Translations under genes and position numbers: made by a program | The notes under the pieces: model-generated | The model's input: only the letters and a program-made list of their open reading frames with translations | Database searches by the model: none | Told to the model about the DNA's origin: nothing | From: Dehalococcoidia bacterium | GTDB taxonomy: Bacteria > Chloroflexota > Dehalococcoidia > Lucifugimonadales > JADFKI01 | NCBI GenBank assembly: GCA_963665605.1 | Contig: OY762409.1 | Span: 3,491,436-3,523,435, forward strand | Reading direction: 5' to 3' | Length of the DNA stretch: 32,000 nt | Part shown: positions 1 to 32,000 of the stretch, in pieces | Layout of the letters: the number at the start of each line of letters is the position of its first letter | Position numbering within the stretch: the first letter of the stretch is position 1

Positions 1-145
1 CGACGGGAATGGTTCTCTCTACGATTCTTTCAACCTCTATGATTTGTGGTGCGACGGCAGCAGCAGGCGCAGTGCCGCACGCGCTCAGTCCAAGCGCTGC
101 AAGAACGAATGCGACAATGACCAGAGTACGTCTGAATCCGGACAC
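1..145 (-). CDS. Lipoprotein, N-terminal fragment (gene continues past the window start)
   Basis: Not in the ORF track because it is partial. The reverse complement of 1-145 reads GTG-SGFRRTLVIVAFVLAALGLSAC-GTAPAAAVAPQIIEVERIVERTIPV. It has a basic n-region, a hydrophobic core and an L-S-A-C lipobox. A GGAGG lies about 10 nt upstream on the minus strand (156-160). Confidence 0.5.
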   Translation of the reverse strand, partial: MSGFRRTLVIVAFVLAALGLSACGTAPAAAVAPQIIEVERIVERTIPV

Positions 146-985
146 TTCTGCTATACCTCCAGTTCAGTGATATTTCATAGCACCAAATTGGCGCATTGAA
201 CTATCACGAACTCTATGACTAACAAACGAGTTTAATATGCACTAATTGTTCTGATCTGTCAACATAAATACTGTCGTATCATGCAGGTTGAAAGGTCAGA
301 GTCGCGGGTGGTAACCTCGGCCCTTCCCAGGCAAGTATTCCTGTGATTTCATGGTCCAACCTGTCGTCAACAGGAGAGCAGAAAGGTGACAACGACGAGA
401 AAACGAAAAGAGTATCAGATTCTGACAAGATACTGCCTATCCAGCCCCCGCACAGGCATTCTGCCGGCACGCTGATTTCTATGAATCCACGTTACAGACA
501 ACCGCAGAGCTACGACATGCAGAGATCCTGCTCGCTAAATTGGTCAATGCGATTCATAGGCGCAGAAATTCCATTAACTCATACCGGCGTGCCAATTTGT
601 CACTACTCCTAGGAAAAGAGACTTGCCGTTGTGAAGGACAACTGTACGGAAAAAGCCGGGCCTATGAATTTAGGTCTGATAGGTCTGACTTCGGTTGTGA
701 TTCCGGAGATCGCAATGGCTGCTGGGAAGCCAGAAGTGACGATGCGTGGGAATATTATTAACATAGGCTAATAGGGCGATGTAAGACGTAAATGGTGAAT
801 GTCGGAAGAATGTCTTCTTTTTCACGGTTCAGACCATCGTATCTGCGAAGCGCCACTTCAGAAAAGTAGAATCAATGTCTATACGGCTTGTATGCACGCT
901 AACCTTGAACAGATGCCAAGGTGCGCCAAGTGCTGCTTCTCGCGTATGCTAAGGGGGGACAGGCTCCACGCCGAATTCACGGGAG

Positions 986-1720
986 ATGGTATTCAGAATG
1001 CCGAATCAGACTGTGTCGTCTGAGTCGATTGATATGAAAGATAGGATGGCGAAAGTTGCAGGAATACTGCTGCTCGCAACTGCTGTGCTCACGATAATCA
1101 TGGTGTATGCTCGCGTGTCTGCCGATGCCGACCGGGCGACTGTGATCCAGTCCCTGCAGGCGATTGCTACTAACCGAGGGATGTTCGGATTGTCGGGAAC
1201 TGCGCGCCTGCTTTCTGGCTTGACGCTCATAGGAGCCGGTCTGGTCCTGCTGCGCACCTGGATTTTCAGGGAGCGCCAGGCGATGCCGATTGTGCCCTAT
1301 GCTCTTGTACTTTCTGGGGCATTCACTGCGGTATCCGGAGCGTGCGCTCTGCTAATAGCCGTCAGCCCGGACCTGAACACATTCGCGGCGGGCACCACTT
1401 CGATGCCTGGTGAAGACACAGCACTTAGCGCAATGTACAGCGTGCGGTGGATTGCAGGCAAAATCGGCTTTACGTTAGCAGGCGTCTCAGTGCTGGTGGC
1501 TGCGCGAGACCAGTGGCGAGCAGGTGGAATGCTGCGAAAATTAGCCCCCGGATCTGCGATTCTGGGGGTTGCTATGCAGTTCATCTGGCTGGATTCAGCG
1601 ACGATACTTCACCCCGTCGTGGGGGCTGCATTCTTCGTGTGGCTACTGATTGCAGGCATTCTGCTGGCGACAGGCAGTGTAGAACGTCAATTCAGAGCAG
1701 TAGATCGTGGGACCGCCTGA
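986..1720 (+). CDS. Integral membrane protein, about 6-7 predicted TM helices (DUF4386-like architecture, tentative)
   Basis: 244-aa ORF with successive hydrophobic segments (AGILLLATAVLTIIMVY, LLSGLTLIGAGLVLL, ALVLSGAFTAVSGACALLIAV, IGFTLAGVSVLVAA, AAFFVWLLIAGILLA). It converges on the MarR gene. The start is uncertain: ATG at 986, 1034 or 1046. Confidence 0.7.
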   Translation: MVFRMPNQTVSSESIDMKDRMAKVAGILLLATAVLTIIMVYARVSADADRATVIQSLQAIATNRGMFGLSGTARLLSGLTLIGAGLVLLRTWIFRERQAMPIVPYALVLSGAFTAVSGACALLIAVSPDLNTFAAGTTSMPGEDTALSAMYSVRWIAGKIGFTLAGVSVLVAARDQWRAGGMLRKLAPGSAILGVAMQFIWLDSATILHPVVGAAFFVWLLIAGILLATGSVERQFRAVDRGTA

Positions 1721-1773
1721 TCAAGATTACCTGCGGTTCCAATAGGGCACTGCGAATTGACCCTTTCGCTCGA

Positions 1774-2256
1774 CTATGAATTCTCGATCGCGCTGTGGTT
1801 GGCGAGGATTCTTTCGATAACCGCAAAGAATATCCCTGTGTCTTCTGTACTTATTCCTTCTGTAAGCCTGTCTTCATGAGCGTGGATTCTGTTCTGGAGT
1901 TCGACACTCAGCGCTAGGCCCGCATCTGTCAGTTGCAGGAACACTATCCGGCGGTCACTCCTTGAGCGACGGCGAGACAGCAACCTTCTATCGACCAATT
2001 TCTTCGCCATGCGACTAATGGCCGATACCTCCACGGGTAGCGCGCGCGCAAGTGCTGTAGCCGTCCATACATGGTCGGCCAGAAAGAGTCTCATCATGGC
2101 GAAATCCATTGGGGTGAGATCGTATGCCGCCAATTCCCGGTTGATACCTCTCGTCACCACCTTGAGTAATGCCCGCGCATTCTCCTCAAGGCCACGGAAG
2201 GACATCGCCGAACCGGAAGCGGATTCCCCATTGGATATGTCTTGCGAATTCGCCAT
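1774..2256 (-). CDS. MarR-family transcriptional regulator
   Basis: Winged-helix MarR pattern: LTPMDFAMMRLF...WTATALARALPVEVSAISRMAKKLVDRRLLSRRRSRSDRRIVFLQLTDAGLAL. The ORF extends to 2295. The ATG at 2256 (MANSQD...) has a GGAG about 9 nt upstream, while the ATG at 2295 has none. Confidence 0.85.
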   Translation of the reverse strand: MANSQDISNGESASGSAMSFRGLEENARALLKVVTRGINRELAAYDLTPMDFAMMRLFLADHVWTATALARALPVEVSAISRMAKKLVDRRLLSRRRSRSDRRIVFLQLTDAGLALSVELQNRIHAHEDRLTEGISTEDTGIFFAVIERILANHSAIENS

Positions 2257-2391
2257 CTGATCAGGCTCCGTGCCAGTGCAGTGCGTCGTTCGCATTCAGA
2301 TGCGTTGTGGCTACGTGTCTCTGAACGCAAGGGATGAACGACCGCTCAGTATGTGCTCTAATCGCTAAGTGTTTCATAATCTCGATATGTG

Positions 2392-2406
2392 TGAATTGGC
2401 AATTCA
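2392..2406. promoter_or_regulatory. Perfect 7-1-7 palindrome TGAATTG-G-CAATTCA, a candidate operator upstream of the MarR gene
   Basis: Checked base by base: 2392-2398 pairs with 2400-2406. It lies in AT-rich DNA about 135 bp upstream of the likely MarR start. MarR-family proteins typically bind pseudo-palindromes in their own upstream regions. Confidence 0.3.
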
Positions 2407-2595
2407 AGCGACTTGTTGTTTCATCAATGCGTACCAGAAATTCGACTGAGGCATATAAATTTGACGCTAGTTCAATATGATGAAGTCTTTATATTTCTAC
2501 TAGCCTGTGCCTTCAGTTGGATACAGGGCACAGTCTACTTCCGAGGCAATTGTGTACGATGCGACCTGAGATGGACTCGGTCCAAGTTCCATGGG

Positions 2596-2916
2596 CTATC
2601 TGACTTGGCCCTTCGAAGCCACGTGACGGAAGGCAATCCGTCGGGAACCTACTGTGAAGATGGCGTCCCCTCCTTTGCCGCTAAGTACCCCTGTGCCTAC
2701 TGTCTGTAACGCGTGTACTCCTATAATTGGTGCCCTTGTTGGTCTACCCTGGAACATCAGGTATTGCTCTGCCCCATATGGTCTGGTCAATGCGATGCTG
2801 AGATAGTCTACATCGTCGTTTACGGCGCCAACAGTACCACTCTGGCATGCTTGCGCCTTGCAAGAATCGAATTTAGTATCGGTATGCTTGTACTTCAGTC
2901 CTTGCTGTCCGCTCAT
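2596..2916 (-). CDS. Hypothetical protein (doubtful ORF in an AT-rich gap)
   Basis: 106-aa ORF whose composition is not the R/S/P-rich type of the antisense artefacts seen elsewhere. It has no recognisable family and no SD sequence upstream of the ATG. Its codons mostly end in A or T, unlike neighbouring genes. Confidence 0.2.
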   Translation of the reverse strand: MSGQQGLKYKHTDTKFDSCKAQACQSGTVGAVNDDVDYLSIALTRPYGAEQYLMFQGRPTRAPIIGVHALQTVGTGVLSGKGGDAIFTVGSRRIAFRHVASKGQVR

Positions 2917-3184
2917 TTGAGGTGCTGCCGAGGTGCGAATTGACAGCGAAAGATTGCTATGCGCAGCTACTCGGCGCTAACTATGCCATTGCACCTCATG
3001 GCAGGAGTCCTCCCGATAACCTGGTCATTCCCTGTCTGTCATGTCTCGGCGCATACGGCTGTGGCAGCTTGCACAGTCTCGTCGGACTGCTGCCCTAGGA
3101 TTATTGACGGCACCCGCCTCAGTGCGTACTATCGGCAGCAGCAGTACAGGGCATCACTTCGAGGTTGCAATCAGGAGGTAGCGA

Positions 3185-4750
3185 GTGAAGTACGACTACA
3201 TCGTCATCGGCGCAGGTTCGGCGGGAGCAATCCTTGCCACAAGGCTCTCTGAAGACCCAAACATCTCGGTGCTTCTGCTGGAAGCGGGTCAGGACTATCC
3301 GGACATTGACAGCCTGCCAGAGGAAGTCAGGCACAGCTACGAGTCCACAAAGAGCATCTGGGACAGTGACCACAACTGGCAGTACACGGCGCGCGGCACC
3401 TCGGAGGCCGAGATTGAGATTCCACGAGGCAAGGTGACCGGCGGCTCCAGCGCCATCAACGGTACGGTCTTCCTGCGCGGCATCCCTGAGGACTACGACA
3501 ACTGGGCGGAATGGGGCAACGACGAGTGGAACTTCCAGCAGCTTGTACCCTACTTCAACAAGCTGGAGACCGACACTACCTACCAGGACGACCCCGGTGA
3601 CTTCCACGGCGCCAACGGCCCAATCATCTGCCGCCGCTTCATGCAGGACGAATGGCGTGAGGGCAACAAAGCCTGGTTCGAGGCATGGCGGGAGAGTGGT
3701 CAAGGTTACTGCGAGGACCATAATGCGCCCGGCACAACGGGTGTTGGTCCCATACCCCTGAACAATCCCAATGGCATCCGCTGGTCCACGTCCATCGGAT
3801 ATCTTGGCCTCTCGCGCCACCGCCTGAATCTCACCATCAGGGCGAACGTGACCGTCAAGAAGGTTCTCTTCGATACTACCGGTGACAGCCCCAGGGCGAC
3901 GGGAGTCGAGGCGGTCTCTGACGAAGAATCCTTCGTCGTTGAGGCTGATGAGATCATCCTGAGCGCAGGCGCGATTGGTTCACCACAGATACTCATGCTC
4001 TCGGGCATTGGTCCGAGCGACCACCTCAGAGAACACGGCATTCGGACGGTAATCGACTCGCCCGGAGTGGGACAGAACCTAGCCGACCATCCCCTCCTCA
4101 GTATCCTGTGGGCGACGAAGCCGGACGTCGAGTTAGAGCGCTTCGTGCCCAACGCTCAGCTTGTCGTGCGTTACTCTGCCGAAGGCTCGCCTCTTGAGAA
4201 CGACATGATCGTGTATCTCTCAGCCGCCTCCGGGGTAGATCGCAAGCACGGCGGAGCGCACACCGACGTCGTTGGAATGGGCGCCGGCCTCGGGCTAAAC
4301 CTGGCGCACTCCAAGGGCGAGTTGCGACTTCGTTCCGGCGACTACCGGGACCATCCTTACCTCGATTACAACCTCCTGGACCACGAGGAAGACCTGCGCA
4401 GGTACAGAGATGGTGTGCGCCTGGTGGTCAGCCTCGAAGATCATCCGGCAATGGCTGCTATGATCGACAAGAGGGTCTATCCGGAGGATTCAGATCTGGA
4501 GTCGGACGATGCGCTGGACCTATGGATGAAGACGTGGGTTGGGACGGGCCACCATATCTCCTGCACCGCCAAAATGGGACCGAGGTCAGACCCGATGGCC
4601 GTCGTGGATCAGTACGGCAAGGTTTACGGCGCGGAGGGACTGAGGGTGGTGGACGCATCCATCATGCCTGAGTGCGTCCGCGCAAATATCAACGTCACCG
4701 TGTTGATGATTGGCGAGCGCATCGCAGACCTCATCAAGCAGGGGAAGTGA
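3185..4750 (+). CDS. GMC-family FAD-dependent oxidoreductase (choline/alcohol dehydrogenase-like)
   Basis: N-terminal FAD fold YDYIVIGAGSAGAILATRLSEDPNISVLLLEAG. GMC signature GKVTGGSSAINGTVFLRG. C-terminal active-site region GTGHHISCTAKMG...VVDASIMP. GTG start with AGGAGG 6 nt upstream. Confidence 0.95.
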   Translation: MKYDYIVIGAGSAGAILATRLSEDPNISVLLLEAGQDYPDIDSLPEEVRHSYESTKSIWDSDHNWQYTARGTSEAEIEIPRGKVTGGSSAINGTVFLRGIPEDYDNWAEWGNDEWNFQQLVPYFNKLETDTTYQDDPGDFHGANGPIICRRFMQDEWREGNKAWFEAWRESGQGYCEDHNAPGTTGVGPIPLNNPNGIRWSTSIGYLGLSRHRLNLTIRANVTVKKVLFDTTGDSPRATGVEAVSDEESFVVEADEIILSAGAIGSPQILMLSGIGPSDHLREHGIRTVIDSPGVGQNLADHPLLSILWATKPDVELERFVPNAQLVVRYSAEGSPLENDMIVYLSAASGVDRKHGGAHTDVVGMGAGLGLNLAHSKGELRLRSGDYRDHPYLDYNLLDHEEDLRRYRDGVRLVVSLEDHPAMAAMIDKRVYPEDSDLESDDALDLWMKTWVGTGHHISCTAKMGPRSDPMAVVDQYGKVYGAEGLRVVDASIMPECVRANINVTVLMIGERIADLIKQGK

Positions 4751-4940
4751 TGTCCGGTGCCTGACGCATCACTCTGGAGGAATACAGTCTGTGCAAAGCA
4801 CGGAGCGCAACGGAGGGGTGGTCGGATAATCAAGGCTTGGAGTATCCGAGTGGGACGGATATATTCTAGGTGTGCACGCATCCGCGAGGTGGGAGATGTC
4901 CCTGATTGTTGCCAAGTTGCCAGTGGCCGTACTGCGAAGC

Positions 4941-6323
4941 CTATGATAGACGTCTCAGTCGTCCCTGGGTCAGCAGCACAATAACCATGATCGCAATGAG
5001 CGCGAAGCCCATGAATCCGATGACCGTCTGGCCACCCAGATAGTCGGTGAGGAACCCAGCGGGCGTGATGCTGAGTGGCATCAGGCCGTAATTGAGCATG
5101 AACAGGCTCATGATTCTCCCGCGATACTCCGGGTTAGCCTTTTCGATTATCAGCGTCTGATTGAGAGCCTGACGTCCCGAGTCGCCAATGCCCAGAAGAA
5201 TCATGATGACGGCGGCAATGTTGTAAACGGGAATCGCAGCAATCAACACGAGGCCGACACCAGACATTATGGTCGCTATTATCAGGCCCATGCCCCTGTA
5301 TCGCTGGCCCATAGACGCTACATAAAGTGAGCCGAACATTGAGCCCATTCCCATCAGTCCGACGAGAAGTCCCATGGAATCGGGGCCCTGCCGGTAGATG
5401 TCAACGACGAACACGGGCAGGATAAACCGGAAGGGCATCGCAAGCATTGTCGCGGCCAGTCCCATTAGGAGCAGCACGAGAAGGATTCGGCGTTGCCACA
5501 CGTGAGTTATGCCATCAGCGATGTCACGGAGCATATCCGTCTTGCCTGAAGTTGTCCCCGCCGAACCTGTCTTGGGTAGGAACGAGGTGAGGACAACCGC
5601 TGCCAGGGTTAACGCGCCAATGAGATAGAAGACGTTCCAGGGTCCGACCAGCGCGTATATACCACCTGCTAGCGCGGGCGCGGCCATTGTGGTAGCACTG
5701 ATGCCAGCCGCGTTCAATGCCATCGCATTCGTCAGCTTTTCCGACCCAACAAGCTGGGGAATTATCGCCTGTCTCGCGGGCATCATGAATGCCCAAAGCC
5801 CGCCCGTAACCATTGATGAGATCAGGAGGTGCTGCCAGGCGATAACCTCGAAATCGATCGCGAGACCGATCACCAGAGACAGACAGCCTGCGACGAGCTG
5901 TGCAACCTGAATGATAGTTTTCTTCTCGAACCTGTCCGCTACCACACCACCGAAGAGGGGAATGGTCAGCATGGGGACAGCGATGCCCAGATTGATGATG
6001 CCGAGCACTGAGGCAGAGCCGGTTATGTCATATACGAGATAGCTCTGTGCCAGCATCTGCATCTGTGTCCCCGCCATGAGGAACAGCATCCCGACCCACA
6101 GAAATAGGAAGTTACGATTGGAGAGCGAGTCAAATGTAGTTAGCCTGGGGCCACGCGGGAGTCGCACAGAAATGCCGGCTCTGAGCGCGCTGGATGTCGC
6201 GCCTCTGGCTGAGTGCAGGGGTTCTCCGGCGCCGTCTGCCGCCGCATGACTCACCGCGCGTTCCGCGGCCACGGAAGAAACCGCCAGTGCTGAGTTCTGA
6301 ATAGGCGGCGAAGAATCTGACAT
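4941..6323 (-). CDS. MFS transporter (MFS_3/EntS-like by N-terminal motif)
   Basis: 460 aa, about 12 hydrophobic helices, with LSNRNFLFLWVGMLFLMAG at the first helix. The roughly 60-aa Ala/Ser-rich N-terminal extension has no SD before the ATG at 6323, so the true start may be internal. Confidence 0.85.
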   Translation of the reverse strand: MSDSSPPIQNSALAVSSVAAERAVSHAAADGAGEPLHSARGATSSALRAGISVRLPRGPRLTTFDSLSNRNFLFLWVGMLFLMAGTQMQMLAQSYLVYDITGSASVLGIINLGIAVPMLTIPLFGGVVADRFEKKTIIQVAQLVAGCLSLVIGLAIDFEVIAWQHLLISSMVTGGLWAFMMPARQAIIPQLVGSEKLTNAMALNAAGISATTMAAPALAGGIYALVGPWNVFYLIGALTLAAVVLTSFLPKTGSAGTTSGKTDMLRDIADGITHVWQRRILLVLLLMGLAATMLAMPFRFILPVFVVDIYRQGPDSMGLLVGLMGMGSMFGSLYVASMGQRYRGMGLIIATIMSGVGLVLIAAIPVYNIAAVIMILLGIGDSGRQALNQTLIIEKANPEYRGRIMSLFMLNYGLMPLSITPAGFLTDYLGGQTVIGFMGFALIAIMVIVLLTQGRLRRLS

Positions 6324-6552
6324 GAGACAAAGCTACTCAATACCCGGTGACAAAGCAATAGAAGCTGCGGCGCGTAGAGAGGCGTGTCCTTGACCACCTG
6401 AGCAGTTCTGGGTTAGATTCAACGCCATATCCAGTTGACGGAAGACTATTCTGCGGAGCACGCTGTTCGCGCGTGCCACGCTCCGACTTTCGGCAGGCCA
6501 ACTAACCTCAGCATCACGCTACTTTGCAGATCACCAGAGAAGGAGAATCATC

Positions 6553-7314
6553 ATGCCGTTCTACGAAAGTGGCTCCAGCCGTATCTACTATGAAGAAGTT
6601 GGGTCGGGATTCCCTCTACTGATAATTCCGGGCGGAGGGCTTAATTCCACCGTGGCGTCGCTTGATACCTCGGTGCCCTTCAACCCAATGAAGACTTACC
6701 GGGACGACTTCCGATGTATCGCCGCCGACCTGCGCAATGCTGATCTGGGGCAGTCCAGCGGACCACTGGAGATCGACGGGCCCTGGGATGCCTACTCAGA
6801 AGACCAGCTTGGTTTGATGGACCATCTGGGCATTGATGAGTTCCTGGTCATGGGCTTCTGCATAGGCGGGCCGATGATCCACAATCTACTCAAATTAGCC
6901 CCGGAGCGCATCGTCGCGGCAGCAATGATGCAACCCAGCGGCTTCAATCCGGAAGCGCCGGATATTTTCTATCAGAACAATACAGCGCGGTGGGGGCCAC
7001 CACTCTGCGAAAGGCGTTCAGAAATCACATCGGGCATGGTCCACGACTTCCTGACCAGCATGTACACTGACCGCGCAGATTTCGTTTTCACCGTTTCCTG
7101 CGATTTCGTGCGTAACCTGCAGACTCCACTGCTGATAGCACCAGACGATGTGCCTGCGCACCCATACGCCTGCGCGATGGAGGTTGCCGATCTCGCCCCG
7201 AACTCCGAGGTTACTATCTTTCCATGGAAGGACTCGCAGGAGCACATCGACGAGGTCGTAACCCACGCCCGGCGTTTCCTGAAGACCCATGAGCCGGTAG
7301 CTGCGACTACCTAA
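6553..7314 (+). CDS. Alpha/beta-fold hydrolase with Cys in the nucleophile elbow
   Basis: YYEEVGSGFPLLIIPGGG oxyanion region. The elbow reads VMGFCIGGP (G-x-C-x-G), like the Cys nucleophile of dienelactone hydrolase. GAAGGAG RBS. Confidence 0.85.
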   Translation: MPFYESGSSRIYYEEVGSGFPLLIIPGGGLNSTVASLDTSVPFNPMKTYRDDFRCIAADLRNADLGQSSGPLEIDGPWDAYSEDQLGLMDHLGIDEFLVMGFCIGGPMIHNLLKLAPERIVAAAMMQPSGFNPEAPDIFYQNNTARWGPPLCERRSEITSGMVHDFLTSMYTDRADFVFTVSCDFVRNLQTPLLIAPDDVPAHPYACAMEVADLAPNSEVTIFPWKDSQEHIDEVVTHARRFLKTHEPVAATT

Positions 7315-7401
7315 ATATCCGGCGCCGCTGAGGCTCACGAGTTCTTAGTGGGCAGTGGGAAGGATCGGGAGATCTGCCAATTGGCCGGGAGCGACGGTAG
7401 T

Positions 7402-8172
7402 TCAGTTCGTTCTCCACTGCTCGGCATCGTCTTTGGGTTCGTACCCTATCAGATCGCGCGAGTTCGAGATGTCCCAGATGCGCCAGGTATTGTTGGATAC
7501 GCCGTAGAAGATCGCGAACCTGACGGTATCGGGTGCATCTATGCACTTGCTCACTAACTGCACCAGGTCGCGGTGTGACAGCAGGGTGGCGAAATGTCGA
7601 AGGTCTTGCGGTCTGCCCTCGCGGTTCAACGTTCCAATTCGAAGGCAGATTACTGACAGGCCGAAGTGGTCGGAGTAGTATCGTCCCGCCGCCTCTCCGA
7701 ACGCTTTGCCGATTCCGTAGGGTCCGTCCGGCCGTATGGGCATGTCCGCTGTCACGCGAGGGAAGGTCGCCGGGTCCAGTCCGTCATACCTGCCGGCAAC
7801 TATGGATGCGTAAGGCTCGTCCTCCTCGTAGTTGCCGGTCGCATGGTTGGAGCTGGCGAATATCACGCGCTTTGCCCCGGCCCGTCGAGCGGCCTCAAGC
7901 GCGTTATATGTCGAAGGCAGGTTGTTCCGATAAACGACATCCCAGGGGCTGTCCTGGTCCGGCACGCTGGCGAGATCGATTACCGTGTCCACCCCGTCAT
8001 AGGCAGGCAGCACAGCATCGAGATCGGAAGTGTCGGCAACCAGGCTGGTAAAGCCGTCCGCTGCCCTGATATCTACACCGGTTACATTGTGCGAGTCCTT
8101 AAGGCCGTTCTGGAGCAGTCCTCCTATGAGTCCGGCCGCTCCCGTTATTAGCACGTTTTTCCCGTCAGGCAT
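7402..8172 (-). CDS. NAD-dependent epimerase/dehydratase-family SDR, uronate dehydrogenase (Udh)-like
   Basis: VLITGAAGLIGG Rossmann motif, RVIFASSNHATGNY, catalytic YxxxK in RPDGPYGIGKAFGE, and C-terminal LIGYEPKDDAE. This closely follows the Udh pattern as I recall it. Confidence 0.85.
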   Translation of the reverse strand: MPDGKNVLITGAAGLIGGLLQNGLKDSHNVTGVDIRAADGFTSLVADTSDLDAVLPAYDGVDTVIDLASVPDQDSPWDVVYRNNLPSTYNALEAARRAGAKRVIFASSNHATGNYEEDEPYASIVAGRYDGLDPATFPRVTADMPIRPDGPYGIGKAFGEAAGRYYSDHFGLSVICLRIGTLNREGRPQDLRHFATLLSHRDLVQLVSKCIDAPDTVRFAIFYGVSNNTWRIWDISNSRDLIGYEPKDDAEQWRTN

Positions 8173-8395
8173 GTGGTTCTCCCTCGAATCCGTGATCGTC
8201 TGGAGTCATTCCGGCATTTGGGCCGGGTGCAGGTCATACGATGGTGAAGAGTTCTCTCCTATGTGACATGGCGGTTCGCTGGGATGAGAGACCTCATGGT
8301 ATCTTTCATCAGAGTACCCACCAAGCGCCCGTGGTTACTATATCAAACGCCTTACGCTTCAGACTACGAATATCACGAGACAAGGAGGAGACAAG

Positions 8396-9253
8396 ATGCT
8401 TGCGGACCTGGTTGAAGTCACGACACCTGATGGAATCCCGCTGAGTGGCGCCTATTTCGCGCCGACAAGCACGGGTCGCTCACATTCGATAGATGCCATA
8501 CTGTTCTTTCATGGCGATGGCGGCAACTTCTACAGCAGCCTTTATCTCTGGATGGGGCAGCGCATGTCGGAACAGGGCATAGCGTTCCTGACAGCCAACC
8601 GCAGGGGCCACGACCACATCGCTGCCGGTGCAAGAGGAGGGCCGCTAGCGGGATATGCCTTCGAGTCTGTTGATGACTCGCGAGCGGACTTCGGAGCGTG
8701 GCTTGACTTGCTGCGTGAGAGGGGGCACCGCCGCATAGCCATCGGAGGGCACAGCGGTGGAGCCGTGCGTGCCGCCTATGCGCAGGCACGGGAGAAGTTC
8801 GCAAATGTAGTGGCGGTGATACCGGTGTCTCCCGGCGAGTATGACCACGAAGGAATTATTGCACTGCACGGGGATGACTTCGCGGAGCCGTTTGGGGAGT
8901 CTGAGCGGAACATCGCTGAGGGCCGCCCGGATACGCTGCTTCGTCCAGGAGTTCCCTGGGGGTCAACGTGGAGTGCGCGCTCCTTTGTGGACTGCTTCAA
9001 TCGGGACAACCGATACAGCGTGACCACCCACGGGGCAAACACGGGTTGCCCAACGCTGTTCATATTCGGCTCCGAAGAATGCGCCGTCGGTGGACAGCAG
9101 GAGCTTCCGGTGTGCGGCGCTGCGCGACGAAGCCTCGGTGCTGCGGGCTACGCGCACGTGGACGTAGTGGAAATTGACGGAGCCAATCACGGATACTTAG
9201 AACGTGAACAACAACTGTTTGAGACGATGTTTTCTTGGATCGGCGGGCTATGA
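8396..9253 (+). CDS. Alpha/beta-fold hydrolase
   Basis: ILFFHGDGGNFYS oxyanion region, GGHSGGA nucleophile elbow (GxSxG), conserved late GANHGY. AGGAGG RBS upstream. Confidence 0.85.
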   Translation: MLADLVEVTTPDGIPLSGAYFAPTSTGRSHSIDAILFFHGDGGNFYSSLYLWMGQRMSEQGIAFLTANRRGHDHIAAGARGGPLAGYAFESVDDSRADFGAWLDLLRERGHRRIAIGGHSGGAVRAAYAQAREKFANVVAVIPVSPGEYDHEGIIALHGDDFAEPFGESERNIAEGRPDTLLRPGVPWGSTWSARSFVDCFNRDNRYSVTTHGANTGCPTLFIFGSEECAVGGQQELPVCGAARRSLGAAGYAHVDVVEIDGANHGYLEREQQLFETMFSWIGGL

Positions 9254-9728
9254 CGGGCTGTGATCAACTATAAGCCCTGACACCGTCTCAAGAGTCCATC
9301 CTATCGAATCTGATCCGCCTCGGAATCGCACCTGCCTGACGGATTCACTTTGCTGGCTTTTGCAATGTACGTCTGCCCTCTGATCGCCTTCGGGTGGCAC
9401 GATCAGACCGTTAGAATCGAGAACGCCATCCCTCCTTTGGGAAACGCGGAGAGCTATTGAGTCGCGCCGTAATTTCTTACACCTGATGCGGGGTAGCGCA
9501 GCGGCGTAACTCAGTTGTGTTGGTACATTGCGAGCATCCTTTGCGAATGCAATATTTGCTCCTTTACAGAGATTTTGGTCGGCTGTAAAATCACAAGGGC
9601 GCAGAGTACGGGCGACAATCATTCGCTTATGTAAGGCTTGCTCAAGATTCACCTCCATCTATGCCGTTCGTCGAACTCGCATCTAATCGGGTCTTAGTAA
9701 CCCTACCTTCGAAAATTCAGCACGGGGA

Positions 9729-12224
9729 TTGTCTTTCACTATGAACCAAATACTCGAAAAAATGAGCTTGCTCGTAACGGTACGACCATACATTACGCTC
9801 GTTGTCTTGCTCGCTATTACCGTATTGCTTGCCGCTGGGACTACGCTGCGCGTACCTCCGACGGAAGGCGCAGATGTAGCTTTTCTTCCGCCCGGGCACG
9901 CCGTCGCCAATGCGGCGCAGGAAATAGATGAGCTATTCGGGGACTCCGGCGACGTGAGCGTCGTCACACTCATTTTCCGCGGAGATGCGCTCACACCAGG
10001 CGGACTCTCCCAGATGTCCGGCCTGATCAACAAGATTGTCAGCGACCCGGCTGTAGGTGGGTTGCTGGTACCCGCCGACCCGGTAATCGCACCCTCTTTT
10101 CTGGTTCAGGCTGCGCTCCAATTGGAAAACCTGGAGTCGATCACGCAGGCAGAAATCGACGCTGTCGGCAATGTCCCACAAATTGGAGGGGCTATCGCCG
10201 CGATGACCGGAACCGACACGGACGGTACACCGGTTGCGATTGCCAACATTAGCCTGAGTGATACGGGTGAGGAAAGGGTCAAAGACGCGGAGCGGAGGAT
10301 CAACGAGTTAGCGGTGGGGGATAGTGGTCCTCTAGCTGTGAGCAGTCTATCACCCGCGATAGTCGAGGACGAGTACAGGGAAGCCACGGAATCGGGAATG
10401 GGGCCGCTTATAGGACTGGCACTGCTACTGATAACGGGGCTGCTCTTCCTGTTCACTCGCACCATCTCTGATACGCTGCTGACGCTATTAGGGCTCATAC
10501 TGTCGTTGACCTGGATTATCGGGGCAGAGGGCTGGCTAGGCCCGGAAGGGATCGGCCTGATAGGGCCACCGAGTTCGCTCACTGCGATGGTCCCGGTCAT
10601 CATCATCAGCCTCACAGTGGATTACGCAATCCAGGCGGTCTCCCATTATCGCGAGCAGCGTGCTGAAGGCGAGCCGGTTATTCAGGCAGTACGCAACGGG
10701 CTTCGAAACGTGACTGTGCCGCTTACACTGGCAGCCGTCACGACGATCGTCAGCCTGCTGGCTACCCTGTTCTCGCCGATCGGGGTGATTGGCGACTTCG
10801 GCATCGTCGCGGGACTGGGCGTCGGGTTGAGCCTGATAGTGATGCTGACACTGATACCGGCGGGCAGGACGATCATCGATCGGCGGCGCGAGTCGCGCGG
10901 TACATTGCCGCCTCCTCGCCCGCTCGCGAATGCATTGCCTGGGGTTAGCCAGATGGCGGAGCAGTTGGGCAGATGGGTTACGCGCAGGCCGGCACCCTAC
11001 ATTGTCGTCGTAATCTTGATCACCATAGGGCTTGGGTATGCCGCAACCGGCTTGAAGTCGGAATTCAGCATCCGCGACATCCTCCCCAGAGGTGGAAGCG
11101 TGGTCGAGGACATGGACACCCTCGAAGCCGCTGTCGGTGGTTCGACTGAGATCGCAACCCTCCTTGTGAAAGCCGAGGCGACGGAAACCCGCACTCTTCT
11201 GAATCTCCAGGATCTGACTTCTTCCTTCGGGGATGAGAATCGCCGTCCGCGTGCAGCGGCAGGCCCGATCCAGACGTCATATTATGCACATCTGCGAGAC
11301 TGGATCGACGACTCCGGCGAGCCCGGCGACAAATACGACCCTGAGCTTGAAGCACTTTTCCACCAGGCTTCAGCCGAGGTAGAACTTGATCCGGCTCTGA
11401 TGCAGGAATTACTCGATAAGCTTGTCGCGAGAGAGCCGGAACTGGCGCGCTTCCTGGTCAACGATCCACAGGGCATAGACACAATGTTGCTGCAGTTCCC
11501 AACTTATCTGGGCGATCCGGAGCAGTCCAGGATGATTCAGGAGGAAACAGAGGCGCTATGGTTCGGCGATGACAGCCACGTCACGGCGACTTCACCTAGC
11601 ATCGTCGCAGTCGCGGTTACGGACCAGATTACCGACGGCCAGACGGAGTCAATCAGCACTACCATTGCTGTGGCGCTGGGCATCCTCACTATCTTCTTCT
11701 GGGTGACGCTGCGCCAGCCGGCTCTGGGATTCGTCGCTGTGGGGCCCATCGTCCTCGTCCTCGTCAGCGTGCTGGGCACTATGGCGCTGTTGGACATCCC
11801 CTACACACTTGTCACCTCGATTATCACCGCGTTATCAATCGGCATAGGTGTGGACTACACCATACATGTCATTCACCGATACAGGGAGGAATACTTCCGC
11901 CTGCGCAACCCGGAGAGAGCGGCGGTTCGAACACTCGCGACTACGGGTTCGGCGTTGCTCGGATCTGCGCTGACGACGGCCATGGGATTTGGAGTGCTGA
12001 TTGCCTCACCGTTGCAGGCGTCGCAGCAGTTCGGCATCACGGCGACAATTACCATCGTCTATTCGCTGATAGTCTCCATACTGGTCGTGCTGCCCGCGAT
12101 GGTGGTCTGGGGGGCGTACCAGAACATGAGGCTTCGCTCCTCGATTGAACGCATGTGGAGCGAGCTTGACGTGGCAATTGAGGATATACATCTCCGACAC
12201 GAGAGGGGAGAGGGCGCATCGTAG
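9729..12224 (+). CDS. RND-superfamily MMPL/HpnN-like (HAE3-type) lipid transporter
   Basis: 831 aa with 1+5 / 1+5 TM topology and two large extracytoplasmic loops. Duplicated proton-relay Asp-Tyr motifs occur in the equivalents of TM4 and TM10 (SLTVDYAIQ and GIGVDYTIHVIHRY), as in MmpL/HpnN proteins. The track start at 9729 is TTG; the ATG at 9741 is an alternative. Confidence 0.9.
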   Translation: MSFTMNQILEKMSLLVTVRPYITLVVLLAITVLLAAGTTLRVPPTEGADVAFLPPGHAVANAAQEIDELFGDSGDVSVVTLIFRGDALTPGGLSQMSGLINKIVSDPAVGGLLVPADPVIAPSFLVQAALQLENLESITQAEIDAVGNVPQIGGAIAAMTGTDTDGTPVAIANISLSDTGEERVKDAERRINELAVGDSGPLAVSSLSPAIVEDEYREATESGMGPLIGLALLLITGLLFLFTRTISDTLLTLLGLILSLTWIIGAEGWLGPEGIGLIGPPSSLTAMVPVIIISLTVDYAIQAVSHYREQRAEGEPVIQAVRNGLRNVTVPLTLAAVTTIVSLLATLFSPIGVIGDFGIVAGLGVGLSLIVMLTLIPAGRTIIDRRRESRGTLPPPRPLANALPGVSQMAEQLGRWVTRRPAPYIVVVILITIGLGYAATGLKSEFSIRDILPRGGSVVEDMDTLEAAVGGSTEIATLLVKAEATETRTLLNLQDLTSSFGDENRRPRAAAGPIQTSYYAHLRDWIDDSGEPGDKYDPELEALFHQASAEVELDPALMQELLDKLVAREPELARFLVNDPQGIDTMLLQFPTYLGDPEQSRMIQEETEALWFGDDSHVTATSPSIVAVAVTDQITDGQTESISTTIAVALGILTIFFWVTLRQPALGFVAVGPIVLVLVSVLGTMALLDIPYTLVTSIITALSIGIGVDYTIHVIHRYREEYFRLRNPERAAVRTLATTGSALLGSALTTAMGFGVLIASPLQASQQFGITATITIVYSLIVSILVVLPAMVVWGAYQNMRLRSSIERMWSELDVAIEDIHLRHERGEGAS

Positions 12225-12250
12225 GCGGCACGCTCCGGAGGTTTTCCTAC

Positions 12251-13303
12251 ATGTTGAAGAGTCTCTCGCAACTTCGTGAACTATCCACAGGGCTGAAGTC
12301 CGCGTACCGCGGCTTCGACACCCACCTCCGCACGAGAGAATTCGAAGGCTGGACTGACAGGGCGAGCGTGGAGGATGACGGTGCGATCGGCTACGACCAC
12401 GCTGAAACCGTCAAGGAATACTATGACCTTTGCGGTGAGTTCATGTTGTTCGGTTGGGGCGAATCCCTACACTTCGCACCGCTATCGCCCCGCGAAAGCT
12501 TGGAGGACTCCAAGATACGGCATCAGCGACTGATGATTGCCAAATTGGAGTTGCTCGAAGGGATGACAGTCATTGATATTGGCTGTGGGATAGGTGGCCC
12601 GATGCGCCGCGTCGTCCGGGAGGCCGGAGTCAGGGTAGTTGGAGTCAACAACAACGAAATCCAGCTGAAGAAAGCGAAGTCGTTGAATACTGAGGCGGGC
12701 ATCGCCCACATGGTTGATTATAAGGCTTGCAGCTTCATGGATATGGGCACCGTCGCTGACGACACTTTTGATCGGGGCTACGCGATAGAGTCGACTTGCC
12801 ATGCGCCGGATAAGGCGGGAGCGTTCGCCGAGATATACCGAGTGCTGAAACCCGGCGCGCTTTTCTGGGGTCAGGAAATGTGCCTGACGGACGAGTTCGA
12901 CCCCGACGACAGGCGACACCGCGCCATCAAGCGGGAGTTGATGCACGGGATCGCGCTCAAGGACATAGCGACGATGGGCGAGGTCAACCGCGCTCTCGAA
13001 GCGGCGGGATTCCAGGTCATCGAGGGGAGAGACCATGCCGTCGAGGGGGACAGTCAGACCACGCCTTGGTATCAGCCGATGGAAACCCGGCACGGAACGC
13101 TAGGCGACGCTCTGCGTAGGACTCCACTGGGCCGCAAGTTGATGATGTGGGCATCTAGGCTTGCAGAGGCAGTGGGGGTGTTTCCGAAAGGCTCCTCGGA
13201 CGTAATAGGTCTGATGGATCGTACCGCCAACGCCTATGTCGAGGGTGGCAGGGCGGGCATTTTCACACCGCTGTACTGTTTTCTGGCTCGCAAGCCGCTT
13301 TAG
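12251..13303 (+). CDS. Sterol 24-C-methyltransferase (SMT/ERG6) family SAM-dependent methyltransferase
   Basis: All SMT signature regions are present. Region I: YYDLCGEFMLFGWGESLHFAP (12419-12478). SAM motif: VIDIGCGIGGP (12569-12601). YAIESTCHAP (12779-12808). Sterol_MT_C-like tail: TPWYQPM...LGRKL...PKGSSDV...EGGRAGIFTPLYCFLARKP. It aligns along its length with yeast ERG6 as I recall it. GGAGG RBS, 26 nt after the RND stop codon. Confidence 0.9.
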   Translation: MLKSLSQLRELSTGLKSAYRGFDTHLRTREFEGWTDRASVEDDGAIGYDHAETVKEYYDLCGEFMLFGWGESLHFAPLSPRESLEDSKIRHQRLMIAKLELLEGMTVIDIGCGIGGPMRRVVREAGVRVVGVNNNEIQLKKAKSLNTEAGIAHMVDYKACSFMDMGTVADDTFDRGYAIESTCHAPDKAGAFAEIYRVLKPGALFWGQEMCLTDEFDPDDRRHRAIKRELMHGIALKDIATMGEVNRALEAAGFQVIEGRDHAVEGDSQTTPWYQPMETRHGTLGDALRRTPLGRKLMMWASRLAEAVGVFPKGSSDVIGLMDRTANAYVEGGRAGIFTPLYCFLARKPL

Positions 13304-13354
13304 AAATCTTGGTCGCGGTCCGTCGTCCAGACTGTCGGGCGTGCCCGTGGCGCA

Positions 13355-15382
13355 CTAGAAGTTAATCTCGTGCCGCTGCTCGGCGATGCGGAACTTCAGC
13401 TTCTTGCTTGGCTTCATGGATGGCAGCGGACTGAACTTGAGCTTGTAGTCGCCAGGCGACACCTTGAGCGTAAAGTAATGCGCGACCATGAGCACATTGA
13501 CGGCGAGCTGCGTTTCCATCCACCGCGAGCCGAGACAAATATGCGTGCCCAGTCCGTAGGGCGCGTATCCGGGGCTGTGGTGCTCGTTGCGCGGTGGCAG
13601 GTATCGGTCTATGTCGAATGTGGTCGAGTCGGGAAAGAACTCGTCCATGAAATGGGTCGCCGCCTGAGCGATAACGAGCTTCGCTCCCAACGGTAGCTGA
13701 TAACCTTCGACCATGCACGAATTCATCACATGCCGCATAGACACAGGCACTATTGGGTAGAGGCGCAGGCTCTCCATGAGGAAGCGATGGGTGACATCGA
13801 TCGAGGACGGAGTGAGGTCTTCGGGATTCGGGTCGCCGTTCTCGAATAGTGCGTCGGCCTCTTCTTGGATCCTGGCGTAGATTTCAGGTTGCGAGGCCAT
13901 TGCGTATAGCGCGAAGCTGAACGCGTCGCCAAGGTACACACTGGCAATCAAAGCCGCCGATAGAGCGAATCGCAGGTTCGACTCCGGGTAGAACTGTGGG
14001 TCGCTCGCGTGTAGGCTCAGAATGTCGTCGGCAAGATTTCTAGAAGCGTCAGCCCGCTGAGCGGGCGTATGCACGCTCTGTATTCGTTCCAGTAAGATGT
14101 CCACCGATTTCGCGCGGCGTCTCATGCCCGGGGTTTTCAGCATGAATTTGGGCAGAGCCTTCACGATGTGAGTGCTGAGCGCCCGCTCCTTGTACTCCGC
14201 CAAGTCGTCAAAGATGTCCTGAGAATCGACGCTGACAAAGAGCGGAGAAATCTGTGAGTTTATCATTCGGCGGCACATGCGCGTGGCGGGGTAGGCGTCT
14301 CCAACCGTCCACTCTGCCATATGTTTCCGCGCGTAATTGATTAGCTGGTCCATCTCGCCCATTAATCTGTTGCGAGAATATGCCGGCGACAAGGACTTGC
14401 GGAGGCGAAAATGGTCTGCCCCGTCCATCGAAGGCAATACCCCGGACGCGCCATAGACCTTTTCGAAGTCGGAAAAGTAGTCCCTGGTTCTCAGATGCAG
14501 GCGTCCTTGCCGATGCACCCAGCGATTCGTGTCTGCCCCTGCCAGGACTATTATCGGCTCGGTTAACGGAGGCCGCAGTTCGAATACTGGGCCGTACTCG
14601 CGCGCGAGGTCCGCGAAGAGCGCGGGGACGTTTCCGGTGCGAATATGCGGATTGAACAGCAGCTTGCTCAGAGAGACGACAGGGATTTTCCTGGTGAGGC
14701 TGGATTGTCGGAGCGCCGGACCCGCGAGGTTGTGGGAGACTGCATTGGTGATTGCCCGTCCGATCAAGTCAATCTTGGAAATGGCTTGGATACGCGCTTC
14801 CACCTCGTCATCCAACTGGAATATGAAGCGCAATACGTCGCACGTATTGAGCAGGCCGATGATGATGACCTCTCTCGGATAGGGAATCACATCATTGAAC
14901 AGCACCCTTCTGATGCGCGATGCGATGAACTCAGTCGCGGTGCCGTCTTCGTCATCGAAGTTCATATCTGCTCGACCGACAGTTCGGGATAGCGTCCAGA
15001 ACTCTCCGTCGTGATGCTCAAGGATATTCAGATGGACAAGTCGGTCCAGAGTCAGCTCGATGATCGACTCTGCACGAGGAGCGAGCCTTTCGATCCAGTA
15101 CTGCGCGTCCCGTTGAGTCGTTTCCTCCGCAATCGTCTTGAGGATGGGATCGAGGACAGGATCGCCGACTTCGGTCTGATCCAGAAGAATCAGGGAATCC
15201 CTGTCCGTGTCAATGCGAGAAATGAGCGATAACTCAGCGAGTACGGCGCCAATGACGGCGCAGTTTAGGTCCCAGCCCGGGACCTGATGGAAGTATCCGG
15301 TCTCCTCGTTGAGGAGCATCAGAATCAACTCTTCCGGCAAGCTTAGAGGCTGAGTCGTCACACCTTCCATTAAGAGAGTCAC
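13355..15382 (-). CDS. Fusion protein: N-terminal GPP34/GOLPH3-like domain plus C-terminal cytochrome P450
   Basis: The first ~230 aa (about 14693-15355) match the GPP34 pattern: LPEELILMLLNEETGYF...AVIGAVLAELSLISRI...DPVLDPILKTI...WIERL. The remainder is a P450 with ExxR (ESLRLYP) and the haem loop PYGLGTHICLG. The Cys-616 codon TGT is at 13535-13537, checked by hand. GTG start with AGGGAG 8 nt upstream. Confidence 0.9.
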   Translation of the reverse strand: MTLLMEGVTTQPLSLPEELILMLLNEETGYFHQVPGWDLNCAVIGAVLAELSLISRIDTDRDSLILLDQTEVGDPVLDPILKTIAEETTQRDAQYWIERLAPRAESIIELTLDRLVHLNILEHHDGEFWTLSRTVGRADMNFDDEDGTATEFIASRIRRVLFNDVIPYPREVIIIGLLNTCDVLRFIFQLDDEVEARIQAISKIDLIGRAITNAVSHNLAGPALRQSSLTRKIPVVSLSKLLFNPHIRTGNVPALFADLAREYGPVFELRPPLTEPIIVLAGADTNRWVHRQGRLHLRTRDYFSDFEKVYGASGVLPSMDGADHFRLRKSLSPAYSRNRLMGEMDQLINYARKHMAEWTVGDAYPATRMCRRMINSQISPLFVSVDSQDIFDDLAEYKERALSTHIVKALPKFMLKTPGMRRRAKSVDILLERIQSVHTPAQRADASRNLADDILSLHASDPQFYPESNLRFALSAALIASVYLGDAFSFALYAMASQPEIYARIQEEADALFENGDPNPEDLTPSSIDVTHRFLMESLRLYPIVPVSMRHVMNSCMVEGYQLPLGAKLVIAQAATHFMDEFFPDSTTFDIDRYLPPRNEHHSPGYAPYGLGTHICLGSRWMETQLAVNVLMVAHYFTLKVSPGDYKLKFSPLPSMKPSKKLKFRIAEQRHEINF

Positions 15383-15464
15383 CAGTCTTGCTCCCTGTGC
15401 GTAATACTGATTGATTCAGCCCATTTGACTCAAGGATACCCTAGCGCGCTGGTCGCGGAAAGGG

Positions 15465-15474
15465 GTACATGTAC
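15465..15474. promoter_or_regulatory. Perfect palindrome GTACATGTAC in the divergent P450/Rieske intergenic region
   Basis: Seen directly. Three CCATTT(G/A) copies also lie at 15420-15427, 15504-15510 and 15570-15577 in the same 278-bp divergent promoter region. Short motifs like these can arise by chance. Confidence 0.2.
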
Positions 15475-15660
15475 AATTCAAATAGGAACTCTCGTAATTT
15501 GGTCCATTTGTAACAGTTGCCTGAGTGCAGGATGTCATGTCCAGGCCGACCATCCTTGCATAAGATATCCCATTTACCAACAATGAGCGGATATTTAGAG
15601 AGTCGCTGTTCTCGGGCTGGCAGACTTGGCTGGACAAAAGGTGAGTGTGAGGGCTGATAG

Positions 15661-16695
15661 ATGGTTACCAGACGCAGAGAATTCACATACGTTCAGTCGC
15701 CCGATCCCTTCCCCGAAGGTTGGTACTTCGTCGCTACTCGAAAGGCCGTACTAAAGGCCAAGCTCATTCAGAAGACTTGGATGGGCGAGAACATCGTTGT
15801 CTGGAGTGACAAGAATGACCGCGTCTGTGTAGCCGAAGCCGTCTGTCCACATCTTGGAGCCGATCTCGGACCATCAGCCGGGGGCAGCATACGCGACGGA
15901 CGGCTGTTATGTCCTTTCCATGGCTACGAGTTTGACGCCACTGGACAATGCGTCGGCACTCCTTTTGCCCCTCCTCCCAGGGCAGCGAAGCTGCGAGTCT
16001 TCGAGACGCAGGAGATTCTCGGCCTGATCTTCGCATGGTGGGGCATCGGGGGACGTGAACCGCAATGGCGCCTACCCGATGATACTTTGGGGGAAGTTGG
16101 ATGGGGCGAATTCATAATCAACACCCTCCGTTTTCCCGGTCATCCACAGGAAACAGCGGAAAACTCGGTAGATCTGGCACATCTCCGCTATGTGCACGGC
16201 TACGATAACGTGAATCCAATCGTGGAGGCGGATGTGGACGGCCCACGCCTGAAAACTCGCTTCGACTTCAAGAGAACACGAACAATCGCGGGCGCCGTAA
16301 ACCTCACCTTCGATATTTCTGCCAGCGCAACCATCGTAGGTCTTGGCTATTCGTTTGTGGAGGTACGGGAGCATTCGATTGGCATGGATTTGCGCCTGTG
16401 GGTGCTAGCGACGCCAGTCGATGGGAATCTCATTGACATGACTCTGGTTTCACAGGCGCGGGAGATACGAAAGCCGAAGCGAATATTTGCAGGCCTTGGG
16501 TTTCTCCCCGTGGGTCTCCGCGCTCCCATTATCAATAGATTCATGGCCTCTCAGCAAAAGCAGGACGTTCTTCAGGACGTGGTTATCTGGAGCAAAAAAC
16601 AGTACCGGTCCCGCCCGCGACTCTCGCGCTCTGACGGCAAAATCATGCCGTTCAGGCACTACTGCACCCAGTTCTACCCCGACCCAGAGGATTAG
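15661..16695 (+). CDS. Rieske [2Fe-2S] non-haem-iron oxygenase, KshA/Neverland-like
   Basis: Rieske motif CPHLGADLG-x13-CPFHGYEF (C62, H64, C84, H87; 15844-15921). Mononuclear-iron motif ENSVDLAHLRYVH (DxxHxxxxH; 16171-16197). GAGGG RBS. Confidence 0.9.
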   Translation: MVTRRREFTYVQSPDPFPEGWYFVATRKAVLKAKLIQKTWMGENIVVWSDKNDRVCVAEAVCPHLGADLGPSAGGSIRDGRLLCPFHGYEFDATGQCVGTPFAPPPRAAKLRVFETQEILGLIFAWWGIGGREPQWRLPDDTLGEVGWGEFIINTLRFPGHPQETAENSVDLAHLRYVHGYDNVNPIVEADVDGPRLKTRFDFKRTRTIAGAVNLTFDISASATIVGLGYSFVEVREHSIGMDLRLWVLATPVDGNLIDMTLVSQAREIRKPKRIFAGLGFLPVGLRAPIINRFMASQQKQDVLQDVVIWSKKQYRSRPRLSRSDGKIMPFRHYCTQFYPDPED

Positions 16696-16884
16696 GACAA
16701 CTTCCTCGGCACTTGCCTTGAACGAGACAGGTTGGCTGACGCCTTCCCTTTCTTGCAGTCCGTTGTGGCAGATCTTGTCCAGAGAGCCGGCCGATTCATC
16801 TTCGTAGATGCTCCTTGATGCCCTCAGTTTCCTGCAACTCTAGTAAGCCACGGCAATTGTGGCGGATTATTTCCAAACGCCTTG

Positions 16885-18291
16885 TCAGCTCAGGATCGGC
16901 CATTCAGGTTGCGGGTCTATACCAAGCCGCTTCGCTCGCGAAATGACCGAGTCAGAGACGTTTCGGTAAGACTCGTCCTCGTCCACTCGTGTTGAGTGGC
17001 CTCCACTGAAGATGATTTCACCGTTGACAATGACCGTATCCACGCTTCCGGCTCCCATCGTTAGCGTGAGGAGGTGGAGCGGGTTGTTGGCAGGGTAGGA
17101 TTCGGCCGCCCGCGCGGACCTCACAACGACATCCGCACGCTTTCCGGCTTCCAGGCTTCCCAGTTCCGTGCTCATGCCCGCTGCCGCAGCTGCGTTGATT
17201 GTCTGCATCTCGAGCAAGGCCTCAGGGGAAAGGGGATCGTCGTAGGTCTGTGACGCGAACCGTCCAGCAAGCATGGTATGTCCGGGTGTGCTGTCCCGCG
17301 CAGCGTCGGTGCCAAGCGCGACAGGTACTCCTCTGCGATGTCGTTCTGCCATCTTGAAATGCGCACTGCTTCCAAGTCCGAGCGAGAAGAAGGCAGCAGG
17401 ACACCAAACGATCTGACAGCCGGATTGCTGTACCGCCCTTTCCTCCGCTTCGTCCAGTACGTTGGCATGGACGATGGCGGTGTGCTCGTCAAGGACGCCG
17501 AGTTCTTGCATGTGAACGAACTGGCTGACGCCGTTCAAAGCTCGATAGATTTCTGCTTCCTCCGGCACGTACCCGGCGTGCAGATGCAATGGCACATTGT
17601 TGTCGCGAGCGCATTGATGGGCAGCCTGCAATAGCGCGGGTGAAGCAGTTCCTAGTCCATAGATGAAAACGAAGCCTCGGACTAGAGCATCGGAGTCACT
17701 GTTGCGGTGAAGTTCCACATCCAGCTGCTCAAGTGACCGGTCGAGATTCACGGGTGCGCGATCCGTCAGACTCGGACTCACCAGTGATGGAATCGCATCG
17801 AAGGTCTCCTGCCGGTCCCAGAGGTAGAGCGGGCCGAAAAGTGCTCTCAGACCCACGCGTTCTACCGCTTGCGCCGCCGCATCGGTTGCAAACAGCGAGC
17901 CTGGCTCGATAAACATCGTGAAGCCACATCGAAGCATTTCCAGTCCGGCCATGGCGGTTGCCGCAGCCTCGTCTTCATCGGTAACTCCCGCCTTCCAGTC
18001 TGCGAAATTGACGGACGATGAGCCGGAGTTCCGCACGTTGGCGAACACCCCCCTGCAGGAAGTATGAACGACGTGATTGTGGGCGTCGATGAAGCCGGGA
18101 TGAACTATGCCGCCTCCTGCATCCACGGTCTGCTTCGCATCGAAGCGTTGCAGTAACTCGCTATCCGCGCCAACTTCCACGATGCGCGAGCCGGTGATCG
18201 CCACCGCACCCGGACGGAGAATCCTGCGTTCGGCATCTACCGTGACGACCTGGCCGTCGCGAATGAGGATATCGCATGTGCGCTTGTTCAT
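16885..18291 (-). CDS. Metal-dependent amidohydrolase-superfamily protein (deaminase/chlorohydrolase-like)
   Basis: N-terminus CDILIRDGQVVTVD, HxH metal motif HPGFIDAHNHV, later HLHA and HANV motifs and GTDA. The track ORF begins at GTG 18363. The ATG at 18291 (MNKRTCDILI...) has GGAG 8 nt upstream and gives a typical family N-terminus. Confidence 0.9.
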   Translation of the reverse strand: MNKRTCDILIRDGQVVTVDAERRILRPGAVAITGSRIVEVGADSELLQRFDAKQTVDAGGGIVHPGFIDAHNHVVHTSCRGVFANVRNSGSSSVNFADWKAGVTDEDEAAATAMAGLEMLRCGFTMFIEPGSLFATDAAAQAVERVGLRALFGPLYLWDRQETFDAIPSLVSPSLTDRAPVNLDRSLEQLDVELHRNSDSDALVRGFVFIYGLGTASPALLQAAHQCARDNNVPLHLHAGYVPEEAEIYRALNGVSQFVHMQELGVLDEHTAIVHANVLDEAEERAVQQSGCQIVWCPAAFFSLGLGSSAHFKMAERHRRGVPVALGTDAARDSTPGHTMLAGRFASQTYDDPLSPEALLEMQTINAAAAAGMSTELGSLEAGKRADVVVRSARAAESYPANNPLHLLTLTMGAGSVDTVIVNGEIIFSGGHSTRVDEDESYRNVSDSVISRAKRLGIDPQPEWPILS

Positions 18292-18702
18292 TTTCTGTGC
18301 TCCAGAATTTCCGCTTGGTGAGTGGGTTACGAGATTCTGATTTATTGCCATTCCTTGTACCACTTTCTATGCGCAACCTTCTAGCGCCGCGATGCCAGCT
18401 TTCTTGTTACAAGTCAGTCTGTGCTCATGAGAAGGAATCAGAAGCGGGCTTCCGAATTTACAGCAGCAAACACCGCCCGATTGGAAATGACTGGTGAATC
18501 CGAGCGATGTTGAGAAGACATTAATTGCATAGCTCTCTCGCTGTTTCCGTTCCAGTGTGGCACTGGCACTATTGAATTAGGTCAAGTATATATGTTATGG
18601 GACAACATAAATCACATCTTCTGGTAAGTGTTCGCTGGCACAAAGTTCGCTGCCTATGTCTCCGGAAAGTTATATGAAGTTGGCAATTGAGGAGAATTAA
18701 CC

Positions 18703-20580
18703 ATGAAGCAAACTAAGTCCAAGCCGGCTGTCAGAAATTGGTCAACCATATCTATATTTGCGTCTATCACATTAGCGTTGATGTTCATCGCATACCTGCT
18801 GTCCTTCCCGGTGGCAAATGCCCAGACGAATAGGAGTCCGGTGGGTGCCTTGGAACGGGAGCTGAATGGTCATAGTTCGCTGAACGAGAGTGAGGAGGGA
18901 TTCGGGGGTGAGTACACTAGCCGGTCTGTGGCTAGCGGTTACCTTCATGATTCAGGTGATATTCAGAATGGTCGTGATACTGCTACTACTTACAAGGTTG
19001 AGCAATTGGAACAGAGTAACGCCACAGTTGCAATGCAGCTTACGCCAGTGCCGTCTGTCTCCGGCATCTCCATCTCTAGCGATTCTGGCAGCGACGGTAC
19101 GTATGCCACCGGAGACATCATTAAGGCGGCTGTTACCTTCGACGCCGCGGTGACCGTGGACACTACCGGCGGCACTCCGTACCTGGAGCTGACGCTAGGC
19201 AGCGACAGACAGAAGGCAACCTACTCTTCCATTAAATTGAGAAACACTGTCCTCATATTCACATACACCGTGGTCTCCTCTGACGACGATCAGGATGGGA
19301 TATCCGTTGTCGCCAACTCACTGGCGCTTGACGGTGGCACAATCGAGGCGAGGGGATCCGGCACGGATGCGCTGCTCGATCACACGGCGCTACCTGACCA
19401 GGGAGGTCACTTAGTCAACAAGATACCCAAGATAATTACGGACGGTATCGCAATTACCTCCACGCCTAAGGCAGCCGAAGACACATACGGGTTAGGAGAG
19501 ACGATCAAGGTCAGCGTACCGTTTGACTCCGTAGTGGTGGTAAGCGGTAACGACGTCATTCTGACCTTTATTGCTCGGTTCGGTGATGCGAACCATACCA
19601 ACCAGTCAAAGGCATTCTCCTACGTGGGAGGCTCAGGCACGAATACGCTAAACTTCGAACGCGTCGTAATCGCGATAGACGTGGACAGCGATGGCATTTA
19701 CGTGCCGAAATACCACTTGAATCTCCAGGGAGGCACGTTGACGCATGCCACCACCGGTCGCAATGCGGACTTGAGCTACGGCCTTCCCGGTCAGATGGGC
19801 GCGTTTCCTGAGCACAAGGTTGACGGAAGTCTGCTACCGCCTTCTTCGTTCGGACTTTGTGGGGCGCGTGTTGGCACGGGAAGCGGCTTCGTACTAGACG
19901 CGGAGCTGGACCTGTGCTGGGAAACCGGAGCAGAGATTCCGGCGCGTAATGACGTTGTAATCGAATCTCGTTACAGGATCTTCTGGTATGACGGCGACCC
20001 GTTCTCGGAGTGGCGCGAAACCGGGCGTGGAAACGACTTTACCGCATGCTCCCAGGGTCGAAGCGATTGCATAAAGTTCACTCATCGAGGATTGATGCGA
20101 GGCTCACCGGCAACCTATGAGATGCGGATTCGTGAGGGTGACAACGTGCTGTCAACTTCAGGACAGCTGGATGCACAAGCGCCAAACGAGAACGATGCAA
20201 TACTGAACGCGGAACTGTACGGCTGCTATGAAATGGGCGGCTTTAAGCCCTGCGGAAATGCTGCGCGGGGCGCGTTCTGGATGGAACTGACATTTACTGA
20301 CCCGGAGGTTGAAGCACTGTCTGTTGAAACCGTCATCGGCCTCGAACCTTCCGACTTCGAGATAACCAACGGCGGCGTGCTGGCCGTCCAGCCCTGGGAT
20401 GGCACGGTTTACAGGGTTATCGTTTTGCCGGGAACACTGGGCCAACCGGTGACAATCAGCCTGCCTGCGAATCGTGCGAAGGGTGTCGGCGAAGGTATTA
20501 GCGCTGACGGCGGCAATAACTACACAAGGGTTAACACAGCATCGAATGTGGTGACGCAGCAAACGGCAGAGCGGGAGTGA
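18703..20580 (+). CDS. Secreted or cell-surface protein with two tandem beta-sandwich-like repeats, a Cys-containing central region and a C-terminal Ig-like domain
   Basis: Signal peptide MKQTKSKP...LLSFPVANA|Q. Repeat 1 (about 19054-19416): DGTYATGDIIKAAVTFDAAVTV...LIFTYTVVSSDDDQDGISV...LALDGGTIEA. Repeat 2 (about 19432-19824): EDTYGLGETIKVSVPFDSVVVV...LNFERVVIAIDVDSDGIYV...LNLQGGTLTHA. C-terminus: PSDFEITNGGVLAV...YRVIVLP...PVTISLPAN. GAGGAG RBS. Confidence 0.85.
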   Translation: MKQTKSKPAVRNWSTISIFASITLALMFIAYLLSFPVANAQTNRSPVGALERELNGHSSLNESEEGFGGEYTSRSVASGYLHDSGDIQNGRDTATTYKVEQLEQSNATVAMQLTPVPSVSGISISSDSGSDGTYATGDIIKAAVTFDAAVTVDTTGGTPYLELTLGSDRQKATYSSIKLRNTVLIFTYTVVSSDDDQDGISVVANSLALDGGTIEARGSGTDALLDHTALPDQGGHLVNKIPKIITDGIAITSTPKAAEDTYGLGETIKVSVPFDSVVVVSGNDVILTFIARFGDANHTNQSKAFSYVGGSGTNTLNFERVVIAIDVDSDGIYVPKYHLNLQGGTLTHATTGRNADLSYGLPGQMGAFPEHKVDGSLLPPSSFGLCGARVGTGSGFVLDAELDLCWETGAEIPARNDVVIESRYRIFWYDGDPFSEWRETGRGNDFTACSQGRSDCIKFTHRGLMRGSPATYEMRIREGDNVLSTSGQLDAQAPNENDAILNAELYGCYEMGGFKPCGNAARGAFWMELTFTDPEVEALSVETVIGLEPSDFEITNGGVLAVQPWDGTVYRVIVLPGTLGQPVTISLPANRAKGVGEGISADGGNNYTRVNTASNVVTQQTAERE

Positions 20581-20694
20581 CGGGGGCAACTTGCCTTTTC
20601 ACTACTAACTGGAGCGTCTCTGAAACTGTACCCTGCTGACCGTGAACGGCCGCACCCGCCTGCATAATCAGCTGGACTAGGAAACCTTCAGATC

Positions 20695-20737
20695 TCACCG
20701 CCTAGGACGAGCAATTATTGAGCGTCCTGGGCGGTGA
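20695..20737. repeat. 43-bp near-perfect palindrome or hairpin (15-bp stem with one G-T pair, 13-nt loop)
   Basis: Paired by hand: 20695-20709 (TCACCGCCTAGGACG) against 20723-20737 (CGTCCTGGGCGGTGA). The loop AGCAATTATTGAG is itself partly palindromic (CAAT-T-ATTG). Neither side has a U-tract. It lies 115 bp after the surface-protein stop and 190 bp before the MBL-hydrolase start. Confidence 0.5.
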
Positions 20738-20927
20738 AGGATATAAGGTGTGTCCGCATGAGTGCAAAAGGTAGCCTGTATGCAGTATGCTTGCTGACCA
20801 TAGAGGGTGCGCAGTGAGGATCGGCGCAAATTGAACTTCCAATACAATGAAGCATAGACGCGCCGATGATGCGCTAATATGCGGCGGGTAAGGCGAAACA
20901 GGAGTCCACAGAAGAAGGAGTTTCCAA

Positions 20928-21770
20928 TTGACCACTACACCGGGAACCGAACTCATAGAACTTGAATCGGGCGTCTTCGCCCGGCTGCATGAAGGACTGA
21001 CAAACGCCGGGATTATAATCGGCGATGAAGGTGTGTTGGTAATAGACTCGCTGCGAGTCCCTTCATTCGCGCGAGACCTGATTCAGGACGTCAAGCACAT
21101 TACCGACAAGCCGATTCAGTACCTGGTGGACACCCACTCGCACTGGGACCACGCGTGGGGTAATGAGGAGTTTCCCGATGCCACGATCATCGGACACGAG
21201 AACTGCTACAACGAGATGGTGGACGTGGAATGGAACAGGGAGTGGCGCGAGAAGGTAGTAAGTTCCGGCGACCCGTGGTCCGAAGAAGCCGGACTGGTAA
21301 CGATTACACCTCCCAACCTCACCTTCGAGACTAGCATGAGACTCTACTTCGGCGGGAGAGAGCTGCATCTCAGGTACCTGGGTAGGGCGCACACCAGCGG
21401 CGATACTCACATCCAGCTGCCGGACGACGGCATTGTCTTCTGCGGGGATGTCGCGCAGGATGGCGGGCTTCCCTATTTCGGCGACAGCTACCCGAAGGAG
21501 TGGCCGGACACCGACGACCGGCTTGTCGGTCTGCCAGTCGAGCGGTTTGTCTCCGGACATGGTCCTGTCGGAGAGCATTCCGCGTTGGAGGAGGCGAGGG
21601 ACTTTATTTATGATCTCGTCGGCGCCCTGAAATCTGCGGCCAGCGAAGGCAGGAGCGCGCAGGAGGCATCTTCCTTGACAGTTGCCGCCTTGACTCCACG
21701 TTATGGAGGGTGGCGGAGTTTTGAACGCCTCGAAGAATCCTTGCCGGAGGTGTACGGCAAGCTCGCATAA
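20928..21770 (+). CDS. MBL-fold metallo-hydrolase
   Basis: HxHxDH motif DTHSHWDHAWG, later HTSGD and GHGP. TTG start preceded by GAAGGAG. Confidence 0.9.
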   Translation: MTTTPGTELIELESGVFARLHEGLTNAGIIIGDEGVLVIDSLRVPSFARDLIQDVKHITDKPIQYLVDTHSHWDHAWGNEEFPDATIIGHENCYNEMVDVEWNREWREKVVSSGDPWSEEAGLVTITPPNLTFETSMRLYFGGRELHLRYLGRAHTSGDTHIQLPDDGIVFCGDVAQDGGLPYFGDSYPKEWPDTDDRLVGLPVERFVSGHGPVGEHSALEEARDFIYDLVGALKSAASEGRSAQEASSLTVAALTPRYGGWRSFERLEESLPEVYGKLA

Positions 21771-21985
21771 CTCACGCTTTTGGTTCTAGCGGCGCGCTCC
21801 GTGTGCAGGGCGACAAATGCATGATTACCGCCGGCGTGGAGATCATCTGCAAGTCGGATGTGTAGGAATCCTCAAAACCGCTTTGAGTGTCGTCCTCTTG
21901 CGTCAAAGGGGCGGGGACAAACCCTACCACTGCGCCACTGGGTTCACATAAGATTCGCCCGCGAGTTTTCGTAGGATAGGCAGCG

Positions 21986-23488
21986 TCAATCGTCGCCTAT
22001 CTGATACCCCGTGATCCGTGCTTCATGGGCCGCATCCGCGTACTCGGCTCGCCTGGCAATTGCTTTGATCAGACCCTTGAATATCCAGCCGTGAATGGGA
22101 TAGAGCGAGTACCAGTAGAGCAGACCTGCCAGGCCCCTGGGACTAAAAACCGCCTTCTGCTCAAGTATAGTGATTCCTTCCTGGACCTCGCGAATGTCGA
22201 ACTGGAGCCATGCGTTGCCGGGCAGCTTCATCTCAGACCTCAGCCGCATGAATCGATCCGTCTCCAGCGCTTCCACCCGCCAGAGGTCAAGCGCGTCGCC
22301 AACTCGCAGGTCGTCCGGATGGCGGCGACCTCTACGCAGACCGACCCCACCAAGCATCAAGTCGATCATGCCTCGTAACCGCCAATCCCAATTTCCGAAA
22401 TACCACCCTCGCTTTCCGCCTATTCCTATACAAATCCCATACACATTCGTGGCAGATGCGGCAATATGGACACGGCGGCGTTCCACTATCAACCCATTGC
22501 GAAAGTCCAGTTGGACGAATTCATGAGGTTCCGAAGCACTTCCGACGGCATCCCTCCAGGAAGTCTCGACGCGTCCCTCGTCCAGTGCCCTCGTAACCTC
22601 TTCGATCGCCGAGTCATAGTCCTTTGGCACGATATGAGGAAAGAGAGTGCTAGCGAGACCGTCAGTCACAACAACGTCGTTGCGAAGTCCTTCGATCAGG
22701 GGTGCGGCGATTGAAGCGTGAATCGGGGTCATCCAATGCACCCAGTATGACGATAAGCGGGGAGTCAAGACTGGGACAGCTAGTAGCAGCCGCTTCAGCC
22801 CTCTCGCTTTTGCATATTTGAGTATCAGGTCCCGATAGGTCGTCACGCATCGACCACCAATCTCGATGACGCGGCCCTTGCTGCCCGGGACATTCAGGGC
22901 GGCAACAAGATAATCCAGAAGGTCATCGATGGCGATGGGTTGAATGCGGGAGTAGATCCATTTCGGGCACACCATGACGGGGAGTCGTTCGACAAGATGG
23001 CGGATGATTTCGAACGAGACACTTCCCGTCCCAACGATTACAGCAGCACGGAATTCGGTGACGTGTACGCTGCTCTCCCTAAGTGCCTGTCCGGACTCCT
23101 GACGGGAGCGCAGGTGCGTTGAGAGTTCGCCATCCGGCTCTCCCAATCCACCCAGATAGATGATGTGCCGGACGCCCGCCTCCTTCGCAGCGTGCCCAAA
23201 GGCGCGCGCGAGTTCAATGTCCAACTCGCGAAACCCTGGCCCACTTCCCATGCTGTGGATCAGGTAGTAGGCAGTATCTATACCATGCATCGCTTCCTGA
23301 AGTGCCCGAGAGTCTCTGACATCGCCCACGGAAACCTCGACCTGTCCTGCCCATGGACGGGACGCGATCCGAGACCTGCTGCGCACAAAGACACGAACGC
23401 TGTATCCTTCCTCAATCAGACGAGGAACCAGTCTCCCACCAATGTATCCCGTAGCTCCGGTGACAAGAATGTTCCTAGATCCTCCCAT
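21986..23488 (-). CDS. Atypical SDR (NAD(P)H-binding, NmrA-like) fused to a DUF2867 domain
   Basis: ILVTGATGYIGGRLVPRLIEEGYSVRVFVRS Rossmann region. C-terminal DUF2867 pattern LDLWRVEALETDRFMRLRSEMKLPGNAWLQFDI. The track start (23503) is TTG; the ATG at 23488 lies 7 nt after GGAGG. Confidence 0.9.
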   Translation of the reverse strand: MGGSRNILVTGATGYIGGRLVPRLIEEGYSVRVFVRSRSRIASRPWAGQVEVSVGDVRDSRALQEAMHGIDTAYYLIHSMGSGPGFRELDIELARAFGHAAKEAGVRHIIYLGGLGEPDGELSTHLRSRQESGQALRESSVHVTEFRAAVIVGTGSVSFEIIRHLVERLPVMVCPKWIYSRIQPIAIDDLLDYLVAALNVPGSKGRVIEIGGRCVTTYRDLILKYAKARGLKRLLLAVPVLTPRLSSYWVHWMTPIHASIAAPLIEGLRNDVVVTDGLASTLFPHIVPKDYDSAIEEVTRALDEGRVETSWRDAVGSASEPHEFVQLDFRNGLIVERRRVHIAASATNVYGICIGIGGKRGWYFGNWDWRLRGMIDLMLGGVGLRRGRRHPDDLRVGDALDLWRVEALETDRFMRLRSEMKLPGNAWLQFDIREVQEGITILEQKAVFSPRGLAGLLYWYSLYPIHGWIFKGLIKAIARRAEYADAAHEARITGYQIGDD

Positions 23489-23953
23489 CTGTCCACCTCC
23501 CAATTCCCGCGTTGGAGTGCCCCATCCAAAAATGCTGGATTGAAAATACCTGCTAACTCCTCTCGGATACTATGTCTGCTGTCTTGGTCTGAATGTATCT
23601 GAAGCGAATTCTATTCTTGGCTGCGCGCGCCATCTGCGATAGAAAGATGAACCGCGTTGTCCCACGTACAATGTGCCATATATCCATTATACCGACGCCC
23701 TTCGGTTCGAGTATGATCCGTATGGCAGTCGCAGATGGGATCGCTGTTGATCTCATTAGGTGGAGCGCCGTTCATAGCTATACGTTCATTCAATCTTCAA
23801 TTCAGAATCGGCGGCACGACGGATTGGAAATATGCGGAGCAGGGATGCGAATTCCTTGGTAGTGTCATGTCTGTATGATGTGATGGAGAATTGCCTGAAC
23901 AGTGAGCGAAACCAGAACCAACCGGCTAGGAAGCAGTATCAAAGGAGGAAGAC

Positions 23954-24745
23954 ATGGTCAGGTTAGGCGGATCGGCAACACCGGCTCATTTCGACGTGTT
24001 CCAGGGACTGGAGGAACTGTTTCGCCGCAAGGGAATAGACTTGGACTGGATCCTGTACTCGGACTACGACGCGATGGTGGACGCCTTTGTGAAGGGCGAC
24101 ATCGATCTGGCGTGGAACGGACCATTAGGGTACGTCAAGATCAAGCGCCTGCTCGACCGGCCGTGCCGAGTCATCGCGATGCGCGATGTTGACATTGACT
24201 TCGTTACTCAGTTCATCACTCACTCTGATTCGGACATCCTGACTGTCGAGGACCTTCCCGGAAGGCGATTCGCCTTCGGTCGCCGCAGTTCAGAGCAGGC
24301 AGGCCTGGTACCCTACTATATTCTGAAACAAGCCGGCCTGAACCCTGACAAAGACCTGGCGGTTGTCAGCTTCTACGAGGAACGTCAGTCACAGAACTCG
24401 TCGGACGAAAGGGATGTGGTGGAGCGCGTGGGCTCAGGAGAGTACGACGCTGGAGCGGTCAGCAAGAGAACGCTGGACCTGATGGCTGAAGACGGTAGCC
24501 TGTCAATTCAACCGGTTCGAGTGTTCTGGGCAAGCCCCGCCTATAGTCACTGCTGCTTCACCGCTCAGCGAGACATGGAACCCCAGCTAGCAGCCCAGAT
24601 CGAAGCTGCGTTCCTCGCCATTACGGGGTCTGATGAGGTTGAACAGGCAGTGCTGGAAGGTGAAGCCTGTGACAGCTTCGTCGCGGGCGTCGAAGAGGGC
24701 TGGGAAATAATAGAAGAGGCGGCGGTGTCCGAAGGGCTGATCTGA
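23954..24745 (+). CDS. PhnD-like (phosphonate/phosphite-type) periplasmic-binding-fold protein lacking a signal peptide
   Basis: DYDAMVDAFVKGDIDLAWNGPLGYV matches the PhnD-family core. The ATG lies 5 nt after AGGAGG, and the protein begins directly with beta-strand 1 (VRLGGSATP). It has no hydrophobic leader or lipobox, and no ABC permease or ATPase gene is adjacent. Confidence 0.8.
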   Translation: MVRLGGSATPAHFDVFQGLEELFRRKGIDLDWILYSDYDAMVDAFVKGDIDLAWNGPLGYVKIKRLLDRPCRVIAMRDVDIDFVTQFITHSDSDILTVEDLPGRRFAFGRRSSEQAGLVPYYILKQAGLNPDKDLAVVSFYEERQSQNSSDERDVVERVGSGEYDAGAVSKRTLDLMAEDGSLSIQPVRVFWASPAYSHCCFTAQRDMEPQLAAQIEAAFLAITGSDEVEQAVLEGEACDSFVAGVEEGWEIIEEAAVSEGLI

Positions 24746-24794
24746 ATTTCCTGGCTCTCTTGTGTGAGTCTCCGCGACCGTGAGACCTGCGCTA

Positions 24795-25511
24795 TCAGGA
24801 TGAGCAACAGATCGCATTGCAGGACCTCAGGCCAAAGAGGCAGGCGCGGCAGGAGCAGAGTTGCATCTCATCGTCGTCATCCTCGCCCTGAATACCTTCC
24901 AATCCCTCACGAACCAGCCATGGTACGAGCAGCAGGGCAGTTATAGCATCCAGCCACCACCATCCGAGCGTCGCGGTGGCTACCAGGCCAACGAGCAGGG
25001 TGAGAGAGAGGTACGAGCATGCGACAGTTTCCTTAGCCTCAATCGCGATAGATTGCAGATTTCCTTTCGCCGCAATCCGAAGTTTCCAGACGGCTATAAG
25101 AGGCATAAAGATCACTGATACCAGTGCAAGCGCAATGCCTACGAGCGACTCCTCGGCACCGCTCTGATCCACCAGCGCCCACACCGACCTGAATACTACG
25201 GCTGCCGATAGGACCAGGAAAGTCCAGCCGATGAATCGCACAATTCGATGCTCAACCGCTTCCGCGTACTCGGTGTCTGAAATGCCAAGCCTCCAGAGAA
25301 CGAGAGAAGCCGCCGCCACTTCTATGTAGCTGTCAGCGCCAAAGGCGACCAGCGCGATGCTGCCAGCGGCGATTCCCGACCAAAAGGCGATGACACCTTC
25401 CACAATGTTGTAGAGGATCGTCACCATTAGCAGCATTCTTGCGATCTTGATCAATGTGGTCGCTCTCCGAAGGATTTGCCGTTTCCAATACGCATCCCTA
25501 AGTCGCGTCAA
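24795..25511 (-). CDS. Cation-diffusion-facilitator-like membrane protein (TMD only) with a Cys-rich C-terminal tail
   Basis: LYNIVEGVIAFWSGIAAGSIALVAFGADSYIEV resembles CDF TM1-TM2, with DxxxE in place of H/DxxxD. It has 5-6 TM helices and ends ...GEDDDDEMQLCSCRACLFGLRSCNAICCSS. The track ORF (to 25631) overlaps the upstream SDR gene by 97 nt. Possible real starts are TTG 25511 or ATG 25436. Confidence 0.7.
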   Translation of the reverse strand: MTRLRDAYWKRQILRRATTLIKIARMLLMVTILYNIVEGVIAFWSGIAAGSIALVAFGADSYIEVAAASLVLWRLGISDTEYAEAVEHRIVRFIGWTFLVLSAAVVFRSVWALVDQSGAEESLVGIALALVSVIFMPLIAVWKLRIAAKGNLQSIAIEAKETVACSYLSLTLLVGLVATATLGWWWLDAITALLLVPWLVREGLEGIQGEDDDDEMQLCSCRACLFGLRSCNAICCSS

Positions 25512-25534
25512 CCTGCTGGCGTTTAATCGGAAAC

Positions 25535-26326
25535 CTACTGGTGGACGGCCCCGACGGCTCCGCCGCCTGCAGCTATCACCTCGCCAGTGACGCACTCTGC
25601 CTTGGGAGAAGCCAGGTAAGCCGTAAGCCACGCAAGTTCCTCAGGCGCGACCGGTCTGCGTATTGCCACGTTCTGCCCCACTTGGGCATTGACCTCATCA
25701 CGTGACACTCCCTGTTGCGCTGCTTGGTTGTCCAGCCGCTCATTTATCGTGTCCGTAAGCGTTAGTCCGGGATGAACGACATTCAGGGTAATCCCGTCCG
25801 GGCCAAGCTGGTCTGATAGCGTCTTGGTCATATGGACTACTGCAGCGTTGCGAAGCCCGTATATCGTGGACTGACGGGCCGACACTCCGCCGATGCTTAT
25901 GATGCGCCCCCACTTCTTCGCGCGCATATGGGGCACGACCGCCTTGATACTCCTGAAATACCCCACAACCTTGGTGTCGAGGTCTTCCATCAGGTCTTTC
26001 TCGTCCGCCTCGTCTATGGTGCCGCGCACCTGCCCGCCGACCATCGCCGCGCTGTTGACCAGAATATCTACCCCGCCAAGTTCGGAAACGGCAGTCTGTA
26101 CCATCCTCTGCACATCTTCCCAACTTGTGGTGTCTGCTGAAATAGTGACCACCTTTCGCCCAGTAGCCGACTTTATGTCCTTAGCTGCTTCGTCCAAAGT
26201 GTCCTGCGACCGTGCGGCTATGGCGACGCTCACGCCTTCCTCAGCAAGCGCAATAGCGATCGCTTTGCCAATGCCCTTGCTGCCACCAGTGATCAGCGCG
26301 GTCTTGCCTTCAAGTTCGAGATCCAT
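25535..26326 (-). CDS. Classical SDR-family oxidoreductase (FabG-like)
   Basis: LEGKTALITGGSKGIGKAIA (TGxxxGIG), NSAA, and the GGVSARQS...YGLRNAAV active-site region. The ATG at 26326 has AGGAG 8 nt upstream; the track start at 26347 is TTG. Confidence 0.9.
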   Translation of the reverse strand: MDLELEGKTALITGGSKGIGKAIAIALAEEGVSVAIAARSQDTLDEAAKDIKSATGRKVVTISADTTSWEDVQRMVQTAVSELGGVDILVNSAAMVGGQVRGTIDEADEKDLMEDLDTKVVGYFRSIKAVVPHMRAKKWGRIISIGGVSARQSTIYGLRNAAVVHMTKTLSDQLGPDGITLNVVHPGLTLTDTINERLDNQAAQQGVSRDEVNAQVGQNVAIRRPVAPEELAWLTAYLASPKAECVTGEVIAAGGGAVGAVHQ

Positions 26327-26652
26327 AAGTCTTACTCCTGTCTTCAATGCGAGCTGCGAAATTCCGAATAACGCAAGGTATAAAGCCTCTTGATGTCACT
26401 CGTCAAGCGAGTCAAAGACAGTGACATTCTTCCCGCACTAATATAGCAGGAAGCGTCAATCGTCGGGTAGTGCGGCCTGCCGCAATGGATGGGGGCTAGT
26501 GCCTTCTTACTCCAGATTGGAGGGCGGCGGCATGAATGGCCTGCCAACGCTCTGATGCCACTTCGCAGGAGGGACGTGCAAGATGCCGTCTGACCGAGAC
26601 TATTTCCCCAACCAGTGTGATATAAATGGACAGTGCCACAGCCTGCCATTCG

Positions 26653-26675
26653 CCTTAGCCCGAATCCACCGAAGT
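26653..26675. repeat. IS1380 terminal inverted repeat (end distal to the transposase start)
   Basis: CCTTAGCCCGAATCCACCGAAGT matches the reverse complement of 28338-28360 (CCTTAGCCCCGATCCACCGAAAT) at 20 of 23 positions, aligned by hand. Weaker similarity continues about 30 bp inward. Confidence 0.65.
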
Positions 26676-26908
26676 TCGCTATGGTGGCGCAGTAAAGGGA
26701 CATGTGAACCGGGGATGAGATCGTAAAGACGGATTTGGGCTAGATGGTGCCACTGGCGGTCTGCCAGCAAGCCTCCGTCAGCGGTGAAGAGGCGCATATG
26801 GAGTGTTCGGAGGCATCAGGGGACCCTTGCCGGTCCGTCCGAAGCGAGTTGAGCAGACCAGGGACTGGCTGGCGGATGAGGATGGGTCGGAAGGAGCGGT
26901 AGCCGCCG

Positions 26909-28234
26909 TCAGACAGGGTGTGGCAGGGAGCGCAGTCGCTCCAGGGCTTCGCCGAACTGTGTCCCCCAGGGCCAGCCCCGGGGTAGATGCAGAGTGAGGC
27001 GGCGTGCCGAGCGTGTGAGCCGTCCGGCCAGGGAGAAGAAGCGTCGTCTGAGGGTCTTTGTGGTCACCACCTGCTCAGCCAGACCGATGCGCGCGGTCCA
27101 GCGGGCAAGGTTGTGTGCCATCACTTGCACGGCCATCCAGGCAGCGTTGGCTGCGAAGCGACCCGATGGCAGGTGGTTCAGTCCCACACCGTACTTGAGG
27201 TCGCGTATGGCGTTCTCGATCTCGGCGTGTCTGCGGTGATCGGCTTCCAGTTGGAGAGTGTCGCCCTGTCGGTCGGTGATGAAGGCGTGATAGCTGTAGC
27301 TGGCAAACAGCGCCAACTGGGAACCGGGCGTGGGCCTGACCCTGCGGACGATCAGTCGCACCGGCGCTGCGTCAGGCTCACCTCCGAAGGGAGTGTAGGT
27401 CGTCTCGGCAACGTCGGCTGCGCCCTCCATCCAGTAGGGTATGGGCGTCCAGTCAGCCTCGGGTATGTCCTCTATGAGATTGCGCAAGCTCCGATGCTGT
27501 CGGACGGTGATGGAGAAGCGCACATCGTTGTCGCGGCAGACGCTGACGATGTCGTGGGTGTAGAAGCCACTGTCGGCCCTCACGGTGAGCGCTCCGGTGG
27601 CTCCTGAGTAGCGCACTCTGCTCAGCGTCTCACGCAGGAAGTTGGCTGCACCCCGTACGGTGTTGGCCCGGCCCTTGCGCAGTCTTGCCATCAGCACGTC
27701 TCCTGTTCCTGCGGCGACGGCAAGCAGCGGGTGATAGCCTCTCTGACCGGCGTAGTTGTGCTCGCTGGCTCCCTCCTTTGCCAGTCCGTAGGTCTCGCAG
27801 ACGGTGGAGTCCAGGTCGATCGTCAGAGGCGAGTCCCCGGGTCCTGCCCCCGCGGACCAGGCTCGCGCCAGCAACTCCCGGCTCACACGGTCCAGTTGTC
27901 GCACGTGTCCCCAGCGGAAGCTGCGCAGGAATGTCCCCAGTGTGGACGGAGCCTTGACCGCGCAGCCCAGCACCCGTTCGGTGCCCCCGGACCGCAGCGC
28001 GTCCGCGTCGTCTATGCAATCGCCCCCTGCCAGCGCCGATGCCGCCAGGGTCAGTATCTTGTCTCCCGCATTCGCCCGACCAGGCGCATCCCCCAGGTCA
28101 AGGTGGCTGTCCACAAGTTCGCTCAGACCCAGACGCCCGGCGAGCATGACTGGCAACATCAGTCCGGCATTGGCCACCAGGCGGTGGTCGTCGAAGGTTA
28201 CTTGGATGCGGTCAGGACGCTCGGATGCTATCAT
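26909..28234 (-). CDS. IS1380-family DDE transposase
   Basis: 441 aa. The N-terminus FDDHRLVANAGLMLPVMLAGRLGLSELVD and the length are characteristic of IS1380 transposases. GAGGAG lies upstream. Confidence 0.9.
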   Translation of the reverse strand: MIASERPDRIQVTFDDHRLVANAGLMLPVMLAGRLGLSELVDSHLDLGDAPGRANAGDKILTLAASALAGGDCIDDADALRSGGTERVLGCAVKAPSTLGTFLRSFRWGHVRQLDRVSRELLARAWSAGAGPGDSPLTIDLDSTVCETYGLAKEGASEHNYAGQRGYHPLLAVAAGTGDVLMARLRKGRANTVRGAANFLRETLSRVRYSGATGALTVRADSGFYTHDIVSVCRDNDVRFSITVRQHRSLRNLIEDIPEADWTPIPYWMEGAADVAETTYTPFGGEPDAAPVRLIVRRVRPTPGSQLALFASYSYHAFITDRQGDTLQLEADHRRHAEIENAIRDLKYGVGLNHLPSGRFAANAAWMAVQVMAHNLARWTARIGLAEQVVTTKTLRRRFFSLAGRLTRSARRLTLHLPRGWPWGTQFGEALERLRSLPHPV

Positions 28235-28337
28235 CTAATGGGTGCTCCTCGTATCTGGTTGGTTCTGACTCCATAAACCATTATCCCAGATATGCGGGAG
28301 CACCTTTTCATCCCTTATGAGGACCTCCGATAACCTC

Positions 28338-28360
28338 TATTTCGGTGGATCGGGGCTAAG
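28338..28360. repeat. IS1380 terminal inverted repeat (end proximal to the transposase start)
   Basis: Partner of 26653-26675 (20/23). Similarity stops abruptly outside the shared CC. Confidence 0.65.
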
Positions 28361-28435
28361 GAAGCCTAGGGCAATCTTCAGAAGAGGCAGGAAGAATGAA
28401 TGCTGGCGTAACATCAGTGCTGCAAGGAGACGAAT

Positions 28436-28816
28436 ATGCCCATCGTTGATCACAACAACGCGCCTGAGGTTCCCTGGAGGCCGAATTACCGCAAGTGGCT
28501 GATCACGCAAGAGGGGGATGGTACGACATCTACGGAAGCCGCTATAAGCGAGGTTGGAATCGGCACCGGCGCACCGCTGCATACTCACGAGGACGACGAA
28601 CTGATAGTTGTGCTGAGCGGCACGCTTAGCGTCCGGTACGGAGATGAGACGCATGAGGTAGGTGCCGACCACACGGTCGTCGTGCCTCCAAACGTGCCAC
28701 ACGGGTTCACTGCAATTGGAGACGGTCCGGCGAGGATCATCGGAATGTTCCCAGCAAAGGATCCGTTCCTACGAACGCAGTTCCTAGAAGGCGGTCCACC
28801 AGGAGTGCATAGCTGA
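28436..28816 (+). CDS. Cupin-domain protein
   Basis: Cupin motif 1 (GAPLHTHEDDELIVVLSG) and motif 2 (VVVPPNVPHGF). AAGGAG RBS 6 nt upstream. Confidence 0.85.
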   Translation: MPIVDHNNAPEVPWRPNYRKWLITQEGDGTTSTEAAISEVGIGTGAPLHTHEDDELIVVLSGTLSVRYGDETHEVGADHTVVVPPNVPHGFTAIGDGPARIIGMFPAKDPFLRTQFLEGGPPGVHS

Positions 28817-28873
28817 TGGCGTGACCAACGCGTGTCGGTCAATGTCTATGAATTGGACTCACGGAGGTGTGTC

Positions 28874-29827
28874 GTGGCAACTATAAACTCGGTGCTGGGG
28901 CCATTGGACACGACTGCCCTGGGTTTCACTTTACCCCACGAGCATCTAATTGATTCGTCCGCCGGGATTCGGATTACCTACCCCGAACTGGAAATACGCG
29001 ACCAGGCATTGGACATGGCGCTGGAGTCCTTCAACGAAGCCAAAGCCGGTGGAGTTGACACCATCGTCGAAGTTTCTCCTATGGATTTGGGGCGTGATGT
29101 CTTGCTTATGAAGGAAGTCTCGGAGAAAACCGGCGTGCATTTCATTTGCTGCACGGGCAGCTGGCTGGACATTCCCAGAAGCTTTTGGGGCAGGGACAAA
29201 GACTTCGTTGCCGACCTCTGGGTGCGGGAGATTGAGCAGGGAATCGACGGCACGGAGATCAAGGCAGGCATAATCAAAGTTGCCACAAGCGATCCGATCT
29301 CTGAGACGGAAGAGCTGATGCTACGTGCCTCTGCTCGAACCCACCTGCGTACCGGCGTTCCCATCACTACCCACACGCCAGCCGAATCGCGGATTGGCTT
29401 AGAGCAAGTGCGAATTCTTGAAGAGGAGGGCGTGGAGGCTCATCAGATATATGTGGGGCATCTAAGCAACACACTTGACCCCGAGTACCATCGGGACCTG
29501 GCCCGACTTGGAGTCTGGCTGGGCTGGGACATTAACAACCCCTTCGGTCGGCCGGGTCTGCCTCCTTGGCAGGAGAGGGCCGACTACCTGAAGGAGCGAT
29601 TGGACGAGGGCTTGGCAGAAAATATGATGCTCTCTCACGACTGGAACATTGTACTGTCGCGCATTGGCTCGCCGGGGATGCCCGGCAGGGACCAGAATCC
29701 CGACGGTTACCTCTGGCTCAGCCGCGCTGTAATTCCAAGGTTATTGGAGTTCGGGGTCGCAGAAGCAGTCATCGACCGAATGATGATCGAAAATCCCAGG
29801 AGGTACTTCGAAGGCGTGCGACCGTAG
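28874..29827 (+). CDS. Phosphotriesterase-family protein (PTE-like lactonase / Php-like)
   Basis: All binuclear-metal ligand positions are recognisable: GFTLPHEHL (HxH), GIIKVA (carboxylated Lys), ITTHT, VGHL, LSHDW. The track ORF starts at GTG 28832. The GTG at 28874 follows GGAGG by 7 nt and gives a typical family N-terminus. Confidence 0.9.
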   Translation: MATINSVLGPLDTTALGFTLPHEHLIDSSAGIRITYPELEIRDQALDMALESFNEAKAGGVDTIVEVSPMDLGRDVLLMKEVSEKTGVHFICCTGSWLDIPRSFWGRDKDFVADLWVREIEQGIDGTEIKAGIIKVATSDPISETEELMLRASARTHLRTGVPITTHTPAESRIGLEQVRILEEEGVEAHQIYVGHLSNTLDPEYHRDLARLGVWLGWDINNPFGRPGLPPWQERADYLKERLDEGLAENMMLSHDWNIVLSRIGSPGMPGRDQNPDGYLWLSRAVIPRLLEFGVAEAVIDRMMIENPRRYFEGVRP

Positions 29828-30106
29828 GATCAATCGTGCATGTTACGATGTCCGCGGGCGAGGAGAATGAGGTGATTACATTCGCCCATCCCTGTAAATG
29901 GACAGGTCCGGTGACAGCGTTTCGAGCAACCGGCGGCTTCCTGTTCTCCGTCCTGCGACAATTGGAGCACAGGAGTGTGGAGTCGTATCCGGGCATCGCA
30001 ATCGTCATCTTACCTCAAACATGATTTACCAATGCCCCTGCGAATTGTGAGGGTGTAATTCAAAGTCAAGAATGAAATACTAGCGACGGAATAAAGGAGT
30101 TCGAAA

Positions 30107-30898
30107 ATGGCACGCTTGGAAGGAAAAGTGGCGGTGATCACCGGGGCTACCGGCGGAATCGGAAGCACCGCCGCAAAGATATTCGCAGATGAAGGAGCAA
30201 AGGTCGCTCTCGTGGACCTTAACGAAGCTGCACTGCAGGAGGTTGTAAGCTCAATAGGCGAGGACAGCGCCAGCTACACCGTCGCCGATGTGACCCAGCC
30301 GGACCAGACGAAGGCCTACGTTGATGCGGCAGTAGATCGCTGGGGCGGCATTGACGTGCTGCTTGCCAACGCGGGAATCGAAGGAACGCTCTCTCCCATA
30401 TCCGACTATCCTATTGATGTATTTGACCGTGTGATGGCAGTCAACGTGCGTGGAGTCTGGTTGGGGATTAAGTACGTGGTCCCGGTTATGCGAGGGCGCG
30501 GAGGGGGCAGTATCGTCATCACGTCATCCACGGCAGGTATCGGGGGCAGTCCGGAAATGTCGGCATACAACACCAGCAAGCATGCGGTGATTGGGCTGAT
30601 GCGCTGCGCCGCTCTTGAGAGCGCGCCAGACGGCATAAGAGTAAATACCGTCAACCCGGCGCCGACCGAGACCCGAATGATGCGTTCAATTGAAGAAATG
30701 CGGGTGGCGGCGATGGATGACTCCAGAGTAACCGTCGAGGTGACAAAGCAGGCTGTCGCGGACCGCATCCCGCTAGAACGGTATGGAGACCCGGCAGAAG
30801 TTGCAAGATTGATGCTGTTTCTCGCCAGCGACGAGAGCAGTTATTGCACAGGTGGCGTGTACATGGTTGACGGTGGAAGGTCAGCAGGCAGCCGCTAG
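30107..30898 (+). CDS. Classical SDR-family oxidoreductase
   Basis: LEGKVAVITGATGGIGSTAAK (TGxxxGIG), NAGI, SSTAG...YNTSKHAV (S-YxxxK). AAGGAG RBS. Confidence 0.95.
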   Translation: MARLEGKVAVITGATGGIGSTAAKIFADEGAKVALVDLNEAALQEVVSSIGEDSASYTVADVTQPDQTKAYVDAAVDRWGGIDVLLANAGIEGTLSPISDYPIDVFDRVMAVNVRGVWLGIKYVVPVMRGRGGGSIVITSSTAGIGGSPEMSAYNTSKHAVIGLMRCAALESAPDGIRVNTVNPAPTETRMMRSIEEMRVAAMDDSRVTVEVTKQAVADRIPLERYGDPAEVARLMLFLASDESSYCTGGVYMVDGGRSAGSR

Positions 30899-30919
30899 AT
30901 TAACCTGAACGAAAGATTG

Positions 30920-31831
30920 ATGATGTCTGACCAGGAAAGGGATTTCATCGGGTACGGTGCCAACCCCCCGGTAATCGAATGGCCGGGGAACGCCCGGATA
31001 GCCATTTCAGTAGTAGTTAACTACGAGGAAGGCAGCGAGACTTCGTTACTCGACGGAGACCCCGTACACGAATCGAATAACGAGGTGCCATCCCCGGTCC
31101 CAGCAGACCAGCGAGACCTGTTCAACGAATCGTTCTTCGAATACGGCAGCCGCGTGGGAGTCTGGCGAATACTGAACATGCTAGACAGCTACGGCGTGAA
31201 AAGCACATTCTTCTGTTGCGCATTGGCTTTCGAGCGAAACCCGGAGGTGGCGCGCGCGGTTGTGGAACGAGGCCACGAGGTCTGCGGTCACGGCTACCGG
31301 TGGGAGGAATACCATAGCAAGACACGGGATGAAGAGGCTGAAGCCATCAGAAAGACGGTCGAGTCGCTGAGGGCTACCACCGGCGAGCGACCGGTGGGCT
31401 GGTTCACTCGTTACGGGCCCAGTGTCAATACAAGGGAGCTTGTAGCCAGCGAGGGCGGATTCATCTACGACAGTGGTGTGCTCAACGATGACCTGCCGTA
31501 CTACACGCAGGCAGATGGGAAGCCGTGGCTTGTGGTTCCTTACAGCTTCGAAACGAATGACGCGCGATTCTGGCGGGGCGGCCTTAATAGTGTGGGGGAC
31601 TTCTACGAATACATGAAAGACACCTTCGATGTGCTTTACGAAGAGGGTCGTACACATCCGAAAATGATGTCGGTAGGGTTGCACTGCCGAATCGCAGGCC
31701 GGCCGGCGCGGTCAAGAGCATTGGATCGATTCCTGCGTTATGCTCGCAGCCATCCTGGTGTTTGGTTCGCGAGAAGGGATGAAATTGCGAGGTGGTGGCT
31801 GGAGAAGTACCCGCCCGGGTCGCTGCAATAG
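30920..31831 (+). CDS. Polysaccharide-deacetylase-fold protein, PuuE (metal-independent allantoinase)-like
   Basis: FIGYGANPPVIEWPGNARIAISVVVNYEEGSE and HGYRWEEY follow the PuuE-type pattern as I recall it. The track start at 30917 is TTG, followed immediately by two ATG codons. Confidence 0.85.
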   Translation: MMSDQERDFIGYGANPPVIEWPGNARIAISVVVNYEEGSETSLLDGDPVHESNNEVPSPVPADQRDLFNESFFEYGSRVGVWRILNMLDSYGVKSTFFCCALAFERNPEVARAVVERGHEVCGHGYRWEEYHSKTRDEEAEAIRKTVESLRATTGERPVGWFTRYGPSVNTRELVASEGGFIYDSGVLNDDLPYYTQADGKPWLVVPYSFETNDARFWRGGLNSVGDFYEYMKDTFDVLYEEGRTHPKMMSVGLHCRIAGRPARSRALDRFLRYARSHPGVWFARRDEIARWWLEKYPPGSLQ

Positions 31832-32000
31832 ACATCATAGGCCTTCGGCGGGACGACTGGAATGAACTGTTGAAGGATCTCTAGTACCCGGCTATGCCAA
31901 GGTGTGCTTCAGCGTGAACGCCGTGAGGGAACGGCAAGCTGACCGTCTTCCTGCGTGTCGTTTGTAACCGCCTCGTCTGTGAAGCCAACCGCCGCATTGC

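Follow-up and report, generated by a model that had tools for sequence, protein, structure and literature searches.

A four-gene neighborhood shared among sponge symbionts, with a candidate role in sterol modification and export

Gene content of the locus

We analyzed a 32,000-nucleotide stretch of DNA from a Dehalococcoidia bacterium (contig OY762409.1, assembly GCA_963665605.1), here called the window. The original prediction had described four adjacent genes, with a 26-nt gap between the RND and SMT genes and a 278-bp divergent gap between the fusion and Rieske genes. All four ORFs are intact, and both distances are exact. The features below rest on ORFs and Pfam matches, the two domains on Pfam, and the intergenic region on coordinates.

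9729..12224, + strand: RND-superfamily transporter gene
12251..13303, + strand: SMT-family SAM-dependent methyltransferase gene, 350 aa
13355..15382, - strand: GPP34-cytochrome P450 fusion gene, 675 aa
14735..15340, - strand: GPP34 (GOLPH3/Vps74-like) domain of the fusion, aa 15-216
13394..14641, - strand: cytochrome P450 domain of the fusion, aa 248-663
15383..15660, no strand: divergent intergenic region between the fusion and Rieske genes, 278 bp
15661..16695, + strand: KshA-type Rieske non-heme iron oxygenase gene, 344 aa

A Pfam run confirmed every domain expected of these genes (MMPL, Sterol_MT_C plus methyltransferase, GPP34, p450, and Rieske). As had been claimed, no oxidosqualene cyclase (OSC) or squalene epoxidase was detected in the window, either by running Pfam on the remaining large ORFs or by a scan for DCTAE/DDTA motifs. 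The position of the 278-bp divergent region suggests a possible regulatory role; a consensus scan of this region found no sigma-70-like site. At ~98% identity, the window matches both a SAR202 (Chloroflexota) MAG and a sponge-metagenome contig from Aplysina aerophoba, and all four of the window's proteins are 94-98% identical to those of an A. aerophoba locus (L125, Ga0209021).

The transporter ORF is 831 aa long when read from a TTG start; translation more probably begins at the ATG at 9741. Judged by sequence, the protein is of the MMPL/HAE3 type with a membrane region resembling a sterol-sensing domain: Pfam matches are to MMPL (4.8e-44), Sterol-sensing (2.4e-13), and Patched SSD (2.7e-10), and PDB sequence matches include Patched-1, MmpL4/5, HpnN, MmpL3, and NPC1. 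The NCBIfam matches were to HAE3 (5.4e-64), HpnN (2.7e-29), and BstA (3e-8), with every score under the model cut-off. The transporter had been labeled MMPL/HpnN-like, of which the MMPL part stands and HpnN orthology does not (102 bits versus a cut-off of 752). Orthology to BstA was also rejected (32 bits versus a cut-off of 1400).

The methyltransferase matches Sterol_MT_C (3.3e-16, 59.6 bits versus a cut-off of 21.7) as well as class I methyltransferase domains, and aligns to yeast ERG6 at 35% identity over 327 aa (E 6e-68, with an unverified ERG6 query sequence). Both its SAM motif and its Region II (IESTCHAP) are intact. The prediction that every diagnostic SMT motif is present was incorrect: Region I reads MLFGWG instead of the canonical YEYGWG, and Region III reads GQEM instead of YEW. 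From these motifs, the protein is a member of a divergent "module-type" SMT clade without YEYGWG, in which Tyr81/Glu82 of Region I are absent. The change in Region I hints that the substrate or position differs from that of classical C-24 SMTs. Sponge-symbiont SMTs of the same family methylate sterols in vitro according to Brown et al. 2023 (PMC10070321), where two of ten symbiont SMTs showed no activity toward desmosterol and 24-methylenecholesterol (the two are named in a figure only) and where one module-type-clade SMT is among those assayed. The window SMT is 71.5% identical to the enzyme assayed there as "A. aerophoba ... 2 of 2".

As predicted, a P450 is fused to a GPP34/GOLPH3-like domain, with matches to GPP34 (3e-30) and p450 (6.4e-34) in a single ORF. 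More than 120 homologs were found at 71-100% identity, all ~675 aa long. The fusion is GPP34_L, the family published by Ferreira et al. 2025 (PMC11706023), which likewise has an N-terminal GPP34 domain, a C-terminal P450, and a length of ~675 aa. GPP34_L is reported as exclusive to sponge symbionts, of many phyla, with signs of horizontal spread; GPP34 also forms fusions with a Rieske domain, and stand-alone GPP34 occurs near P450 genes (PMC11706023). Transcription of GPP34 genes is seen in A. aerophoba. The P450 domain carries the heme-thiolate motif YGLGTHICLG and an ExxR motif, and its I-helix has an invariant ASxYLGD in place of the usual acid-alcohol pair. The closest solved P450s, at 15-21% identity, are CYP102-like, CYP184A1, taxadiene 5-alpha-hydroxylase, CYP51, CYP120, and CYP97. 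Structure modeling of the fusion gave a low-quality result (pLDDT 61).

The Rieske protein matches Rieske (2.5e-17) and KshA_C (7.6e-22) in Pfam, carries the motifs CPH...CPFH and NSVDLAHLRYVH, and has the 3-ketosteroid 9-alpha-hydroxylase KshA as its best solved relatives (9.6e-25, PDB). The KshA-type assignment was therefore upheld, and the proposed likeness to SdmA was rejected (33.7 bits versus an NCBIfam cut-off of 600); true SdmA in related loci is a separate gene of the VanA_C type.

Recurrence of the neighborhood

The fusion is present in 195 GTDB species genomes. Neighborhoods were counted up to 10 kb from the fusion in the best 80 of these, whose fusions are 66-100% identical to that of the window. 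The 80 include Chloroflexota, Binatia, Latescibacterota, Opitutales, Nitrospirales, Thermodesulfobacteriota, Syntrophobacterales, Acidimicrobiia, Alpha- and Gammaproteobacteria, and Gemmatimonadota; the module is common to symbionts of about ten bacterial lineages.

Recurrence of the neighborhood had been named beforehand as a test of the prediction. Inside this 10-kb limit, 69/80 loci have a Rieske homolog, 62/80 an SMT homolog, and 74/80 an RND transporter of any kind, while the genes flanking the module in the window recur in at most 8/80. Fusion, module-type SMT, and Rieske gene occur jointly in 53 of the 80 loci and all four functions in 49. This clustering far exceeds chance. The proteins also diverge together: pairwise identities of the fusion, SMT, and Rieske protein co-vary over 43 loci (Spearman 0.56-0.57, Mantel p=0.001).

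The transporter is the variable member. Orthologs of the window RND adjoin the fusion in 42/80 loci, all except two of them in Chloroflexota. Three non-orthologous kinds of transporter were found in total: the MMPL/HAE3 type in Chloroflexota, and either a second HAE3 type or AcrB+MFP+OMF in diderms. Such non-orthologous swapping between lineages argues for selection on the export function.

An SMT-anchored scan of JGI metagenomes gave 76 loci, with the fusion in 27 of the 42 that span at least 12 kb. Every traceable contig prefix belongs to a sponge metagenome, with several Ga02 and JGI prefixes untraced. Among the 80 loci, no ferredoxin or reductase gene recurs near the fusion.

Links to sterol genes and known systems

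Genes for ERG4/ERG24 sterol reductases are present in 11/80 loci. At least six loci (L027, L035, L042, L051, L089, and L092) have the fusion within a set of de novo sterol genes that includes SMO/OSC. SdmA (2e-121), SdmB (7e-83), and an additional P450 were confirmed in representatives of these six, in several of which the OSC is flanked by additional SMT copies. In most loci, including the window, OSC is absent within 10 kb of the fusion.

One of the six, L089, corresponds to the A. aerophoba cluster JGIcombinedJ30088_10000835 of Brown et al. (PMC10070321). There, a module-type SMT (35.16% to ERG6) and GPP34-P450 adjoin SMO/OSC-CYP-ERG24-sdmA-sdmB. The clusters described in the paper are complete pathways, whereas the window module lacks a cyclase and most of its counterparts occur on their own; the GPP34-P450, KshA-type Rieske protein, and pumps pass unremarked there. 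Conversely, PMC11706023 does not report linkage of GPP34_L to SMT, Rieske, RND, or sterol genes, and mentions neither "sterol" nor "methyltransferase". The four-gene combination had been thought undescribed: the fusion (PMC11706023) and sponge-symbiont SMTs, one of this clade among them (PMC10070321), are published, but we found no paper joining GPP34-P450 with the sponge-symbiont SMTs.

BstABC of Methylococcus capsulatus (eLife 2024, PMC10942540) and HpnN likewise place an RND inner-membrane protein beside sterol or hopanoid enzymes, and their RND proteins are thought to move a polycyclic triterpenoid outward. The window RND is not orthologous to these, no BstB- or BstC-like genes were seen, and in diderm carriers a tripartite AcrB-type pump takes the role.

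The Rieske protein shares with KshA/KshB, and with the cholesterol 7-desaturase Neverland/DAF-36, a [2Fe-2S] Rieske domain and a KshA_C-type mononuclear-iron catalytic domain, but a KshB-type reductase is absent nearby and the window context is one of tailoring and export, not catabolism. Intracellular bacteria that modify host sterols, such as Coxiella burnetii with its eukaryote-like sterol reductases, offer a further parallel. In both cases, host-associated bacteria without a full pathway bear eukaryote-like sterol-tailoring enzymes, and ERG4/ERG24 homologs accompany the module in the 11 loci above. The module differs in combining several enzymes with a dedicated exporter and in occurring across about ten lineages of extracellular or mesohyl sponge symbionts.

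Proposed role of the module and alternatives

We consider it reasonably probable that the four genes form a compact, horizontally shared module of demosponge symbionts that modifies a sterol and exports the product. The predicted role in sterol or triterpenoid modification and trafficking is supported by neighborhood conservation and by the links to sterol genes, which suggest sterol as the substrate. The sterol would enter the symbiont membrane, probably host-derived in most carriers and made de novo by the adjacent SMO/OSC cluster in a minority. The divergent SMT-family enzyme would use SAM to methylate a double bond, probably one of the side chain, and the P450 and KshA-like Rieske oxygenase would hydroxylate or desaturate the molecule, with ferredoxin and reductase partners for both presumably encoded elsewhere. 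The GPP34 domain may be a membrane- or lipid-engaging accessory that brings a soluble oxygenase to a membrane-embedded substrate, rather than a secreted PI4P-binding effector. The RND pump would then take the product out of the cytoplasmic membrane and, in diderm phyla, the tripartite AcrB/MFP/OMF pump would take it out of the cell.

The same logic could apply, though we think this unlikely, to a substrate other than a sterol, for example squalene or some other triterpenoid, a lipid derived from carotenoids, or a long-chain "demospongic" fatty acid of sponges, with the RND transporter exporting the product. Region I of the SMT clade no longer has its canonical motif, the window SMT scores equally well on the CMAS (cyclopropane synthase) and Sterol_MT_C models, and SMT-like enzymes can also methylate non-sterol triterpenes, as do the Botryococcus triterpene methyltransferases. 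An FAD amine-oxidase-like protein accompanies the module in 38/80 loci; in the synthesis of furan fatty acids, such enzymes work alongside fatty-acid methylases. MMPL/HAE3 pumps and the LppX/LprG-like lipoprotein + MFS pair found in some loci are generic lipid exporters, and fatty-acid and terpene hydroxylases are among the closest solved relatives of the P450. Against this, Sterol_MT_C is well over threshold with 35% full-length identity to ERG6, the Rieske protein's best solved relative is a steroid hydroxylase, and ERG4/ERG24 reductases and full sterol pathways directly adjoin the module in some genomes.

Ferreira et al. 2025 (PMC11706023) propose instead that symbiont-secreted GPP34_L binds host PI4P on phagosomes and stops their maturation, averting digestion, with the neighboring genes unrelated or accessory. 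The family to which GPP34 belongs includes the PI4P-binding GOLPH3 and Vps74, and GPP34_L is strictly confined to sponge symbionts of many phyla and expressed in hospite (PMC11706023). An invariant Trp of the fusion family matches GOLPH3 W81 in hhalign, but is two residues off W81 in phmmer. The position of GOLPH3 R90 is Ile in both alignments (phmmer against PDB 3kn1, and hhalign), and R171/R174 are not clearly retained, being Glu/Ile, or Arg/Ser with a shifted alignment. By eye, the fusion translation has no apparent N-terminal signal sequence, and a heme P450 in need of electron donors would be an odd secretion cargo. We find secretion as an effector quite improbable given the repeated, tight linkage of the fusion to the SMT and Rieske genes, to RND pumps and sterol reductases, and in some cases to entire sterol pathways; PMC11706023 left the flanks of GPP34_L unanalyzed. 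Genomic context and the lost R90 both favor a role for GPP34_L in lipid tailoring, and the "sponge symbiosis" protein GPP34-P450 would thereby be tied to sterol chemistry.

Breakdown of host cholesterol for carbon, begun by the KshA-like Rieske protein and the P450 as in Actinobacteria, where P450s such as CYP125 initiate side-chain degradation, is very improbable despite KshA being the best structural-sequence relative, since KstD, KshB, Hsa, FadD/FadE, and Mce4-type genes are absent from the window and not recurrent in the 80 loci, and the module adjoins de novo sterol biosynthesis clusters. Its conserved partners, a methyltransferase and an efflux pump, fit biosynthetic tailoring and export.

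Genomic setting of the four genes

All four genes of the module appear in the open reading frame (ORF) list at the positions originally predicted, each intact, with 26 nt between the transporter and methyltransferase genes and a divergent region of 278 bp between the GPP34-P450 fusion and Rieske genes, and a Pfam scan recovered the domains that had been proposed for each of the four proteins.

Genes of the module in the window, with Pfam E-values
9729-12224, plus strand: RND transporter, 831 aa, intact; MMPL (4.8e-44) with sterol-sensing and Patched SSD matches
12251-13303, plus strand: SMT-family methyltransferase, 350 aa, intact; Sterol_MT_C (3.3e-16) and class I methyltransferase domains
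13355-15382, minus strand: GPP34-P450 fusion, 675 aa, intact; GPP34 (3e-30, aa 15-216) and p450 (6.4e-34, aa 248-663)
15661-16695, plus strand: Rieske oxygenase, 344 aa, intact; Rieske (2.5e-17) and KshA_C (7.6e-22)

The four proteins are 94-98% identical to those on contig MPND01000021 of 'SAR202 cluster bacterium bin90' (locus L001) and, equally, to those on contig Ga0209021_1000393 (locus L125) of IMG metagenome 3300027386. That metagenome, from which the Ga0209021 contigs stem, is listed as the sponge Aplysina aerophoba (Brown et al., 2023, PMC10070321). This near-identity indicates that the window belongs to a demosponge symbiont from the Chloroflexota (SAR202/Dehalococcoidia). Through these two matches, of 98% identity to bin90 and 94-98% to the L125 contig, the fusion shares a sponge-symbiont origin with GPP34_L, a monophyletic group of 656 proteins found only in sponge symbionts, encoded in most symbiont genomes of ~14 phyla, with expression reported in A. 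aerophoba (Ferreira et al., 2025, PMC11706023). It also has the GPP34_L architecture, with GPP34 (106 bits against a Pfam cut-off of 29.1) and p450 domains in a single 675-aa ORF.

Domain scans of the large ORFs and a motif scan found no cyclase or squalene epoxidase in the window, in agreement with the original statement that oxidosqualene cyclase and squalene epoxidase are absent from it. A tRNA scan of the window returned none, and a promoter and terminator scan of positions 9200-17000 gave nothing exceeding shuffled expectation. The other window genes are ordinary and unrelated by Pfam and NCBIfam scans: a MarR regulator, a choline-dehydrogenase-like GMC oxidoreductase, MFS, alpha/beta-hydrolases, SDRs, an amidohydrolase, a metallo-beta-lactamase-fold protein, PhnD, a DDE transposase, a phosphotriesterase and a polysaccharide deacetylase. 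Lack of conservation ruled out, as members of the module, the SDR, alpha/beta-hydrolase, GMC and amidohydrolase genes that flank it; the GMC oxidoreductase (3185-4750, plus strand) is of choline-dehydrogenase/MftG type (9.4e-124) and not a cholesterol oxidase (8.6e-6). A 625-aa ORF at 18703-20580 (plus strand) has no Pfam or NCBIfam match and is kept only in the near-identical SAR202 locus L001 (88%). The DDE_Tnp_1_4 transposase gene (26909-28234, minus strand; Pfam 2.2e-60), where local G+C is 0.65 vs ~0.57, probably belongs to an insertion sequence ~10 kb from the module, and is adjoined by the phosphotriesterase/OPH-like hydrolase gene (28832-29827, plus strand; Pfam PTE 8.6e-66, NCBIfam OPH 8.5e-60).

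Recurrence of the neighbourhood and its pumps

Taking one genome per GTDB species, we found 195 that encode the fusion and analysed the best 80 of these loci by tblastn with the window proteins and clustering of all ORFs within 10 kb around the fusion. The best 80 include 43 loci from Dehalococcoidia/SAR202/Chloroflexota, 12 from Latescibacterota and 9 from Binatia, the rest belonging to Opitutales/Opitutia, Thermodesulfobacteriota, Syntrophobacterales, Nitrospirales, Acidimicrobiia, Alpha- and Gammaproteobacteria and Gemmatimonadota. Within this range a KshA-type Rieske gene accompanies the fusion in 69/80 loci and an SMT homologue in 62/80; the fusion, an SMT of the window's own divergent clade (hereafter module-type) and the Rieske gene occur jointly in 53, and all four functions in 49. 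The neighbourhood is thus conserved, the point on which the original prediction had proposed to be judged. The window's flanking genes are each present in at most 8 of the 80 loci, which sets the boundary of the module at the four genes. A FAD amine-oxidase-like protein of ~462 aa (Pfam Amino_oxidase 1.2e-16; for example L014 19139-20527), found in 38 of the 80, is a frequent fifth member that the window lacks.

Identities of the fusion, SMT and Rieske proteins co-vary pairwise across 43 loci (Spearman 0.56-0.57, Mantel p=0.001), and this co-variation, together with the recurrence among the best 80 loci, excludes chance adjacency of the four genes. The fusions remain at least 66% identical throughout the best 80 despite their phylum-level spread, which, with the co-varying identities, fits horizontal sharing of the module.

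A separate scan of JGI metagenomes, anchored on the SMT, gave 76 loci, and each traceable contig prefix is that of a sponge metagenome, several Ga02/JGI prefixes being untraced; among the 42 loci of at least 12 kb, the fusion is present in 27 and the Rieske gene in 17. The prefix MKWU we take to be A. aerophoba. LXNJ denotes Petrosia ficiformis, LXNI Sarcotragus foetidus, and JGIcombinedJ30088 and Ga0209021 A. aerophoba (Brown et al., PMC10070321).

An RND-superfamily pump lies within 10 kb of the fusion in 74 of the best 80 loci, and its type varies. The window's MMPL/HAE3 type accounts for 42 loci, only in Chloroflexota, one Acidimicrobiia and one unclassified genome; a second HAE3/MMPL type occurs in Binatia and others; and in Latescibacterota, Opitutales, Gemmatimonadota and some Binatia a complete operon of AcrB, membrane-fusion and outer-membrane-factor genes stands directly upstream of the fusion. 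Replacement of one pump by a non-orthologous one indicates that selection acts on export as such, and the tripartite form implies transport from the cell to the outside rather than uptake. The window's RND protein had been described as MMPL/HpnN-like; its MMPL and SSD domains (Pfam) agree with the first half of that label, but it has no equivalog-level match to HpnN (101.8 vs a cut-off of 751.9), BstA (32.1 vs 1400) or MmpL3 (33.1 vs 1400) and also stays under the HAE3 subfamily cut-off (216.5 vs 351.9; NCBIfam). Judged by its sequence, it belongs with these lipid transporters at the superfamily level only. Beside the module in L022 (16860-19100) and 13 other Dehalococcoidia loci is an MFS transporter paired with an LppX/LprAFG-like lipoprotein, which resembles the mycobacterial LprG-Rv1410c lipid-export pair.

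Motifs of the methyltransferase and the oxygenases

The original prediction credited the methyltransferase with every diagnostic motif of sterol methyltransferases. This holds for the LDVGCGVGGP-like class I SAM-binding motif (IDIGCGIGGP, kept in 52 module-type sequences), for Region II (IESTCHAP for IEATCHAP, invariant in the module-type clade) and for the Sterol_MT_C domain (59.6 bits vs a Pfam cut-off of 21.7), but not for Regions I and III. The canonical Region I, YE(Y/F/W)GWG(x)SFHF, has no match in the window protein, which reads MLFGWGESLHFA there, of MLFGWG type; module-type SMTs share (M)(V/L)FGWG, with the consensus efMvfGWgeSLHFA, and have GQEM as Region III. The window SMT is a full-length homologue of ERG6, 35% identical to it over 327 aa (E 6e-68). 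Sponge-symbiont loci contain two SMT clades: module-type SMTs are 64-100% identical to the window SMT and 33-39% to ERG6, whereas those of de novo clusters are 38-49% identical to ERG6 and retain DFYEYGWG, or DFyEyGWG as a consensus in the same loci. The altered Regions I and III make a different substrate or methylation position plausible for the module-type enzyme. In one Binatia locus (L015) a de novo-type SMT gene separates two GPP34-P450 copies (4972-6996 and 9986-12013), which are 3 kb from each other and have an AcrB/MFP pump upstream.

The Rieske oxygenase had been assigned KshA/Neverland-type motifs and likened to SdmA. Its kinship with KshA stands: aligned with KshA, the protein has the CxH...CxxH ligands (CPHLGADL...CPFHGYEF) and the mononuclear-iron D-x2-H-x4-H motif (NSVDLAHLRYVH), its KshA_C domain scores 78.8 bits vs a cut-off of 23.3, and its closest solved relatives are KshA steroid 9-alpha-hydroxylases (9.6e-25). 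The likeness to SdmA does not: the NCBIfam model NF052579 gives 33.7 bits vs a cut-off of 600, over the N-terminal Rieske part only, which rules this identity out. The SdmA-like gene in L035, a Nitrospirales locus, reaches 405 bits and has a VanA_C domain. A search for a cognate KshB-type reductase found no reductase or ferredoxin gene in the scanned window ORFs, nor any in those ORF families (90 aa or longer) that occur in at least 6 of the best 80 loci.

The P450 domain of the fusion retains the Cys ligand loop and ExxR. In its I-helix (fusion residues ~479-486) the acid-alcohol motif (A/G)Gx(E/D)T is replaced by ASxYLGD, a sequence that 42 homologues share without exception. This suggests that oxygen is activated in an atypical way or that the reaction is not a monooxygenation. 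Identity with CYP51 was ruled out, PDB CYP51 structures matching at only ~1e-17 and Foldseek giving 19% identity. An AlphaFold2 model of the fusion built with the 42 homologues (pLDDT 61, pTM 0.49) is too poor for domain docking or for the GPP34 pocket; Foldseek with this model returned only P450s.

Sterol-gene adjacency and the probable function of the module

The fusion lies inside de novo sterol clusters in L027 (Thermodesulfobacteriota), L035, L042 (Binatia) and L051 (Opitutales) and in two A. aerophoba contigs (L089 and L092), all with a fused squalene monooxygenase/oxidosqualene cyclase (SMO/OSC) gene and an ERG4/24 reductase gene. Representative loci of such clusters were confirmed to encode SdmA (2e-121), SdmB (7e-83) and an extra P450, a separate protein of 491 aa beside the fusion; in several clusters extra SMT copies flank the OSC. 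Counting all of the best 80 loci, ERG4/ERG24 sterol reductases (Pfam 8.9e-37) occur near the module in 11.

L089 has the same gene order as cluster JGIcombinedJ30088_10000835 of Brown et al. (PMC10070321), and its SMTs are 35.159% and 43.0% identical to ERG6 here vs 35.16% and 42.36% there. This agreement identifies their gene 9 ('2 of 2') as an SMT of the module type, with 71.5% identity to that of the window; the gene, JGIcombinedJ30088_100008359, was among those they assayed. Brown et al. described the de novo clusters and reported that sponge-symbiont SMTs methylate desmosterol and 24-methylenecholesterol; P450 fusions, GPP34 and RND pumps are absent from their text. The unannotated neighbours in L089 are a Rieske fragment and a GPP34-P450 gene. 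The fragment (9146-10004), module-type and between two SMT genes, has no intact ORF, perhaps because the gene has decayed to a pseudogene or because the assembly contains a frameshift.

The observed gene content, conservation and sterol-gene adjacency support the predicted sterol modification and trafficking module at the level of comparative genomics, and we consider it probable that the genes form a horizontally shared module that tailors sterols and exports them. We infer its substrate, the order of its reactions, the part played by GPP34 and the biological benefit. A sterol would arrive at the symbiont membrane, supplied by the host in most carriers and made by the bacterium itself where an SMO/OSC cluster lies alongside; the divergent SMT would methylate it; the P450 and the KshA-like oxygenase would oxygenate or desaturate it, with the GPP34 domain as a membrane- or lipid-engaging accessory; in some genomes a further step would fall to the FAD amine-oxidase-like enzyme (38 loci) or to an ERG4/24 reductase (11 loci); and the RND pump would expel the product. 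Rare GPP34-Rieske fusions and P450 genes adjoining short GPP34 (Ferreira et al., PMC11706023) lend, in our reading, Rosetta-stone support to GPP34 working with the module's oxygenases.

The same module logic could serve a non-sterol lipid, a possible but clearly less probable reading: the altered SMT motifs would be in keeping with it, and the sterol genes beside the module point to a sterol, as do the full-length homology of the SMT to ERG6, its Sterol_MT_C score and the KshA steroid hydroxylases as nearest solved kin of the Rieske protein. Ferreira et al. proposed that GPP34_L is secreted as an effector, binds PI4P and keeps the phagosome from maturing; they never mention sterols or methyltransferases and analysed flanks only for the short GPP34 form (PMC11706023). 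We think this role decidedly unlikely. Likeness of the GPP34 domain to GOLPH3 is remote (phmmer E 0.24; hhalign probability 67%), and R90 of the GOLPH3 PI4P pocket corresponds to Ile in the fusion both by phmmer (PDB 3kn1/9qpq) and by hhalign, an assignment of moderate confidence at such similarity. W81 pairs with an invariant Trp by hhalign and with Pro by phmmer, that Trp being two residues off; in the same remote hhalign alignment R171/R174 stand opposite Glu/Ile, or Arg/Ser after a 2-residue shift, so that neither is clearly retained. Sterol catabolism, with KshA hydroxylases as relatives of the Rieske protein on one side and pumps that imply export on the other, is very improbable.

Within the sterol tailoring and export reading, a bolder version seems to us unlikely. 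The module-type SMT would be a sterol side-chain methyltransferase with unconventional regiochemistry, for example at C-26 (aplysterol and the 'sponge biomarker' 26-methylstigmastane), and with the GPP34-tethered P450 and the Rieske enzyme would convert host sterols into unusual sterols, for long ascribed to demosponges, that are exported back to the host, GPP34_L being a sterol-presenting domain and not a PI4P effector. A C-26 sterol methyltransferase is still undiscovered according to Brown et al. (PMC10070321). If this version were true, bacteria of ~10 lineages, and not the animal, would produce some of the sterols regarded as diagnostic of sponges.

The full-text literature searched contains no paper linking GPP34_L with sponge-symbiont sterol enzymes; the parts of the module were already known, and their linkage and the reinterpretation of GPP34_L and of the sponge-restricted SMT clade appear to be new within that literature. 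GPP34_L is among the most widespread sponge-symbiont-specific genes, and the module context offers a concrete, testable alternative to the effector model. The results also touch on the debate about sponge biomarkers, in which the producers of unusual side-chain-alkylated sterols (24-isopropyl, 26-methyl) are disputed: they identify a bacterial SMT clade that appears to be confined to sponges and has an altered active-site motif, along with its partner enzymes. Export of the product to the host would amount to a lipid-based host-symbiont channel, spread by horizontal transfer across the whole microbiome.

The fused SMO/OSC (L027 14131-17952) has more than 1,293 homologues, of which the best 120, none below 77% identity, are encoded in MAGs that bear the labels Nitrospira, Rhodospirillales, Alphaproteobacteria and Acidimicrobiia. 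With such identity in several phyla, the de novo sterol cluster too seems to be shared across phyla.

Follow-up and report, generated by a model that had tools for sequence, protein, structure and literature searches.

Genes at the SMT locus

The window, the whole stretch of 32,000 nucleotides (32 kb) that was analysed, contains a 350-aa open reading frame with an ATG start (12251..13303, + strand) that encodes a divergent methyltransferase of the SMT/ERG6 family, placed in a branch designated clade A. A Shine-Dalgarno sequence, GGAGG (12236..12240, + strand), lies 10 nt 5' of the start codon, inside the 26-nt gap that follows the stop codon of an upstream transporter gene. The SMT/ERG6 motifs quoted in an earlier note on this DNA were all present: Y57-Y58-D-L followed by six residues and F67-GWGESLHFAP77, I108-DIGCGIGGP117, Y177-AIESTCHAP186 and F338-TPLYCFLARKP349. 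Region I (F64-M65-L66-F67-G-W-G-E-S-L73-H-F) is atypical, having M65 and L73 at the positions of Tyr81 and Phe89 of SMTs. The SAM-binding Region II is intact (D109, G111, G113, G116 and P117), and E180 of Region III corresponds to E195.

The protein matched Sterol_MT_C (PF08498) with 59.6 bits against a Pfam cut-off of 21.7, beside a class I methyltransferase domain (Methyltransf_11, 59.4 bits). Yeast ERG6 (the query was identical to the database S. cerevisiae protein at 382 of 383 positions) aligned with residues 29-349 at 206 bits and 35% identity by BLASTP, compared to 80 bits for the best non-sterol methyltransferase in the PDB, which matched only the core (residues 52-204). Because the protein carries Sterol_MT_C and is closer to ERG6 than to any non-sterol methyltransferase in the PDB, it belongs to the SMT/ERG6 family and is not a generic class I methyltransferase, as had been claimed previously. 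It has in common with yeast ERG6 and plant SMT1 (EC 2.1.1.41) a full-length homology, the Region II SAM site, E195, H90, W85, W286, the FTP...ARKP tail and, presumably, carbocation C-methylation. It differs from them in that its identity to the yeast enzymes is 33-35%, key sterol-contact residues are replaced and the gene stands in a bacterial operon. An AF2 model of the protein had a pLDDT of 87, and its nearest folds included olefin C-methyltransferases (TleD, GPP methyltransferase and CFA synthases) as well as other small-molecule methyltransferases (AtmM, RebM, MitM and SpnF).

The first gene of the SMT operon (9729..12224, + strand) encodes an RND transporter of 831 aa that belongs to the MMPL/HAE3 type. 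The transporter scored 151 bits with MMPL, 50.7 bits with the sterol-sensing domain (cut-off 22.3) and 40.6 bits with the Patched SSD in Pfam, and 216 bits with the NCBIfam HAE3 model; VDY motifs are found in both halves. Its best sequence match in the PDB was Patched-1 (5e-12), followed by MmpL4/5, HpnN and NPC1, and its C-terminal TM bundle is predicted to be sterol-sensing-domain-like. HAE3/MMPL transporters in general may match the SSD model. Assignment of the transporter as BstA (NF045600, 32.1 bits vs 1400) or as HpnN (102 bits vs 752) was rejected. BstA of Methylococcus and HpnN are, like this protein, RND lipid transporters linked to polycyclic triterpenoid pathways, and the similarity is distant; the window transporter differs from them in belonging to the HAE3/MMPL group and in that no BstB or BstC partners were seen. 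A sigma-70-like promoter match, TTTACA-17-TAAAAT (9563..9591, + strand), upstream of the transporter gene is a weak candidate that is not significant alone, because one site was found where 3.7 were expected by chance. The promoter and terminator scans as a whole were at chance level, and an Rfam scan gave no match.

Directly downstream of the SMT gene, and convergent with it, lies a gene encoding a 675-aa GPP34-P450 fusion (13355..15382, - strand), the two stop codons being 51 nt apart. A GPP34/GOLPH3 domain (PF05719) occupies N-terminal residues 15-216 (106 bits), and a cytochrome P450 domain (PF00067) with the heme-Cys motif YGLGTHICLG occupies C-terminal residues 248-663 (118 bits). The P450 was rejected as a CYP51, since CYP51 matched residues 416-651 only (1.8e-17), compared to 4e-21 for the CYP102-like proteins that were its best PDB matches. 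Divergent from this gene across a 278-nt intergenic region is a gene for a 344-aa Rieske non-heme-iron oxygenase (15661..16695, + strand). Both of its domains (PF00355, 63 bits; KshA_C, PF19298, 78.8 bits) and its motifs, a CPH...CPFH cluster (CxH...CxxH) and the iron ligands E-x3-D-x2-H-x4-H, predict a KshA-type enzyme, and KshA itself was matched in the PDB at 1e-24. The oxygenase was rejected as SdmA, which it matched in the Rieske domain only (NF052579, 33.7 bits vs a cut-off of 600). Judged by sequence, the SAM-binding and catalytic motifs are intact in all four proteins of this cassette. The fusion protein, the oxygenase and the atypical Region I had been overlooked in the earlier note.

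The remaining flanking genes of the window were without conservation across related loci. An IS1380-type DDE transposase gene (26909..28234, - strand) is bounded by 21-nt inverted repeats (26653-26673 and 28341-28361). The possibility that this element mobilised the cassette was dropped for want of evidence, because it lies 13.6 kb from the SMT gene with unrelated genes in between. Thus, the earlier description of clearly bacterial neighbours was borne out for the Shine-Dalgarno sequence, the RND transporter and the IS1380 element as such; the element, however, is not adjacent. Two SDR genes (7402..8172 and 21986..23503) were left out of the cassette because they matched SdmB only weakly, in the N-terminal part, and are not conserved beside the cassette in relatives. 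A GMC oxidoreductase (3185..4750) was rejected as a cholesterol oxidase, being MftG/choline-dehydrogenase-like and not conserved at related loci. No OSC, CYP51 or ERG24 gene was found within the 32-kb window.

Native origin and conservation of the gene set

The SMT locus is native to the genome of a SAR202 sponge symbiont (Dehalococcoidia, Chloroflexota), and the SMT/ERG6 family member encoded there is of native bacterial origin. The window is collinear at the nucleotide level with the SAR202 bin90 contig MPND01000021.1 over 21 kb (93.3%) and with the A. aerophoba contig Ga0209021_1000393 over 13 kb (93.4%). Homology to eukaryotic enzymes was the one observation that would fit a eukaryotic (sponge or algal) SMT brought in by contamination or by chimeric assembly. 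This explanation is refuted by the present data, since the same 21-kb arrangement at 93% identity recurs in independent Aplysina aerophoba assemblies. Short-read and long-read assemblies made independently of one another, with Mb-scale contigs and chromosome-labelled records among them, likewise show the gene order of the cassette. Also against contamination are the Shine-Dalgarno sequence, the 26-nt operon spacing, the lack of introns, GC and GC3 values of the SMT gene that match those of neighbouring genes, and the separation of clade A from the yeast and plant SMTs. More than 580 relatives of the SMT were identified in species-representative genomes, mostly Dehalococcoidia MAGs, and many of these are on Mb-scale contigs or chromosomes. 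Transfer of the clade A lineage across phyla, to several other symbiont phyla, is evident.

Linkage was assessed at 110 related loci with adequate flanks. The GPP34-P450 gene was adjacent at 79 of these (72%), an RND transporter at 75 (68%; an orthologue of the window's transporter at 65), and a gene for a KshA-like Rieske oxygenase, which may flank the cassette on one side or the other, at 72 (65%). All three partners occurred together at 59 of the 110 loci, and cassette genes were absent within reach at 21% of clade A loci. These results indicated that a four-gene cassette, in which the RND transporter gene runs into the SMT gene, the GPP34-P450 gene faces it and a KshA-like Rieske oxygenase gene accompanies them, is conserved across phyla. 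The coupling of the SMT to a lipid transporter, which had been pointed out from the window alone, is therefore real and conserved; no prior report of transporter-SMT coupling was found in the searchable literature. Dadabacteria loci carry a different HAE3 RND lineage in place of the window-type transporter, a non-orthologous replacement, and the sterol-sensing-like transporter is a feature of the window's lineage. In relatives, the cassette has a facultative fifth member, whose product has an FAD amine-oxidase fold and is related to both LkcE and a fatty-acid isomerase.

Several related loci lie near other sterol genes. On a sponge Nitrospira contig, designated L097, a clade A SMT and a GPP34-P450 gene stand beside an SMO-OSC fusion and a canonical clade B SMT. 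ERG4_ERG24 reductases were found within 10 kb of eight related loci and clade C SMTs within 10 kb of seven. Genomes with clade A also carry a canonical clade B or clade C SMT, a pattern that speaks for a division of labour. The clade C SMTs of two SAR202 genomes with the cassette stand alone, with no OSC nearby. No contig was common to the list of clade A sequences and the list of OSC homologues, the latter being saturated by Nitrospira-like sequences.

Clade A and its sterol pocket

A neighbor-joining tree, in which eukaryotes were represented by yeast and one plant only, set clade A apart from the yeast and plant SMTs, and likewise from the bacterial clades B and C, in 100 of 100 bootstraps. 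In a library clustered at 50% identity, scores stepped from 354 bits (51% identity) down to 281 bits (44% identity), and the window SMT was 38-44% identical to members of clades B and C. Clade A is an uncharacterised SMT branch found so far only in sponge metagenomes; it is common in symbionts of Ircinia, Coscinoderma and Rhopaloeides and is present in A. aerophoba and P. ficiformis. The term eukaryote-type, previously applied to the window protein, is not supported as it stood; the protein falls in a bacterial clade restricted to sponge symbionts and outside the eukaryotic SMTs.

Bare gene presence is not new, because bacterial SMTs of sponge symbionts, including Dehalococcoidia, have been published (Brown 2023, Nat Commun, PMC10070321; Kelly 2022); the earlier note had mentioned bacterial SMT homologues from metagenomes. 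The functionally verified bacterial SMTs of sponge symbionts and environmental MAGs (Brown 2023; Brown & Welander 2025 preprint) share with the window SMT the family, the domain pair, a bacterial origin and the habitat, having come from A. aerophoba, P. ficiformis and S. foetidus metagenomes; in some genomes, as on L097, a verified-type SMT and a clade A SMT are encoded side by side. Clades B and C seem to be where these verified SMTs belong: their identity to ERG6 is about 42%, and they have Y/F81, E82, F89, Y223 and G/D249. The window SMT, in contrast, has 35% identity to ERG6 and M81, L89, L219, Q223 and I249. The gene clusters differ as well: those published contain SMO-OSC, CYP51, ERG24 and SdmA/B, whereas the window SMT is found with the RND transporter, the GPP34-P450 fusion and the KshA-like Rieske oxygenase.

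Pocket residues were compared across 68 clade A representatives, with positions numbered as in ERG6. Position 81 was Met (M65 of the window SMT), position 89 Leu (L73) and position 219 Leu in all 68 (Y81M, F89L and T219L), position 223 was Gln in 67 (Y223Q; Q208), and position 249 was Ile in 65 (G/D249I; I234). T78 was retained in no representative, being replaced by Ser, Gly or Asn (G62 in the window SMT), and at position 341, which is M322 in the window SMT, 34 representatives had Met and 33 had Leu. Regions II and III are conserved across the set; D109-x-G-x-G-x-x-G-P117, E180 (E195), H74 (H90) and D174 (D189) are essentially invariant. Clades B and C retain the canonical pocket residues. 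Residues 81 and 249 have been reported to line the docked sterol, and Y81 is a side-chain-contacting residue.

These substitutions bear on whether the window SMT is a canonical C-24 enzyme that converts delta-24(25)/delta-24(28) sterols to 24-methyl, 24-ethyl or even 24-isopropyl sterols, which the adjacent transporter would export. In keeping with such activity, all four SMT regions and Sterol_MT_C are recognisable, and of the 25 residues reported to be shared by every SMT with verified function (Brown & Welander 2025 preprint), 22 are retained, including G84, W85, H90, F91, E195, G217 and W286. Furthermore, F83, which favours multiple methylations, is present as F67. However, clade A lacks two or three of the 25 residues, and the window SMT lacks three: T78, F89 and L341. 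Position 89 is Leu throughout clade A and T78 is never kept, yet both residues are conserved in every functional SMT. Against the Region I pattern 84-GWGxxFHF-91 with T78 and Y74, the window SMT reads GWGESLHF and keeps only Y74 of the two accompanying residues. G147, Q154, D189, G217, G268, W286, G333, G352, F357 and P359 are all retained, L341 alone being changed alongside them. A propylating SMT is expected to combine Gly249, which has been reported necessary for propylation, with Phe at 81 and/or 83, and among 11 substitutions assayed at position 249, ethylation survived only with Ala, Ser, Asn and Thr. The window SMT has I234 at 249 and M65 at 81, though F67 at 83, and the link to 24-isopropyl sterols drawn in the earlier note is not supported.

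A published enzyme provided a further comparison. The clade A SMT of L097 is 71% identical to the window SMT and 35.16% identical to ERG6 (122/347). In Brown 2023 (PMC10070321), the same figure of 35.16% is given for JGIcombinedJ30088_100008359 ('Aplysina aerophoba JGIcombinedJ30088_10000835 2 of 2'), which also stands in the same order relative to a 42% SMT and SMO-OSC; the genome of origin is not SAR202 but Nitrospira-like and carries a cluster for de novo sterol synthesis. From this match and gene order, the '2 of 2' enzyme very probably belongs to clade A and is therefore taken to lie outside the set described there as functional. It thus seems to have been inactive when assayed on desmosterol and 24-methylenecholesterol. 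Inactivity would also fit an enzyme that is dead or that acts on something other than a sterol, and for canonical C-24 activity it can be argued that inactivity in an E. coli lysate may be a false negative. Given the pocket changes, the probable inactivity of this relative and the canonical clade B or C SMTs in the same genomes, we consider a canonical C-24 enzyme unlikely, if still worth weighing. Since the pocket is rebuilt and the four-gene set is conserved, the window SMT probably does not carry out the textbook C-24 reaction that had been assigned to it.

The probable inactivity of the '2 of 2' enzyme in vitro and the tight operon coupling to the transporter would both suit an SMT paralogue without catalytic activity, turned into a subunit that binds sterols or serves as a regulator or chaperone for the transporter or the oxygenases. 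The near-invariance of the SAM motif, E195, H90 and D189 among the 68 representatives is the pattern of selection for catalysis, and a loss of catalysis is highly improbable. There is a precedent for altered regiochemistry in this family, the nematode 4-SMT (STRM-1; PMC6997595), in which Region I aromatics were lost and the regiochemistry changed. The 4-SMT has 21% identity to Erg6p and is without the signature Region I aromatics, whereas clade A has 35% identity and keeps F83, W85, H90 and F91.

Proposed function of the cassette

The reading that we favor, and regard as reasonably probable, is that this native SAR202 clade A SMT acts within a sterol tailoring and trafficking cassette on a non-canonical acceptor. 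We infer a sterol substrate from the SSD/Patched-like RND transporter and the KshA-like oxygenase beside the SMT, and from the sterol genes near clade A SMTs on L097 and at other related loci. The Rieske oxygenase and the P450 would oxidise or desaturate a membrane sterol, either self-made or host-derived, with the GPP34 domain possibly serving as a peripheral membrane anchor for the P450. Using the carbocation mechanism of its family, the SMT might then methylate an olefinic carbon of that sterol, with SAM as the methyl donor. Because the sterol pocket is remodelled (Y81M, F89L, T219L, Y223Q and 249I), the acceptor or the regiochemistry would be expected to differ from those of the canonical delta-24 reaction on desmosterol or 24-methylenecholesterol. 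The RND pump, driven by protons, may carry the substrate or the product across between cytoplasmic membrane and exterior.

The remodelled pocket could also mean that the enzyme methylates a non-sterol lipid, such as an unsaturated acyl chain, a hopanoid or some other isoprenoid, whether polycyclic or acyclic. The cassette would then tailor and export lipids in general, and its likeness to sterol enzymes would be one of descent alone. Consistent with this, the RND transporter stands at about the same distance from HpnN and MmpL as from Patched, the P450 is not a CYP51 and the Rieske oxygenase is not SdmA, the facultative FAD protein is related to LkcE and a fatty-acid isomerase, and the window is without an OSC. 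We regard a non-sterol substrate as distinctly unlikely. The C-terminal domain specific to SMTs has been kept and is conserved, a C-terminal domain of the KshA type is associated with steroids, and the clade A SMT and GPP34-P450 gene of L097 lie directly beside SMO-OSC and a canonical SMT. ERG4_ERG24 and clade C SMTs are close by in SAR202 relatives, and OSC-CYP51-ERG24 clusters have been reported for sponge Dehalococcoidia.

A more specific possibility, for which we see only a slim chance, is that clade A alkylates a side-chain position other than C-24/C-28 in concert with a canonical clade B or C SMT, while a membrane-tethered P450 and the Rieske oxygenase prepare the olefin. One candidate position would be C-26 of delta-25 sterols such as codisterol, leading to the aplysterol/26-methylstigmastane skeleton; a cyclopropane-forming variant is another candidate. 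The changed residues are exactly the side-chain-contacting ones, and clade A is found in A. aerophoba, whose major sterol is aplysterol, and in P. ficiformis, which has 24,26-dimethyl sterols; a 26-SMT is explicitly described as undiscovered so far. The Ircinia, Coscinoderma and Rhopaloeides hosts are not known for 26-methyl sterols, which speaks against C-26 as the position.

The molecular case for Cryogenian animals is built mainly on side-chain-alkylated steranes (24-isopropylcholestane and 26-methylstigmastane), and it was stated as late as 2025 to be unknown whether the responsible SMTs belong to the sponge, its bacteria or both. Sponge SAR202 genomes and several other symbiont phyla carry a second, uncharacterised SMT lineage with rewired sterol-contact residues. 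Its GPP34-P450 neighbor has exactly the architecture of GPP34_L, an N-terminal GPP34 and a C-terminal P450 domain in a single polypeptide, which was independently singled out as a hallmark of sponge symbiosis and occurs in 80% of sponge Dehalococcoidia (Microbiome 2025, PMC11706023). That study proposed a wholly different role, PI4P binding and evasion of phagocytosis, with no mention of sterols, methyltransferases or MMPL, whereas adjacency to a clade A SMT at 72% of loci points to sterol chemistry. If the cassette acts on sterols, its members would be candidates for unexplained steps in sponge sterol side-chain chemistry, GPP34_L would be re-read as a sterol enzyme, and the modification or exchange of sterols would be suggested as a core trait of sponge symbiosis. 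Were alkylation outside C-24/C-28 to prove true, some of the sterols that are diagnostic of sponges would come from symbionts rather than from the sponge itself.

The methyltransferase gene and its source

The open reading frame that an earlier note had assigned to a homologue of eukaryote-type sterol C-24 methyltransferases (SMTs) extends from an ATG at 12251 to 13303 on the forward strand and encodes 350 aa, and every motif quoted in that note was found in the sequence. A Shine-Dalgarno GGAGG lies on the same strand 10 nt 5' of the start, within the 26-nt gap behind the stop codon of the preceding gene. The protein scored 59.6 bits for Pfam Sterol_MT_C (cut-off 21.7), along with several class-I methyltransferase domains, and BLASTP aligned residues 29-349, the C-terminal tail included, with yeast ERG6 (206 bits, 35% identity). 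ERG6 numbering is valid here since the query was 382/383 identical to the database S. cerevisiae protein. We know of no solved SMT structure, and the best PDB sequence matches were generic small-molecule methyltransferases of at most 80 bits that covered the core only. An AlphaFold2 model built from 66 sequences was confident (pLDDT 87, pTM 0.87), and the solved folds nearest to it were AtmM, RebM, MitM, TleD, SpnF, GPP C-methyltransferase and cyclopropane synthases. These neighbours include olefin C-methyltransferases, whose chemistry is of the same kind as that of SMTs. That the enzyme methylates a non-sterol lipid is considered unlikely.

The window SMT had an identical match (100%) on a 3.93-Mb database contig, and its 90% cluster includes a protein annotated 'MAG: Chloroflexi bacterium'. 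Among genomes scanned at one per GTDB species, more than 580 relatives were found, the best 80 of which came almost all from Dehalococcoidia/Chloroflexota MAGs, many on Mb-scale contigs or chromosomes; the top match was from 'SAR202 cluster bacterium bin90' (96% amino-acid identity). The window was collinear with the bin90 contig over 21 kb (93.3% nucleotide identity) and, for 13 kb, with contig Ga0209021_1000393 from an Aplysina aerophoba metagenome (93.4%). GC and GC3 of the SMT gene equalled those of its neighbours, the sole outlier being a transposase. These independent contigs and the matching composition excluded both the contamination and the chimeric assembly that the earlier note had wanted checked, and contamination is given next to no chance. 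All 76 traceable related loci in the JGI/GenBank metagenome collection came from sponge metagenomes (hosts A. aerophoba, Petrosia ficiformis and Sarcotragus foetidus).

Clade A and its sterol pocket

By sequence, the window SMT falls outside the CHARACTERISED kind. A profile search brought up named yeast sterol 24-C-methyltransferases, a plant cycloartenol C-24 methyltransferase and two further bacterial groups. In a neighbour-joining tree of 100 representatives, bootstrapped on 37 taxa, clade A (the window SMT and all proteins at least 56% identical to it), bacterial clades B and C (about 343 and 341 aa) and yeast each received 100% support. Clade A was 35% identical to ERG6 (maximum 38%), against 42% for clades B and C, and 44% and 41% identical to B and C, respectively. 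In a library clustered at 50% identity, a clear gap separated scores of 354 bits (51% identity) and 281 bits (44%).

Among 68 clade-A representatives, numbered as in ERG6, Y81 was replaced by M, F89 by L and T219 by L in all 68, Y223 by Q and G250 by A in 67, position 249 by I in 65 and S87 by E in 64; E82 was mostly V or L, and T78 was S, G or N. Clades B and C retain Y/F81, E82, F89, Y223 and G/D249. Clade A retains the SAM-site residues D125, G127, G129, G132 and P133, as well as E195, H90, W85, W286 and the C-terminal G/F/P residues. According to a 2025 preprint (Brown & Welander 2025), every functional SMT shares 25 residues, F89 among them; the docked sterol is lined by residues 81 and 249, and propylation requires Gly249 and is promoted by Phe81/Phe83. 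The clade-A substitutions fall on positions known to shape the sterol pocket. A canonical 24-SMT is a possible but doubtful reading: the window protein keeps 22 of the 25 'functional' residues but lacks T78, F89 and L341, and Gly249 is also missing. A pseudoenzyme is very improbable. The strict conservation of the altered residues points to a functional enzyme whose pocket differs rather than to a decaying one. A precedent is the nematode 4-SMT (PMC6997595), which belongs to the SMT family and whose Region I is remodelled and regiochemistry changed. The earlier interpretation was partly supported: SMT homology and the link to a lipid transporter held, but the C-24 methyltransferase function was not supported. 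The window protein is ordinary in appearance and in fact an atypical SMT paralogue.

A few carriers bore the label Alphaproteobacteria, Acidimicrobiales, Thermodesulfobacteriota or Dadabacteria, and a further one was Nitrospira-like; their proteins were 71-79% identical to the window SMT, which implies horizontal spread among sponge symbionts. The clade-A SMTs of four loci bearing the first four labels (L026, L051, L069 and L073) were 76-78% identical to the SAR202 protein. This equals the closeness between SAR202 genomes, which indicates recent transfer across phyla among sponge symbionts.

The gene cassette around the SMT

Genomic context is the strongest new point on the window SMT. An RND transporter (9729..12224, +) ends 26 nt before it, a GPP34-P450 fusion (13355..15382, -) lies 51 nt past it in convergent orientation, and a Rieske/KshA_C oxygenase (15661..16695, +) follows 278 nt past the P450 gene and divergent from it. 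The transporter is of the MMPL/HAE3 type, exceeded the Pfam thresholds for Sterol-sensing (50.7 bits) and Patched-SSD, and had Patched-1 as its best PDB match; NCBIfam scores ruled out BstA and HpnN. The Rieske oxygenase resembles KshA (PDB match, 1e-24), SdmA being ruled out by its NCBIfam score, and sequence comparison ruled out CYP51 for the P450. Catalytic or cofactor motifs are kept in all four proteins.

Linkage was counted in the 110 clade-A loci flanked on each side by 4.5 kb or more. GPP34-P450 was present in 79 (72%), an RND transporter in 75 (68%) and the Rieske oxygenase, at either cassette end, in 72 (65%); all three occurred together in 59 and none in 23. The coupling to a lipid transporter, which the earlier note had offered as possibly new, is borne out by the 26-nt spacing and by 75 of 110 loci. 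Of these 75 transporters, 65 were window orthologues and 10 belonged to another HAE3 lineage (Dadabacteria type), for which tblastn gave no match in the window at E<=1e-3. 'Orphan' clade-A copies without cassette genes nearby made up 21% of loci; one Dehalococcoidia contig (CBDEGP010000002.1; L041 and L050) holds two copies 110 kb apart, with cassette genes near neither.

A fifth gene was found in 44 clade-A loci (L061:13349-14737(-), L004:14435-15793(-), L005:15161-16519(-) and 41 others), never without the cassette, and is absent from the window; its product, about 460 aa long, has an FAD amine-oxidase fold. Its PDB relatives were LkcE (3e-28) and 2b9w, a 'putative aminooxidase' (8e-10) that we take to be the P. 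acnes fatty-acid double-bond isomerase. It is a facultative cassette member and possibly acts as a side-chain double-bond isomerase or desaturase. Some SAR202 relatives carry ERG4_ERG24 reductases (8 loci) or clade-C SMTs (7 loci) within 10 kb. Upstream of the cassette in SAR202 relatives, in about 15 loci each, are a 270-aa lipoprotein-like protein (L049:3814-4626(+)), whose sole and very weak similarity is to mycobacterial LprG (E 0.26), and an MFS transporter (L045:5849-7327(+)); the two bring to mind the LprG-P55 pair of lipid transport, a similarity too weak for a claim. At the Dadabacteria locus (L001/L002, 6012-13821, GCA_009837925.1), the clade-A SMT adjoins the other HAE3 lineage and a Rieske oxygenase, together with a GST, an FA_hydroxylase-family protein (ERG25/ERG3 superfamily) and a 3-beta-HSD-like SDR, and GPP34-P450 is missing; the arrangement represents a variant cassette that includes eukaryote-style sterol-core enzymes.

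Other genes flanking the cassette in the window recurred in just 1-9 related loci. Neither a GMC oxidoreductase (3185-4750, +), whose 354 bits fall slightly short of the mycofactocin MftG equivalog cut-off (387 bits), nor a phosphotriesterase-family gene (28832-29827, +; 223 bits) is conserved beside the cassette. A 625-aa ORF (18703-20580, +) matched nothing in Pfam or NCBIfam, even at E=1, and had a relative (87% identity) in only 1 of 85 related loci. A complete IS1380-type element (26653-28361; GC 65% vs about 57% for the window), with a DDE_Tnp_1_4 transposase (26909..28234, -) flanked by 21-nt imperfect inverted repeats (26653-26673 and 28341-28361), lies 13.6 kb from the SMT with no evident link to the cassette.

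Known relatives and proposed function

Bacterial SMTs, some of them from uncultured sponge symbionts, methylate desmosterol and 24-methylenecholesterol; three of these enzymes make 24-isopropyl side chains, and the clusters hold SMO-OSC, CYP51, ERG24, sdmA and sdmB (Brown et al. 2023, PMC10070321). SMT1/ERG6 is enriched in Ircinia symbiont MAGs, and ERG24-CYP51-LSS clusters occur in ten phyla, Dehalococcoidia included (Kelly et al. 2022). Given these studies and the 2025 preprint, a bacterial SMT in a sponge symbiont is not new in itself; the novelty is clade A's rewired pocket and the conserved four-gene, sometimes five-gene, cassette.

A clade-A member was probably already assayed by Brown et al. 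Nitrospira-like A. aerophoba contigs L097 (Ga0209021_1000731) and L094 carry, in order (363-9144), a 1220-aa SMO-OSC fusion, a clade-B SMT, a clade-A SMT (71% identical to the window SMT) and GPP34-P450; their OSC shares 89% identity with a sponge 'Nitrospira sp.' protein. The L097 clade-A SMT is 35.16% identical to ERG6 (122/347), exactly the value listed for JGIcombinedJ30088_100008359 ('A. aerophoba 10000835 2 of 2'; Brown 2023 Supplementary Data 1, PMC10070321). The clade-B SMT of L097 is 42.7% identical to ERG6 and the published propylating '1 of 2' 42.36%, and the gene order is that of the '1 of 2'/'2 of 2' pair. The squalene monooxygenase-oxidosqualene cyclase fusion lies directly beside the clade-B SMT, which has F81/F83 and a Gly-rich 248-250 region like published propylating enzymes. 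Because the clade-A SMT has L89, whereas the preprint gives F89 for all functional SMTs, we infer that '2 of 2' was not active. The same pattern fits the remaining '2 of 2' enzymes, which are 34.5% and 35.6% identical to ERG6. SAR202 genomes with the clade-A cassette (two were looked up) also encode a stand-alone canonical clade-C SMT, which suggests that the paralogues divide labour.

On balance we favour a sterol tailoring and trafficking module, in which the Rieske and P450 oxygenases would modify a membrane sterol, the clade-A SMT would C-methylate an olefin other than the standard delta-24(25)/24(28) substrate, or the same substrate with a different outcome, and the RND pump would relocate the lipid. 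The sterol may be self-made, as OSC clusters in sponge Dehalococcoidia (Kelly et al. 2022) suggest, or host-derived; no OSC gene lies within the 32-kb window.

A 2025 study named the GPP34-P450 fusion 'GPP34_L' and reported 656 proteins exclusive to sponge-symbiotic bacteria, presence in 80% of sponge Dehalococcoidia, a proposed role in PI4P binding and phagocytosis modulation, and rare GPP34-Rieske fusions (PMC11706023). The words sterol, methyltransferase and MMPL are absent from that paper, the SMT papers searched do not mention GPP34, P450 fusions or RND transporters, and targeted literature searches returned no report of the cassette. Adjacency to the clade-A SMT suggests that GPP34_L is a sterol-tailoring P450, whose GPP34 domain may, we infer, simply anchor it at the membrane. 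Through the cassette the clade-A SMT is linked with both a lipid pump and the symbiosis marker GPP34-P450, and this adjacency joins two literatures, that on bacterial SMTs and that on GPP34_L in sponge symbiosis.

Follow-up and report, generated by a model that had tools for sequence, protein, structure and literature searches.

The window, i.e., the whole 32,000-nucleotide stretch of DNA that was analysed, carries on its minus strand a single open reading frame for a protein of 675 aa (13355–15382), which starts with GTG (with a Shine-Dalgarno-like AGGGAG located ca. 8 nt to its 5′ side), ends with TAG, and contains no internal stop. A preliminary description of this DNA had proposed that the frame encodes a full GPP34 domain followed by a full cytochrome P450, and both domains were indeed recovered by Pfam. 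The GPP34/GOLPH3-fold domain (PF05719) covers aa 15–216 (14735–15340, minus strand; profile positions 1–199 of 201, E-value of 3e-30), so that the HMM check suggested for the N-terminal half came out positive, while the P450 domain (PF00067) covers aa 248–663 (13394–14641, minus strand; E-value of 6e-34). The two are connected by an interdomain linker with a proline-containing hinge (aa 217–247, ...RKIPVVSLSKLL...; 14642–14734, minus strand), a stretch that reads IPxAxGLPxxGN in paralogues and that takes the same position as the hinge following the N-terminal membrane anchor of microsomal P450s.

Convergent with the fusion gene lies a gene for a 350-aa sterol C-24 methyltransferase homologue (12251–13303, plus strand), the product of which matches Sterol_MT_C (E-value of 3e-16), a methyltransferase domain and CMAS (E-value of 4e-16) in Pfam. 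On the same strand, and ending 26 nt 5′ of this methyltransferase gene, a gene for an 831-aa MMPL/RND transporter with a sterol-sensing domain was found (9729–12224; Pfam MMPL, E-value of 5e-44, and Sterol-sensing, E-value of 2e-13), which also shows weak, partial HpnN and weak BstA matches. Divergent from the fusion gene is a gene for a 344-aa KshA-type Rieske non-heme-iron oxygenase (15661–16695, plus strand; Pfam Rieske, E-value of 2.5e-17, and KshA_C, E-value of 8e-22), with a CxH...CxxH motif and the 3-ketosteroid 9α-hydroxylase KshA as its best PDB match (E-value of 1e-24). Its KshA_C catalytic domain and intact E-x3-D-x2-H-x4-H iron motif led us to reject the idea that this protein merely donates electrons. 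The 278-bp divergent intergenic region between both genes (15383–15660) yielded no match to the sigma-70 consensus, in a scan that is uninformative for a Chloroflexota genome. These flanking genes, which form the strongest functional clue to the fusion, had been passed over in the preliminary description. Its statement that the window lacks a redox partner was correct, however, as neither Pfam nor an Fe-S motif scan of all open reading frames of at least 45 aa revealed a ferredoxin or reductase within the window. Since an oxidosqualene cyclase and a CYP51 are likewise missing from the window, this organism might act on sterols taken from its host or diet, or on another lipid.

The fusion had initially been presented as unusual and, by implication, as novel, and neither view could be maintained. 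The architecture is common within sponge symbionts, and it has been published as GPP34_L (Ferreira et al. [quoted passage not shown] The window protein is a member of GPP34_L and shows no structural difference from it, sharing PF05719 followed by PF00067, a length of ca. 675 aa, matching phyla and several paralogues per genome. Hence, the fusion itself is already published and in that form no discovery. The same study reported that the GPP34 family is absent from the symbionts' free-living relatives, is expressed in situ and also includes GPP34–Rieske domain fusions, but it assigned no function to the P450 half, never mentioned sterols, analysed the flanks of the unfused form only, and left pocket residues, structure and secretion signals unexamined (PMC11706023).

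Among our own matches, both domains occurred at a common length of ca. 675 aa in over 120 clusters (defined at 90% identity), some of which come from contigs as long as 4.9 Mb, and 195 relatives were confirmed among species-representative genomes from at least 10 bacterial lineages. Full-length alignments of fused proteins reach down to 26% identity, which would be consistent with a common origin. A 97%-identical orthologue is present on a contig of SAR202 bin90, the locus being fully syntenic with the window. The closest relatives stem from metagenome-assembled genomes (MAGs) of the APA_bin and SB066x_bin series, next to RHO, COS and jk18x bins, the naming of which presumably follows sponge-microbiome binning schemes. 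Many OZ/OY MAGs carry no host name. The APA and SB066x MAGs originate from Aplysina aerophoba and Ircinia ramosa, respectively (PMC11706023), and contigs of the A. aerophoba metagenome JGIcombinedJ30088 also matched.

The genetic context of the fusion was surveyed at 80 genome loci of orthologues (67–97% identity), considering genes at a distance of at most 10 kb. A homologue of the methyltransferase and/or the KshA-type Rieske oxygenase accompanied the orthologue at 75 of these 80 loci (the Rieske homologue at 69 and the methyltransferase at 62), and the RND transporter did so at 42, mainly in Chloroflexota. All remaining genes of the window were conserved at no more than eight loci. Further recurrent neighbours were an FAD amine-oxidase-like oxidoreductase (41 loci) and an ERG4/ERG24 reductase (13 loci), and no ferredoxin or reductase that could act as redox partner was found clustered with the fusion. 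More than 40 distinct gene orders were encountered, in Chloroflexota, Latescibacterota, Binatia, Opitutia, Thermodesulfobacteriota, Alpha- and Gammaproteobacteria, Gemmatimonadota, Nitrospirales and Acidimicrobiia.

At four loci from four phyla, a squalene epoxidase–oxidosqualene cyclase adjoins the orthologue, and two of these four carry a second P450 of ca. 490 aa, the one that was tested being a CYP51. In the Thermodesulfobacteriota locus, which was examined gene by gene, the cyclase and CYP51 genes, the fusion and ERG4/24 form one same-strand array. Locus L028 shows the order OMP, MFP, AcrB, two GPP34–P450 genes, ERG4/24, CYP51 (E-value of 1.7e-103) and squalene epoxidase–oxidosqualene cyclase, followed on the opposite strand by a sterol methyltransferase (SMT), a Rieske oxygenase and a 3β-HSD-like reductase. 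The oxidosqualene cyclase in such arrays carries the DCTAE motif. Paralogues with a canonical AGx(D/E)T I-helix served as a specificity control: SMT or Rieske genes were nearby at only one of 20 loci, and the genes that follow the paralogue encode instead an APH/EcKL kinase plus an MFS transporter, whereas the tyrosine-containing clades (AGHY, ASxY) have Rieske and/or SMT genes nearby.

The orthologues are thus co-located with sterol-specific genes, which is how bacterial sterol clusters are recognised. The nearest known examples come from two studies. Kelly et al. 2022 (PMC9531527) described ERG24-CYP51-LSS "CSGs" and found sterol gene clusters to be over-represented in sponge symbionts and to have moved by horizontal transfer. 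Brown et al. 2023 (PMC10070321) described SMT/sdmA/sdmB clusters and showed sponge-symbiont sterol methyltransferases to be active on sterols in vitro. Both sets of clusters resemble the present loci in their genes (SMT, Rieske oxygenase, ERG4/24, CYP51, oxidosqualene cyclase and NAD-dependent reductase), in the bacterial lineages concerned and in the evidence for horizontal transfer. The GPP34–P450 gene is nevertheless reported in neither: Kelly et al. mention CYP51 and "a hypothetical protein" but no GPP34–P450, and the main text and six supplementary text files of Brown et al. contain no mention of P450, Rieske or GPP34. Our literature search found no paper linking GPP34–P450 to sterols, although one may still exist, and the sterol neighbourhood of this fusion branch looks new. 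As support for a sterol role, this gene neighbourhood is circumstantial.

The P450 half was compared with the diagnostic motifs of its superfamily. The ExxR motif named in the preliminary description is present as E537-S-L-R540 (13763–13774, minus strand), with E537 invariant and R540 nearly so among 71 diverse family members. The FxxGxHxCxG motif named along with it was only partly confirmed, since Tyr replaces Phe in the heme-binding loop Y609-G-L-G-T-H-I-C616-L-G (YGLGTHICLG; 13529–13558, minus strand). The ligand Cys616 (nt 13535–13537) was invariant in 71/71 sequences. The I-helix spans aa 467–497 (13892–13984, minus strand) and reads ...LSAALIASVYLGDAFSFALYAMAS..., exactly as first quoted. 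Alignment with 45 diverse fusion paralogues placed A480-S-V-Y483-L484 (Tyr483-Leu484 at nt 13931–13936) opposite the canonical A-G-x-(D/E)-T, and showed neither an acid nor a Thr, together with a one-residue deletion after the motif position. The initial reading, i.e., an I-helix without an obvious Thr, was therefore upheld by a proper alignment, with ASVYL in place of AGx(D/E)T and no acid-alcohol pair. Across 32 relatives (71–98% identity), Y483 never varied and L484 hardly ever did. The fusion P450 thus deviates from the (A/G)Gx(D/E)T oxygen-activation motif, which is typical of P450s, yet is not required for membership of the superfamily. Non-canonical P450 chemistry may be inferred from the missing Thr.

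An AF2 model derived from 71 aligned sequences, distant paralogues among them, reached a pLDDT of 88.6 and a pTM of 0.84, compared to a pLDDT of 59.8 and an uninformative Foldseek ranking for an earlier model from 32 close homologues. For a protein of 230 + 440 residues, this pTM would point to a confident relative placement of both domains. The GPP34 domain was modelled at a pLDDT of ca. 80–94, and in the linker only aa 226–228 fell below 50. The best solved-structure matches of the P450 half were CYP184A1 (7wzl; TM-score of 0.84) and the heme domain of P450 BM3 (ca. 0.8). Its best sequence matches included a CYP102-like P450 (E-value of 4e-21), CYP51 (E-value of 1.8e-17), CYP97, CYP120 and CYP725, while NCBIfam models (pentalenene oxygenase etc.) scored far below their cut-offs and gave no functional information. 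Since the nearest folds and best matches are P450s of lipid and terpenoid substrates, they were counted in favour of a sterol role. Like CYP51, the fusion has a replaced I-helix acid and is an E-class P450, probably from a sterol pathway, but it is not itself a CYP51: its match to that family is far poorer than that of the genuine CYP51 adjoining an orthologue (1.8e-17 vs. 1.7e-103), and its I-helix reads ASVYLG rather than AGQHTS.

On balance, it seems somewhat probable that the fusion is a sterol-tailoring P450 with a GPP34 domain instead of the customary N-terminal membrane anchor, and that it is one enzyme of a mobile sterol gene set. The protein would then be a cytoplasmic heme-thiolate P450 preceded by a GOLPH3-fold domain, and would belong to the horizontally mobile set of sterol synthesis and tailoring genes of sponge-symbiont bacteria. 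Its substrate would be a sterol or sterol intermediate, and its reaction an oxidative tailoring step, presumably other than 14α-demethylation because a true CYP51 co-occurs. Oxygen activation might proceed via Tyr483 or a substrate hydroxyl that replaces the Thr-acid proton relay, or else the chemistry would be non-standard. Electrons could be supplied by a ferredoxin and a reductase whose genes lie elsewhere on the genome. Since the published GPP34–Rieske fusions involve a second oxygenase class that is also encoded beside the fusion P450, they were likewise counted for the sterol reading.

A different interpretation of the I-helix is that the P450 half is no monooxygenase, but an isomerase or dehydratase of sterol peroxides that is independent of O2 and NAD(P)H (cf. 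CYP74 and CYP8A), or a peroxygenase. Such chemistry would account for the absence of a clustered redox partner, and would fit both the conserved Tyr-Leu and one-residue deletion at the acid-alcohol position and the second paralogue in the same sterol array, which also lacks the Thr (QALDP). Epidioxy-sterols, moreover, occur in sponges. P450eryF, CYP74, CYP8A1 and CYP152 are all P450s without the I-helix Thr, and so share the absence of the conserved alcohol with the fusion. However, the fusion differs from them in having a Tyr at the acid position and the one-residue deletion, and sequence searches detected no specific relationship to them, including no similarity to CYP74, CYP8A or CYP152. 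In addition, many Thr-less P450s are still O2-dependent (EryF relies on a hydroxyl of its substrate, and in CYP51 a His replaces the acid), the sister clade partly keeps the Thr (AGHYT in some members), and bacterial P450 genes often lack clustered partners. We therefore regard a non-monooxygenase function as improbable.

It might also be that the sterol-type neighbours and the fusion act together on another lipid, e.g., a triterpenoid such as a hopanoid, a carotenoid or a fatty acyl chain. The methyltransferase also matches the cyclopropane/mycolic-acid synthase models, the RND transporter has its partial matches to the hopanoid transporter HpnN, and CYP184A1, the nearest P450 structure, was crystallised with oleic acid. 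The FAD amine-oxidase-like neighbour, which we take to resemble the lipid desaturases UfaD and HpnE, was counted on the same side. Against this, Sterol_MT_C is a domain confined to sterol methyltransferases, the same arrays contain ERG4/24, CYP51 and the DCTAE-motif oxidosqualene cyclase, and homologous symbiont methyltransferases methylate sterols in vitro (PMC10070321), which makes a non-sterol substrate quite improbable.

The GPP34 half bears on a third alternative. Its profile matched human GOLPH3 (3kn1) with an E-value of 1.4e-12 and yeast Vps74 with one of 6e-12. It shares with GOLPH3/Vps74 (PDB 3kn1, 2zii; E-value of 1e-12) the fold family including the projecting β-hairpin, located here at aa 118–132 (LNILEHHDGEFWTLS; 14987–15031, minus strand) and corresponding to the β3/β4 hairpin of GOLPH3, with which it aligns at "VLTTEKQNFLLF". 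In the AF2 model its strands comprise residues 121–124 and 128–131, and L121, H124, G126, F128, W129 and T130 were invariant among close relatives. In contrast to GOLPH3/Vps74, the domain is bacterial, fused to an enzyme, and acidic (18 K+R vs. 38 D+E, net charge of ca. –20) rather than presenting a basic membrane-binding face. For the GPP34 fold a single lipid site is known, namely the basic PI4P pocket of GOLPH3, which is formed by W81, R90, R171 and R174 in human numbering (Wood et al. 2009). By alignment, these residues correspond to P35, I44, E105 and I108, and no basic residue is kept at these positions in the clade of the fusion, so that, judged from sequence, the GOLPH3-type PI4P pocket is not conserved in this domain, a point that none of the papers searched reports. 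W37, two residues away from P35, is conserved in the clade.

Ferreira et al. 2025 proposed that GPP34 proteins, including the P450-fused ones, are secreted effectors that bind host PI4P and block phagosome maturation, thereby leaving the symbiont undigested (PMC11706023). The restriction of the family to sponge symbionts, its absence from free-living relatives and its expression in situ agree with this proposal, as do the PI4P binding of eukaryotic GOLPH3 and Vps74 and the retained fold and β-hairpin, and an E-class P450 could in principle take electrons from a host reductase. Nevertheless, the proposal was made without analysis of the pocket, structure, secretion signals or flanks of the fused form, and the pocket replacements and acidity described above argue against it. 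Moreover, the N-terminus (MTLLMEGVTTQPLSLPEEL...) is unlike a Sec or Tat signal, no clear transmembrane segment is present, and the gene is embedded in arrays of cytoplasmic and inner-membrane sterol enzymes and transporters. An effector role for the fused form thus appears distinctly improbable. A lipid- or membrane-related role of the GPP34 half is plausible. For a sterol-tailoring enzyme, the domain would occupy exactly the position that the N-terminal membrane anchor has in eukaryote-type P450s, and may keep the enzyme close to the sterols by attaching it either to the membrane itself or to a membrane protein of the pathway. Since such a strongly acidic domain fits poorly with direct binding of anionic bacterial membranes, docking onto a protein would be favoured.

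Finally, an assembly or frameshift error joining two separate genes, which had been named at the outset as a refutation, can be dismissed as practically inconceivable: no supporting point was found, and it is refuted by the more than 120 homologue clusters and 195 genome relatives, with the same ca. 675-aa frame recurring in hundreds of independent assemblies from many phyla (including closed chromosomes of 3–6 Mb) and with a linker that is conserved and confidently modelled.

A more far-reaching version of the sterol-tailoring reading, which we put forward tentatively, is that the Tyr-type GPP34–P450s form an unrecognised class of sterol-modifying enzymes, in which a GOLPH3-fold domain deficient in PI4P binding stands in for the membrane anchor and docks the P450 onto the sterol machinery, and which remodels sponge sterols together with the methyltransferase and Rieske oxygenase. 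If so, symbionts would build or remodel the unconventional sterols of sponges with these neighbouring enzymes, e.g., by creating the unsaturation or oxidation for repeated side-chain methylation, and the explanation of the sponge-specific GPP34 enrichment by phagosome-escape effectors would be wrong for the fused form. The position of the orthologues among sterol genes in many phyla, together with the unconserved PI4P pocket, turns an enigmatic "symbiosis marker" into a testable candidate enzyme, with a bearing on bacterial sterol handling in the absence of eukaryotic membrane systems, and on whether symbionts can produce the side-chain-modified sterols that are used as the oldest animal biomarkers. 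The fusion would also be a naturally occurring case in which an E-class P450 has a soluble adaptor domain instead of its N-terminal anchor. A precedent for bacterial P450 fusions is the CYP51–ferredoxin fusion of Methylococcus (PDB 6mcw), from which the present protein differs in that its partner domain is N-terminal and not of the redox type.

The 675-aa GPP34–P450 ORF (13355..15382, reverse strand) runs uninterrupted from a GTG start, with an AGGGAG motif ca. 8 nt upstream, to a TAG stop. The preliminary description had proposed a single intact fusion of two full domains, and Pfam indeed detected both a complete GPP34 domain in the N-terminal half (aa 15–216, profile positions 1–199 of 201, E 3e-30) and a complete P450 domain (aa 248–663, E 6e-34). 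The P450 motifs expected from the first reading were recovered in part: the K-helix ExxR motif is present (i.e., E537-S-L-R540), but the heme loop reads Y-G-L-G-T-H-I-C616-L-G and thus starts with Tyr instead of the Phe of FxxGxHxCxG. As noted earlier, no ferredoxin or reductase was present among the window genes (Pfam and an Fe-S motif scan of the ORFs).

Clustered at 90% identity, the homologues recovered from 5.8 billion proteins form more than 120 clusters (71–100% identical to the window protein; nearly all ca. 675 aa, range 654–682), all with both Pfam domains. Since this two-domain ORF recurs throughout these clusters at nearly constant length, including on contigs as long as 4.9 Mb, an assembly artefact joining two genes was excluded. 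Scanning one genome per species yielded 195 confirmed relatives, the best 80 of which (67–97% identity, all from MAGs) belonged to Chloroflexota (SAR202/Dehalococcoidia), Binatia, Latescibacterota, Opitutales, Nitrospirales, Thermodesulfobacteriota, Alpha- and Gammaproteobacteria, Gemmatimonadota and Acidimicrobiia. Exhaustive searching of representatives at 50% identity added dozens of more distant full-length fusion clusters (650–690 aa, down to 26% identity), and placed the nearest unfused P450s at ca. 30–41% identity. This search also returned a tandem GPP34-GPP34 protein (P0218, 444 aa) and a GPP34-GPP34-P450 protein (P0131, 872 aa). The window fusion is therefore real but neither rare nor novel, as its architecture is already known as GPP34_L (Ferreira et al. 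2025, PMC11706023). That study counted 656 GPP34_L proteins across sponge-symbiont phyla, which formed a single clade restricted to sponge symbionts, and also described rare GPP34 variants fused to a Rieske domain or an ABC ATPase.

In the window, the fusion gene is convergent with a sterol methyltransferase gene (SMT; 12251–13303, forward strand; Sterol_MT_C E 3e-16), itself located 26 nt after an MMPL/RND transporter gene with a sterol-sensing domain (9729–12224, forward), and divergent from a Rieske oxygenase gene with a KshA_C domain (15661–16695, forward), whose product matches 3-ketosteroid 9alpha-hydroxylase best among PDB entries (E 1e-24). When the window proteins were compared via tblastn with 80 genome loci (the best 80 of 195 relatives, 10 kb flank each), homologues of the Rieske oxygenase (69 loci), the SMT (62) and the RND transporter (42) were found near the fusion, with either the methyltransferase or the Rieske gene in 75/80; all remaining window genes occurred in at most eight loci each. 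Because gene order and orientation differed in more than 40 distinct arrangements, the association between fusion and sterol genes is more than inherited synteny, having survived rearrangement and inter-phylum transfer. De novo clustering of all ORFs of these loci revealed two more recurrent neighbours, an ERG4/ERG24 sterol reductase homologue (13/80) and an FAD amine-oxidoreductase-like protein (41/80), as well as alternative RND systems in other lineages. The gene for the FAD protein (e.g., L059:6193-7581, forward, 462 aa), which the window lacks, usually forms a convergent pair with the Rieske gene.

At four loci from four phyla, a single ORF joining squalene epoxidase to an oxidosqualene cyclase with the DCTAE motif was located within 10 kb of the fusion (L028:~14560-17955, forward; L036:4520-7927, reverse; L043:14134-17943, forward; L053:2639-6523, reverse; 1135–1294 aa, with FAD_binding_3 and SE followed by SQHop_cyclase_N and C via Pfam). 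The fullest sterol gene set was that of L028, a Thermodesulfobacteriota MAG, with OMP, MFP, AcrB, a GPP34–P450 paralogue, the window-gene orthologue, ERG4/24, a bona fide CYP51 (matching that of Methylococcus at E 1.7e-103) and the epoxidase–cyclase ORF in order on one strand, and SMT, Rieske oxygenase and a 3beta-HSD-like reductase on the other. In this near-complete cluster (L028:2122-22005), the two GPP34–P450 genes thus stand in tandem, and the I-helix encoded by the upstream copy lacks Thr in a different way (QALDP). The AcrB gene of the cluster is split between overlapping ORFs at 4419-5747 and 5519-7657, possibly through a frameshift or assembly error. The gene sets around the fusion correspond to the sterol clusters reported from sponge symbionts by Kelly et al. 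2022 (PMC9531527) and Brown et al. 2023 (PMC10070321), neither of which mentions the GPP34–P450 gene. A sterol-tailoring P450 within a mobile sterol module carried by sponge symbionts is the most likely reading, which we hold at slightly better than even confidence; the enzyme is distinct from CYP51, and its reaction, substrate and redox partner are at most putative.

The I-helix of the window protein (...ASVYLGDAFSFALY...; helix 467–497 in the AF2 model) lacks the acid-alcohol pair, as earlier suspected: alignment via an AGHYT intermediate sets Y483 opposite the acid and L484 opposite the Thr, with one residue deleted thereafter, and Y483 is invariant among relatives of at least 71% identity. 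As a specificity control, metagenomes were also scanned with an alignment of distant paralogues, and the fusions sorted by I-helix type. The 20 loci with a canonical AGx(D/E)T helix (L081-L100) carried one SMT and no Rieske gene; instead, an APH/ecdysteroid-kinase-like phosphotransferase followed the fusion in 10 of them and an MFS transporter in nine (e.g., L090:6328-7551 and 7595-9295), forming a separate conserved module. Rieske genes were present in eight of the 15 loci with IAGHY(T/L/V), always immediately upstream of the fusion on the same strand, and SMT in three, while the 10 loci with the window's type, IAS(V/I/M)YLG or VAAMYMG, carried SMT (six), Rieske (three) and FAD oxidoreductase (three) genes. 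From these counts, the Tyr-containing helix goes together with the sterol-type neighbourhood, and marks one branch of the GPP34–P450 family, not the whole. The oxygen-activation machinery would be modified in a sterol-tailoring fusion; chemistry independent of both O2 and a reductase, compatible with a sterol substrate, appears unlikely.

An AF2 model from a diverse 71-sequence alignment was confident (pLDDT 88.6, pTM 0.84; low confidence only for aa 1–10, the acidic loop 135–146 and the linker aa 226–228), and such a high pTM in a chain of 230 + 440 residues implies that the two domains have a defined mutual arrangement. Among solved structures, CYP184A1 (TM 0.84) and the P450 BM3 heme domain have the closest folds, both being E-class P450s with lipophilic substrates; that the substrate is a non-sterol lipid nevertheless seems rather improbable given the conserved sterol neighbours. 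The GPP34 domain is followed by a Pro-containing hinge (IPVVSL, or IPxAxGLPxxGN in paralogues) and thus occupies the position of the transmembrane anchor in microsomal P450s.

A profile built on 22 diverse GPP34 domains of the fusions matched human GOLPH3 (3kn1, E 1.4e-12) and yeast Vps74, and the beta-hairpin is kept and highly conserved. However, the PI4P-pocket residues W81, R90, R171 and R174 (Wood et al. 2009) correspond to P35, I44, E105 and I108 in the window protein. All three arginines are absent from the Tyr-type clades, where W37, two residues from the aligned Trp position, is conserved; in the canonical clade, the R174 equivalent alone is kept, in about half of the sequences. The domain is acidic (38 Asp+Glu vs. 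18 Lys+Arg), and the N-terminus contains no signal-peptide-like segment, the most hydrophobic stretches being core helices of the domains. As far as alignment and composition go, these features argue against PI4P recognition and Sec/Tat export; the published proposal of symbiont-secreted GPP34 proteins binding host PI4P and blocking phagosome maturation (PMC11706023) is an improbable explanation for this fusion. That study's flanking-gene analysis was confined to the unfused form, its scope excluded pocket residues, structure and secretion signals, and its text contains neither "sterol" nor "methyltransferase". For a sterol-tailoring P450, the GPP34 domain could localise or dock the enzyme at the membrane or onto a membrane partner, its acidity slightly favouring docking onto a protein. 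The sterol context and degenerate pocket, neither found in the literature searched, offer a concrete, testable alternative to the PI4P-effector hypothesis, and together tie the fusion gene to the sponge sterol biomarker debate.

More distant window genes include a GMC oxidoreductase (3185–4750, forward), an MFS transporter, two alpha/beta hydrolases, an NAD-dependent epimerase with a weak 3beta-HSD match (7402–8172, reverse), an amidohydrolase and others. The GMC oxidoreductase and epimerase, upstream of the sterol-type genes, are conserved in the closest relatives only (3/80 and 2/80 loci, respectively), and therefore probably lie outside the mobile module. Three sizeable ORFs had no Pfam match (986–1720, forward, 244 aa; 18703–20580, forward, 625 aa; 24795–25631, reverse, 278 aa). 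The 625-aa ORF has a homologue at 88% identity in the contig of SAR202 cluster bacterium bin90, where the fusion is 97% identical and synteny spans the entire 22 kb retrieved around it; the window thus derives from a closely related Dehalococcoidia symbiont. Finally, a DDE transposase gene (26909–28234, reverse; DDE_Tnp_1_4, E 2e-60) lies where the GC content of the window peaks (65% in that kilobase vs. ca. 57%), which suggests recent insertion of a mobile element.
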